From Lingula anatina (Eukaryota; Animalia; Brachiopoda), in assembly GCA_051362555.1 (NCBI GenBank), contig CM120644.1:24760534-24824533 (forward strand): a DNA stretch of 64,000 nucleotides, written 5' to 3'. The number at the start of each line of letters is the position of its first letter. The first letter of the stretch is position 1. The position numbers were made by a program, and so were the translations under genes. Under the pieces are notes generated by a model, which saw nothing but the letters and a program-made list of their open reading frames with translations, was not told the origin of the DNA and ran no database searches. Below, piece after piece: positions 1-64,000 of this stretch.

Positions 1-1352
1 TCTTGCGATGATGTCCTTTTCTTGGTCAGTCTCTCCAAGGGAATTGACATAGGTGAATTTACCCTCCTTTCTTCCACAATTCTAAGCACAATAGACACAA
101 GTGAAAAAAATAATAAGTCCTAGTCAGTTCAATATGTCTTCATGTTAAACAAAATACAAAAATTGGTGTTGGGTGGAGAGTAAGTCAAATATCAGATTTA
201 ATACAGAATACTAAAATTCTCCAAATTATGTCTTTTAACTTATTTTAATACACAAACAAATGTAACGATTTCTTTATTAAAACAGGATTATTTTAAAATT
301 ATATAGATTTGTTATTGCCTTATGTCAAGCATATCTTATAGCAGAGTTACAGTTATTGCAGAGATAAACTGCCTTCATTCTATTTAGTAAAAACAACCCA
401 AATCCAAAACTTAAATCTAAGAGAGTCCCATATAATGGATTGAATGTTTACCAAGACAGCATAGTACGTGTCCTCATCTAATGCAAACTCTGTCACATAA
501 TATTCTCAGGCCTTTTTATATCACTAACACAGAAAAAAAAATTAAAATTAAAAGCAAGTGGAATTTAATTCAAATTATTATATTCATACATTGCCATTTG
601 GGATAAAAAACAATTATACTAACAAAATGCCACCAAACCTATACCTGTACGAAAAAAAAAAAAAAAAGAAATTGTAGAAAAAGAAAAGTATTGAGAATTA
701 TTTTTTTTAACATAAATAAGGAAACCTTTTTAAAAAAAACTATTACATATATATCAATGTATTTTTTAAAGTGCCAGCACATTTAAAGGTGGTTAAAATA
801 AAATTCAATTTTTTCATTGTATTATTTGAGGTTTAATTTATAACACCAACCACAAAAAACAATGTCCTTTGAGACATAATGAAAAGGAAAAAAATTAAGT
901 CAAAAGAAATATTATATATATAGGCAAAAAAAAAAAAGTTTTTTAAAGCATATTCAGTTACCTATTTAAAGATAATATGGGTAACCATCATATACAATCC
1001 TGAACATTACATGAAGGCTCACATGGAATGAAACACCTGTAAAAAGAATAGTAAATGATTATGTTTCTACCTCATATGACCAAATAATTCATTTTCTCTT
1101 AAAGATCTTGGAAACATCTTGATAGCTTTAAAATTTATAATATGCATTATTCAAACACGTAAATATCATATAATAAATTCAAATAGGACCTTCATTGCTG
1201 TCAAGTTTACCGCTATTTTCAGCTTAATGTGTCTACGTCATCATTTTGTGAATGGGAATACAGCGCACCAAGTGGTATGAAAAATAACTAGTTTTTACAC
1301 GAAGCCCTCTATTGGCAAAATCCCCTAGCCCATCTTAGAATATTACTTCCGG

Positions 1353-3067
1353 ATCGGATAACCTGACCTGATGTTGAATACAGTCTACAGCATTTATCTC
1401 TGCATGTAACCACGAATGTATCGTCACTGACTGTAGTGATACACCTCACCCCTCCCTCTATACTGATCTTACGATTACATCGACCTGTGCTGGAGAATAC
1501 GGACACTGTGCTTGAGAATACGGGAATAATGCTGGGGTCTATTAAGAGTGAATGAAGAAAACTGCAATTACCACTTAAAACTAAAATACAACCGTAATCT
1601 GTGCACTGGATATCCCGCAGCCAACCCCTCACGCTACAACAGATATTCCGCTCCGGCTTATCAAGCCAGGTTACCTTCACAAATTCTATCAGCGCAGGAT
1701 AGTACGCTCTCTTTTGTTTTAAACTTCCAAAATATGTATCAAAGCGACCCCGGTATGTTTTGGCGGTAATGGACCCCGTTTTGATGGACAGCGGCCGTGG
1801 TTCAGGAATTTTAGGAAACTGTAGCACAACATCCATTTTTGTTTGCCCTGGTGTAAATGTTATATCGGTGATCTTGGTATCAAGGACTGGTTCTACTGTC
1901 TGTAACTCCTGAATTCTAGTTTGGAGTTTTTTAGAGTGGGTCATGACCTCGATGTCAGAACCGGTGTCTGTGAGCTGCTGAGCGAAATCACGAATACTCT
2001 GAATGGAAATTTTGTTCATTTCTTGCTTGTCCCTCTCAGCTTCTAAAGTCTTCACCTGCGAGGAGGTGAGTGCCTTAACTTCTGCCGATATTGTGTTGCT
2101 TTTGTCATCTATTACTTTCTGCATTTCGGTGTAAACGGACTGTATTTTTGTTTCATAAGTTTCCAAATGCTGTTTGACAGTGGTCAAATACGCGTCTGTC
2201 TGTTGGCGTACGTCCTTCTCTACTTGTTGATAACAATCTTTGATTTAATTCCCTTTTAATTGTTTTACTGTTTTCCTTAATCTCCTCCGTCATAGCTAAT
2301 TTTTGAGAATCCACCAAACGAAGAACCTTTGTCTGATTTTCAGTCAACTCGTCTTCGGTTTCAAAAATGACTCTTTCTACCTTTTCAAAACGAGATAGTT
2401 TTTCTGTTGTTAGGCATTTAAGTTTTTCTAGTAGTAGATCTCGTTGAACTTTCACCACATCTTCTACTTTTTTAAAGTTATGTTTACTGTGAGTTTCCAA
2501 ATTACAATCTCTACATGCCACGGTGTCATCCTCTTCACAATAGAATTTTAGCAACTCGCCGTCGTGTTTGTCGCAGTATTGAGATTTATCTACTTGAAGT
2601 AATTGTTCTCGCATGTCAGCTGGGTTAACTAAGAAATCGACTTGTGATAGAGGTACAAACGAATCACCCTCACAAGACGGGTTTTTGTCGTGAATATCAA
2701 GACATGTACCGCACAATTGGTTGGTTTTTGGGCATCCTTCACACACGGAAATGGCCTCTTTATGGTTACAATACTCACAAAGTTTCCCTTTGATCGATTT
2801 CTGGCCTTTGATGAAGTCTGTTACTTTTCTAATGAAGAAGTTTTTCACGAGAGTTTCTAACCCACCTGGTGGTACGAGGGCCTCTTGGCGACACACGGAA
2901 CATGAGAACTTGTTGTTGACACCATTCTTGGCTGCATGGTCAGCAATACATTCCAGACAGAACGTGTGGTAACAGGGGAGCACTCTCGGGTCTTTATATT
3001 CCTCCAGACATATATGACAAGTTAAAAAGTTCTCACTAAAGACGCTGCACATATCTTTCGAAGCCAT
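1353..3067 (-). pseudogene. TRIM-NHL paralogue P1: frameshifted and 3'-truncated
   Basis: ORFs 2153..3097 (RING CHIC..CYHTFC..CSVC, two B-boxes) and 1309..2187 (coiled coil, start of NHL) overlap out of frame. There is a ~4-bp insertion near 2245 relative to the intact copies. Homology stops abruptly at 1353 (ATCGGATAACC, codons VIR), so most NHL blades are missing. The first ATG is mutated to TTG; the second ATG is at 3067. Confidence 0.92.
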
Positions 3068-3170
3068 TGCCAAGGTGTAGGCGCCCAGAGTGGGCACAGC
3101 GCCCCGCCCCCTACACGCCGACCGCCCCGATCTACTGCTGCCAAAACCGTTGCGTACACTTTATATATCA
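3068..3170 (-). promoter_or_regulatory. Type-I core promoter/5'UTR cassette of TRIM-NHL genes (TATA + Inr-like + GC boxes)
   Basis: Minus strand reads ATATATAAAG (3159-3168), then GCAGT (Inr-like, A at 3136) ~30 nt downstream, then GGGGCGG boxes before the ATG. The same cassette precedes the copies at 4854, 29824 and 56715. Confidence 0.55.
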
Positions 3171-4770
3171 TATCAGTGAAACATGTATACTGTGAGGGGT
3201 GTCATGCCGGTGACATCTGCCCCCCCCCCCCATAAAAATTTACTTGTACTGTAGTATTGTAGCTTTGTTAATAGGTATTAAAACATTAGTATACCCCCCT
3301 TATGCTATATAGCTGTCGGTTTGAAAATAGGTGACGTAATACATAATGCTACAGTTGAATCGTAGTTGAAACAGAATTGTAACCCGTGTTGAAGGCTTGT
3401 CGCGCCGTCTACAGGAAATAATTGCAGTACGCGGTAGACGCACACGCTGTTAGGCACGTGATCTTTAATGAGCACACCCTAATGCTAATTGTGTGTGAAT
3501 TTGGTGACATTTGATGGCGTCTTTTTAATTTTATAGTCATTTCTTTACATCTTTAGAAGTCACAGTGAAACAGTCGATTTGAGGGGGTACCTCTTATAAA
3601 TTTTACTAAATGGTATAAAATATGTATATTTTCACCACTATTTTGTATTTTTTAAACCATTAATCATGTTAGACACGGTATACGTAATAAAAAACACTAT
3701 TTCTAACAATTAACAGCTGTTAGGTGATCATTTGTAAATAAAAGTACATGGAAATGGGGGTGGGACAACCTTTTTGACCAATGCTGTATGTCGTTTAGTA
3801 GGTTATCTTATATATGATTAGTGTAAAGTTGTCACCGATCAACACACCTCAATCAGCTGATGTTGTCAATAACCAGGACGGTATCAAAGTCTCAAGCCTA
3901 AACTATCTGAGTACTTGACATATCAGTAATACACTGTACACGTCTGTGTGCATGTGTTTGTGAGGGTTTGCGGTGTGGGGGTGTTTTGTCAATTCCTTTT
4001 GAGTCGACACTGCTTAACATATTTCTCTGTGGTCCCATGTTGTATTGATATGTTGAAATATTGAATCTGTAGTGTGCCACGTGATCATATTTCCATTTTT
4101 TATCGTTATTTTAGTGTAACCTCACGATCATAATTTAAGTGATATTCTGTTATCCGCCTATGTCAGGGAACTATAAAGCTAGCTTGTTCACTTTACCTTT
4201 TCATGTGTTAGCTTTACAGATACACTGAGAAATCGTGGTTATTTTGAGTATCCGTCAATCAAAGGAAGTGCTCTGCAGCGAACATGCAGTTAAATGTCAT
4301 TAGACCAAAAAAAAAAAAAAAACAAAAACAAAAACGTAAAACTAATTTAATTTTGCTTTATTTAAACACTATTTAATGTACCTAAGATGTTAATTGAAAA
4401 TACATATATTTTAAGAGAAAAAGATATTCTATGTGTTTTTGTATGTTATTGCTTATCAAAACATTTGTACCTGAAGATATACACACAATAGTTGCCGTGT
4501 GAGAGCTATGGCCGATACCACTGTATGAATTGCGCAATGGCTACTTAAAAAAAATCAGTTTTTAAAGCAGAAAGGTACAGCACCTAAACAAAGCCTTCCG
4601 TTCTATTGATGCATACGCAAATATATATTAATAAGTTATCGATACTACTTTAAAGTTGTCACCCGATGGACACATCCCAATCAGGTGATGTTGTCAATAA
4701 CCAGGACGGTATCAAAGTCTAATAACTGTCCTAGCTGAGTGCTGCTTGACATATCAGTTAGACATGTATA

Positions 4771-4854
4771 CTATTTATATTCCTCCAGGCATATATGACA
4801 CGTTAAAAAATTCTCACTGAAGACGTTGTAGATCTCTTTCGAAGCCATTGCCAT
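4771..4854 (-). pseudogene. TRIM-NHL N-terminal stub A (27-codon mini-ORF MAMASKEIYNVFSENFLTCHICLEEYK*)
   Basis: 4774-4854 is nearly identical to 56635-56715. The rest of the gene is deleted, and the junction supplies an in-frame TAG at 4771-4773. Confidence 0.88.
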
Positions 4855-5499
4855 GGTAAAGGCGCCCAGAGTGGGCACAGCGCCACGCCCCCTACACGCC
4901 GACCGCCACTCTCTACTGATGGTAAAAGCCGTTGCGCACGCTTATGTATCATTTAATATGTTATCTATTCTATTTCATAGTTGTCACCCGATCTCCACAT
5001 CACATCACAGTCAGATGATGTTGTCGATAACCAGAACAGTATCAAAGTCTGAAGCACCAGCTGAGTGCCTGACATATCACTGACACCCCAGAAGAAATGA
5101 ACTGTTCCTTGGCCAGTGCAGGCACCCATGTATTGCGTCACGCTAACCTTAACCTGTACGAATTTAATGGAGAATGGATTTTCTGTTACACATGTAATGT
5201 GTGACGTCTCTCGTATTGGTCCTTATTATAACCCCAGGTACATGTAGCCTACAGTGAGACCAGCTGAGCTGATTGACGTCATACTACTTTAGAAAGCTCG
5301 CGGGAATGCGCGGGGTGGTTGGGGCTGACTTTTTAGCAGTCAGGATGAAACTCCAAGCCTTAGCAAGGCCTTTTTTAGAAACCATTACAAAAGTGACAGA
5401 CAAAACAATTTCGAATCCCTACTGTTGTACAGTGTACAACAGGCTGTAATGGGGCATAACTTGTGAGTAAATACACTGAAAATAACCGTGTATGAATTA

Positions 5500-5723
5500 C
5501 ACACAATGGACAATAGAAGTGTCACCCCTACTGAACCAATACCTTGGTGGGACACTGTTGAATGATATGCTCCTGGTATCATTTTATTAATATCAAATTT
5601 CACCAAAAAAAATGTGGACCAGACATTTAACTACTCAAGATCTGCCTAATTTGATTATTGAATACTTGATTATTATTTGATTACTCTGATTCAGGGGATG
5701 ACACTTCTATTGTCCATTGTGTG
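5500..5723. mobile_element. Tc1/mariner-like MITE (~224 bp)
   Basis: TIR CACACAATGGACAATAGAAGTGTCA ... TGACACTTCTATTGTCCATTGTGTG. TA precedes the left end here, and TA follows the right end in the duplicated copy (~59318), consistent with a TA target-site duplication. Confidence 0.6.
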
Positions 5724-6736
5724 AATGTCAGCTCTTCTTTGTTATCATACAGCCTTCGTCAGTATTTCTAACCTCTCTCTCTGTCTCTCTCTCTCTTCAT
5801 ATGTTGTTTGAGTAGTGAGACTTAGTGATATCTCGGATGCCTTCCATTGTTCGCTATTAAGTGAAATATTGAACCCCATGCTCTTGCAGGGATGTGCATT
5901 GCCTCACCGCGTTATAGCATTATAAAACAATCATATTGTATTATCTGGTATTTTCTACTTTGAACGAAATACTATAGACATAAATAAAAAACGAAATGCA
6001 CACAAGTGGCTTATATCTTTTTCCTTGGAAATATATTTTGAAGGTTTTGATATTCATTAAAGTGACGACAACGACGTCCTTGAGCCTTCAAACATTTATT
6101 CACCAACTCCCTTTGTGCAAGTACTTATACTCTATTTCTCAGTACTCCCTCTACACACTGACCGCCTGCTCTGCTGCTGCCAAAGCCGTTGTGTGCGTTC
6201 ATAAAGTTTTATCGTTTAATCTATACTACGTTAAAACTGTCACCGATTGATTCATCATGATCATATGATGTTGACAATTATGAGGACGTAATCAACGTAT
6301 CCAAACTACTGATAAACTGCAAGTCCATGTGCCAAAGCCGTGACTCGTGTTTATAAATCTTGAGGCATTGTTTGATAGTTATCTATACATACACAATACA
6401 GTCAGGGTGATATCAGGGTATTACGTGATTTATCAGTCATATGCTGCTAGTAGCGGTGTGTGTGTTGTTTCTGTACGTGTGTGTGTGTGTGTGTGTTTCT
6501 GTGTGTGTGTGTGTGTGTGTGAGGAGGGGGGTGAAGTGTCATTCATGAGTCCTAATTTTGCTTGTCATCAAGTTAAATATGATTTTATACCTGGTGTTTT
6601 GACCTACCATCGTAGTACGAAAACATGAATAAAAGTTACTTTTATTATTGATGAATCATTTCACTTAATGACATTGATAGCCAATAGATAAATGGATGGT
6701 GTTTCATATATTAATAATCCTTTACCATTGCATTAT

Positions 6737-6893
6737 CAACTCAGTTACTTATATATCACTCCATTTGTAAGAGGTACGTAACTTTAGGGGTGACTGCAGC
6801 TTTTATCATGACAACTCAGTTACTTATATATCACTTCATTTGTAAGAGGTACGTAACTTTAGGGGTGACTGCAGCTTTTATCATGACAACTCA
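6737..6893. repeat. 75-bp direct repeat x2 plus partial (also at ~60372-60528)
   Basis: CAACTCA starts at 6737, 6812 and 6887; the first two units run CAACTCAGTTACTTATATATCAC...GCTTTTATCATGA. Confidence 0.9.
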
Positions 6894-9055
6894 CATGACA
6901 GTTTTTTTTTTCTTTTTTAACGCAATATTATAAGGATAGAGCCCTAATGCTACGTTTCATGAAATTATAACGAGACAATACATATAATATTCAGAAAAAT
7001 AATATTGGTTGTTTGTGTGAGTTCTGTAGCACCTCCTTTAAATATATGTGGCAACAAGATGTTAAAGGTATCCGAATAATTATATTATACTGTTTTCAAT
7101 TGCCATATATTTTTCTTAACAAGCAACTTGATAATTTAATGCATTGATCAACGGTAACGTTTTGTCCACCTGTCGAAAAGAGTACAATTCAGATATATCG
7201 CGATCATCAATCTAAACGTGTCGAATATTGAGAATTTTAGTATTTTATCAATGAGTTTGATCTAAAGCGCCCCCTTTAAATATGACAACAACTGCAACGG
7301 CAGGTATATAAATAAAATTATCCAATTTTATTTTACATTATAAATTTAATTAATCATCATTTTCAAGGAAGTAAATTTACGTGCAGCTCAATGCTACATG
7401 TACACTGTAAAACACTGTTTGGCTTCATACACGGGTCAGACTTACATGTAGCAAGACTGGTATTACCTTATGAACGCAATGATCTTCAAGTTCAAATGTT
7501 TCCAATGTCAGTGGAATAAGCGGTTACTTAATTTCCATTTATTTCGAAATACACAAAAAATACATGCCAACTGTTCAGCATTCCAGCAATTATAATTAAT
7601 TTCAATCCATACCTCCTTCAATCCCCGTACAGTCCATGTTGTCATCGTTGTTTTCCATAATGAAGTTCAATCACTGAGTCTTTATTTGCTGTTTATGCGC
7701 AGAGCTATGAATTTATATGACGTAATTTTCTTTTATGACACAATATTTATTATGTGACGTTTTAAAAGTCATCTATAAACGACGCCATACCGTCACAATT
7801 TTCTTACAAACGTTGACGTTTTGATGACGCCCTAGGTCTAAAAAGAGTATTTGAAAACAGCGTGCTAGGCAGACATGAATGGATGAAAATGTTGCATAGA
7901 CGGATTGCATGCCTGTTTTTTTTTTCATGGAAAACGCTCTATATTGCTCATCTTTGGGTCTCAAAACTGACATATTGTAAGCGACATGAAAAAAATTATA
8001 TGAGAATTATCAACCAGATAAAAACACATTCATTCCGATTCATTAATTGAGCGATTTTATATCCGTGATTTGCATTCAAAGGACAACCATACCTCCCACA
8101 CCTGGCGGCGGGAAGCAAACGCACGAATATCAGATTTAGATTGAATTTGACAGCTTCTTGAAACATAGAAATCGCCAACTATTTTTTTTCTCACGACTTC
8201 TTTTTAATGATGAATTTGACAACTTGATAATAAAGTGTGAGACACAGTTAACCGACGGTTTTGGTTTCAGCCACAATGTTTTAGCTAGCTCGCGACCCTC
8301 CCTCTCCCCCCCCCCCCCCCCCCCCCCTTAGAGTCCTGGTAGTTCTGTGCGTATTCTTATTTTAAAAACAAATATAATTATGTCAGTGAGAGAAAGCGGA
8401 GGATCTGCTCGTATTTCCTTTCACTTGGTACTATACTTCGTAGTCCCATCAAGACAGTGCACTGTTTGTAAAATAATGTCCGAAGCGACTTCTCCGTCGA
8501 CATAAAAATTGCAAAGACTACTGAAAAAAATTGTTCTGCTGTCGATCGCGTTTATTTACATTTTGAAAAACTGAACCTCAGTGCTAAACAAAATGATGAA
8601 AGATAAAGCAATTCACATCTTCAAGGCCCGTTAGATTTTACTTTTAAAATATCAAGCTGTTTATTATAACCAGCAAAATCTTATCTCTATCATTTGTTTT
8701 ACATTCTATACACGTCATCAACCTGTTAAAACTTTTCACATGAAAATAAATAAAAAGATCAACAATAGGCCAAAATGAAACCCACTGTTAACAGTTAAAA
8801 TCTAAAAGAGAAAATATGTATCTGCAAATGAAAAAAATGTTGACCTGCAAAGGAAGGGAATGCTCAATTTAATAAAAATTGATTGAATCATATGCCGTCG
8901 TATCTCTTCATGAACACATTTATCTAATTCACTTAGAACTTCGGCACAATTCCAACAAACATTGTGGCGGCTATTTGTAAGGTTTGTTCACTACATTTCC
9001 TCAGTTATATTAATCACAATTCAAACATCGTTACAGTTTCAAATCATATAAGTCA

Positions 9056-11249
9056 TTACTCCTTAATATACTTATATGTGGGTATTGTTCCTCTGCTGTT
9101 TCCATGTTCAGTTACAACAACAAGCTCCCCGTAACTGTTGACATCTACTGACACAGGTTTTTCAATGCTCCTTGTCAAAATGTTACTTAGAAACCTCCCG
9201 TCTGAACCAAGGACAACCACCCTGTTATTATCGTCGTCAGCTATGAATATGTGTCCAAACGTATCTACGCAAACTCCTCCTGGAATATTCAGTTGTCCGA
9301 CTCCACTTCCATACTGACCTCGTGCTCCGTATTGGAACATGACGTCACCCTGGGGTGTCACTGCACACACACAGTCGGAACAGTATAAGTTGCTGACTAT
9401 AATTGCATTGGTATGCACAGTACTGTAAGTCATCACTGCACATAGGGATAGGAATTCTGTTAACAAGTTGAAACGATTCTATGTCGTACACACAGATGCA
9501 CTCTGCACCACAATCACACACGTACACCTTACTCTCCTTACGGTCCATAGTGACACCCCAGGGGTTAGACATATCACCCTGACCAAAACATAGGATAACC
9601 TGACCTGATGTTGAATACAGTTTACAGCATTTATCTCTGCATGTGACCACGAATCTATCGTTACTGACTGTAGTGATACACCTCACCCCTCCCTCTATAG
9701 TGATCTTATGATTACATTGACCTGTGCTGGAGAATACTGACACTGTTTTAGCAAAGACGACACCATGTACAACTAAAATACAACCGTCATCTGTGCACTG
9801 CATATCACACAGTTGCTTGCCCTTAAACTTAATACAAAAAGTACACTTTGGCCTTTCTGAAATTCCGTCAGCTTGTGATAATACACTCTCTCTTGTTTCA
9901 AACTTCCAAAAAGTGCATTCAAGGGACCCCGGTATGTTTTGGCCGTCATGGCCCCCGTTGTGATGGACAACTGTGGTTCAGGGATTTTAGGAAACAGTAG
10001 CACAAGGTCCATTTCTGTTTGCCCTGGTCTAAAAGTTATGTTGGTGGTCTTGGTATGAAAGACAGGTTCTACTGTCTGTAACTCCTGGATTCTAGCTTGG
10101 AGATTTTTAGAGTGGGTCATGACCTCGATGTCAGAACCGGTGTCTGTGAGCTGCTGAGCGAAATTACGAATACTCTGAATGGAAATCTTGTTCATTTCTA
10201 GCTGGTACTTTTCAGCTTCTAAAGTTTTTACCTGCGTAAAGGTGAGTGCCTTAACTTCTGTCGTTATCGCATTGCTTTTGTCATCTATAACTTTCTGTAT
10301 TTCGATGTAATCTGACAGTACTTTTGTTTCATAAGTTTCCAAATGCTGTTTGACAGTGGTCAAATGCGCGTCTGTTTGTTGACGCACGTCCTTCTCTATT
10401 TTTTGATAATAATCTTTGATTTCTCTTTTAAATGTTTTACTGTTTTTATTTATCTCCTTAGTTATAGCTAATTTCTGATAATCCACCAAGCGAAGAACCT
10501 TTGTTTGATTTTCAGTCAGCCTTTCTTCATTTTCCACAAAGACAATATGCTGCCTTTTCAAAACGAGACAGTTTTTCTGTTGTCAGACATTTAAGCTTGG
10601 TCTGTATTAGATCTCGTTGAACTTTCACCACATCCCCTAATTCTTGGTATTCTTGTTTGCTGTGGATTTCTACAATACATTCTCTGCATATAACAGTGTC
10701 ATCATTTTCACAATAGAATGCCAGCGTTTCTCCGTCGTGTTTGTCGCAGTATTGAGATTTATCTACTAAGTGACGTAACTGATCTCGCATGTCAGCTGAT
10801 TTAACTGAGAAATCGACTTGTGACAAAGGTACTAACGAATGACCCTTACAAAACGGTATTTTGTCATGTAACTCAAGACATTTAGCGCACAATTGGTTTG
10901 TTTCTGGACACCCTTGACATAGCAAAGTTGCCTTTTTATGGTTACAATACTCACAGAGTCTCCCCTTGGGCGCTTTCTGATCTTTCATGAAATCAATTAC
11001 TTTTCTTAAGAAGAAGTTTTTCACGAGAGTCTCTAACCCATCTGGTGGTACGGGGGCCTCTTGGCGAAACACGGGACAGGAAAACTTGTTCTGGACACCA
11101 TTTTTGGCTGCATGGTCAGCAATGCATTCCAGGCAGAACGTGTGGTAACAGGGGAGCAATCTCGGGTCTTTATATTCCTCCAGACATATATGACACGTTA
11201 AAAAGCTCTCACTGAAGACGTTGCACAGCGCTTTTGAAGCCATTGCCAT
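9056..11249 (-). pseudogene. TRIM-NHL paralogue P2: full length but with ~3 frameshifts
   Basis: Four overlapping ORFs (10527..11249, 9773..10561, 9345..9803, 9056..9466) together tile RING-BBox-CC-NHL. Frameshifting indels lie near 10545, 9840 and 9410. The last RING Cys is lost (CPVF instead of CPVC). Confidence 0.93.
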
Positions 11250-12598
11250 GGTATTGTAACGTGACTGGGTCGCACTACGATCCTTCCTCTATCTCTAGTT
11301 TGCCCTGTTTTAGCTGAATTTTAACGATCGCTCTGCTACGTAAACAGCCTGGAAAGGTTGCAGCAAAAAGAAAAAACTACACTGAAAACTCGGGCCCCAA
11401 GCACTCCTAAAAGCATGACCGAGCGAGACCTTCAAGGTATTAATAATAATAACAATAAACAATGATATTTAGTACTCCATGCAAAATTAACTTTCACTTA
11501 AACTATTTAGAATGTTATAACATTTATAAAGTGTTATTGATTATTATTACCATTTTTTTTTATTGTCGTCCCTTTCTTTAACGTGACCTAATTAAGTCAG
11601 GTGTAGGTGGAAATTCCTAACAATCGAATACTGCAGGTGTAAATTCCTGAGAGATGGCCACTTCAGGTGGGAAATGTCTACTCTCTAAGACTGTAGGAGC
11701 GTAATAAACCATGTGCCGTCGAAAATAGAATGGGGTGATTCTGTAACGTTTCCGTGATTATTCTTTTTTATTTGAAATTTAGTTCAACATTATTTTTGTT
11801 ATGGTCACCGAACGAAGCTGAATTCTTTGCGAATGTTAACATGTATTTTAACAATAATGACTTCAGTTGTGTATGATTTCCTCAAATGACTTTAATTTTG
11901 GTTGTGTGCCATTCAAATTTTATAATCGATATCTACGTTTATTAACGCTGTTTGTTTTTACTTAAATTCCCATGTGAAACTCAACATCTCTTCTGTCGTG
12001 CGATTAAAAATGTTGTGCTCACGGGACCCTCGCGGGGTGTGCTCATATATTTATATGTGATCTCATATTGTATTGATTGGTAAAAAAACGTGGATTTGTT
12101 TGTTTTGGCAATCATATTTCTCTTGCTTTATTTTAGTATAATCTCGAGCTTTTATTATCGTCCAAGTTAAGGACACTGTATTGATAACGACGTCTGGTTA
12201 AGATAATTTGATCTTTCTATAATTATAGTAAAGAAGAAAAAAAGGGAAAAAAGTTTGAAATAAACTTAATGTGCATAATATTAATCGACCTCGTTAAACA
12301 TTAACCTATTCTTAATGTAACGATATTTTCTGTAAAATACCCCATAGGGAGTTCAAGTTCACACTTTGAAAATGCCAGAATGAAAAAAATGAAAATTTCA
12401 TACAAAACTGCATAAATTCAATAATAAATGATAATCCAATTGACGATGTACAATTCTGCCATGCACATAATATTGTCAAGATTGGTTTTAGTTTGTCGCG
12501 TAAAGGGTCTTGTGTTATCTTCAGGATGTAAACAGGTGTCGGGTTGCTGAGACCTGTTCCCAGACGACAGCGTCCATCTCCAGACGCGTCCGTGCTGA

Positions 12599-12722
12599 CC
12601 GGAAGTGACGTAGACTGACAATATTGGGAAAGCGGAGACAACACAAGCTGGAGTTGATAAACCGATATATCTGATGATTTACCTTGAACATTTACTTAAA
12701 AAGAAGCTTTTCATACGAGTAC
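12599..12722 (+). pseudogene. Relic promoter plus first coding exon of an unrelated plus-strand gene, copy A
   Basis: CCGGAAGTGACGT at 12599 is followed by the frame (ATT)GKAETTQAGVDKPIYLMIYLEHLLKKKLFIR, which aligns codon by codon with 32252-32389. The start codon is mutated here. Confidence 0.45.
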
Positions 12723-12730
12723 TAGTAGCT

Positions 12731-14200
12731 TTTTTATGTACAGACACAGATGCATTGCCATCACCTGCGTCTGTTGTCGCCGTCGCCGTGGCCGCCGCCG
12801 TGCACTTTCCTTGTAAACACGATAAGTGGAGGGCAGTTTTACTTTTTGGCTTTATATTTACAGAGCTGATGAATATTCATAAAATGCAGGTCAAGTTCGA
12901 AAATCAGCATGATCGGGCCATTATTGTAGAAGTTATGCTGTTTTTTTTCACTTTTTAAGCATATATGCAACACTGTAAACATATTTCAAGGAAAAGCGAT
13001 AAGCCTGTTGTCATAAAACTCACAGGAGTAATCAATCTTACTAAAACGCAGGTCAAGTTCGAAAATCGGCATGACCAGGCCACTATTTTAGTAGTTATGC
13101 TTTTTTTCACTGTTCAGTATATATGCAACACTGTAAACACAATATAAGAAAAACAGATAAGCCAATTGTCATTAAACTCACAGGAGTGGTCAATCCTGCT
13201 GAAATGCAGGTTGAGTTCGAAAACCAGCATAATCGGGCTATTATTTTAGTAGTTATGCTGTTTTTTCACATTTTCTCAGATTCAATTCTTAGGCATATTA
13301 ACAGTCTCATTATTTAATTAATAAGATACATAAAAGTGTTTGTTTGACACTTCCTGCATCTTTACAACATTGTTAGTTGATTATGTAAAAATGATGGTAA
13401 ACTTGTTATCGTGTATTGTGTATTAAAGTTTCAAAAATGGAAATAAACTCATATCATTGCAGTTTGTCAGATTCAATCATTCACTATGTTTAGAATCTCA
13501 GAATAGAAGAAATTGGACATTTAAAACTGCTCTATTGATATTTTTCTCATCTCATCAATTTTTTAGTTGATCATATAAAAATGGCAGTAAACTGTTAATT
13601 ATGTTTTATGTTAAAAATTGTTTAAAATGAAAAAAAAAAAAAACAAAAAAAAAAAACCCAAAAAAACAAAAAACATTGCTGTCTTGAACAGTGCTGTCTT
13701 GTTTACATTTTGGCATTTCCAAGTTATGACTTTGAAGTTCCATGGGCCTGAAGACCTTTGCTAGTCAAATTTTCTGAATATCCATAATACTTATATTCTA
13801 TTATTAAAAATTGATGGTAATTATGCTGTTAACCATTATCTAATATTGCATCAGAATAGAAAAAAACACAATACTGGGTGCTGCTGCCATGATGACCATT
13901 ATGGGAAAACTATGTTACTTATGATTGCCAAACTTTCAAAAAAGAAATACAGAACTAAAATGCAGCCTGAGTTGGAAAAACAGTCTAATTGACTTCTTTT
14001 TCTGGAAGTTATACCATGGGCCTGGGGCCTTATGCTTGTTACACATTTTACTGATGTTGATATTACCTGTTGAGCATAATTAAAATTTGATGTTGAATTT
14101 GCAGTTTAACATAATGTATTTTTGCGTCAGAATTGACAGGAGCCTATTTTGTTATTTCCTGCTTTTTGTCTGTACATTTGACAGCTTTGATGCCTTGTTT
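12731..14200. mobile_element. Non-autonomous interspersed element with internal ~160-bp tandem repeats (HINE/Helentron-associated type, tentative)
   Basis: Starts TTTTATG, followed by a GTCGCC-rich tract. Three ~160-bp units begin RCAGGTYRAGTTCGAAAA near 12884, 13046 and 13204. It ends near ...CTTGTTT and is absent from the homologous block at ~32390. Family assignment is inferred from architecture only, and boundaries are approximate. Confidence 0.45.
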
Positions 14201-15078
14201 CTATACGAAGCAACGACAATGCATCTTCAGTGGTCGCTTTCACATCAGCTCATCTTCGGACTAACTAGTCAGCGGATCAAATATGGCCGCCCACACTTAA
14301 AAGCAATGTTTAGTTTAAGAAATCAAAATTTAATTAGTGAACACAAACTCTTGGACCCACCCCCTGATTCCTCTCCGTATGACTGACGTTCTTGACATGT
14401 CCCCATTTCCCAGCTCCTACGCCTATGTTGGTTTTGAAAGTTTTGATTTTGATGTGCCCTGGTACAAATAGTAACAATAAATACCTTGTAAACAACTCAT
14501 AGAAGTACAATACATTCTATTTTACCACCAAAACGGCAGTTAACGCAATACTACTGGAATTTCTGCTTGCCATCACATCACGTGACCTCCACATATGGCT
14601 AGGCATTGTAATAATCTCTTAAGAGAATATTTAAAAAATTATTTATAGAAAAAACAGGGACTAATTTTGAATGTCGTAATGGATTCATAAAATATTGATA
14701 AGTACGGGAAAATTGTCGTTTCCCTCAGGAACATCTATTTTTTTGGTCAAAATAAACAGTTGTTATCCCTTTAAACTTTGCAACATATTTGAAAAGCCAG
14801 TGGTGAAGGAGCTACAAATTATTCAAACCGCGGACGATACATATCTGCCCCTGATCGGAATATTGCACTGATATTATTTGTGTTGTATTAATGGTAAAGT
14901 ACACTGTTCTGAGGAAAACTGAGACTGTTAACAATTAAAGCTCATGCTTATCACGGACGTTAATTTCCGAGGTGCAGCATCCTCCCCGGCCACCCTAAAA
15001 ACCGTCGCCGCCCCCGTCCAGTCCTCGTGAGGAAAAGAAAAAAACAAGATTGAACCTTGCAGTCTATGTAGATGGTGG

Positions 15079-15099
15079 CGAGAGAGAGAGAGGAAGTGT

Positions 15100-15159
<60 letters not shown>

Positions 15160-15190
15160 AAGAGAGAAAGTGTGTGTGAGAGAGAGAGAA
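15079..15190. repeat. Compound (GA)n/(GT)n microsatellite
   Basis: Direct reading. Similar tracts occur at 6457-6520, 20460-20545, 32940-33020 and 60066-60158. Confidence 0.95.
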
Positions 15191-16814
15191 TATGGGGGAG
15201 AGCAGAAAAATTAAAAAAAAATAATAATTAATAAATTATAAAGAATTATACCGAAGCACAATTTTGGGCTGATTGTGAAGTTTAATCACTAGCGTCTTTT
15301 TCTTGTTACCTTGATTCTGCAGAGCTATGGACTTTTATGACGTTATTTTCCTTTATGACGCATTTTTATTCTATGACATAATAAACGTCATTTCTATATT
15401 ACTTAATAACGCCATAATGTATTTCCAGACGTTGACGTTGTGATAACGTCCTGGGTTTCAAAAAACAGCGTGCTCAGAATACATGAATGGATGAAGATGT
15501 TGCATAGACGGATTGCTGCCTGGTGCTCGCTTTCATTCATGGGCAACGCGCTATATTGCTCACCTTTGAGTTTCAAATCTGTAATATTGAAAGCGTCATG
15601 AAAAGTAAAGTGTATGCGAATTGTCAACCAGATAAAAACACATTCATTCCAAGTTTATTAAGGAGCGATTTCATATACGTGATTTGCCTTCTCTATGACA
15701 AGGGCGGATCCTTATTGGGCTACATGACCGCCCGCACTTAAATTTTTCTGGAAGTACACCTACTCCCCTCCCACTCAAACCCCCCCCAAAAAGTTTATAT
15801 GGGACAACCGATATCCATTCCTCTCACAACGGGGGGCGGGATGCAAACGCACGAAAATCAGTTACAGTTATGGATTGAATTCAACGGTTTCGTGCACCAT
15901 AGTAGTCTCCAACTAATTTTTTTATCATCTCATTCTAATGATATATTAGACAACTTGATAATATAGTGTGTGGCATAGTTTACAGACGGTTTTGCTTTCA
16001 ACCACAATGTCCTAGCTCGCGACCCTCCCTCTCACGACCCCTCCCTCTTGGGGTACTGATAGTCCTGTGCGTATTTTTATTTTAGAAAGAAATAGAATTA
16101 TGCCCTGGGAAAGAAACCTGAGGTCCTGCTCGTATTTCCTTTCACTGGCGTACCGTACTTTGTCCGTCAAGATTGTGCACTGTTTGTGTAATAATGTCTG
16201 GAGCGACTTCACCGTCGACATTAAAATTGCAAAGACTACTGAAAAAAAAAAAAAAAAAAAAAAAACTGTTCTGCTGTCGATCACGTTTATTTAAATTTTG
16301 CAAAACTGAGCCTCAGTGGTATACAAAATAATCAAATATAAAGCAATTAACATCTTCAAAGCCCGTTAGATTTTACTTCTAAAACATCAAGTCGTTTAAT
16401 ATAACCAGCAAATTCTTATCTTTATCATTTGTTTTACGTTCTATACACACCATCTACCTTTTAAGACTTTTCACAGGAAAATGAAAAGAGAGAAAAGATC
16501 AACATATCGTGCATACCCGGTAGGTCAAAATGAAATCCAATGTTTGCAGTTTAAATCTGTTAGTGAAAAAAGAAAACGTATCTGCAAATGAAAAAAATAA
16601 CACGATCTACAAAAGATAGAAGCACTCAATTAAATTGATGAAATTGATTGAATCATATGAGTTCTTATGTTTCATGCACACATTTATCTAATTCATTTAG
16701 AACTTCGCCACAATTTTAACCAAATATTGCGGCGGTTATTTGTAAGTAACGTCAATTACATTTCCTCAATTATACTAATAATTTTAACATCATTAACGTT
16801 TCAAATCATGTAAG

Positions 16815-19055
16815 TCATTTCTCGTTAATATACTTATATGTGAATATTTCTCCTTTGGGAAGATCAATTAGGAGTACACATAGGTCACGTCCAGTTCCCA
16901 CAGCAAGCTCCCCGTTACTGTTGACATCAACTGACACAGGTTTCTCAATGCTGTCATTCCTTGTCAAAATTTTACGTAAAAATTTTCCGTCTAAACCAAT
17001 GACAACCACCCTTTGATTACCACTGTCAGCTATGAATATGTGTCCAAATTTATCTACGCACACTCCTCGTGGATTACTCAGTTTTCCGTCTCCACTTCCA
17101 CTTTGTCCTCGTGTTCCATATTGGAACATGACGTCACCCTGGAGTGTCACTGCATACACACAGTGGGCACTGTAGTCGCTGACTATGATTGCATTGATGC
17201 CGTGGTGGTATGCACAGCGCAGTGGACCTTTACTGCTCATTGGGATAGAAATTCTTTTAACAAGTTGAAAAGTTATCATGTCGTACACACAGATGCACTG
17301 TGCACCACTATCACACACGAACACCTTACCCTCTGTACGGCCCACAGTGACACCCCAGGGATCAGACATATCACCCTGACCAAAACATCGGATAACCTGA
17401 CCTGATGTTGAATACTGTCTACAGCATTTATCTCTGCATGTGACCACAAATCTATCGTTACTGACTGTAGTGATACAACTCACCCTTTCCTCTATACTGA
17501 TCTCACGATTACATTGACCTGTGCTAGAGAATACGGACACTGTTTTTTCCCAGTAACCATGTGCAACTAAAGTGCACCCGTCATCTGTGCACTGGATATC
17601 CAATGGTCGGCCACCAACATAAAAACGGATATTCCTCTCTGGATTATCAAGCCACGTAACTTTCTGAAATTCCATCAGCTCGGGATAGTACGCTCTCTCT
17701 TGTTTCAAACTTCCAAAACATACATCAAATGGACCCTGGTATGTTTTGGCCGTAATGGACCCCGTTTTAATGGACAGCTGTGGTTCAGGGATTTTAGGAA
17801 ACTGCAGCACAACGTCCATTTGAGTTTGACCTGGTGTAAATGTTATGTCGTTGATCTTGGTATCCAATACTGGTTCTATTGTCTCTAACTCCTGAATTTT
17901 AGTTTGGAGTTTTTTAGAGTGGGTCATGACCTCGATGTCAGAACCAGTGTCTGTGAGCTGCTGAGCGAAATCACGAATGCTCTGAATAGTAATCTTGTTC
18001 ATTTCTTGCTTGTCCTTTTCAGCTTCTAAAGTTTTTACCTGCGTGGAGGTGAGTGCCTTCACTTTTTTCGTTATTTTTTTGCTTTTGTCATCTATAGCTT
18101 TCTGCATTTTGGTGTAATCTGACTGTATTTTTGTTTCATAAGTTTTCAAGTGCTGTTTGACAGTGCTCAAATATTTGTCCGTCTGTTGACGTAAGTCCTT
18201 CTCTATTTGTTGATAGTAATCTTTAATTTCTCTTGCAATTGTTTTACTGTTTTCTTTTATCTCCTTAGCCATAGCTAATTTCTGAGAATCCACCAAACGA
18301 AGAACCTTTGTCTGACTTTCAGTCAGCCTTTCTTCAGTTTCCACAATAATTGTTTCTGTATTTTCAAAACGAGACAGTTTTTCTATAGTTAGGCATGTAA
18401 GCTTTTCTTGAAGTAGATCTCGTTGAACTTTCACCACATCCCCTATTTTTTTAAAGTCATGTTTACTGTGAGTTTCCAAAATACAATCTCTACATGCCAC
18501 GGTGTCATCCTCTTCACAATAGAATGTCAACAACTCGCCGTCGTGTTTATCGCAGAATTGAGTTTTATCTAAAACTTGCCGCAATTGTTCTCGCACGCTA
18601 GCTGGGTTAACTGAGAAATCGACATGTGACAGAGGTACAAAGTCATGTCCATTTAATGCGGGGATGCTGTCATGCAATTCACGACATGTAGCGCAGAGAT
18701 GGTTGGTTTTTGGACATCCTTGACACAGCAAAGTAGCCTCTTTATGCTTACAATACTCACAAAGTCTCCTCACATGCGCTTTCTGATCTTTCATGAAATC
18801 AGTTACTTTTCTTAGGAAGAAGTTTTTCACAAGAGTTTCTAATCCACCTGGTGGTACAGGGGCCTCTTGGCGACACACGGGACAGGAGAACTTGTTCTTG
18901 ACACCATTCTTGGCTGCATGGTCAGCAATACATTCCAGACAGAACGTGTGGTAACAGGGGAGCACTCTCGGGTCTTTATATTCCTCCAGACATATATGGC
19001 ACGTTAAAAAGTTCTCACTGAAGACGTTACACAGCTCTTTCGAAGCCATTGCCAT
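16815..19055 (-). CDS. TRIM-NHL E3 ubiquitin ligase-like protein (RING-BBox1-BBox2-CC-NHL), 746 aa, single coding exon (G3)
   Basis: Uninterrupted ORF with C3HC4 RING (CHIC-x11-CYH-x2-C-x2-C-x14-CPVC), B-box1 CEYC..CQGC..CATC..H..H and B-box2 CDKH..FYC..CRDC..H..H. NHL repeats include PWGVTV..VFVCDSG and GSGDGKLSNPRGVCVDKFGHIFIADSGNQRV. Confidence 0.96.
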   Translation of the reverse strand: MAMASKELCNVFSENFLTCHICLEEYKDPRVLPCYHTFCLECIADHAAKNGVKNKFSCPVCRQEAPVPPGGLETLVKNFFLRKVTDFMKDQKAHVRRLCEYCKHKEATLLCQGCPKTNHLCATCRELHDSIPALNGHDFVPLSHVDFSVNPASVREQLRQVLDKTQFCDKHDGELLTFYCEEDDTVACRDCILETHSKHDFKKIGDVVKVQRDLLQEKLTCLTIEKLSRFENTETIIVETEERLTESQTKVLRLVDSQKLAMAKEIKENSKTIAREIKDYYQQIEKDLRQQTDKYLSTVKQHLKTYETKIQSDYTKMQKAIDDKSKKITKKVKALTSTQVKTLEAEKDKQEMNKITIQSIRDFAQQLTDTGSDIEVMTHSKKLQTKIQELETIEPVLDTKINDITFTPGQTQMDVVLQFPKIPEPQLSIKTGSITAKTYQGPFDVCFGSLKQERAYYPELMEFQKVTWLDNPERNIRFYVGGRPLDIQCTDDGCTLVAHGYWEKTVSVFSSTGQCNREISIEERVSCITTVSNDRFVVTCRDKCCRQYSTSGQVIRCFGQGDMSDPWGVTVGRTEGKVFVCDSGAQCICVYDMITFQLVKRISIPMSSKGPLRCAYHHGINAIIVSDYSAHCVYAVTLQGDVMFQYGTRGQSGSGDGKLSNPRGVCVDKFGHIFIADSGNQRVVVIGLDGKFLRKILTRNDSIEKPVSVDVNSNGELAVGTGRDLCVLLIDLPKGEIFTYKYINEK

Positions 19056-20255
19056 GGTATTGTAACATGACCGGGTCGCACCCCGATTTTTCCTGTATCT
19101 TGATTAAGTTTATTCTTGTTAGTCCTGTTTTAGCTGAATTTTAACGATCGCTCTGCTACGTAAACATCCTGGAAAGGTAGCCGCCATCTTATAACGTCAT
19201 ACAGCCTTGACATATTTAGCATCACCTCGTGACCTTAGAATGTAAACAAACAACGGCAAGGAAGGAATGTAGACGTAAATGATGCACACGGACGACTTAA
19301 TAAAGTTTGGACAAAAAGAAAAAAAAAAAAACGCAAGGGAAGTGTTGCAGTTGGAGAAATAGTTGAAGAAGGGAAGAAATGGGAGAAGAGGCACGGCAGA
19401 GCTGAAACCGAGTTCCACTCGTCTTTGGAACCTTAATGCACGCATTAACGTAGTAGAAATTAAAACTCTTTAGTCGCATTTATTATTATTATTATTATTA
19501 ATTTATTAATTTATTTATTATTATTATTTATTTTTTTTTTTTTGTTCAGCGTCAGGCCATGAAGCAATTCTTACCTGTCATGAAGATCACAAGGCATGAA
19601 GAGGTGCAGGTGGAATTCCTGAGAGATGACCACTCCAGGTGGGAAAATCTCTACTCTCCAAGACTGTAGGAGCGTAATAAACCATGTGCCGTCAAAAAAA
19701 GAATGGGGTCATTCGGTAACGTTTCCGTGAATATTCTTTTTTATTTGAAATTTGATTCAACGTTATTATTTTTGTTATGGTCACCGAACGAAACTAAATC
19801 CTGTGCGAATGTTAACATGTATTTTAACAATAATGACTTCAACTGTTTATGATTTACTCAAGTGACTTTAGTTTTAGTTGTGTGCTATTAAAATTTTATA
19901 ATCGATTTCTACGTTTATTAGAGTTGTTTGTTTTTACCTTTTTGTGCTTGGGATATACATTCCCATGTGAAACTCAACATCTCTTCCGTCCTGCGATTGG
20001 AATGACGTGCCCACGGGACCCTCGCTCATAAATTCATATGTGATCTCATATTGTATTAATTGGTTAAAAATGTGGATTTGTTTGTTTTGGCAATCATATT
20101 TTATATTGTATTCAGTGTATTATTATTATTATTTTTGGTTTGGGGGGAGGGTGGGTGGGTCATATTTCCTTTGCTTTATTTTAGTGTAATCTCGTGATCA
20201 TATAACCGAGCTTTTATTATCGTCCAAGTTAAGGACACTGTATTGATAACGACGT
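19056..20255. repeat. Type-II upstream region shared by G3 and P2 (partner ~11250-12200)
   Basis: GGTATTGTAACRTGACYGGGTCGCAC lies directly upstream of both ATGs, and downstream blocks are collinear (e.g. AAGACTGTAGGAGCGTAATAAACCATGTGCCGTC). Confidence 0.85.
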
Positions 20256-20457
20256 ACTTAGTGCACACATGTTCAAACATTATACAGTAACCTGGCGCTA
20301 TTTTATATCATTAAATTACTTAAATTAAAATGATGTTGAGTTTAATTGGTGTAGTTTTGTACAGAGGACACAGAGAGTTGGGTAAAAGTCAAATATTGAG
20401 TTGAAACTTTAGACCAGTTTTCCGGCTAAAACTCTGGTGAAACCAGCCCCAGTGCAT

Positions 20458-20508
<51 letters not shown>

Positions 20509-20908
20509 TTGTGTGTGTTTTAGGAAGAGAGAGAGGGAGAGAGGGAGCTATCCATATCCCTGTCATTGTTCCAGGTTAGAAAACTGGGGACGTAACTCGA
20601 AAGCATCGCACATTGCGACCGAGTGCAAGAGTATTGATTGTCATAACCCACAAGTATTGGCCAGTTATGGAATCGAGACGGTTTTGCTTTTGCTCGGTCG
20701 CAATGCGCGTTGCTTTCGCGTTACAGGGCCCAGGGTCTCCGCTGCGAGAATTACAACCTACAAGGAAAACACAGCGCGTTGCATTGAATGACTTTGGTAT
20801 GTTGCCAAATTAATTTGCCTCTAGTAATTATCATTATTATTATTATCATTATTAATCGATATCACACCGTGAAATCTAAGTTGCCATTCACCAGTTGCGA
20901 TGAATGTT

Positions 20909-21023
20909 CAGAAAGAACGTGTGGTAACAGGGGAGCACTCTCGGGTCTATTTATTCCTCCAGACATATATAACAAGTTAGGAATTTCCTAGTGAAAGACG
21001 CTGTAGAGCTCTTTAGATGCCAT
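20909..21023 (-). pseudogene. TRIM-NHL N-terminal stub B (degenerate RING start)
   Basis: Minus strand reads MASKELYSVF/frameshift/..FLTCYICLEE*IDPRVLPCYHTF. A degenerate promoter cassette follows at ~21055-21150. Confidence 0.85.
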
Positions 21024-21256
21024 GTTTGTGAAAAAAACTGTTAGTGTGGGAGTAGCGCAACTCTACTCGCACGCCGCCCAGTTTTATCGCAAATAATGTC
21101 GTTTGCCTGTATGTATCGTTTAGTAGGTTATCTATAATATACCCTGAGTGTCAGAGCAACGTAAAAGCTAGCTTGCTAAATATACCTTGTGATGGAGTCG
21201 CCTGGTATTGATACTATGGGTTATATATGAAATCAAGATCGAGCTGGCAATACCGG

Positions 21257-24200
21257 TGTAACATGAAAATCTGACTCCCATGAAAATGTGACTCCCCAGT
21301 CAGATTTTCATTATGAAAATGTGACTCCCCAGTCAAATTTTCATAATGAAAATCTGACTCCCCCCGTGAAAATTTGACTCCCCCATCATAAAACTTCATA
21401 AAACTTATTTTATTTTGAGTATATGACTGTGATCTTGTAGTATGTAAAATGGATGATACGTTGGCACATTTTTTGTAGTTTGCAGTGAAAATTTTGATGA
21501 AAAAATAAGAAAATTAAAAATGAGCACATAATGAAAATCTGACTCCCCCATCATAAAACTTTATAAATCTTATTTTATTTTGAGTATATGACTATGATCT
21601 TGTAGTATGTAAAAAGGAGGATAGATTGGCACTTTTTTGTAGTTTGCAGGTGAAAAATTATGTGAAAAAGTAAGAAAATTAAAAATGTCCACTTAATCGC
21701 CTATTGTCTCCCCTATGAAAAAGTTAATTAATATTTGATGATCATTTCATCACCTTTTCGTTTAGGATACTTTAGTGATCTTGTAGTATGTAAAATGGAG
21801 GATACATTGGCACATTTTTTGTAGTTTGAAGGTGAAAATTTTAATGAAAAATAAAGAAAATTAAAAATGTGCACAAAATGAAAATCTGACTCCCCCGTGA
21901 AAATTTGACTCCCCCATCACAAAACTTCATAAATCTTATTTTATTTTGGGTATATGTCTGTGATCTTGTAGTAAGTAAAATAGTTGATACATTGGCACAT
22001 TTTTTGTAGTTTGCAGTGAAAATGTTAATGAAAAAATAAGAAAATTAAAAATGTGCACATAATGAAAATCTGACTCCTCCATGAAAATTTGACTCCCCCT
22101 CCACAAAACTTCATAAATCTTATTTTATTTTGAGTATATGACTGTGATCTTGTAGTATGTAAAAAGGAGGATAGATTGGCACTTTTTTGTAGTTTGCAGG
22201 TGAAAAATTATGTGAAAAAGTAAGAAAATTAAAAATGTCCACTTAATCGCCTATTGTCTCCCCTATGAAAAAGTTAATTAATATTTGATGATCATTTCAT
22301 CACCTTTTCGTTTAGGATACTTTATGAAAAATATATTGGAAATATTTAAAGGTTTGATGATAAAATAGTGAAAGCATGAAAAAGAAATCATGAAAATCTT
22401 TATTTTTACACCCATGAGATTTGGACTCCCATGGAGAAAAGGACCTATTTTATATTCAGTCACCATACCACTGTTTTCCACATTTTTTGCATAGAGATGG
22501 ATATTTTGTCATTATTTGAAAGTTTGATGATGAAAATTTTGGTCAATATTTTTAAAACAAGTATCCATCTTTATTCTTGTAGGTTTTGCACTCCCATGTC
22601 AAAACTCTACATTTTTAACACAAGAAATTGGCCCCATCGCCTTTTTATTTAATTCTTCTTATATAGCATACCCAACAAAACACTTGCTTTTGTTTTCCCA
22701 TTATTTTCCCCAAAGCTAGATGAAAGATAGGGGTAAATTAAGCAAAAAGGATAATAAGTATGCATTCTTGCGCCCATAGGACTTTGACGACCCATCTTAC
22801 AAATTAAATGTTTCATATTTAATATTTTTTCCTTTAAGCTACGACATATGAATAAGTTACCACCAAGCATGTCACAGTCCTATCACATTTGAAAGTTTGG
22901 TGGTGATAACTTTTGTCAAAATTAAGAATTTTTTAGCAGCATTATTCACATGTTGGTGATATTTCCTTACTATTGTGTTCTTAAATTCCAATATGATTTT
23001 TTTTAGTCAAGGGGCAAAAGTATTTTGATTTAGCCTAGTGTGCAAAGTAATCATTAAGTTTTCACTGCCACAAGGTAAAATATTGAAGAGAAGCAGAATT
23101 TTCTTGTCTCAGTGGATCCTTTTTACATTCATCTACATTTTGTTGATATTGTATGCACTTCATTGAAAAAATATTCTTTTCTGATATGACACAAAACAAT
23201 TTTTATTTTCATATAGCTTAGTGTGCAGAGTTATCATTATATATACAATGAGAAGTATGTGGAAAATAGTGATATAATGACTGAATAAAAAATAATTGTC
23301 CTTTTCATGGGTGTAGAATAAATATGATACTGAATTTCTCACTATTTTTAAAATTCAAACACTTATTGCAAAAATTTTTACCCACAAAATTTAAATATTC
23401 CACATATGTTCCAGGGGCGGATTTAGGCCGTCTTCTGGGTCTTCCAGAAGACGGTCATATTTTCAAGTTTACATTGACGGGTATCTATCTTTTTCTGTCG
23501 GAAGACGGTCAAAAATGAAGGACGGATCCACAAGGATAATTTGGAAGAGTGTCAAAAAATATCTCTGGATCCGCCCCTGTGTTCTCCATAAGAAAACTAA
23601 AAAGTAGAAACATTTAAATGTGTGCTAAATATGAAATAAGTGCTTTTAACTAGGGGAGTCAAAATCCTACGGGTACAAGAATGCAAATTTATTATCCATT
23701 TTTCATTTATTTTCACGCAGTATTTTACCATAAAACTTTTTAATATTTCCAATAATTTTTTTTCATAAGGTATCATTAAAGAAAAGTTGTCAGAATGATC
23801 ATCAAACATCAAATAAATAGCTTTTTATAGGGGAGCTATTGGGTGTTAGAAAACAAATTCTTAATTTTTCTTACTTCATGTGTTTTGTTACTTTTTTCTC
23901 TCAATTTTTTAAATGTGCACATTTTCAATTTTCTTATTTTTTCATTAAAATTTTCACTGCAAACTACAAAAAATGTGCCAATGTATCATCCATTTTCCAT
24001 ACTACAAGATCACAGTCATATACTCAAAATAAAATAAGATTTATGAAGTTTTGTGGAGGGGGAGTCATATTTTCATGGGGGAGTCAGATTTTCATTATAT
24101 GCACATTTTTAATTTTCTCATTAAAATTTTCACTGCAAACTACAAAAAATGTGCCAATGTATCAACCATTTTACATGCTACAGGATCACAGTCATATACT

Positions 24201-24727
24201 CAAAATAAAATAAGATTTATGAAGTTTTATGATGGGGGAGTCAAATTTTCATGGGGGAGTCAGATTTTCATTATGTGCACATTTTTAATTTTCTCATTTG
24301 TTCATCAAAATTCTCACTGCAAACTACAAAAAATGTGCCAATGTATCAACCATTTTACATACTACAAGATCACAGTCATATACTAAATTAATTAGAGATT
24401 AATGCATGTTTTTTTGTAGGGGAGTCAAATTTTCATAGGGGAACCACATTTTCATTATGTGCACATTTTTAATTTTTCTTTTTTTTAAAGAAAATTTTCA
24501 CCTGCAAACTACAAAAAAGTACCAATGTATCATCCATTATGCATACTACAAAATCATAGTCATTTACTCAAATAAAATGAGATTAATGAATGTTTTTTTT
24601 GGGGGAGTCAAAATTTCATAGGGGGAGTCACATTTTCATTATGAAAATCTGACTGGGGAGTCACATTTTCATAATGAAAATCTGACTGGGGAGTCACATT
24701 TTAGGGGAGTCAGATTTTCATGGTACA
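21257..24727. mobile_element. Non-autonomous Ginger1-like DNA transposon (3.5 kb)
   Basis: Termini TGTAACATGAAAATCTGACTCCC ... GGGAGTCAGATTTTCATGGTACA, with a perfect 4-bp TSD CCGG (21253-56 and 24728-31). Both arms are built from inverted ~180-bp subterminal repeats, and no transposase ORF is present. TGT..ACA ends with a CCGG TSD are the described Ginger1 signature. Confidence 0.85.
23412..23579. mobile_element. Small MITE nested in the Ginger-like element (hAT-like TIR)
   Basis: CAGGGGCGGAT ... ATCCGCCCCTG inverted termini, flanked by the direct repeat TGTTC (23407-11 and 23580-84). Confidence 0.7.
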
Positions 24728-27004
24728 CCGGAATCTAGAACCTAGGGTACTACAGTAGGGCCTACTTCAAAATTGTTAGGACGAATTTTTAAATTTAGTC
24801 ATTCCGGCTGGTTCTGCTTTATTCCTGCTGATTACGAATAAGTGTGACAGGGGCTTTACATGGCAAACTCAACTAGAGAACGCATTATATTGAATACGTT
24901 TGGTATAATGACAAGAATGCCTATAATTTTAACAATAAGATTTTTTATAGTTTTACAGTAGAACAGCTGGAAGGGGAGTGTTTCAACGGCGGAACATACG
25001 AGTTGTGTGCTGTGAACAGGTGCAATGAATTAAAGGGTTGCTACGGGAGGTTTTAACTTCTTCACTTGAAGACCACCTGCAGGAACCAGTGTTGATTGGG
25101 TGACACGGAGGCGGTAACTGGTCGGGAAAGACGAGTGGTGGAACGGAAATAAACGTCATTTATGAATTGCAATCGTCGACATCGTAAATCACTATAGTTG
25201 CCAAGCAACTCAGTTACTTGCAGACACCCTGTTACTTCTTTACTTATAATTTCTATTAAATGATATATTAAACACCATGTGTCGGGGACACTTAATAATT
25301 CATAGACAATGTCAGTAACTTCAAGTTATAACTTTTGTAAACCATAATTCTCTATAATACATTATGTCAAGTCTGAAGAAGCAGAGTAAGCCTTGTTTAC
25401 GAGTCTGATTAAGAAGCCAGTGATAAGGAAGTTCATGAAATCAATGTCTGGAGTACAGACTAAAGGGTGTAATATTGAAAAGAGGGGCAGAATGTACCGG
25501 AGCAGGCAACGAGTTAGCATTAAACGATTGAAACTGGTTATTGTTGTCAGCGTTGGATTTCCTCATAGCGATCTACACGTAACTATTTTGACCGAGAACT
25601 TGGAAGATGTTATTTGCGCGTTATCTAAACTTAAAGTTTCCAACGGTGTCCGTATTTCGAGTCCATTTCTAAATTACATTGATATCTAAAATTTGCGCGG
25701 TTCCGGTCACGTGGTAATATAGTATGTGTCGTAGATAACAGACATGCGTAATAGTGCCATCCACTACACGCGGACATATTTCTGCATTTAATAAAATGAT
25801 ATAATGTTGTTTATTCTTATTTTCATATATGTAAACTGGAGATATGTTAAAACATAATATTTCTTATTTCATAACATCCTACATTCAAGGTGTGAGTTTC
25901 GCTTATCTTTCTACGTGCATAGTGGACGTGGGAAAGCACTAAATGGCTTACCACAAATATTTTCAGCCACTTTAGTCAGAAGAACAGGACGTTGGGGGAA
26001 TCCCCTTGCCGTTTTACATCTACGTGTTGTTATTTTAATATATTCTTGAGATATAAAATATAAAGGGAATGAATGCCGTTATTTATTGTAGCTTATCCAA
26101 TAACTTGAATGAAATTAAGTCAGTAGCTTACATTGTTATTTTAGGTACCACGTTTTACTGCAAGTAAACTGCGTTCGGTGGAAATAAGCCAGGCTACTCC
26201 TCGGCTTGTTTCATTTCAAAATGTTTTCCTTTTTTCCAAAAACATTCACAAATAATTGCTTCCACTCAAAATATAGGTCACCCCCCCTTTGGGGTCCTGG
26301 TAGTCCTGTACATATTGAAATATTACAGCACAGTCCACAAACCGCGGGGGGCGTAGGGGGATCTATTAAATTCTCTCACTGGTCCGCTAAAGACTGTAAA
26401 CTATTTGTTTTTAATATAATATAATGTTTTAAAATAATGTCCGGAGCGACTCCACATTCAATATTAAAACCAAAGACTACTGAACAAAAGAGATGTTCTG
26501 CTCCCAACCGCGCTTATCTACATGTTGCAAAACTGAACCTCAGTGCAAAACCAATAAATAAATAAATACATATTTACATAAATAAATAAAAATAAAATGA
26601 TAAAAACAAAGCAGTTAACGTCATTAGGACTCATTTAGTTTCAGTTCTAAAACATCATGTTATTAACAGTATCTGTATCACTTTTCACACATTCTATAGA
26701 CAACACCTATCTTTAAAACTTTTCACATAAAAAAAAAAAAACAAATTTGAGAAGATGAACTATATTCATACTTAGGTCAAAATAGAAGTCTAGGGTGAAC
26801 AGCTAAATTCTACTCATGAAAAAAGCATCTGCTAATAAAAGAAAAAAATACATGCTAATATGCAAAGAACAAAGGTGCTCAATTTAAGTGATAAAACTAA
26901 TTATTTCATATGTCTCTGTATTTCTTTACTTTGCTACAAATTCAATATCTCTACACAACAAACATAGTAAGGCACGTCCATTACATTTTCCTCGGTGATA
27001 TTAA

Positions 27005-27348
27005 TTACAATTCAAACATCTTGATAGTGTCAAACCATATATACTTATACGTCGATATTAAACCGCTCGTAGTTCCAACAGCAAGCTCCCCGTAACTGTT
27101 GACATCAACTGACTCAGGGAAGCTTATGTTGTCACTCTTTGTACAAATGTTACGTAGAAATCTTCCGTCTGAACCAAGGACAACCACCCTGTGATTGCCA
27201 CTGTCAGCTATGAACATGTGTCCAAGCTTATCTACGCAAACTCCTCGTGGATAACTCAGTCGTCCGTTTCCACTTCCACTCTGACCTAGTGCTCCGTATT
27301 GGAACATGACGTCACCCTAGGGTGTCACTGCATACACACAGTCGGCAC
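27005..27348 (-). pseudogene. TRIM-NHL C-terminal fragment (last ~2 NHL blades)
   Basis: Encodes ..CVYAVTP*GDVMFQYGALGQSGSGNGRLSYPRGVC..GTTSGLISTYKY, with a CAG>TAG stop at 27317-19. Homology ends at 27348, where it is fused to the 3' flank of G5. Confidence 0.9.
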
Positions 27349-27580
27349 AAATTACGTAGCTGCAAATGAAAAAATAAATACATGTTGATCTGCAAAAGAT
27401 GGGAGTGCTCAAATAAATTGATAAAATTGATTGTATTATATGTCTTCGTATATCTTCATGCACTTCGGCACAATTTCAACAAACAATTAAATACATAGTA
27501 GTGGCGGCTATTTATAAGGTGTGTTCACTACATTTCCTCGGTTATATTAATAACAATTCAAACATCATTACAGTTTCAAA

Positions 27581-29824
27581 TCATATTAACCATTTCTCAG
27601 TAATGTACTTATGTGTGGATATTTGTCCTGTAGATATTAGACCGCCTTGTTCAGTTCCAACAACAAGCTCTCCTTTGCTGTTGATATTAACTGACACAGG
27701 ATTCTCAATGCTGTCATTCCTTGTCAAAATGTTACGTAGAAATTTTCCTTCTGAACCAAGAACAACCACCCTGCGATTACCACGGTCAGCTATGAATATG
27801 ACCCCAAACTTATCTACGCACACTCCTAGTGGAGAACTCAGTTGTCCGTCTCCACTTCCACTCTGACCTTGTGCTCCGTATTGGAATATGACGTCACCCT
27901 GGGGTGTCACTGCATACACACAGTCGGCACTGTAGTCGCTGACTATGATTGCATTGATGCTGTGGTGGTATGCACAGCGCAGTGAACCTTTACTGCACAT
28001 TGGGATAGGAATTCTGTTTACAAGTTGAAAAGATATCATGTCGTACACACAGATGCACTGTGCACCACTATCACACACGTACACCTTACCCTCTGTACGG
28101 TCCACAGTGACACCCCAGGGGTTAGACATATCACCCTGACCAAAACATCGAATAACCTGACCTGATGTTGAATACAGTCTACAGCTATTATCTCGGCATG
28201 TGACCACGAATCTATCGTTACTGACTGTAGTGATACGCCTCGCCCCTCCTTCTATACTGATCTCACGATTACATTGACCTGTGCTGGAGAATACAGACAC
28301 TGTTTGAGCAAAGGATAAGTCACCATGTAGAACTAACATACAACCGTCATCTGTGCACTGGGTATCCCGCGGCCAACCCTTCACGTTAAAACAAAAATTC
28401 CGCTCAGGCTTATCAAGCCAGGTTACTCCCAGAAATTCCTTCAGCGCAGGATAGTTCGCTCTCTTTTGTTTTAAACTTCCAAAACATGCATCCAAGGGCC
28501 CATGGTATGTTTTGGCCGTAATTGTCCCCGTTCTAAGTTTCAGCGGCCGTGGTTCAGGGATCTCCGGGAACTGTAGACCAGTGTTCATTTTTGTTTTCCC
28601 TGGTGTAAATGTTATGTCGGTGATATTGATATCAAAATCTGGTTCTACTGCCTCTAACTCATGTATTCTAGTTTGGAGTTTTTTAGAGTGGGTCATGACC
28701 TCGATGTCAGAACCGGTGTCTGTGAGCTGCTGAGCAAAATCACAAATGCTTTGAATGGAAATCTTGTTCATATCTAGCTTGTCCTTTTCAGCTTCTAAAA
28801 CTTTCACCTGCGTGGAGGTGAGTGCCTTAACTTCTGTCGTTGTTTCGTTGCTTTTGTCATCTATAGATTTCTGCATTTCGATGTATTCTGACTGTACTTT
28901 TGTTTCATAAGTTTCCAAATGCTGTTTGACAGTGGTCAAATACGCGTCGGTCTGTTGACGTACGTCCTTCTCTACTTGTTGATAATAATCTTTGATTTCT
29001 CTTTCAATAGTTTTACTGTTTTCTTTTATCTCCTTTGTCACAGCTATTTTTTGCGAGTCCACCAAACGAATAACCTTTTTCTGATTTACTGTCAGTCTCT
29101 CTTCCGTTTGTACAATAACCTTTTCTGCCTTTTCAAAACGAGATAATTTCTCAGTAGGGAGACATCTCAATTTTTCTTGTATTAGATCTCGTTGAACTTT
29201 CACCACATCCCCTAATTTTCTAAAATCGTGTTTGCTGTGGACTTCTACAATACATTCCCTGCATATAATAGTGTCATCATTTTCACAATAGAATGCCAGC
29301 GGTTCTCCGTAGTGTTTCTCGCAGTATTGAGTTTTATCTAATACGTGGCGTAATTGTTCTCTTATACTAACTGGGTTAGCTGACGGGTCTATTTGTGACA
29401 GAGGTACAATCAAATGGCCCTTGCAATATGGAATTTTGTTGTGAACATCACGACATGTAGCGCATAGTTGGTTAGTTTCTGGGCAAACTTTGCACATGAC
29501 AGTGGCCTCTTTATGGTTACAATATTCACAAAGTCTCCCCTCAGGCGTTTTCTGGCCTTTCATGAAATCTGTTACTTTCCTCAAAAATAAGTTCTTCACG
29601 AGAGTTTCAAACCCACCTGGTGGTACAGGGGCCTCTTGGCGACACACGGGACAGAAGAACTTGTTCTGGACACCATTCTTGGCTGCATGGTCAGCAATGC
29701 ATTCCAGGCAGAATGTGTGGTAACAGGGGAGCACTCTCGGGTCTTTATATTCCTCTAGACATATATGACACGTTAACAAGTTCTCACTAAAGACGCTGCA
29801 CATCTCTTTCGAAGCCATTGTCAT
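27581..29824 (-). CDS. TRIM-NHL protein, ~747 aa, single coding exon (G5)
   Basis: Uninterrupted ORF with the same architecture as G3. The first ATG is at 29824 (the ORF-track start at 29848 is a GTG). Confidence 0.96.
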   Translation of the reverse strand: MTMASKEMCSVFSENLLTCHICLEEYKDPRVLPCYHTFCLECIADHAAKNGVQNKFFCPVCRQEAPVPPGGFETLVKNLFLRKVTDFMKGQKTPEGRLCEYCNHKEATVMCKVCPETNQLCATCRDVHNKIPYCKGHLIVPLSQIDPSANPVSIREQLRHVLDKTQYCEKHYGEPLAFYCENDDTIICRECIVEVHSKHDFRKLGDVVKVQRDLIQEKLRCLPTEKLSRFEKAEKVIVQTEERLTVNQKKVIRLVDSQKIAVTKEIKENSKTIEREIKDYYQQVEKDVRQQTDAYLTTVKQHLETYETKVQSEYIEMQKSIDDKSNETTTEVKALTSTQVKVLEAEKDKLDMNKISIQSICDFAQQLTDTGSDIEVMTHSKKLQTRIHELEAVEPDFDINITDITFTPGKTKMNTGLQFPEIPEPRPLKLRTGTITAKTYHGPLDACFGSLKQKRANYPALKEFLGVTWLDKPERNFCFNVKGWPRDTQCTDDGCMLVLHGDLSFAQTVSVFSSTGQCNREISIEGGARRITTVSNDRFVVTCRDNSCRLYSTSGQVIRCFGQGDMSNPWGVTVDRTEGKVYVCDSGAQCICVYDMISFQLVNRIPIPMCSKGSLRCAYHHSINAIIVSDYSADCVYAVTPQGDVIFQYGAQGQSGSGDGQLSSPLGVCVDKFGVIFIADRGNRRVVVLGSEGKFLRNILTRNDSIENPVSVNINSKGELVVGTEQGGLISTGQISTHKYITEKWLI

Positions 29825-30607
29825 GATATAGGCGCCCAGAGTGGGCACAGCGCCCCGCCTCCTGCACGCCGACCGCCCCGCTCTACTGCTGCCAAAACCG
29901 TTGCGTACACTTTATATATAATTTAATAAGTGATCTTTACTACTTCAAAGTTGTCACCCGATCGACACATCCCAATCAGGTGATGTTGTTAATAGCCAGG
30001 ACGGCATCAAAGTCTAAAGCCTTTTCTAGCTGAGTGCATGACATATCAGTGATACGCTGTGAGGGTGACATGTGCCCCCCCTTATTTCCCCTGTTGTTAT
30101 TGTGTTGTAGCTTTGGCAATAGGTGATGAAATGCCGGGCGACTGTTGAATAATTTCGTTTTTTTTTTTTTTTTCGGAAAGTAACATGGATGATGAGAACA
30201 TTGGAAAGGTTGTTTGGATAAATGAAACTGATCAAAATAAAGATTGAAGCCCCCAGATTCTATACGACAAACCACTGGTATTGGACGTGTATATTACCCC
30301 CTCCCTTACACACACTACCCACACACAGTTCGCTGTGTGTACGTATATAAATCGCTTATTAGGTTATCTAAAGTAGGACCCGCTTTAAAGTTGTCACCGT
30401 TCATCACACCACAATCAGGTGATGTTGTCAATAACCAGGGCGGTATCAAAGTCTATCAGCAACCATATACGAGGAATAGTATTACTGCCTGTCGCAAACC
30501 CCGTGGAAGGTTTACCGTACTCAGTGCTCTTTATCTGACCATTATCGTTCAATCTGACATATACGGACTTGCTGTTGTGGCTGAGACTATGGTAATGGAA
30601 GACGTAG

Positions 30608-30843
30608 GGACAGTTGCCATAGATATTTTGATTGATCTATCTCCCCGGGGAGTCTTACTAAATTGCTGTCAACTTGACCGGCTTAAATGTCTGCCACGCC
30701 TAATAAAGCTATTAGGAGGTAATTATCTTTACCCCCTAGCTGATTCGGCAGGCGTGACAGACATTTAAGACGGTGAACTTGATAGAAATTTAATGAGACT
30801 CCCCAGAGAGTTAGACCGATCCAGATGCATGGGAGCCCAGACG
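30608..30843. mobile_element. PIF/Harbinger-like MITE, subfamily 2 (related copy ~36923-37112)
   Basis: Flanked by TAG/TAG, and the local duplicate at 31541-31556 (GAAGACGTAGACCCCT) shows the empty site. The internal sequence shares GGCTTAAATGTC and GATCGATC motifs with 38081-38294. Confidence 0.7.
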
Positions 30844-32226
30844 TAGACCCCTAAGGTCAGTGATGTGATTTTCCCCATATCTTTATTATAACCGTTGCCA
30901 TTGTTCAAAAAGAGGGTGTCGCAGACAACCACGGCGTTATCTTGCCCCGTTTGATCTTTATGTAATTCTAGTAAACAAGAAAAAAAAGAGAAATAAAAAA
31001 TATTAATCCACCTCGTTAAACTTTGTCAATAACCAGGACGGTATCAAAGTCTACGCAGCATTAGATGAGTACTTGACTTATTTTACATAAATAAACATGG
31101 ATGATGATGAGTAAATTGAAAAGGGTGTTTGAATAAATTTAACTTGGCCGAAATAAAAATTGGAGCCATTAGCTTCTATTCACTGCCATAGTACATGTAT
31201 TACCCCCCCCCCCCCCCACCACACACACACACACCGACCGCCCCGCTCTACTGCTGCCAAGGCCTTTGTGTACGTGTATATATCGTTTAGTAGGTTAGCT
31301 GATATATTATAGATTTAAAGTTGTCACCGATCAACACAGCACAATCAGGTGATGTTGTCAATAACCAGGACGGTATCAAAGTCTATCAACAACATCAACA
31401 ACCATGTACAATCAATAGTATTACTGCCTGTCGCAAACCCCGTGGAAGGTTTACCGTACCCAGTGTTCTTCATCTGATCATTCAATGGTTCAATCTGACA
31501 TATACGGACTTGCTGTTGTGGCTGAGACTATATTGTTATGGAAGACGTAGACCCCTGAGTTCCGGGAGGTGAATTCCACGTGTCTTTATTGTAAATGTTG
31601 CCATCGTTCAGAAAGACGGTGTCGTAGACAACCACGGAGTTACCTTCCCCGTCTGGTCAAGATAATTTGATCTTTCTGTTATTCTAGTAAACGAGAAAAA
31701 GAAATTGATTATTAACCCACCTCGTTAAACATTAACCTATTGTTAATGTTAGAGTATTATCTATATAATAGCCTATAGGGTCTTTGTCACCTGTGTGCCA
31801 GTGGCACTGTTACAGCTTGTAATGAACACCTTTTATACCTCGAAAAAAAAAAAAAATCCAAAGTCGCACAAAGAAAATTAAGGACACCTTATGAGTTTTG
31901 CATATTTCATTACTAACTAGCCATCCCTAAATTATCCTTATTTCTTTTTAAAACCTTGACACAATGCAGGGTGAATTAGATTGATGTATAATCTTACGAA
32001 AGGTTTTTATCTAGTTTTCCATTTACTAATGTTGTAAAAATGATTCATGAAATCGTTAATAACCAGAATGACCATGTACAGTGCTGCACTACACATATTA
32101 TTGTCAAGACTGGTCTTAGTTTGTCGTGTAAAGGACCTTGTGTTATATTCTGGATGTAAACAGGTGTCGAGTTCCTGTGACCTGTTCCCAGACGACAGCG
32201 ACCATCTCGAGACGCATCCGTGGAGA

Positions 32227-32389
32227 CCGGAAGTGACGTAGTCCGAGAAAAATGGCGAAAACGGCGACAGCACAAACTGTGGTTGATGAACCGGTTTCTC
32301 TGATGATATACCTTGAACAATTACTCAAAAAGAAGTGTCCATGCGATTACTTTAACAATTATTTTCTTTTTATTAGAATTAACGGTTGA
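32227..32389 (+). other. ETS-CRE/YY1-type promoter plus 45-codon ORF (possible first exon or relic of an unrelated gene), copy B
   Basis: CCGGAAGTGACGT (32227-39) and AAAATGGCG overlap the ATG at 32252. The ORF reads MAKTATAQTVVDEPVSLMIYLEQLLKKKCPCDYFNNYFLFIRING*. Confidence 0.45.
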
Positions 32390-32936
32390 ACACCCTTAAT
32401 GGTCATTTTCACAACAGATAATTCTCGGACTAACCAGCACTAACACATCAGATTTTGATTAGTGAACAAAAAATTGGGACCCAACCCCTGATACCTCTCC
32501 ATATGACTGAGGTGCTTGTACCCTCCCCCTCCTCTCCTCCCAACTAACACGACTACGAATATTTTGATTTTGATCTTGACGTGCGAGGGTACAAAAGAAA
32601 TTAAACTTCTACACATATTTGAAAAGCCAGTTATAAAGGAGTCACAAGTTATTCAAACCGCAGACGATACATGTCTGCCCCTGTTCGGAATATTACACTG
32701 AGACTGTTCGTGTTGTAGCTGGCAAAGCTACAACAGAAGGAAAACTCACGCATGCGTATCACAGAGATTCCCGCCATCCCTTCCCCTGCCAACCTCCAGG
32801 CCTAGTTCACAAGTACGTGTCAAAGAAAAGACAACTTCACTGTACAGTCTACGCAGGTGATGAAACACGAGGCATTTAATGCACTGAGAGTTTTCCACGT
32901 TGAATGACAATAAGAAAGAAAAACAGTCACTGTGAA

Positions 32937-33024
<88 letters not shown>

Positions 33025-36000
33025 CGGAAATGCAGCCAGGAATACGAATTACAACAGAGTGGAAAGGGAAAGAATGAAAAACAAATGAATACAAATGAAA
33101 ACAAACCAATACATTTACAGGTAGGTACAAGGTTAAAAATCAAGGCAGCAAAGCACGAGATATTTTGAGACATTTTTCCTCGTCTCTGAATCATACCGGC
33201 ACAGTTTGCAGGCTGATTGACTGTTCTGTGGTTTTGAAAATAAATACATCCAGACTTTTGTCTCTGTCGTCGAGATAATAGAACTCTTGACCTCAGATGG
33301 ACCAGATGAGGCAGGACAGAACGTGGCCATAAACCTACACACTGAAAGAGGAAAACAAAAGAGAAACAAAAGATGTCCACTATTAAAAAAAGAAATTATG
33401 ACAGCTAGCGGAAGTCCCCTACAATACATGTCCTATGAATCACCTGGCGGCGTGACATCTAACATTGAATAATTCTATTTATGAATAAATTGAAAAGATA
33501 ACAAACAGTAAAACACGAGTGTGTATGTATGTATGATTTGCCCAAACCCACTGATAAAATGCACGCCACACATGTAGCTTCAATTTAAACTCGTCTAATT
33601 TGCTTTTTTAAAATTCTATTTGCATTTTAAAACAATGTGTTTGAAAAAATATATTTAAGTAGACCATACATAGTCACCATTCAAAATTGATCACATCGGT
33701 CCTTGCAAAGAAATTTTTAAAATACACCAAAGAAGAACAGGCCAGTCATATTAAGGTTACCGCAACAATTCCATATCCCAATTCCCCCCCCCCCCCACAC
33801 CTTTCCCCCTAATTGGATGTCAAAGTTCTCACACTAGTGGTTGACCCTACCATAAAGTGACCGCACGCGCAGGGTGGACCTTTATAATATCGCTGACCAC
33901 ATGATACTATTTTAATATCCTAACCATCCAGTTATTTACGACAAGGAAAGAAAATAACAACAATTTGCCTGATCAGCCGCCATCATCGTTGTTATAATGG
34001 GGCGGAGATAAAGATAAACCTCGTAAATGGATTCCTCGCACCGTGTACTGAGAGGTAGTGATGTTTTCAATGGTGGATTTGTGGATATAATATAGGGTAT
34101 AGGGTTTAGAACTGGGGTTGGGATTGGAGGAGGAGGAGGGAGGCTGAAAGGGGGGCTTAGCAATCCCCCTCATCTTCCGCCCAAACACATTTTTTCAACG
34201 CGTCAGCCCTAAGCTCAAACCGCGATTAAGGGAAATTCCCCTTGTTATAATTCTTATCTAAATGAGCAGCCCAACCCCGACTCCCACCCCCACACTTAAA
34301 TTATCTTCTTAGATGTACCCACCTTCCAAAATGTTACAAGCAAACATCAAAATTTCATTTTTAATGACGAGCTTAACCATGGAAAAATATATGTTGTGAC
34401 GGAGGGAGGCGTAGGGATATGCTCAAGTAGCTAAATAGCCAGTAGTATGAAGATGACAGTGTGATATGTCTGATAAATTCACCCGATAGAACTATCTGGG
34501 GAATTCCATTGGCCATAGAACAAATAGTCCCTCTTAAAGATCCGATCGAAAAGAAGACCCCCATATTGCACCATAATATTGGCTTTTTCACCCCTAAATC
34601 TGTATCTGCTGACTGCTGAAATAAATTCAAATACCATAATGGCGGCTGCACAGCAAAGTTTGCAGTGTGCAGGGTGTGCTAGAGATTACCACTATGATGT
34701 CCTTTCATCCTGACTTTTACAAACATGGGTTGGGCGACAATATTCAAACAGGTAGTCATTATAAAGAGAATTACACCCCCACTACAAAACTCCGCCTAAA
34801 ATTCTTCAAATAATGAAGGTGTATTCCACCTTTTTTATGTCAGCGTTTTTGATTATGGGAATGGCAAACACCCTTACAAAATTCAACATGTTACTTCAGT
34901 GAATAATGGCATCCAATGTATATATTGGTATATAATCTTATTCTATATAAAATAGTTGAAATTATTATATTTGATATTGCAAATCACTAATACTGAGATA
35001 CTGCACAACGTACGTCACAGTGGGTGGGAATTTACAGCAAACAAACAAACAAATCAACAATGAGGACAAAATGTTAACGTTTTTAGAAGATTTTTTCCCT
35101 TCCTTTCGCTGGTTCTGTCAATAAAATAATGAATTCAATAAAAAATGATATTAAAAATGGTGATCTACCATCGATATTAAAAAAAAAATCGTTGTTAGCT
35201 TTTTAAGAATGCAGTATTGTACCTTGTCATGGCGGGAAGTCGGAATAAATTGACTTGAATATACACTGTTGACTTGAATATACTCTTATTATTCTTTTTT
35301 TTTACTTCTCAGTAGTCTACTGAAATAAATCGATAACAAGTAAACGCATGAGGGTAAAAACCATCATTAGTATAAATCTGCCAAAACATCTTGGATCTTA
35401 GTCTGTAGACAAGACTATAAAATGTATTTTCTTATTTAAAAAAGTCCAAAATCTTTGACCCGTTCCCCGACCCCAGTGTTAAGGCTCGTCCTGTCCGTCC
35501 TCGCGCCTGGGTGACTGTAGTAATTATCATTGAGTTCACTGGTAAACACCATCTGATAGGACTACCTAGCAGACTACGGTATTTCTGAACCATCATTAGA
35601 ATTGGTAGTTCTCCAATATGACATAGCTCGGCTTCTTTGACGAGATTTTCTTCCAGTTCTGCACTTCCAGTTCTTGGTTAGTTTGAAATGTTATTTAACG
35701 CGGAATGTAGATATTCGCTGAAAGTAACTGACGAGTAAAACTTTTACAATGAACATTTGATTGTCACCACTGGTGAATTCGTCCATGTGGCATATCGCTT
35801 GCTTCTATTTGTTGCCATTCTTCGAGGTTATCTTTAGACCTGAGAGTTGCTTCCCGTTTTTTAAAGATCATAAACTCTACATTCTATGTGCGGTAATATC
35901 ATTATATTTTGCCATAGGTCACAATTGTCATCATATTTGACACTGGTGACATGAACTTGCGAGAATCATAAAACGTGGTTCATGGAGGCGCTGTTCCCAA

Positions 36001-38080
36001 TTTATTTATTTTCTCTGAAATTCACTTTGCTTGTCATGCGCCCTGATAATCTTCAGTTAAGCTAAAATTACACCACTAAACTGAGAATAAAAGATAAACC
36101 ACTGTGCCACATTTAAACGTTGTATATTCAGGGTGTAGACTCATGGTGTGAAGTACATATCAAACTAACTGCTTTGTAAAGTCGAAACGTGTGCAAATTG
36201 ATATCTTTATGCTCTTTGTTTACAATCTGGGATATCATTATAATATCTCGGATGATTTAAACACTTTTAACTCTAGTTAGATTACAAGGGTTACTCTCTT
36301 ATCACAACCTTATGTCAGAAATGTTAATATTCAATTCAACTGTACGGGTATAATACCGTATGTGCTATATCCATAGCGGCTCAAGCAAAGAAAAAAAAGG
36401 AGAAAATAACTCATGTTCAGAATCCGGAGACAAGGTGTTTTTGTCAGATAATAGGACACTCATTCCTACGGACATGTATTACGGCGGACATCCATTATCT
36501 TCACACCAGACATTGTCGCGTGCGCATTGCTGCCGTTAAATAAAAAAAAAAAACTGTGTAAATTGCAGATAGGAGCCATGAATTTCTGCAGCTAATCCAA
36601 CAAATGACTTGAATTTAGTTGAATCGGTAGCATAATAGGTAATATAACGCCACGTTATAATACACCTGAACCGCGTTCATTGGAAATAATGCGAGTTAAT
36701 TTTCATTTTTTAAAAACCTATTAACGCTATTGTTTTCAACCACAATATTCTAGCTGGACCCCCCCCCCCCCCCTCCCTCTTACGACCCCTCCCTCGATGT
36801 TGGGATTCAGGTAGTCCCGTGTTTCCATAAGAGAAGAAACGCCCATCTTTGTTCCCGCTAATCTCGATTGCAGTGAGTTCCCGTGCTATATGTCATCGTG
36901 CACAAAATATCCAATAACTCTTCGACTGGGTTCCCATGTCTAGATCGATCCATCTGGATCAGCCTAACTATCGAATCAGCTAGGGGGTAAAGGAAATTAC
37001 CCCCTAACAGCTCAACTAAGCGTGGCAGACATTTAAGCCGGTTAAGTTGATAGCAATTTAGTGAGACTCCCCAAGGAGATAGATCGATCCAAATATCTGT
37101 GAGAATGGTTCCTTTAAAAATGTTGACGTAGTGTCAAACCCGTGCAACTGCCATCATTTCACTGCTTTTGATGATGATTTTTGATCGTCGTTTTTGCAAG
37201 TGGATGACATTCGGCGGGAGGTGTTTTCTGAAAACAACATCGGCTCTGAGCGGCTGACGATGTACCTATATTTAGTACCAAAGCGTGGAGGGCGTATACG
37301 GCAGGTGTTTTTTTCGCCTTTAAATGAAAGGAGGCATAAGTAGAAATGGTAAACATCATTTTTTCATCTGCACGGTATGCTTTACGTTGCACTGTCACGT
37401 GTTGGCCCTAAGGATAGCTTGAAAATCTGTTCTCTCACTTCTGCCACCTGCAATGTTGTGTACATGGAAATATTGTAAGCGTTAAAATCAAGCCACTGTT
37501 TTTTAATACATTCAAAAACAATGCATTTTTCTACAATATGTGTACTTTTCTCTTCGAACCCGTGTGTTCTACCAATACATTTCTCAAACTACAGTATCTT
37601 AGAGCCCAACGCGTTCTTTGGATGGATACTTGTGTAGCACTGAAAAAATAAGAGCACAGTCCTTATGTCACTACGATGAACAGAGCCCAGTGAGAGAAAG
37701 CGGGGGTCCTGCTGGGATTTTCTTTAACTGGGCATTACATATCGGAGTCCCGTCAAAAGTGTGCATTTTTTGTTTAATAATGCCAGGAGCCACTAAATTC
37801 ACAGTCGACATTGAAATGATGAAAAAATATTAAAAAAAGGAATTGTTTTGCTTGCGTCTACTTTTGTAAAGCTGAATTTCAGTGCTAAGCAAAATAATAT
37901 TAATAAAGACAACATAACCAAAGCTCATTTGATTTTATTTCTAAAGATCAATTTGTGATTTAAAGTAGTGCCAATAACCAACAGTCTTATTTTTATATTT
38001 CTTGTTAAAAATATATAAACTTTTTGCCCGTGAATATTATTCACATGAAAATAGAAAGAAGATAATTTCACCTAATCTCA

Positions 38081-38294
38081 GACCCCATTCCCAGAGATTA
38101 GATCGATCCAACTAGATCGACCTAACTCCCTGGGGGTTCAAGCTAAATAGCTGTCAGCCGACCGGGCACGAAAGTTAATTACCCCCTTACAGCTTGTAGT
38201 AGGCGGGATGGACATTTAAGCTGGATTAGCTGACAGTAATTCAGTGAGACTTCCCACCAGGATAGATCGATCTAAAATCTATGGGAATGCGCCC
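38081..38294. mobile_element. PIF/Harbinger-like MITE (214 bp)
   Basis: Imperfect TIR GACCCCATTCCCAGAGATT / AATCTATGGGAATGCGCCC with 3-bp TSD TCA on both sides. A near-identical inverted copy lies at 47845-48058. Confidence 0.8.
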
Positions 38295-38580
38295 TCATAG
38301 TTTCATTAACAGATACACATGAAGCACACTGTTAACAATTAAATTCTAAAAACTATAAATGAAATATGAATAATATGTTGGTCTGCAAAGGCTCAAAGTG
38401 CTAAAAGTGATCAATCCTCATTCGCCTTTAATTTATGCTGACATTTATCTTACTTATCTACAATTTATAGATCATTTAAAGTGTGCATATTAAACAACCA
38501 TACATGTATTACCGCTTCATTCTAAGATTCGTTTGTTGTGTGTTCATTACATATTTTTCGGTGATTAATATCACAACCCT

Positions 38581-39875
38581 TAGTCCATGAGCCAAAGGCC
38601 AAAAAATCCAATTTGGCTGCACCCCCCGTCAGGCAAAGGTTTTATGATTGATTCTTGTAGTTTAGAACCTGAATTTTTCATTTCTGCTTGTTTCCGGCTT
38701 GAAAAAGTGTCCGTTTGTACCGGAAACAGGCCAAAACCAAGATGGCCGCCAATAAATTCATGTGTCAACTGTAAATACAAAAATTGATTTAAAAGTTACT
38801 GCACAACTTATTATTATCAAAATTTGCACTGATCACAAGTACTTAGGCCTTCTTTGATTTTTCAGGCACTTTACATTTTTCAAGATGGCGACTGAATCCA
38901 AGATGGCGGCCATTTTCCTTACTTTTTGTGAAAAAAATACAAATTCCTAAATTTGAAGTTTTTTTATTAACCAAAAATTAGGAATATTTTACATGTTTTG
39001 ATTTATTTGAATAAGCTGAAGTCTATATTTTTAATTTTTACCAGTTAATTTATCACAAAATTGTACGTTTGAACACAGATGGCTCTAATCCAAGATGGCC
39101 ACCACATAAAATGGGCTTTTTGTTTTGATATGTTAACAAGCCTTACTTAGTATAAAACACCTCAGACTACTTAATGGAGGATTTATTGCAAAGGTCATGG
39201 TATGAAATGTATGACTGAATAATTTAAATTGTTTTGAGATTTTGTTCTGGGTATAAAAATCCAAAATGGCCACCAATTTCTGGATTCAAAACGTACATTA
39301 TTTTGATTTGCATGTTGAAAAACATCAAATTGAATAATAAGCAAATTAAAAATATTTATTTTTTGGTAAATTTATCTGTATTGTAATGTCATGTTGCTTC
39401 TTAGACACTTTATTCTACCAAAAAGTGATTATTTTTGCTTTTTTATCATGATTCCAAGTTGACCATTGATAAAAATGAACTGCACGCTACCTGTATGGAC
39501 AATACCACGTTGTGAGCCTTACTTAATAGGCTATTTCTGAGCTTTATTGTTCAAGTTATGGAAAGGAATATATAACTGAATGATTCAAAATGGTTTTAGG
39601 CTTACAGTTTAGGGTTGAAAAGTCCAAAATGGCCGTCAATTTCTGGATTCAAAGCAAACAACATTTTGATTTGCATGTTGAAAAGCATCAAATTGAATGA
39701 TAGGCAAATCATAAAAGTATATATTTTGATAAACTGCAGTGTTCTTTTACTGTTTAGAATCTAATTTTTTTCCAAAAAGTAATTATCTAAGCTCCAATCA
39801 TCAAAAATATCCAAGATGGCCACCAACAAAAATGAATTTTTAGGTAAACATGGATGAAAACACACTGTTGAGTCG

Positions 39876-39955
<80 letters not shown>

Positions 39956-42900
39956 TGTAATTAATAAGGTTGAGAGAATCTCAAATGCTTTGCCATTTTC
40001 TTGAATAGAAATTGATGCATAACACACAAGGGACAGCAATTTTTTCAGCAGCAGCTATATAATGTTCAATATTGCAGAAAAAATGCATGCCCAAAACGCC
40101 CTAACAAGAGTGACGTACATCATTTACAAGTGAAATATCAATAGTTTGTTATATGGGGTATGGGCTGTAAAATTTAATTTTCATATGATAGCACTTCTAT
40201 TGTTACATTTCAAATGGACTTGGGTTACTGGTACATTGCTTGTTGAAAGTTCCCTGTCAAGCTTGGTGGAAGAGCCAGGATCTACCATTAGTAGTGATAA
40301 GATTTCTCACATTCTGCTAGGTGTTAATCGTAAAGAAGAATCAGACTTATCCTAACCTCAAGCAACCAAGAGGTGAATATCTTTAATTTATCTAAAAAAA
40401 GGGATGGCTAACATGCAGCTGTAGCATTATTCTACATGTATAAATCCGGGAAGCAATCACTATCATAAACTAAGACCAGCAAAGAAGTTGCAAGAAAATG
40501 TCTAGATCTCCAAGAACATCTTTTGTCTCTTTAGAGAACAGCGCTGGATAATAATACATTCAGGGAACTCATGAAGTGGTGCTGCAGAGTGAAGTACATT
40601 TATGGTGAATGATGTATGGCACATGTACATGTAAGTGACGATGAAAGAGTTCAAGCACAACGTGACAAATGATGTTTATGATACAATGTATATATAGGTG
40701 CAGATAATTCTTGCACCTCACGGACAGGTACTGCTCAATATGTTCCATGAATTATTTTAAAATCCAACATTATTCTGTTGAGAGGAAAAATATTTGGAGA
40801 TCCAAACATTGGAGAAACACAGACTAAAACAAACTTTCTTAATAACCTTATTAACAAACAGATCACCACCAAAATCTACTTACTTTTAGCCTAAAAATGA
40901 CCTATCCTAAACACTTCATTAAAGTTTATCCTGAAATTTTTGAGTTAGGCTGGTAAAAATCTGAGAAACCATAACAAATGAACAAAGGAAGGTAAAAATG
41001 TGACCTTCTCGGAAGAGGTAATAAAGCATGCATACTAGGCTCCTGCATACATTTGTGTATATGGATCAGAGACCTGAACACAGGGCAAGAGGCTCACTCT
41101 CTTAAAACAAAGGTGGTTGCACACAAATTTTGGCATCATCAGGCAAGCCAGAGTAACTATTACAGAAGTTTTAAACAGGCATTTCTGTGCTTAAGAAGAC
41201 TAAGTTGACTTGGACATGTGAACTAGATGAATGTTGCATAGCAAAATCCCAAAACAGCTGTCACCTGTACTATTTGACCAATTGGTTTTGGGTAGCAATC
41301 TCAGAGGAAGACCATGGTTGATATTTAAGGACTGACACTTGCAAAAGCAGCCTGTTGAATTCCACACAGTGACACACTGGCAAAGGAGTAAACATAAGAG
41401 CAAAGTAGAATAAATCTAATTCAGTCTCTCAAATAAAGACTAAAAGAAGTCAACAACTCGCTACAGCAAAATGCACTTGCTTATAAACATGGAAAAGATG
41501 ACCCATGAGGGAATCCGAAGTTAAAAGACTATGGATACCAAATTGAGATGTTCATTGCTCCATAAGATTCTTTACTTGAGCGGTGACCATATTGAATATT
41601 GTAGACATGAAACTGGTTTAAAATATCAAAAAAAAAAATTTAAACTTCTAAATAAAGGCTTAACTGTTTAACATGATGTATTCAAGAAATATTTGATGTA
41701 ATGATTGTCCCAGCCACATTAATTGAAAATCATTTGCAGTGGCAGCCCATCTTGACTTTATTGATGGTTTTTGGCCATGACTTACTAGCAAAAGGAGACT
41801 GGAATTCAATCAAATTAATTAAATGTATAACTTTTTAGAATTATCATTTGATTTTGATTATTTTTACTTTTTTATTTACATGAATGGCTTATGGTAAGAA
41901 TTCACAGTTACTAGTAGTATGGTTGCCATTTTGGATATCCTGTCATATTTGAACCATTCGTAATCATACCAAAATAGGGAAAAGGAGTCTGCAATATAAA
42001 CAATTTTATTAAAAACATGTACATTATGCTTTTTATATTCATTTTCAATGAAGTTTGATTTTTTCTCATTACGTACAGAAAATTTATGGGTTAAAAAATC
42101 AGAAGGAATTAGCTTTTTTCAATTCTGTAGCCTTCCAAAAATTTGAATTGCATTAAACAATACTGTAGATAAAATATTGCATGAAAAAGACATTCAATTT
42201 GGAATCTAGAAAGACATAAAGCTTTCATTCATAATCAACTCACTATAAAGTGGAATTCTTTTTCATTGGTAGCCGTCATTGATTTATGGCAATCAAGTAA
42301 AATATGATGAATTTAAGGAAATATGAATGATCAAAGTAACAAGAAAGGCCTGGATGTTAAAGGCTACATTAAAGATATATGTGGCAGTGGTTTTAAAATA
42401 ATGTTTCTTTAATTTCTCTCTCTATATATATATTATTAGTAATGAATCAGATAAATAAGCATATTTAATGTATGTAATGGCAGCCATCTTGAATATTAAT
42501 TGCAATGGAAAAATCTGAGAAAGTTTCTTTGATATAATTCAAAGAAAAAGTTATTTAATGATAAAAAGTAATACAATAAGTTCAAAAAAGTACAGAAATA
42601 CTGTGTATGCAGTTTAGTAAGGCTCTCAACATGGTATTGTCCACACAGGTAAATGCAGTTCATTTTTAACAATGGCTATCTTGGAATCATAATAAATGAA
42701 ACTAGAATAACCCTTTTTGGCAAAATTAAGGACATTGCAATACAGATAAATTTACCAAAAATATGTTGTATGTCATGAATCCAGAAATTGGCGGCCATTT
42801 TGGATTTTTACACCCTAAACAAAATCTCAAAGCAATTTAAATTATTTGGTCATATATCTAAGTTCATAACTTGAGCAATGATGCACAGGTATATGAATTT

Positions 42901-43855
42901 GGTAAGGCTCACAACATGTGGTATTGTCCATACGGGTAGCGTGCCGTTAATTTTTATCAATGGCCAACTTGGAATCATGATAAAAAAAGCAAAAATAACC
43001 ATTTTTTGGTAGAATAATGTGTCTAAGAAGCAAAATGAGATTGCAATACAGATAAATTTATCAAAAAATAAATATTTTTAATTTGCTTATTATTCAATTT
43101 GATGTTTTTCAACATGCAAATCAAAATAATGTATGTTTTGGATCCAGAAATTGGCAGCCATTTTGGAATTTTATACCCTGAAAAAAATCTCAAAACAATT
43201 TAAATTATTCAGTCATACATTTCATACCATAACCTGTGCAATAAATCCTCCATTAAGTAGTCTGAGATGTTTTATACTAAGAAAGGCTTCTTGACATATC
43301 AAAACCAAAAGCTCATTTTATGTGGTGGCCATCTTGGATTAGAGCCATCTGTGTTCAAACGTACAATTTTGTGATAAATTAACTGGTAAAAATTAAAAAT
43401 ATAGACTTTAACTTATTCAAATAAATCAAAATATGTAAAATATTCCTAATTTTTGGTTAATAAAAAAAACTTCAAATTTAGGAATTTGTATTTTTTCACA
43501 AAAAGTAAGGAAAATGGCCGCCATCTTGGATTCAGTCGCCATCTTGAAAAATGTAAAGTGCCTGAAAAATCAAAGAAGGCCTAATTACTTGTGATCAGTG
43601 CAAATTTTGATAATAATAAGTTGTGCAGTAACTTTTAAATCAATTTTTGTATTTACAGTTGACACATGAATTTATTGGCGGCCATCTTGGTTTTGGCCTG
43701 TTTCCGGTACAAACGGACACTTTTTCAAGCCGGAAACAAGCAGAAATAAAAAATTCAGGTTCTAAACTACAAGAATCAATCATAAAACCTTTGCCTGACG
43801 GGGGGTGCAGCCAAATCCTTAAATAAGGCCTTTTTTCAATTTGGCTCATGGACTA
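38581..43855. mobile_element. Non-autonomous DNA transposon with ~0.9-kb TIRs (Academ-like), 5.3 kb
   Basis: Termini TAGTCCATGAGCCAAA ... TTTGGCTCATGGACTA, with 3-bp TSD CCT (38578-80 and 43856-58). Arms ~38581-39525 and ~42900-43855 are reverse complements with repeated CAAGATGGC motifs. No intact ORF is present. The superfamily is inferred from the TAG..CTA ends and the 3-bp TSD. Confidence 0.8.
39882..39952. repeat. (TA)n microsatellite inside the Academ-like element
   Basis: Direct reading. Confidence 0.95.
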
Positions 43856-43892
43856 CCTAACATTATCTCGGTGTCAAATCATTAAGCCATTG

Positions 43893-46082
43893 CTAAGCGA
43901 TATACATATACGCGGATATTTTTCCTCCGGCGGTCCCAAGAACAAGCTCCCCGTTACTGTTGACATCGAGTGACAAAGGAGGATAAATGACGTCACTTTT
44001 CGTCAAAATGTTACATATAAATCTTCCGTCTGGACCAAGTACAACTACCCTGTAATTGCTGTTGTCAGCTATGAATATATGTCCAAACTTATCAACGCAC
44101 ACTCCTCGAGGATGATTTAGTTGTCCGTCTCCACTTCCACTCTGACCTCGTGCTCCGTATTGGAACATGACGTCACCCTGGGGAGTCACTGCATACACAC
44201 AATGGGTGCTGAAGTCGCTGACTATGATTGCATTGATGTGGTGGTATGCACAGCGCAGTGGACCTTTACTACACATTGGGATAGGAATTTTGTTAACAGG
44301 TTGAAAAGATTCCATGTCGTACACACAGATGCACTGTGCACCACTATCACACACGTACACCTTACCCTCTGTACGGTCCACAGTGACACCCCAAGGGTTA
44401 GACATATCACCCTGACCAAAACATAGGATAACCTGACCTGATGTTGAATACAGTCTACAGCATTTATCCATGCATGTGACCACGAATCTATCGTTACTGA
44501 CTGTAGTGATACACCTCACCCCTCTCTTTATACTGATATCACGATTACATTGACCTGTGCTGGAGAATACGTACACTGTATCACGAAACTTGTAATAACC
44601 ATGTAAAACTAAAATACAACCGCCATCTGTGCACTGGATATCCCACGGCAAATTCCTCACGTTAAAACAAACATTCCGCTCCGGTTTGTCAAGCCAGGTT
44701 ACCTTCAGAAATTCCTTCAGCGCAAGATAGTTCGCTCTCTTTTGTTTTAAACTTCCAAAATACGTATCCAAAGGACCCTGGTATGTTTTGGCCGTAATTG
44801 GCCCCGTTTTGATGGATAGCTGTGGTTCAGGGATTTTAGGAAACTGTAGCACAACGTCCATTTCTGTTTGCCCTGGTGTAAATGTTATGTCGGTGATCTT
44901 GGTGTCAAAGACTGGTTCTACTGTCTCTAACTCCTGTATTTTAGTTTGGAGTTTTTTAGAGTGGGTCATGACCTCGATGTCAGAAGCGGTGTCTGTGAGT
45001 TGCTGAGCGAAATCACGAATGCTCTGAATGGAAATCTTGTTCATTTCTAGCTGGTCCTTTTCAGCTTCTAAACTCTTCACCTGCGTGGACGTGAGTGCTT
45101 TCACTTCTGCCGATAATTTCTTGCTTTTATTATCTATAAATCTTTTCATTTCGATGTAATCGGACTGTACTTTTGTTTCATAAATTTCCAAATGCTGTTT
45201 GACAGTGGTTAAATACGCGTCGGTCTGTTGACGTACGTCCTTCTCTACTAGTTCATAATAATTTTTGATTTCTTTTTGAATAGTTTTACTGTTTTCATTT
45301 ATCTCCTTGTGCATATCAATTTTTTGAGAATCCACCAAACGAAGAACCTTGGTCTGATTTTCAGTCAGCCTGTCTTCGGTTCGAACAATGACATTTTCTG
45401 CCTTTTCAAAACTAGACAGTTTTTCGGTTGGAAGGCATTTTATTTTCTCTTGTATTAGATCGCGTTGAACTTTCACCACATCCCCTATTTTTTTGAAATT
45501 GTGTTTGCTGTGGGTTTCTACAATACATTCTCTGCATATAACAGTGTCATCATATTCACAATAGAATGCCAGCGGTTCTCCGTCGTGTTTGTCGCAGAAT
45601 TGAGCTTCATCTAATACGCGGCGTAACTGTTCTCGCATGTTATCCGAAAAGTCGACATGTGACAGAGGTACAAAGTGATGTCCATTTAATGCCGGTATTT
45701 TGTCATGGATGTCGCGGCAAATAGCACACAGTTGGTTGGTTTTGGGACAACCTTGGCACAGCAAAGTGGCATTTTTATGGTTACAATACTCACAAAGTCT
45801 CCCTTCGGGCGCTTTTTGGTCTTTAATGAAGTTTTCTACTTTCCTTAAAAAAAAGTTTTTCACAAGAGTTGCTAACCCACCTGGTGGTACGGGGGCCTCG
45901 TGACGACACACGGGACAGGAGAACTTGTTCTGGACACCATTCTTGGCTGCATGGTCAGCAATACATTCCAGACAGAACGTGTGGTAACAGGGTAACACTC
46001 TCGGATCTTTATATTCCTCCAGACATATATGACATGTTAAAAAGTTCTCACTGAAGACGTTATAGAAGTCTTCCATCGCCAT
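43893..46082 (-). CDS. TRIM-NHL protein, ~729 aa, single coding exon (G6)
   Basis: Uninterrupted ORF with the same architecture. The first ATG is at 46082 (MAMEDFYNVFSENFLTC). Confidence 0.96.
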   Translation of the reverse strand: MAMEDFYNVFSENFLTCHICLEEYKDPRVLPCYHTFCLECIADHAAKNGVQNKFSCPVCRHEAPVPPGGLATLVKNFFLRKVENFIKDQKAPEGRLCEYCNHKNATLLCQGCPKTNQLCAICRDIHDKIPALNGHHFVPLSHVDFSDNMREQLRRVLDEAQFCDKHDGEPLAFYCEYDDTVICRECIVETHSKHNFKKIGDVVKVQRDLIQEKIKCLPTEKLSSFEKAENVIVRTEDRLTENQTKVLRLVDSQKIDMHKEINENSKTIQKEIKNYYELVEKDVRQQTDAYLTTVKQHLEIYETKVQSDYIEMKRFIDNKSKKLSAEVKALTSTQVKSLEAEKDQLEMNKISIQSIRDFAQQLTDTASDIEVMTHSKKLQTKIQELETVEPVFDTKITDITFTPGQTEMDVVLQFPKIPEPQLSIKTGPITAKTYQGPLDTYFGSLKQKRANYLALKEFLKVTWLDKPERNVCFNVRNLPWDIQCTDGGCILVLHGYYKFRDTVYVFSSTGQCNRDISIKRGVRCITTVSNDRFVVTCMDKCCRLYSTSGQVILCFGQGDMSNPWGVTVDRTEGKVYVCDSGAQCICVYDMESFQPVNKIPIPMCSKGPLRCAYHHINAIIVSDFSTHCVYAVTPQGDVMFQYGARGQSGSGDGQLNHPRGVCVDKFGHIFIADNSNYRVVVLGPDGRFICNILTKSDVIYPPLSLDVNSNGELVLGTAGGKISAYMYIA

Positions 46083-46212
46083 CTTGGTTATTTTATCTCC
46101 AAGGCTGTGCACAGAGCTGTGTAGACGCGGACCCTCTCGGGTTATTGGTGCAAAAAATTCCCTGCATTCATTTTCCTTTTAGTATGTAAATATGATGATG
46201 GCCCAATTTTAA

Positions 46213-47333
46213 CCCCATAGAGCCCGTCACCGCATATGTGCGGTTCAATTATCGCTTACCCCAAACGCCCAGAACCGCATATGTGCGTATCTTGGAAAGA
46301 TCGTCTTCTGTACTCTTTTGTATCGTGAGTCATAAAATGATATATAGTTTAACATCCGGGTATGTTTCTTGTCTCTCATTGCCACCATTTTTAAAGGCGA
46401 TAGAAATATATATGAGCGAGAAAACGGCGATTTTCAAGACTTAGGTGGAGAAAGTAAAATCAAGATGTCGGCCCCTCGCTACGGTAGGGACCTGCGAAGG
46501 GATACTGTTATTGAAATGATTGAAAACCCGGACTTTGATGAGAAGTTTTCGTGTGACAGTGACATAGACAGTGACGATGATATTCATTTATTTATGATAT
46601 AAAGGACGATAGAAATATATATGAGCGAGAAATCGGCTATTTCCTAGACTTAGCTGAATAAAGTAAAATCAAAATGGCGACTTCTCACTACGGAAGAGGC
46701 TTGCGAATGGATACTGTTATTGAAATGATTGAAAACTACGACACTGATCAGGTGTTTTCGAGTGACAATGATATAGACAGAGGGGAAGATATTCCTTTAT
46801 TCATGATAAAAGTTTTAAAGATGTTTTTGCCATAGATGGTGTTAAAAATTGACTTCTATTCAGCTCTGGCCACGATGTTCAGGTGAGCTGAAAAGCTGGC
46901 TCAAGTAGGTATACCTGGTAGCAAAACGAGCATAACTTGGAAATTAATGGAGATAACTTGCTGAAATTTCCTGGATTGAAAGTTACTATAATTGACATCA
47001 TCTCTGTGAATTTTCAGGCAAATTTATGGAGAAATAAAAAATTGATGTGCATAAGATAAATCAACTTTGTTTTATTTCACCCATTATCAAATGAAAATGT
47101 AGTTTTTAACCGGCCATAATTCTTTGTACAGTGCGTTGAATTTAAATGTAATTCTATTTTTATTTAGCTTGAAATGTTGGCTTTTTAAAAATGTATACTT
47201 TGTATGGGTAATAAAGGCAAACAAATAAATTATGGCCAATTTACTGAAGTGACCCGGCTTTTCAAGGCTAGCTCACAGGATTAATTGGGCACAGCAGAAC
47301 TTTATGGGTCAGCATTAACTGGATCCTATGGGG
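46213..47333 (+). mobile_element. Non-autonomous piggyBac-like element (1.1 kb)
   Basis: TTAA|CCCCATAG ... CTATGGGG|TTAA (TSDs 46209-12 and 47334-37). An internal ~210-bp duplication (~46393-46600 / ~46603-46810) encodes an acidic peptide, MSAPRYGRDLRRDTVIEMIENPDFDEKFSCDSDIDSDDD, resembling a piggyBac transposase N-terminus. Confidence 0.8.
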
Positions 47334-47844
47334 TTAAAAGAATAAGTGCTCTTTACAATGGAGCGTGCATTTGGTATTCAGGAAGGTACTCGTAACAAAG
47401 CTTTTGGAGAGTTGTCGCTAAGTGCAGTGTGTCATAACAGATCTAAACAGTAGGAGAGGTGTATTACATTTGCCTAGAACCTTCAAAAAGGCCACGTCAA
47501 CTGTAAAATATCCAGGGTCGTATACACGTAGTTGTTATTGCTACAAGAGAATACTGCCGAACGACATACATTGGGGATGTCTGCATATCGGATGCGAAAA
47601 CAACATAATTATGAAATGAAATTATAATCACAAACACAGGAGAAACTAAATGATGTTAAAAAATAACAGTGATTTTCTTTTTTTTCTACGAACCAAAAAC
47701 AAACCTTGTAAAACGAGTGTCTATACGTATACATGTCGTAGGACACTCATGTATATGCACTCGTAGTTCACTTTTATGTAGTGCATTTTCTTAAAATCAA
47801 GTGAAACCTTTAATGTACAGGTGTGTAGACAGCAATCTAACTAC

Positions 47845-48058
47845 GGGCGCATTCCCATAGATTTTAGATCGATCTATCCCCGTTGGAAGTCTCACTAGAT
47901 TACTGTCAGATAATCCGGCTTAAATGTCCGTCCCGCCTACTACTAACTGTAAGGGGGTAATTAACTTTCGTGCCCGCTCGGCTGATAGCTATTTAGCGTG
48001 AACCCCCAGGGAGTTAGGTCGATCTAGTTGGATCGATCTAATCTCTGGAAATGGGGTC
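47845..48058. mobile_element. PIF/Harbinger-like MITE (214 bp), inverted copy of 38081-38294
   Basis: Reverse-complement match over the full length, with flanks TAC/TAA. Confidence 0.8.
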
Positions 48059-48610
48059 TAAGAGTGCAGCAATAAAGTAAGGTCATGTTTGTATTTGTGA
48101 AGACGAGGACGATGTAAGGTCATGGTTAAGCTATGTTATTCAGAGCAGGTTGTGTAGTGTATGCCCCCCCCCCCAACAACTACCTCACCTCTCTCTTTCT
48201 CTCTGTGTGTTCAAGCATGAATGAAGTGATATTAACTCTCACAATTTATATACTGCTGGGCCCTGTATTACGATGTGATGTTAACATTATTTCCGTAGCT
48301 TGTATTTCGGTGATATTTCTCTTCCTTGGATTTCGGTGATATTAACGGGTACACATAACTGTATAAAATATAAAATGGGAGCAACTCTAGGGACACTGTG
48401 CTGTGGTTATCTTCCATTGTACACAGAAGAGGAAAAGGGGAGAAAAAGGAAGAGAAAATAATCAACATTTAAAATAAAGTGAAATAGTTAATGTACAGGT
48501 AAGCAAACGACATGTAGCTGTAACAGGTCATGTTTGCTTTTGTTAAGGCGATCAGGAAGATGTAAGGTTGTGGTTAAGCTAGAGAAGCTTAAGCGTTGTG
48601 GTTAAGCTTA

Positions 48611-48645
<35 letters not shown>

Positions 48646-48867
48646 GAGAGAGGGCTAAAAGTAAAAATGCCTCGACTCGATCCGTTAAAAAAAAAACAAT
48701 TTCCCTTAACAAGGGGAAATAAGTCTTCTTTACGTTACCCACTCAAAAAATTCAGAAATAAACAAGTGTCCATTAAATGTTCTAGCCATCTGCATATTTA
48801 GACAACATTTGAATCCCACGCTGTCTCCATTTGTATACAAATTTATTTATTTATTGGTATTTTTAAG

Positions 48868-48899
<32 letters not shown>

Positions 48900-48989
48900 C
48901 AGTAAGCATGATCAGCTCCATATCGGCTGCAGAAACTTCCGGGATGATGATTTCTGACTTAAAAGACTCAGAGAGATCGTTGCTGAACA

Positions 48990-49206
48990 TGACTCCCATG
49001 AAAATCTGACTCCCCCCATGAAAATTTGACTACCCCTCCACAAAATTCATAAATCTTATTTTATTTGAGTATATGACTGTGATCTTGTAGTATGTAAGAA
49101 GGAGGATACATTGGCACTTTTTTTAGTTTGCAGGTGAATATTTTCATGAAAAAATAAGAAAATTAAAAATGTGCACTTAACAGCCCATTGTCTCCCCTAT
49201 GAAAAA
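48990..49206. mobile_element. Fragment of the Ginger1-like family
   Basis: GACTCCCATGAAAATCTGACTCCCCCCATGAAAATTTGAC... matches the subterminal repeats of 21257-24727. No intact terminus or TSD is seen. Confidence 0.75.
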
Positions 49207-49679
49207 GGTTTATGTCTCCTCCATCTCAGTGTACCACCAACTTTTATGGTCTCATTCATAGCAAGAAAGAAGGCAACAAGGAGTATTGATTGTTCGTGAT
49301 TTGGCCAAACAAGGCCGCTTTTATTATATAACCCCTCTATCCTGATCGTTATAACAATAATAACAATGTAGCAAATTGTTGGCTGTATTAAATGTTATGG
49401 CCTTAGGGATAAATATTATATATCAAGTATTCAATAAGACTCATCATCCTAAAAATTATGATGCGACGAGTCAGCAAAAGTTATTATTTACCAACAATTT
49501 TGCACAAATTTCATTTGTGGGGTTGCAAAGAGGCCATAACCTTGACTGGTGCCCAAACGCACTGGGCAAGGAAAACCCCACAAAGGAAAGCATGAAGTAA
49601 TCCAATGCAGTTTGGAGAACAATGAACTTCCACAAAAATAATGGCTATTAGTAAAAGGAAAATGAGTAAGTAAGTGAAT

Positions 49680-49845
49680 TATGAAAGCGTGCATGCACAT
49701 ACACCCGTCACAGTAGGGAAGAAAGTATAAATAAATAAACAAATATGTCATAAAAGCATGCCACTCAACCCGACGTAGCGGGGAGGTTAGTAAATAAATG
49801 TCATAAAAACATGCCACTCAACCCGACGTAGCGAGGAGGATAATA

Positions 49846-49896
<51 letters not shown>

Positions 49897-50324
49897 ATAT
49901 GTCATAAAAGCATGCCACTCAACCCGACGTAGCAGGGAGGATAATATAAATAAATAAATAAACATGGCATAAAAGCATGCCGCCCAACCCGACGTAGCGA
50001 GGAGGATAATATAAATAAATAAATAAATAAATCATAAAAGCATGCCACTCAACCCGAGGTAGTGGGGAGGATAGTAAATTAATGTCATAAAAGCATGCCA
50101 CTCAACCCGATGTAGCGGGGAGGATAATATAAATAAATAAACAAATATGTCATAAAAGCATGCCACTCAACCCGACATAGCAGGGAGGATAATATAAACA
50201 AATAAAAAAACATGGCATAAAAGCATGCCGCCCAACCCGACGTAGCGGGGAGGATAATATAAATAAATAAACAAATATGTCATAAAAGCATGCCGCTCAA
50301 CCCGACGTAGAGGGGAGGATAATA

Positions 50325-50355
<31 letters not shown>

Positions 50356-50523
50356 ATATGTCATAAAAACATGCCACTCAACCTGACGTAGCAGGGAGGA
50401 TAGTAAATAAATGTCATAAAAGCATGCCACTCAACCCGACGTAGCGGGGAGGATAATATAAATAAATAAACAAATATGTCATAAAAGCATGCCACTCAAC
50501 CCGACGTAGCGAGGAGGATAATA

Positions 50524-50562
<39 letters not shown>

Positions 50563-50986
50563 ATCATAAAAGCATGCCACTCAACCCGACGTAGCAGGGA
50601 GGATAGTAAATAAATGTCATAAAAGCATGCCACTCAACCCGACGTAGCGGGGAGGATAATATAAATAAATAAATAAACATGGCATAAAAGCATGCCGCCC
50701 AACCCGACGTAGCGAGGAGGATAATATAAATAAATAAACAAATATGTCATAAAAGCATGCCACTCAACCCGACGTAGCGGGGAGGATAATATAAATAAAT
50801 AAACAAATATGTCATAAAAGCATGCCACTCAACCCGACATAGCAGGGAGGATAATATAAACAAATAAAAAAACATGGCATAAAAGCATGCCGCCCAACCC
50901 GACGTAGCGGGGAGGATAATATAAATAAATAAACAAATATGTCATAAAAGCATGCCGCTCAACCCGACGTAGAGGGGAGGATAATA

Positions 50987-51025
<39 letters not shown>

Positions 51026-51205
51026 AGAAATAAATAAATATGTCATAAAAACATGCCACTCAACGTGACGTAGCAGGGAGGATAGTAAATAAATGTCATA
51101 AAAGCATGCCACTCAACCCGACGTAGCGGGGAGGATAATATAAATAAATAAACAAATATGTCATAAAAGCATGCCACTCAACCCGACGTAGCGAGGAGGA
51201 TAATA

Positions 51206-51236
<31 letters not shown>

Positions 51237-51780
51237 ATCATAAAAGCATGCCACTCAACCCGACGTAGCAGGGAGGATAGTAAATAAATGTCATAAAAGC
51301 ATGCCACTCAACCCGACGTAGCGGGGAGGATAATATAAATAAATAAATAAACATGGCATAAAAGCATGCCGCCCAACCCGACGTAGCGAGGAGGATAATA
51401 TAAATAAATAAACAAATATGTCATAAAAGCATGCCGCTCAACCCGACGTAGCGGGGAGGATAATATAAATAAATAAATACACAAATATGTCCTAAAAGCA
51501 TGCCACTCAACCCGAAGTAGTGGGTGAGGATAATATAAATAAATAAATACACAAATATGTCCTAAAAGCATGCCACTCAACCCGAAGTAGTGGGTGAGGA
51601 AAATATAAATAAATAAATAAGCAAGTATGTCCTAAAAGCATGCCAATGGACCCAACATAGTGATGAGGAAAGCATAAATAAATAAAGAACTATGTTGGAA
51701 AAGCATGCCGTTTGTCCCAATGCAGTGGGAAGAAAAATATACATAAATAAAGTGACTGTGGCATAGAAATATGCCAGAAA
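49680..51780. repeat. Minisatellite, ~55-85-bp unit with variable (TAAA)n, showing a higher-order repeat
   Basis: The core GTCATAAAAGCATGCCACTCAACCCGACGTAGCGGGGAGGATAAT is repeated ~30 times with degenerate edges. A variant unit recurs at 50171 and 50833 (662-bp period). Confidence 0.95.
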
Positions 51781-51854
51781 ATATAAGTTGAAATGACGTT
51801 AATAACTAAATGAAATGGAGACGTCTGATACTGTGCAGCATACATGGTGTATAA

Positions 51855-52800
51855 GGGGGCCTGAAAAGGTATTAATCTCGGTAGGAAAGAAATGGGCTCT
51901 AAAAGGGCAGAATCTGTTAAAGAAACTGTTAAAGGAAATGTAGCTTGACCTTGAAAAGGACATAATTTGGTAACGAAACGAATGTACGTAAGGTCCTGTA
52001 AAGGCCGAAATATACTTAAGAAGCTGGTTTAGAAACGAATATGCAAGATGCCCTGAAAAATTGGGAAACTGGTTAAGAAAGGTGAACCTTGTCCCTGAAA
52101 AGGACAGAATCTGGTTAAGAAATGAATGTGCCCTGAAAAGGACAGAATCGGGTTAAGAAACGAATGTGCCCTGAAAAGGTCAGAAACTGGTAAAGAACAC
52201 AACATTCATAGATCCTGAAAAGGTCAGAAACTGGTTAAGAAAGGTGAACCTTAGTCCCGAAAAGGACAGAATCTGGTGAAAAAACGAATGTACCCTGAAA
52301 AGGACAGAATCTGATTAAGAAGGAAATGTACCATAGCCTTGAAAAGGTCAGAAACTGGTAGAGAACACAACATACATAAACCCTGAAAAGGTAAGAAACT
52401 GGTTAAGAAAGGTGAACCTTGGTCCTGAAAAGGATAGAATCTGGTTATGCACAAGAATGTGAATGTGCACAAGTCCCTAAAAGAAGGACGTGTATCTTGG
52501 CCCTGAAAAGGTCAGGATCCGGATAAGAGAGCAAATGTGTATGAGGCCCTGAAAAGGACAGAATTTGCTTAATAAACTAGAGTGCACGAGGCCCTGAAAA
52601 AGGCCGGATTCTGATTATGAAGGAAGTTTACCTTGGCCCTGAAAAGGTCAGAAACTAGTTTAAAAAGCAACGTGGATGAGGCCCTAAAAAGGTCAGAAAC
52701 TGACTTAAAAAGGAAGTGTACTTTGGCTCTGAAAAGGTCGGGATCCTGTTAAGTGACCAATGATGAGGCCCTGAAAAGGTCAGAGTCTGATTAAGAAAAG
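51855..52800. repeat. Degenerate minisatellite, ~38-47-bp unit
   Basis: About 20 copies of CCCTGAAAAGGWCAGAAWCTGGTTAAGAAA with variable linkers. Confidence 0.9.
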
Positions 52801-54501
52801 TGAAAAAAGGGGGGGGGGGGGGGGGGGGGTTAGTTCAACTTACTGAGAGAAATCCTTTCTGATGGGTCCATGCTTATTAGGGTTAATTTTTTAAATCAAA
52901 CACGTGATAACCCCTAAAAAGTAAAGTATTATAAAATGATGATTCTTTAATTTTCCATTGAACTTTATTCAAATATTATAAATTTTGAATATTTTAATAA
53001 AATTAATTTAACAGCACCCCCTCCCCACTTCTCGCTCAGGACAGGTTGGGTATCTAGCCCTGGTAATTAGACAGAAAACATTGTGCATTTCTGACATCAA
53101 CTTGTCAGTCAGTGTGTAAACAAAGTGTTCTGAACGCATCGCAAGCAAGCACGTGAATTCCTCTTTTGATACTTTGTAACAGACGCTTCATTTTACGATG
53201 GGCATGACAGGAAAAACTTCAAAAACACGTACTTCCGGTTTTCGTTCATTACTCGAAGGCGTCAATGTCTGGGGAATTTTATTTTTCTTTGGGGAGGGGA
53301 TAAATATTTATAATTTGATGGTGGTAATTTATTTTCTTATATTTATAATGTATCAAATTTCGCCTTTATTTATTTTTTATTTTGAATGAATGATTGAGAA
53401 TTCTTTTGTATAAATATGCATGGTTGAAGTAAAATGATTTCAATGCCTTTTGGCTGGCGTACCCCCCCCCCCTCCCCCCCCCCCCCCCCCCCCCCCCCGC
53501 CGTAACCCTGCTGAATATTGGACACTGTACCTCCTTGAAACTGCTTTTCAGAACATATTTTTAGCATTTCAGACATGCCAATGAAAATTACTTTAGACTT
53601 TATCATCTGTCTTCTGTGTTTTTACCAGCTTTGGATTAATATCTAAATATAATTATATTTTCAGGTCTATATGTCCCCAGTGGCTAGCTCTAAGCCATAA
53701 AGGGAGAGAAGAAAGAAAAAAGAAGAAAAACAAATTAAATTGATAAATCCCACTTATTCAATCACTTTTGCTGTGAAATTCTCGCTGAATACACAGTTAC
53801 ACAATTGCTGTGTCCAACTGCAAAATGTAACATCCGACGTTGTAAACCATTAGTTTAATAGCTCAACTAAGTGTTAATCAGATAAATTTCAATCCAAATT
53901 GTTGAGAATATGCAATAAAATAAAACTAGTCAGATTTTCTCAATATATTTGTCATTGTTGCATTTTTATGAAAAAGAGCAGAGGTACTGACTGTTGGATG
54001 TTACACTGGACACAGAGAAGAATGAAATAGAAGTTACATAATATGACTTGTAGGTTAAGTAAGTGACAAGTAAACATGTAAATCTACGATAAAAATAACA
54101 TTCAGAGATATTATGTCGGGGATCTTGCATTTGTGATGACCTTTAATGTGTCCAATGTAACATTCGAATTCAATGGAGCTGACATATTTTTTAATCTATT
54201 TCTCAAAAAACGCTGGCCTCCTTATCTTTTTATGATAAGCAGCATAAGGAAGGATTGTAAGTCTTTCAACCAGTAACATTTAGGAAGACAATTATTGTCA
54301 TCTGTAATTTTCAATTTTCACGGCACCTTTTAGCAATGACTCGTATACATGTATGATGTATCTAATTCATTTAGAACTTCGACACAATTTCAATATATAT
54401 ATACAACACATATAGTGCCTAGTTGTTACCTCTGTCTATACATTTTCCTCAGTGATATCATCACAATTCAAACATCACCACAGTGTCAAATCGATCATAA
54501 G

Positions 54502-56715
54502 TCACTTCTTATTTATATACTTATACGTGGATATTTCACATCTGTCAGTTCCAACAACAAGCTCTCCGTTACTGTTGTCATCTATTGACAAAGGAGATCC
54601 AATATCATCATCCCTTGTTAAAATATTACGTAGAAACCTCCCGTATGAACTCAGGACAACCACCCTGTGATTATTGAAGTCTGCTATGAATATGTGTCCA
54701 AACTTATCTACGCACACTCCCTCTGGATTCCTCAGTTGTCCGTCTCTACTTCCACTCTGACCTCGTGCTCCGTATTGGAACATGACGTCACCCTGGGGTG
54801 TCACTGCATACACACAGTGGGCCTTGTAGTCGCTGACTATGATTGCATTGATGCCATGGTGGTATGCACTGCTTAGTGGACCTTTACTGCACATTGGGAT
54901 AACAATTCTGTTAACAATTTGAAAATATATCATGTCGTACACACAGATGCACTGTGCACCACTATCACACACGTACACCTTATACTCTGTACGGTCCACA
55001 GTGACACCACAGGGGTCAGACATATCACCCTGACCAAAACATTGGATAACCTGACCTGATGTTGAATACAGTCTACAGCATTTATCTTTGCATGTGACCA
55101 CGAACTTATCGTTACTGACTGTAGTGATATACCTCACCCCTCCCTCTATACTGATCTCACGATTACATAAACCTATGCTTGAAAATACAGACACTGTTTT
55201 ACCACGGAAAAAGTCACCATGCCCAACTAAAATACACCCGTCATCTGTGCACTGGATATCACGAAGGTCACCCTTAACATTAAAACAAGCACTCAACTTT
55301 GGCGTTTCAAGCCATGCGACTTTCTGAAATTCCATCATCTCGGGATAGTACGCTCTCTCTTGTTTCAAACTTCCAAAATGTGCATCCAAGGGACCCCGGT
55401 ATGTTTTGGCCGTAATGGACCCCGTTTTGATGGATAGCTGTGGTTCAGGAATTTCAGGAAACTGCAGCACAACATCCATTTCTGTTTGCCCTGGAGTAAA
55501 TGTTATGTCGGTTATCTTGGTATCAAACACTGGTTCTACTGCCTGTAACTCCTGAATTCTAGTTTGGAGATTTTTAGAGTGGGTCATGACCTCGATGTCA
55601 GAACCGGTGTCTGTGAGTTGCTGAGCGAAATCACGAATGCTCTGGATGGAAATCTTGTGCATTTCTTGCTTGTCTTTTTCATCTTCTAAAGTCTTCATCT
55701 GCGTGGAGGTCAGTGACAGAAGTTCTGCCGTTATATCGTTGCTTTTGTCATCTATTACCTTTTGCATTTCACTATAATCGAATTGTACTTTTGTTTGGTA
55801 TGTTTTGAAATGTTGTTTTACACTTATTAAATACGCGTCGGTCTGTTGACGTACCTCTTTTTCTACTTGTTGATAACAATCGTTGAATTCTCTTTCAATG
55901 GCTTTGCTGTTTTCCATTATCTCCTTCGTCATAGCCAATTTCTGAGAATCCACCAAACGAAGAACCTTTGTCTGATTTTCTGCAAGCCTCTCCTCCGTTC
56001 GTACAATGGCATACTCCACCTTCTCAAAACGAGACAGTTTCTCAGTAGGGAGGCGTTTAAGCTTCTCTTGTATTAGATCTCGTTGAACTTTCACCGCATC
56101 CCCCAATTCCTTGAAATTGTGTTTGCTGTGGACCTTCACAATGCACTCCCTGCATATAATAGTGTCATCGTTTTCACAATAGAATGCCAGCGGTTCTCCG
56201 TCGTGTTTGTCGCAGTGTTGAGCTTTATCTAATACGTGGCGTAAATGATCTCGCATGTCAGCAGGGTTAACTGAGAAATCGACTTGTGACAGAGGTACAA
56301 GCAAATGGCCCTTGCAAGACGGTATTTTGTCGTGAACGTCACGACATGTAGCGCACAGTTGGTTGGTTTTTGGACATCCTTGGCACAGCAAAATGGCCTC
56401 TTTATGGTTACAATACTCACAAAGTCTCCCTGCGGGCGATTTCTGATCTTTCATGAAGTCTGTTACTTTTCTTACATAGAAGTTTTTCACGAGAGTTTCT
56501 AACCCACCTGTAGGTATGGGGGTCTCTTGGCGACATACGGGACAGGAGAACTTGTTCTGGACACCATTCTTGGCTGCATGGTCAGCAATACATTCCAGGC
56601 AGAACGTGTGGTAACAGGGGAGCACTCTCGGGTCTTTATATTCCTCCAGGCATATATGACACGTTAAAAAATTTTCACTGAAGACGTTATAGATCTCTTT
56701 CGAAACCATTGCCAT
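54502..56715 (-). CDS. TRIM-NHL protein, ~737 aa, single coding exon (G7)
   Basis: Uninterrupted ORF with the same architecture. The first ATG is at 56715 (MAMVSKEIYNVFSENFLTC). Confidence 0.96.
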   Translation of the reverse strand: MAMVSKEIYNVFSENFLTCHICLEEYKDPRVLPCYHTFCLECIADHAAKNGVQNKFSCPVCRQETPIPTGGLETLVKNFYVRKVTDFMKDQKSPAGRLCEYCNHKEAILLCQGCPKTNQLCATCRDVHDKIPSCKGHLLVPLSQVDFSVNPADMRDHLRHVLDKAQHCDKHDGEPLAFYCENDDTIICRECIVKVHSKHNFKELGDAVKVQRDLIQEKLKRLPTEKLSRFEKVEYAIVRTEERLAENQTKVLRLVDSQKLAMTKEIMENSKAIEREFNDCYQQVEKEVRQQTDAYLISVKQHFKTYQTKVQFDYSEMQKVIDDKSNDITAELLSLTSTQMKTLEDEKDKQEMHKISIQSIRDFAQQLTDTGSDIEVMTHSKNLQTRIQELQAVEPVFDTKITDITFTPGQTEMDVVLQFPEIPEPQLSIKTGSITAKTYRGPLDAHFGSLKQERAYYPEMMEFQKVAWLETPKLSACFNVKGDLRDIQCTDDGCILVGHGDFFRGKTVSVFSSIGLCNREISIEGGVRYITTVSNDKFVVTCKDKCCRLYSTSGQVIQCFGQGDMSDPCGVTVDRTEYKVYVCDSGAQCICVYDMIYFQIVNRIVIPMCSKGPLSSAYHHGINAIIVSDYKAHCVYAVTPQGDVMFQYGARGQSGSRDGQLRNPEGVCVDKFGHIFIADFNNHRVVVLSSYGRFLRNILTRDDDIGSPLSIDDNSNGELVVGTDRCEISTYKYINKK

Positions 56716-57081
56716 GGTATAGGCGCCCAGAGTGGGCACAGCGCCCGCCCCCTACACACCGACCGCCACTCTCTACTGCTGGTAAAAGCCGTTGCGCACG
56801 CTCATATATCATTTAATATGTTATCTATTCTATTTCAAAGTTGTCAACCGATGTACACATCACAGTCAGATGATGTTGTCGATAACCAGAACAGTATCAA
56901 AGTCTGAAGCACCAGCCGAGTGCTTGACATATCAGTGATACATTGTCAGGAGTATCACCCCTTTGTGCCATAGTACCCCCCTCCCCTTTAACATCCACCG
57001 ACACTCCCCCCCCTACTAGCTGAGTGCTTGACATATCACTGACACCCCAGAAGGAGTGAACTGTTCCTTGGCCAGTGCAGG

Positions 57082-58723
57082 TGTACCATGAAAATCTGAC
57101 TCCCCTAAAATGTGACTCCCCAGTCAGATTTTCATAATGAAAATCTGACTCCCCCTATGAAATTTTGACTCCCCCCCAAAAAAACATTCATTAATCTAAT
57201 TTTATTTGAATAAATGACTATAATCTTGTATTATGCATAATGGAGGATACATTGGCACTTTTTTTGTAGTTTGCATGTGAAAATTTTCATGAAAAAAAAA
57301 AAGAAAATTAAAAATGTGCACATAATGAAAATCTGGTTCCCCCATGAAAATTTGACTCCCCTCCACAATACTTTCATAAATCTCATTTTATTTTGAGTAT
57401 ATGCCTGTGATTTTGTATAATGTAAAATGGTTGATACATTGGCACATTTTTTGTAGTTTGCAGTGAAAATTTTAATGAAATAATGAGAAAATTAAAATGT
57501 GCACTTAATGAAAATTTGACTCCCCCGCCACAAAACTTCATAAATCTTATTTTATTTTGAGTATATGACTGTGATCCTGTAGCATGTAAAATGTTTGATA
57601 CATTGGCACATTTTTTGTAGTTTGCAGTGAAAATTTTAATGAAAAAATGAGAAAATTAAAAATGTACACATTATGAAAATCTGACTCCCCCATGAAAATA
57701 TGACTCCCCCTCCACAAAACTTCATAAATCTTATTTTATTTTGAGTATATGACTGTGATCTCATTTTATTTGACTAAATGACTATGATCTTGTAGTATGC
57801 ATAATGGAGGACACATTGGCACTTTTTGTTAGTTTGAAGGTGAAAATTTTCATGAAAAAAATTAAAGATTTGTATTTTACCACACAAGGACACCCCTATG
57901 AAAAAGCTATTTATCTGACATTTGATGACCATTTCAACATCTTTCCCTTTAGGATACTTTATGAAGATTATATTGGAAGTACTTGAAAGTTTGATAGTAA
58001 AAAAATGGGTGCAAAAAATAAGATTTATGAAGTTTTGTGATAGGGGAGTCAAATTTTCATGGGGGAGTCAGATTTTCATTATTTGCTCATTTTTAATTTT
58101 CTTACTTTTTCACATAATTTTTCACCTGCAAACTACAAAAAATGTGCCAATCTATCCTCTTTTTTACATACTACAAGACCACAGTCATATAATCAAAATA
58201 AAATAAGATTTATGAAGTTTTGTGGAGGGGGAGTAATATTTTCATGGGGGAGTCAGATTTTCATTATGTGCACATTTTTAATTTTCTTATTTTTTCATTA
58301 AAATTTTCACTGCAAACTACAAAAAAAATGTGCCAATGTATCAACTATTTTACTAATTACAAGATCACAGACATATACCCAAAATAAAATAAGATTAATA
58401 AAGTTTTAAGAGGGGGGAGTCAAATTTTCATGGGGGAGTCAGATTTTCATTATGTGCTCATTTTTAATTTTCTTATTTTTTCATTTGAATTTTCACTGCA
58501 AACTACAAAAAATGTGCCAACGTATCATCCATTTTACATACTACAAGATCACAGTCATATACTTAAATAAAAATAGATGTATGAAGTTTTGTGGAGGGGG
58601 AGTCAAATTTTCATGGGGGGAGTCACATTTTCATTATGAAAATCTGACTGGGGAGTCACATTTTCATAATGAAAATCTGACTGGGGAGTCACATTTTCAT
58701 GGGAGTCAGATTTTCATGTTACA
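57082..58723. mobile_element. Non-autonomous Ginger1-like element (1.64 kb), opposite orientation to 21257-24727
   Basis: TGTACCATGAAAATCTGACTCCC ... GGGAGTCAGATTTTCATGTTACA, with TSD CAGG (57078-81 and 58724-27). The paralogous empty site GGCCAGTGCAGGCACCCATG is at 5111-5130. Confidence 0.88.
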
Positions 58724-60063
58724 CAGGCACCCATGTCTTGCGTCACGCTAACCTTAACCTGTACGAATTCAATGGAGAACGGATTTTCTGTTACACATGT
58801 AGTGTGTGACGTCTCTCGTATTGGTCCTTATTATAACCCCAGGTACACGTAGCCTACAGGGAGACCAGCCGAGATGTTTGACGTCATACAACTTTAGAAA
58901 GCTCGCGAGAATGCGCGGGAGGTGGTTGGGGCTGACTTTTTGGCAGTTAGGATGAAGCTCCAAGCCTCAGCAAGGCCTTTTAGGAAAGCATTTCAAAAGT
59001 GACAGACAAAACAATTTCGTATCCCTTCTGATATACAGTGTACAACAGGCTGTAATGGGGCATGACCTGTGAGTAAATACACTGAAAATAACCGAATAGA
59101 AGTGTCACCCTACGGAACCAGTACTTTGGGGGAGACAAATGACTGTTGAATGATATGCTCCTGGTATAATTTTATTAACATCAAATTTCACCAAAAAAAA
59201 AAAAAAAAAGGACCAGACATTTAACTACTCAAGATCTGCCTAATTTGATTATTGATTACTTGATTATTATTTGATTACTCTGATTCAGGGGATGACACTT
59301 CTATTGTCCATTGTGTGTATGTCAGCTCTTCTTTGTTATCACACAGCCTTCGTCAGTATTTCTAACCTCTCTCTCTCTCACTTCATATGTTGTTTGAGTA
59401 GTGAGACTTAGTGATATCTCGGATTCCTGCCATTGTTCGCTATTAAATGAAATATTGAACCCCATGCTCTTGCAGGGATGTGCATTGCCTCACCGCGTTA
59501 TAGCATTATAAAACAATCATATTGTATTATCTGGTATTTTCTACTTTGAACGAAATACTATACACATAATTAAAAAATGAAATGCACACAAGTGGCTTAT
59601 ATTTTTTTTTCTTGGAAATATATATTTTGAAGGTATTGATATTATTATAGTGAGGATAACAACGTTCTGGAGCCTTCAAACATTTATTCAGCAACTCCCT
59701 TTGTACAAGTTTTTATACTATTTTTCTCAGTAATCCCTCTACACGCCGACCGCCCAGCTCTACTGCTGCCAAAGCCGTTGTGTGCGTTCATAAAATTTTA
59801 TCGTTTAATCTATACTACGTTAAAACTGTCACCGATTGATTCATCATGATCATATGATGTTGACAATTATGAGGACTTAATCAACGTATCCAAACTACTG
59901 ATAAACTGCAAGTCCATGTGCCTAAGCCGTGACTCGAGTCTGTAAATCTTGAGGCATTGTTTGATAGTTATCTATACATACACAATACAGTCAGGGTGAT
60001 ATCAGAGTAAAACGTGATTTATCAGTCATATGCTGCTTGTAGCGGTGTGCAGGTTGTTTCTGT

Positions 60064-60105
<42 letters not shown>

Positions 60106-60106
60106 C

Positions 60107-60145
<39 letters not shown>

Positions 60146-62876
60146 CTGTGTGTGTGTGAGGGGGGGGTGAAGTGTCATTCATGAGTCCTTATTTTGCTTG
60201 TCATCAAGTTAAATATGATTTGATACTTGGTGTTTTGACCAACCATCGTAGCACGAAAACATGAATAAAAGTTACTTTTATTATTGATGAATCATTTCAC
60301 TCAATTACATTGATAGCCAATAGATAAATGGATGTGTTTCATATATTAATAACCCTTTACCATTGCATTATCAACTCAGTTACTGATATATCACTCCATT
60401 TGTAAGAGGTACGTAACTTTAGGGGTGACTGCAGCTTTTATCATGACAACTCAGTTACTTATATATCAATCCATTTGTAAGAGGTACGTAACTTTAGGGG
60501 TGACTGCAGCTTTTATCATGACAACTCACATGACATTTTTTTTCTTTTTTAACGCAATATTATAAGTATAGAGCCCTAATTCTACGTTTCTTGAAATTAT
60601 AACGAGACAATTAATACATATAATATTCAGAAAAATAATATTGGCTGTTTGTGTGAGTTCTGTAGCTCCGCCTTTAAATATATGTGACAAAAAGATGTTA
60701 AAGGTACATGTATCCGAACAATTATATAATACTATTTTCAATTGCCATATATTTTTCTTAACAAGCAAATTGATAATTTAATGCATTGATCAACGGTAAC
60801 GTTTTGTCCACCTGTCGAAAAGAGTACAATTCAGATATATCGCGATCATCAATCTAAACGTGTCGAATATTGAGAATTTTAGTATTTTATCAATGAGTTT
60901 TATCTAAAGCGCCCCCTTTCAACATGACAACAACAGCAACGACGGGTATACAGATTAAATTATCCAATTTTATTTTACATTATAAATTTAATTAATCATC
61001 ATTTTCAAGGAAGTAAATCCACGTGAAACTCAATGCTACATGTACACTGTAAAACAGTGTTTAGCTTCATGCACAGGTCAGAGTTACATGTAGCAAGACG
61101 GATATTGCATTATGAATGCAATGATCTTCAATTTCAAATGTATCCAATGTCAGTAGAATAAGCAGTAACTTAATTTCCATTTATTTCGAAATACACAAAA
61201 AATACATGCCAACTGTTCAGCATTCCGGCAATTATAATTTATTTCAATCCATACCTCCTTCAGTCCCCGTACAGTCCATGTTGTCATCATTGTTTTCCAT
61301 AATGAAGTTCAATCACTGACTCTTTATTTGCTGTTTATCCGCAGAGCTATGAAATTGTATGACGTAATTTTCTTTTATGACGCAATATTTATTATGTGAC
61401 GTTTTTAACGTCATCTTTTTACAATGCCATAACGTCACAATTTACTTACAGACGTTGACGTTTTGATGACGTCCTAGGTCTAAAAAGAGTATTTGAAAAC
61501 AGCGTGCTAAGAAGAAATGAATGGATGAAGATGTTGCATAGACGGATTGCTGCCTGGTGCTCATGGACAACGCGCTATATTGTTCATCTTTGGGTTTCAA
61601 AACTGATGTTTTGAAAGCGACATGAAAACAATTATATGATAATTATCAACCAGATAAAAACACATTCATTCCGATTCATTAATGGAGCGATTTGATGTCC
61701 GTTATTTGCCTTCTGTATGACAAGGGCGGAATCTACATGACCGCCTGCACTTAAATTTCCTGAGAAGTATGCCCCATACTCTCTTTCCACCCTCCACAAA
61801 AACGTTTCACCCTACGTGGGACCCTTGGTTTGCATTCCAAGGACAACCGGGCGGCGGGAAGCAACCGCATGAAAATCAGTTATAGGTTGAATTCGACAGC
61901 TTCTTGAAACAAAGATGTCGCCAACTAATTTTTTCTCAAGACTTCTATTTAATGATATATTAGACTTAATAATATAGTGTGTGACACAGCTAACAGACGG
62001 TTTTGCTTTCACCCCACAATGTCTTAGATAGCTCGCGACCCTCCCTCTCACGACCCCTCCCTCTTGGGGTCCTGGTAGTCCTGTGAGTATTTTGATTTTA
62101 AAAAGCAAACAGAATTATATCCAGTGAGAGGAAGCCGATGTCCTGCTCGCATTTCTTTAACTGGTGTACCATACTTCGTAGTCCTATCAAGACTGTGCAC
62201 TGTTTGTTTAATAATGTCCAGAGAAACTTCACCGTCGACATTAAAATTGCAAAAACCACTGAAAACAAAAACCGTTCTGCTGTCGATCGCGTTTATTTAC
62301 ATTTTGAAAAACTGAACCTCAGTGCTAAACAAAATAATGAAAAATAAAGCAATTCACATCTTCAACGCCCGTTCGATTTTACTTCCGAAATATCAAGCCG
62401 TTTAATATAACCAGCAAACTCTTATCTTTATCATTTGTTTTATATTCTATACTCATCATCTACCTGTTAAATCTTATCACATGAAAATGAAAAAAATCAA
62501 CATTTCATATATAGGCCAAATGAAATTCACTGTTTACAGTTCAAATCTACAAGTAAAAAAATGTTGATCTGCAAAAGATGGGAGTGCTCAATTAAAGAAA
62601 AAAAAAGATCAATAATAAACCAAAATGAAATCCACTGTTAACAGTTTAAATTTAAAAATGAAAAAATGATATCTGCAAATGAAAAAGAAACATATTGACC
62701 TGCAAAAGAAGGGAATGCTCATTTGATAATAGAATATGTCTTCGTATATCTTCATGCACATTGGCACAATTTCAACAAACAATCACACACATAAAAGTGG
62801 CGGCTATTTGTGAGGTGTGTTCACTACATTTCCTCAGTTATATTAATAACATCATTAAAGTTTCAAATCATACAAG

Positions 62877-64000
62877 TCATTTCTCATTAATATACTTGTA
62901 TGTGGATATTTTTCCTCCGGTGTTTACACCTGGGAGTTGGACAAGTTCAGTTCCAACAACAAGCTCACCCTTACTGTTGACGTCAACTGACGCAGGATCC
63001 TCAATGCTGTCATTCCTTGTCAGAATGTTAGGTAGAAATCTTCCGTCCGAACCAAGGACAACCACCCTGTGATTACCACTGTCAGCTATGAAAATGTGTC
63101 CAAACTTATCTATGCACACTCCATCTGGGTACCTCAGTTGTCCGTCTTCACTTCCACTCTGACCTCGTGTTCCGTATTGGAACATGACGTCACCCTGGGG
63201 TGTCACTGCATAGACACAGTGGGCCCTGCAGTCGCTGACTATGATTGCATTGATGCCGTGGTGGTATGCACATCGCAGTGTGCTCTTACTGCACATTGGG
63301 ATAGGGATTCTGTTTACAAGTTGAAAAGATATCATGTCGTACACACAGATGCACTGTGCACCACTATCACACACGAATACCTTACCCTCTGTACGGTCTA
63401 CAGTGACACCACAGGGGTCAGACATATCACCCTCACCAAAACATCGGATAACCTGACCTGATGTTAAATACAGTCTACAGCATTTATCGTAGCTTGTAAC
63501 CACGAATGTATCGTTACTAACTGTAGCGATATATTTCACCCCTGCCTCTATACTGATCTTCCGCTTACATTTACCTGCACTGGAGAATACTGACACTGCT
63601 ACATTATGTAAAACTAAAATACAACCGTCATCTGTGCATTGGATGCCCCACAGTGGCCAGCCCTTAACATTAAAACAAACTTTCCGCTCTGGCTTGTCAA
63701 GCCATGTTACCTTACTTGTGACCTTCTGAAATTCAGTCAGGTCTTGACAGTGACCTCTTTCTTGTTTCAAACTTCCAAAACATGCATCCAAGGGACCCCG
63801 GTATGTTTTGGCCGTAATGGACCCCGTTTTAATGAACAGCGGTCGTGGTTCAGGGATTTTAGGAAACTGTAGCACAACATCCATTTTTGTTTTCCCTGGT
63901 GTAAATGTTATGTCAGTGATCTTGGTATCAAAGACTGGTTCTAATGTCTGTGACTCCTGAATTCTAGGTAGGAGTTTTTTAGAGTGGGTAATGACCTCCA
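62877..64000 (-). CDS. TRIM-NHL protein, 3' half (G8; 5' part lies outside the window)
   Basis: The frame is open from the window edge (EVITHSKKLLPRIQ..) through the full NHL domain to the stop at 62877. Intactness of the 5' half is unknown. Confidence 0.88.
   Translation of the reverse strand, partial: EVITHSKKLLPRIQESQTLEPVFDTKITDITFTPGKTKMDVVLQFPKIPEPRPLFIKTGSITAKTYRGPLDACFGSLKQERGHCQDLTEFQKVTSKVTWLDKPERKVCFNVKGWPLWGIQCTDDGCILVLHNVAVSVFSSAGKCKRKISIEAGVKYIATVSNDTFVVTSYDKCCRLYLTSGQVIRCFGEGDMSDPCGVTVDRTEGKVFVCDSGAQCICVYDMISFQLVNRIPIPMCSKSTLRCAYHHGINAIIVSDCRAHCVYAVTPQGDVMFQYGTRGQSGSEDGQLRYPDGVCIDKFGHIFIADSGNHRVVVLGSDGRFLPNILTRNDSIEDPASVDVNSKGELVVGTELVQLPGVNTGGKISTYKYINEK

Follow-up and report, generated by a model that had tools for sequence, protein, structure and literature searches.

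The window, by which we mean the whole stretch of 64,000 nucleotides of Lingula anatina DNA that was analysed, holds a tandem array of single-exon TRIM-NHL genes, all on the minus strand, comprising five uninterrupted copies, one of which runs off the window edge, and several broken ones. The copy that provides the numbering used here, G3 (16815..19055, minus strand), starts at an ATG at 19055 and encodes 746 aa without interruption in a single exon, with a RING, two B-box motifs, a putative coiled-coil region, a linker and an NHL propeller; the segment 16815-17640 represents its C-terminal ~275 codons and stop on the minus strand. The other uninterrupted paralogs, all on the same strand, are G5 (27581..29824), G6 (43893..46085), G7 (54502..56715) and G8 (62877..64000), the last having a frame open from the G3-equivalent residue 375 to the stop, with its 5' part beyond the window. 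The broken copies, likewise on the minus strand, are P2 (9056..11249), a pseudogene of full length whose frame is shifted three times, near codons 234, 466 and 617; P1 (1354..3073), which has a frameshift near codon 276 and is cut off within blade 2; the fragment F5 (27038..27346), covering blades 4-6 and containing an in-frame stop; a 5' stub of a G7-like copy that comprises its first 27 codons (4774..4854); and a second 5' stub from another copy (20909..21023). The turnover of the array is of the birth-and-death type. The 5' leaders upstream of the ATGs are of three distinct types, one at P1 (3073), the first stub (4854), G5 (29824) and G7 (56715), another at P2 (11249) and G3 (19055), and a third at G6 (46085), which suggests that the genes are chimeric or that their promoters differ. 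A Pfam search with ten further ORFs from the window gave no match for any of them.

The window is also rich in repeats. A segmental duplication of 90-93% identity between 5119-8077 and 58724-61713 (and between 4774-5086 and 56635-56941) pairs the interval between P2 and the stub with that between G8 and G7. P2 and G8 differ at 23 of the 30 propeller slots described below, and the gene bodies differ by 13-17% compared with 2-9% for the intergenic part; because the gene bodies are older than the intergenic part, the duplication was rejected as a clock. Arrays of an ~184-bp repeat are present in both orientations at 21280-22270, 23913-24730 and 57107-58727, and in the last of these the segments 57107-57860 and 58015-58727 face each other as the two arms of a long, imperfect inverted repeat located immediately upstream of G7. 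The strong AT skew at 49660-52740 is due to satellite-like arrays, which consist of a 53-65-bp unit with ATAA runs and a 38-45-bp unit. Furthermore, a 1.1-kb inverted repeat pair of 92% identity (38581-39667 and 42760-43855), which ends just past the G6 stop, possibly represents the ends of a DNA transposon.

Domain organization and propeller model

Pfam matches above the cut-off were obtained in all four full genes (G3, G5, G6 and G7) for an N-terminal C3HC4 RING, the zinc ligands of which are intact, and for the B-box (PF00643). In G3, the RING spans residues 19-61 (18873..19001, minus strand; PF00097/PF13445) and is nearly invariant between copies, and B-box 2 spans residues 165-204 (18444..18563, minus strand). 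A second Cys/His motif was read from the sequence upstream of B-box 2, and a coiled coil is predicted after the B-boxes, where an alignment to TRIM28 RBCC extends over residues 18-288. NHL matches were also found in all four full genes, with only one or two Pfam NHL repeats, blades 1 and 2 being degenerate. No Pfam match to a filamin domain (E<=0.01) was found in the four full genes, in which the linker is ~60 aa long, and none of the four matched a B30.2/PRY-SPRY domain in Pfam. The conserved RING suggests that the proteins could have E3 ligase activity, and the conserved RING/B-box/coiled-coil half may be, by analogy with other TRIM proteins, a shared dimerising E3 module.

An AlphaFold model based on a 23-sequence alignment predicted a six-bladed beta-propeller (pLDDT 89.8) at G3 residues 474-742 (16830..17636, minus strand), closed by an N-terminal outer strand. 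The top Foldseek matches of the model were the NHL domains of TRIM2, Thin, TRIM71 and TRIM3, with E values of 1e-17 to 1e-12. The propellers of the array are ~75% identical to one another.

Distribution of variation over the propeller

The faces of the propeller were assigned by the strand order of the AlphaFold model, taking the b-c and d-a loops as the top and the a-b and c-d loops as the bottom, which is the definition given in the accessible text of PMC4015489. Before counting, 29 of the 278 codons of the propeller region were masked (indel zones and the tail), both masked indel zones being top-face loops. Sites with at least three different residues among the five uninterrupted copies amounted to 21 of 72 at the top, 6 of 60 at the bottom and 12 of 112 in strands, indicating a significant excess of the top over the bottom (Fisher p=0.005). 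A stricter, loops-only definition gave 17 of 60, 5 of 48 and 17 of 136, respectively (p=0.018). The dN was 0.223 for the top, 0.083 for the bottom and 0.088 for strands, and the dS differed little (0.33, 0.29 and 0.22, respectively). In-frame indels among the uninterrupted copies were located at three loci at the top and one at the bottom of the propeller. The clustering of variable slots on the top face, which the first-pass annotation of this DNA had claimed, was thus borne out for the AlphaFold-based faces, and all five of the slot lists given there agree with the translations of G3, G5, G6, G7 and G8 and, where listed, of P2 and the fragment. Most of the change is carried by blades 1, 2, 5 and 6, and blade 3 is nearly invariant, with at least three residues at none of its 13 top sites. 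G3 codons 551-600 in blade 3 (about 17256-17405) are nearly invariant even synonymously (0.033 differences per codon per pair), which may reflect recent conversion or constraint at the nucleotide level.

The individual slots are described here in G3 numbering, with all positions on the minus strand. Blade 1 contains slots 483 (P-1; R/W/L/D/W), corresponding to Arg564 of LIN41, and 485 (P+1) at 17601..17609, together with codon 498 (A/L/L/G/L), at the end of strand b, and the b-c loop 500-505 (17541..17564 with codon 498), which has three length classes among the uninterrupted copies. Slot 541 of blade 2 (17433..17435; D+1; R/R/M/K/Y), which corresponds to LIN41 Lys628 and has a posterior of 0.99 for omega>1, is a further hot site that was absent from the slots annotated earlier. 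Blade 5 contains slots 661 (P-1; N/S/H/N/Y; LIN41 Arg752) and 663 (P+1; R/L/R/E/D; posterior 0.99) at 17067..17075 and the b-c loop 678-681 at 17013..17024 (S/R/N/F/S, G/G/S/N/G, N and Q/R/Y/H/H). In blade 6, slots 704-705 lie at 16941..16946, 705 being K/N/P/S/D with a posterior of 0.99, and the b-c loop 722-735 (16851..16892) falls into four classes of length across the five uninterrupted copies.

Slot 483, the P-1 position of blade 1, is presumably the counterpart of mouse Trim71 R595, a numbering that is based on the length of the mouse protein. Mutation of this mouse residue (R595H) abolishes RNA binding, according to the accessible part of PMC11799773. In section 8 of PMC5908797, 14 residues of zebrafish LIN41 are named as RNA contacts; we placed them by blade register, using residue type and the 47-residue blade spacing in an alignment of mouse TRIM71. 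As a result, all 14 of the contacts named in that section fell on the P-2, P-1, P+1, D+1 or D+2 positions of the repeat, in line with the earlier claim that slots of the flagged types read RNA in LIN41. G3 D627 and S678 align with residues of TRIM2 that number as D640 and N594 with an offset of 463, deduced from the chain length, and the accessible text of PMC9634614 puts D640 and N594 on the top surface.

Site models and neutral expectation

Site models were fitted by a GY94 implementation written for the analysis. In the propeller, the LR was 27.2 for M1a/M2a, 26.8 for M7/M8, the comparison that the first-pass annotation had proposed, and 26.7 for M8a/M8, with an omega of ~13 on ~3% of sites; the models were not significant in the RING/B-box, the coiled coil or the linker. 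The sites above 0.95 were 541, 705, 663, 498 and 483, four of which are top-face slots, and the fifth, 498, lies in a strand, directly ahead of a top loop rich in indels. The LR was 12.3 (p 0.002) when double- and triple-nucleotide hits were allowed and 32 when P2 was added, and each of the five leave-one-out sets kept the signal (p no higher than 0.007). When every block of 30, 10, 5 or 3 codons had its own free rate, the LR was 17.5, 18.5, 10.7 and 8.0, respectively. The signal was confined to the top face, with an LR of 19.7 on its 72 codons and of 3.0 on the other 177. Furthermore, the 16 unmasked P-1, P+1 and D+1 slots of all six blades, including the invariant ones, had an omega of 3.9 on the propeller clock, and when they were measured against the N-terminal clock, which is faster, their omega was 1.7 (p 0.007). 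In models of the whole gene, G3 codons 133 and 138, in the B-box 1 region, and 263 were also flagged (138 with a posterior of 0.99 and the residues D/L/H/L), and the domains that hold them were not significant alone.

These results have to be weighed against a neutral explanation, which we regard as rather improbable: the top loops would be unconstrained and drift neutrally, and gene conversion would have homogenised the propeller frame, producing a contrast that mimics selection. The recombination screening proposed earlier, conducted here by PHI, found recombination over the four full genes (p 0.001), the value in the propeller being p 0.19. As this explanation would have it, the propeller dS (0.20-0.35) was lower than the N-terminal dS (0.38-0.49) with a similar dN. 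Simulation of neutral evolution at the N-terminal dS gave 59 expected pairwise slot differences against 64 observed (p 0.30), and for the wider set of 30 slots 111 expected against 102 observed, so that the slot differences equal the neutral expectation at that clock. A free rate per codon made the test not significant (LR 4.1, p 0.13), and an own dS for the 16 slots gave an omega of 1.8 (p 0.08), both of these tests, run on five sequences, being weak at telling rate apart from omega. The omega of the whole top face was 0.9-1.0, or 0.67 by NG86, and hence not above 1. In simulations of neutral mosaics, the nominal cut-off was passed in 10 of 27 and 18 of 26 cases and the observed LR was reached in 0 of 27 and 1 of 26; since neutral mosaics inflate the LR, the nominal p-value of 1e-6 is overstated. 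Some of the slot changes are of the CpG type (Arg/Trp at 485), and the slot set, drawn from only five uninterrupted copies, was itself suggested by the data.

On the other side, each peak covers one to three codons, the hot codons 541 and 705 have neighbours with low synonymous change (0.067 and 0.058), and the signal survived block rates of 3 codons; conversion tracts would not be expected to spare single codons, and selection is favoured because peaks so narrow would be hard to obtain from neutral conversion. The bottom loops are constrained (omega 0.4), the P+1 and D+1 slots sit at strand ends in the AlphaFold model rather than in the middle of floppy loops, and codons 541, 663, 678 and 705 need several transversions. 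The slots evolve at least as fast as the fastest neutral clock of the gene and faster than the local clock. Taken together, diversifying selection on ligand specificity, as proposed in the first-pass annotation, is likely but not proven: the propeller-only LR and several controls speak for it, and the per-codon rates and the neutral simulation speak against it. For the propeller slots overall, we consider diversifying selection to be quite probable.

Relatives in Lingula anatina

Further evidence against neutral drift comes from separate paralogs of the species. The nearest relatives of the array genes are L. anatina proteins, the best of which are 68-69% identical in the propeller region and 72% identical along the whole protein, and L. 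anatina accounted for the top 8 of 57 matches in one search and 20 of 21 in another. They form at least 26 L. anatina clusters, 16 close and 10 more distant, one of the lists of matches covering the best 120 of 176. The RefSeq proteins of L. anatina named 'TRIM2/3/56/71-like' (P0001-P0008, P0205-P0209, P0323-P0333 and others) belong to the same family and have the same variable slots; the names are automatic, and many of the gene models are truncated. The slots that vary in the array also vary in 15 L. anatina paralogs independent of the window (0.72 vs 0.33, p 2.5e-7; per-site Spearman 0.46), with mis-registered stretches of P0007, P0208 and P0303 excluded from the comparison along with P0323, which has no propeller. 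In a second subfamily, of 10 paralogs, the top was again more variable than the bottom (p 0.011). Parts of the propeller are missing from the RefSeq models P0005, P0006, P0007, P0208, P0209, P0303 and P0324, which, given that the genes of the window are single-exon, may be pseudogenes or mis-spliced predictions. The best 150 matches of a representative search were mostly long bacterial-type NHL repeat proteins and included three Lingula proteins, all of which had already been found. A group of 14 NHL proteins was considered as an ortholog control and rejected, as it is not an ortholog set.

Possible ligands of the propellers

If selection has acted on the top face, its target could be RNA, as in LIN41. 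The basic cavity of LIN41 (Arg564, 581, 611, 676, 707, 752, 770 and Lys628) is mostly lost, K or R being present at 4 of the 8 positions in G3, 2 of 8 in G5 and 1 of 8 in each of G6, G7 and G8. The span of W567, R613 and Y628 in G3 (17172..17357, minus strand) matches the phosphate-anchoring stack of Trp660, Arg707 and Phe722 in LIN41, and mapping by blade register indicates that this Trp-Arg-aromatic stack is present in G3, G5 and G6 and lost in G7 and G8. An equivalent of Asp629 is present in all five copies. By residue counts, the net charge of the top loops is +3, +2, +7, +4 and -2 in the five copies, and that of the bottom loops is negative in all five, from -5 to -7. Because the pocket is mostly lost, the stack is present in three of five copies and the top charge is positive in four of five, RNA binding by the propellers appears possible, and the copies are predicted to have no shared LIN41-like mode of it. 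We judge RNA to be a plausible target, with a chance somewhat short of even, and a protein or another anionic ligand would be the alternatives.

The same features bear on a reading in which selection is real and the targets are host RNAs or proteins, the copies dividing developmental or germline substrates among them as Brat, Mei-P26 and LIN41 did in the distant past. This reading, which we consider more doubtful than neutral drift, accommodates the stack retained in three of five copies and the charge contrast, with top loops of net +2 to +7 in all copies but one and bottom loops of -5 to -7. It would also accommodate the fact that the divergence of ancient TRIM-NHL paralogs is greatest around the top opening, as reported in the accessible parts of PMC9634614 and PMC5908797. 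Among the developmental orthologs TRIM71 and LIN-41, however, the top surface is conserved, according to the accessible part of PMC5908797. In addition, the load of pseudogenes (P1, P2, F5 and the two stubs), the number of L. anatina clusters and the recurrent change at the same codons would fit an arms race better.

Sequencing records and expression

An artefact, in which the copies would be alleles or duplicates of the assembly and the slot differences would be sequencing errors, is very improbable and largely refuted, since the pairwise dS is 0.2-0.5 and contigs of run X1, which is possibly the source sample, match G3 without mismatch at 16909-17048 and 17491-17688, across slots, and G6 exactly at 43940-44053. 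Records aligned to the G6 propeller at >=85% numbered 174, 336 and 464 in three DNA runs and 354 in one RNA run, and contigs or reads of runs other than X1 often break at G6 slot codons, with loose ends at 43980, 44064 and 44119. The summed contig depth of thousands, compared with 30-140 for a single contig, hints at many copies without giving a copy number.

RNA reads aligned to G3 at >=93% numbered 6 in X12, 58 in X15 and 293 in X18, and those alike at >=99% numbered 0, 4 and 1, respectively; among the records listed as matching G3, none was recorded as RNA. All of the mapped depth in X15 has the first mate on the plus strand, which in most stranded libraries denotes minus-strand RNA, minus being the strand of the array genes. 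The TRIM-NHL family is thus transcribed, the reads being evidence for the family and not for G3 in particular.

Proposed mechanism and comparison with known systems

With the alternatives weighed, the reading that we favour, with somewhat better than even confidence, is that of a tandem TRIM-NHL array in which selection has diversified the contacts of the top face and so retuned the binding of each copy, the catch, most likely a molecule of a pathogen or a selfish element, being ubiquitinated or silenced. Each copy would be a dimeric E3 with a common RING/B-box/coiled-coil half. The top face of the propeller would be retuned by point changes and changes in loop length in blades 1, 2, 5 and 6, and exchange of sequence between copies, shown across the gene, would keep the propeller frame similar. 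Each copy would then ubiquitinate or silence what it catches. By analogy with finTRIMs and TRIM56, the targets are likely to be foreign; we infer the E3 activity, the ligand and the immune role.

TRIM proteins are known for NHL domains that act as conserved readers of RNAs in development. If the favoured reading is true, it would carry the arms-race pattern of TRIM5 and finTRIMs over to a new recognition domain and to a phylum whose immunity has been little studied. The ~75% identical propellers also represent a natural panel for examining how few residues set NHL specificity and whether NHL surfaces change between RNA and protein. More tentatively, and with doubt prevailing, lingulid brachiopods might have turned the RNA-reading surface of TRIM-NHL proteins into a rapidly diversifying set of intracellular sensors, each copy recognising a different viral or transposon RNA or protein and coupling it to ubiquitination, as an invertebrate counterpart of TRIM5 and finTRIMs.

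A survey of Lingula immune genes was reportedly made in 2018, and TRIM-like expansions are said to occur in bivalves. In a literature search outside which most subscription journals lay, we found no report of a TRIM-NHL array under selection in Lingula or another invertebrate and no published analysis of the 'TRIM2/3/56/71-like' family of L. anatina; the accessible parts of PMC12373286, PMC9334734 and PMC7783167 contain nothing on TRIM-NHL arrays. The class VII TRIM-NHL proteins LIN-41/TRIM71, Brat, Mei-P26, TRIM2/3 and TRIM32/Thin share the fold of the array propellers, and the slot types of the array equal the RNA contacts of LIN41. Unlike these proteins, whose top face is conserved, the array is young and multi-copy, lacks the filamin domain, and has degenerate blades 1 and 2 and a variable top. 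For TRIM2, a primate screen placed its two selected sites outside its domains, according to the accessible part of PMC3845644.

A RING fragment of TRIM56 was among the best PDB matches of the N-terminal half (68 bits), and TRIM56 likewise has a RING, B-boxes, a coiled coil and an NHL-like tail. It is single-copy in humans and is not known as a diversifying array. Its antiviral action operates via the E3 activity of the RING and the RNA-binding NHL-like tail, as described in the accessible text of PMC6623546. The finTRIM clusters represent a lineage-specific TRIM expansion with positive selection on the C-terminal binding face, according to the accessible part of PMC2657112. Like finTRIMs and primate TRIM5alpha, the array combines a clustered TRIM expansion and a conserved RING/B-box with change focused on the C-terminal binding face. 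The variable domain is the B30.2 in finTRIMs and TRIM5alpha, whereas in the array it is an NHL beta-propeller, in an invertebrate, and induction by a virus or restriction of one characterises factors of the finTRIM/TRIM5 type. The array is likely to extend the known type of diversifying TRIM cluster, with the NHL propeller as the variable domain.
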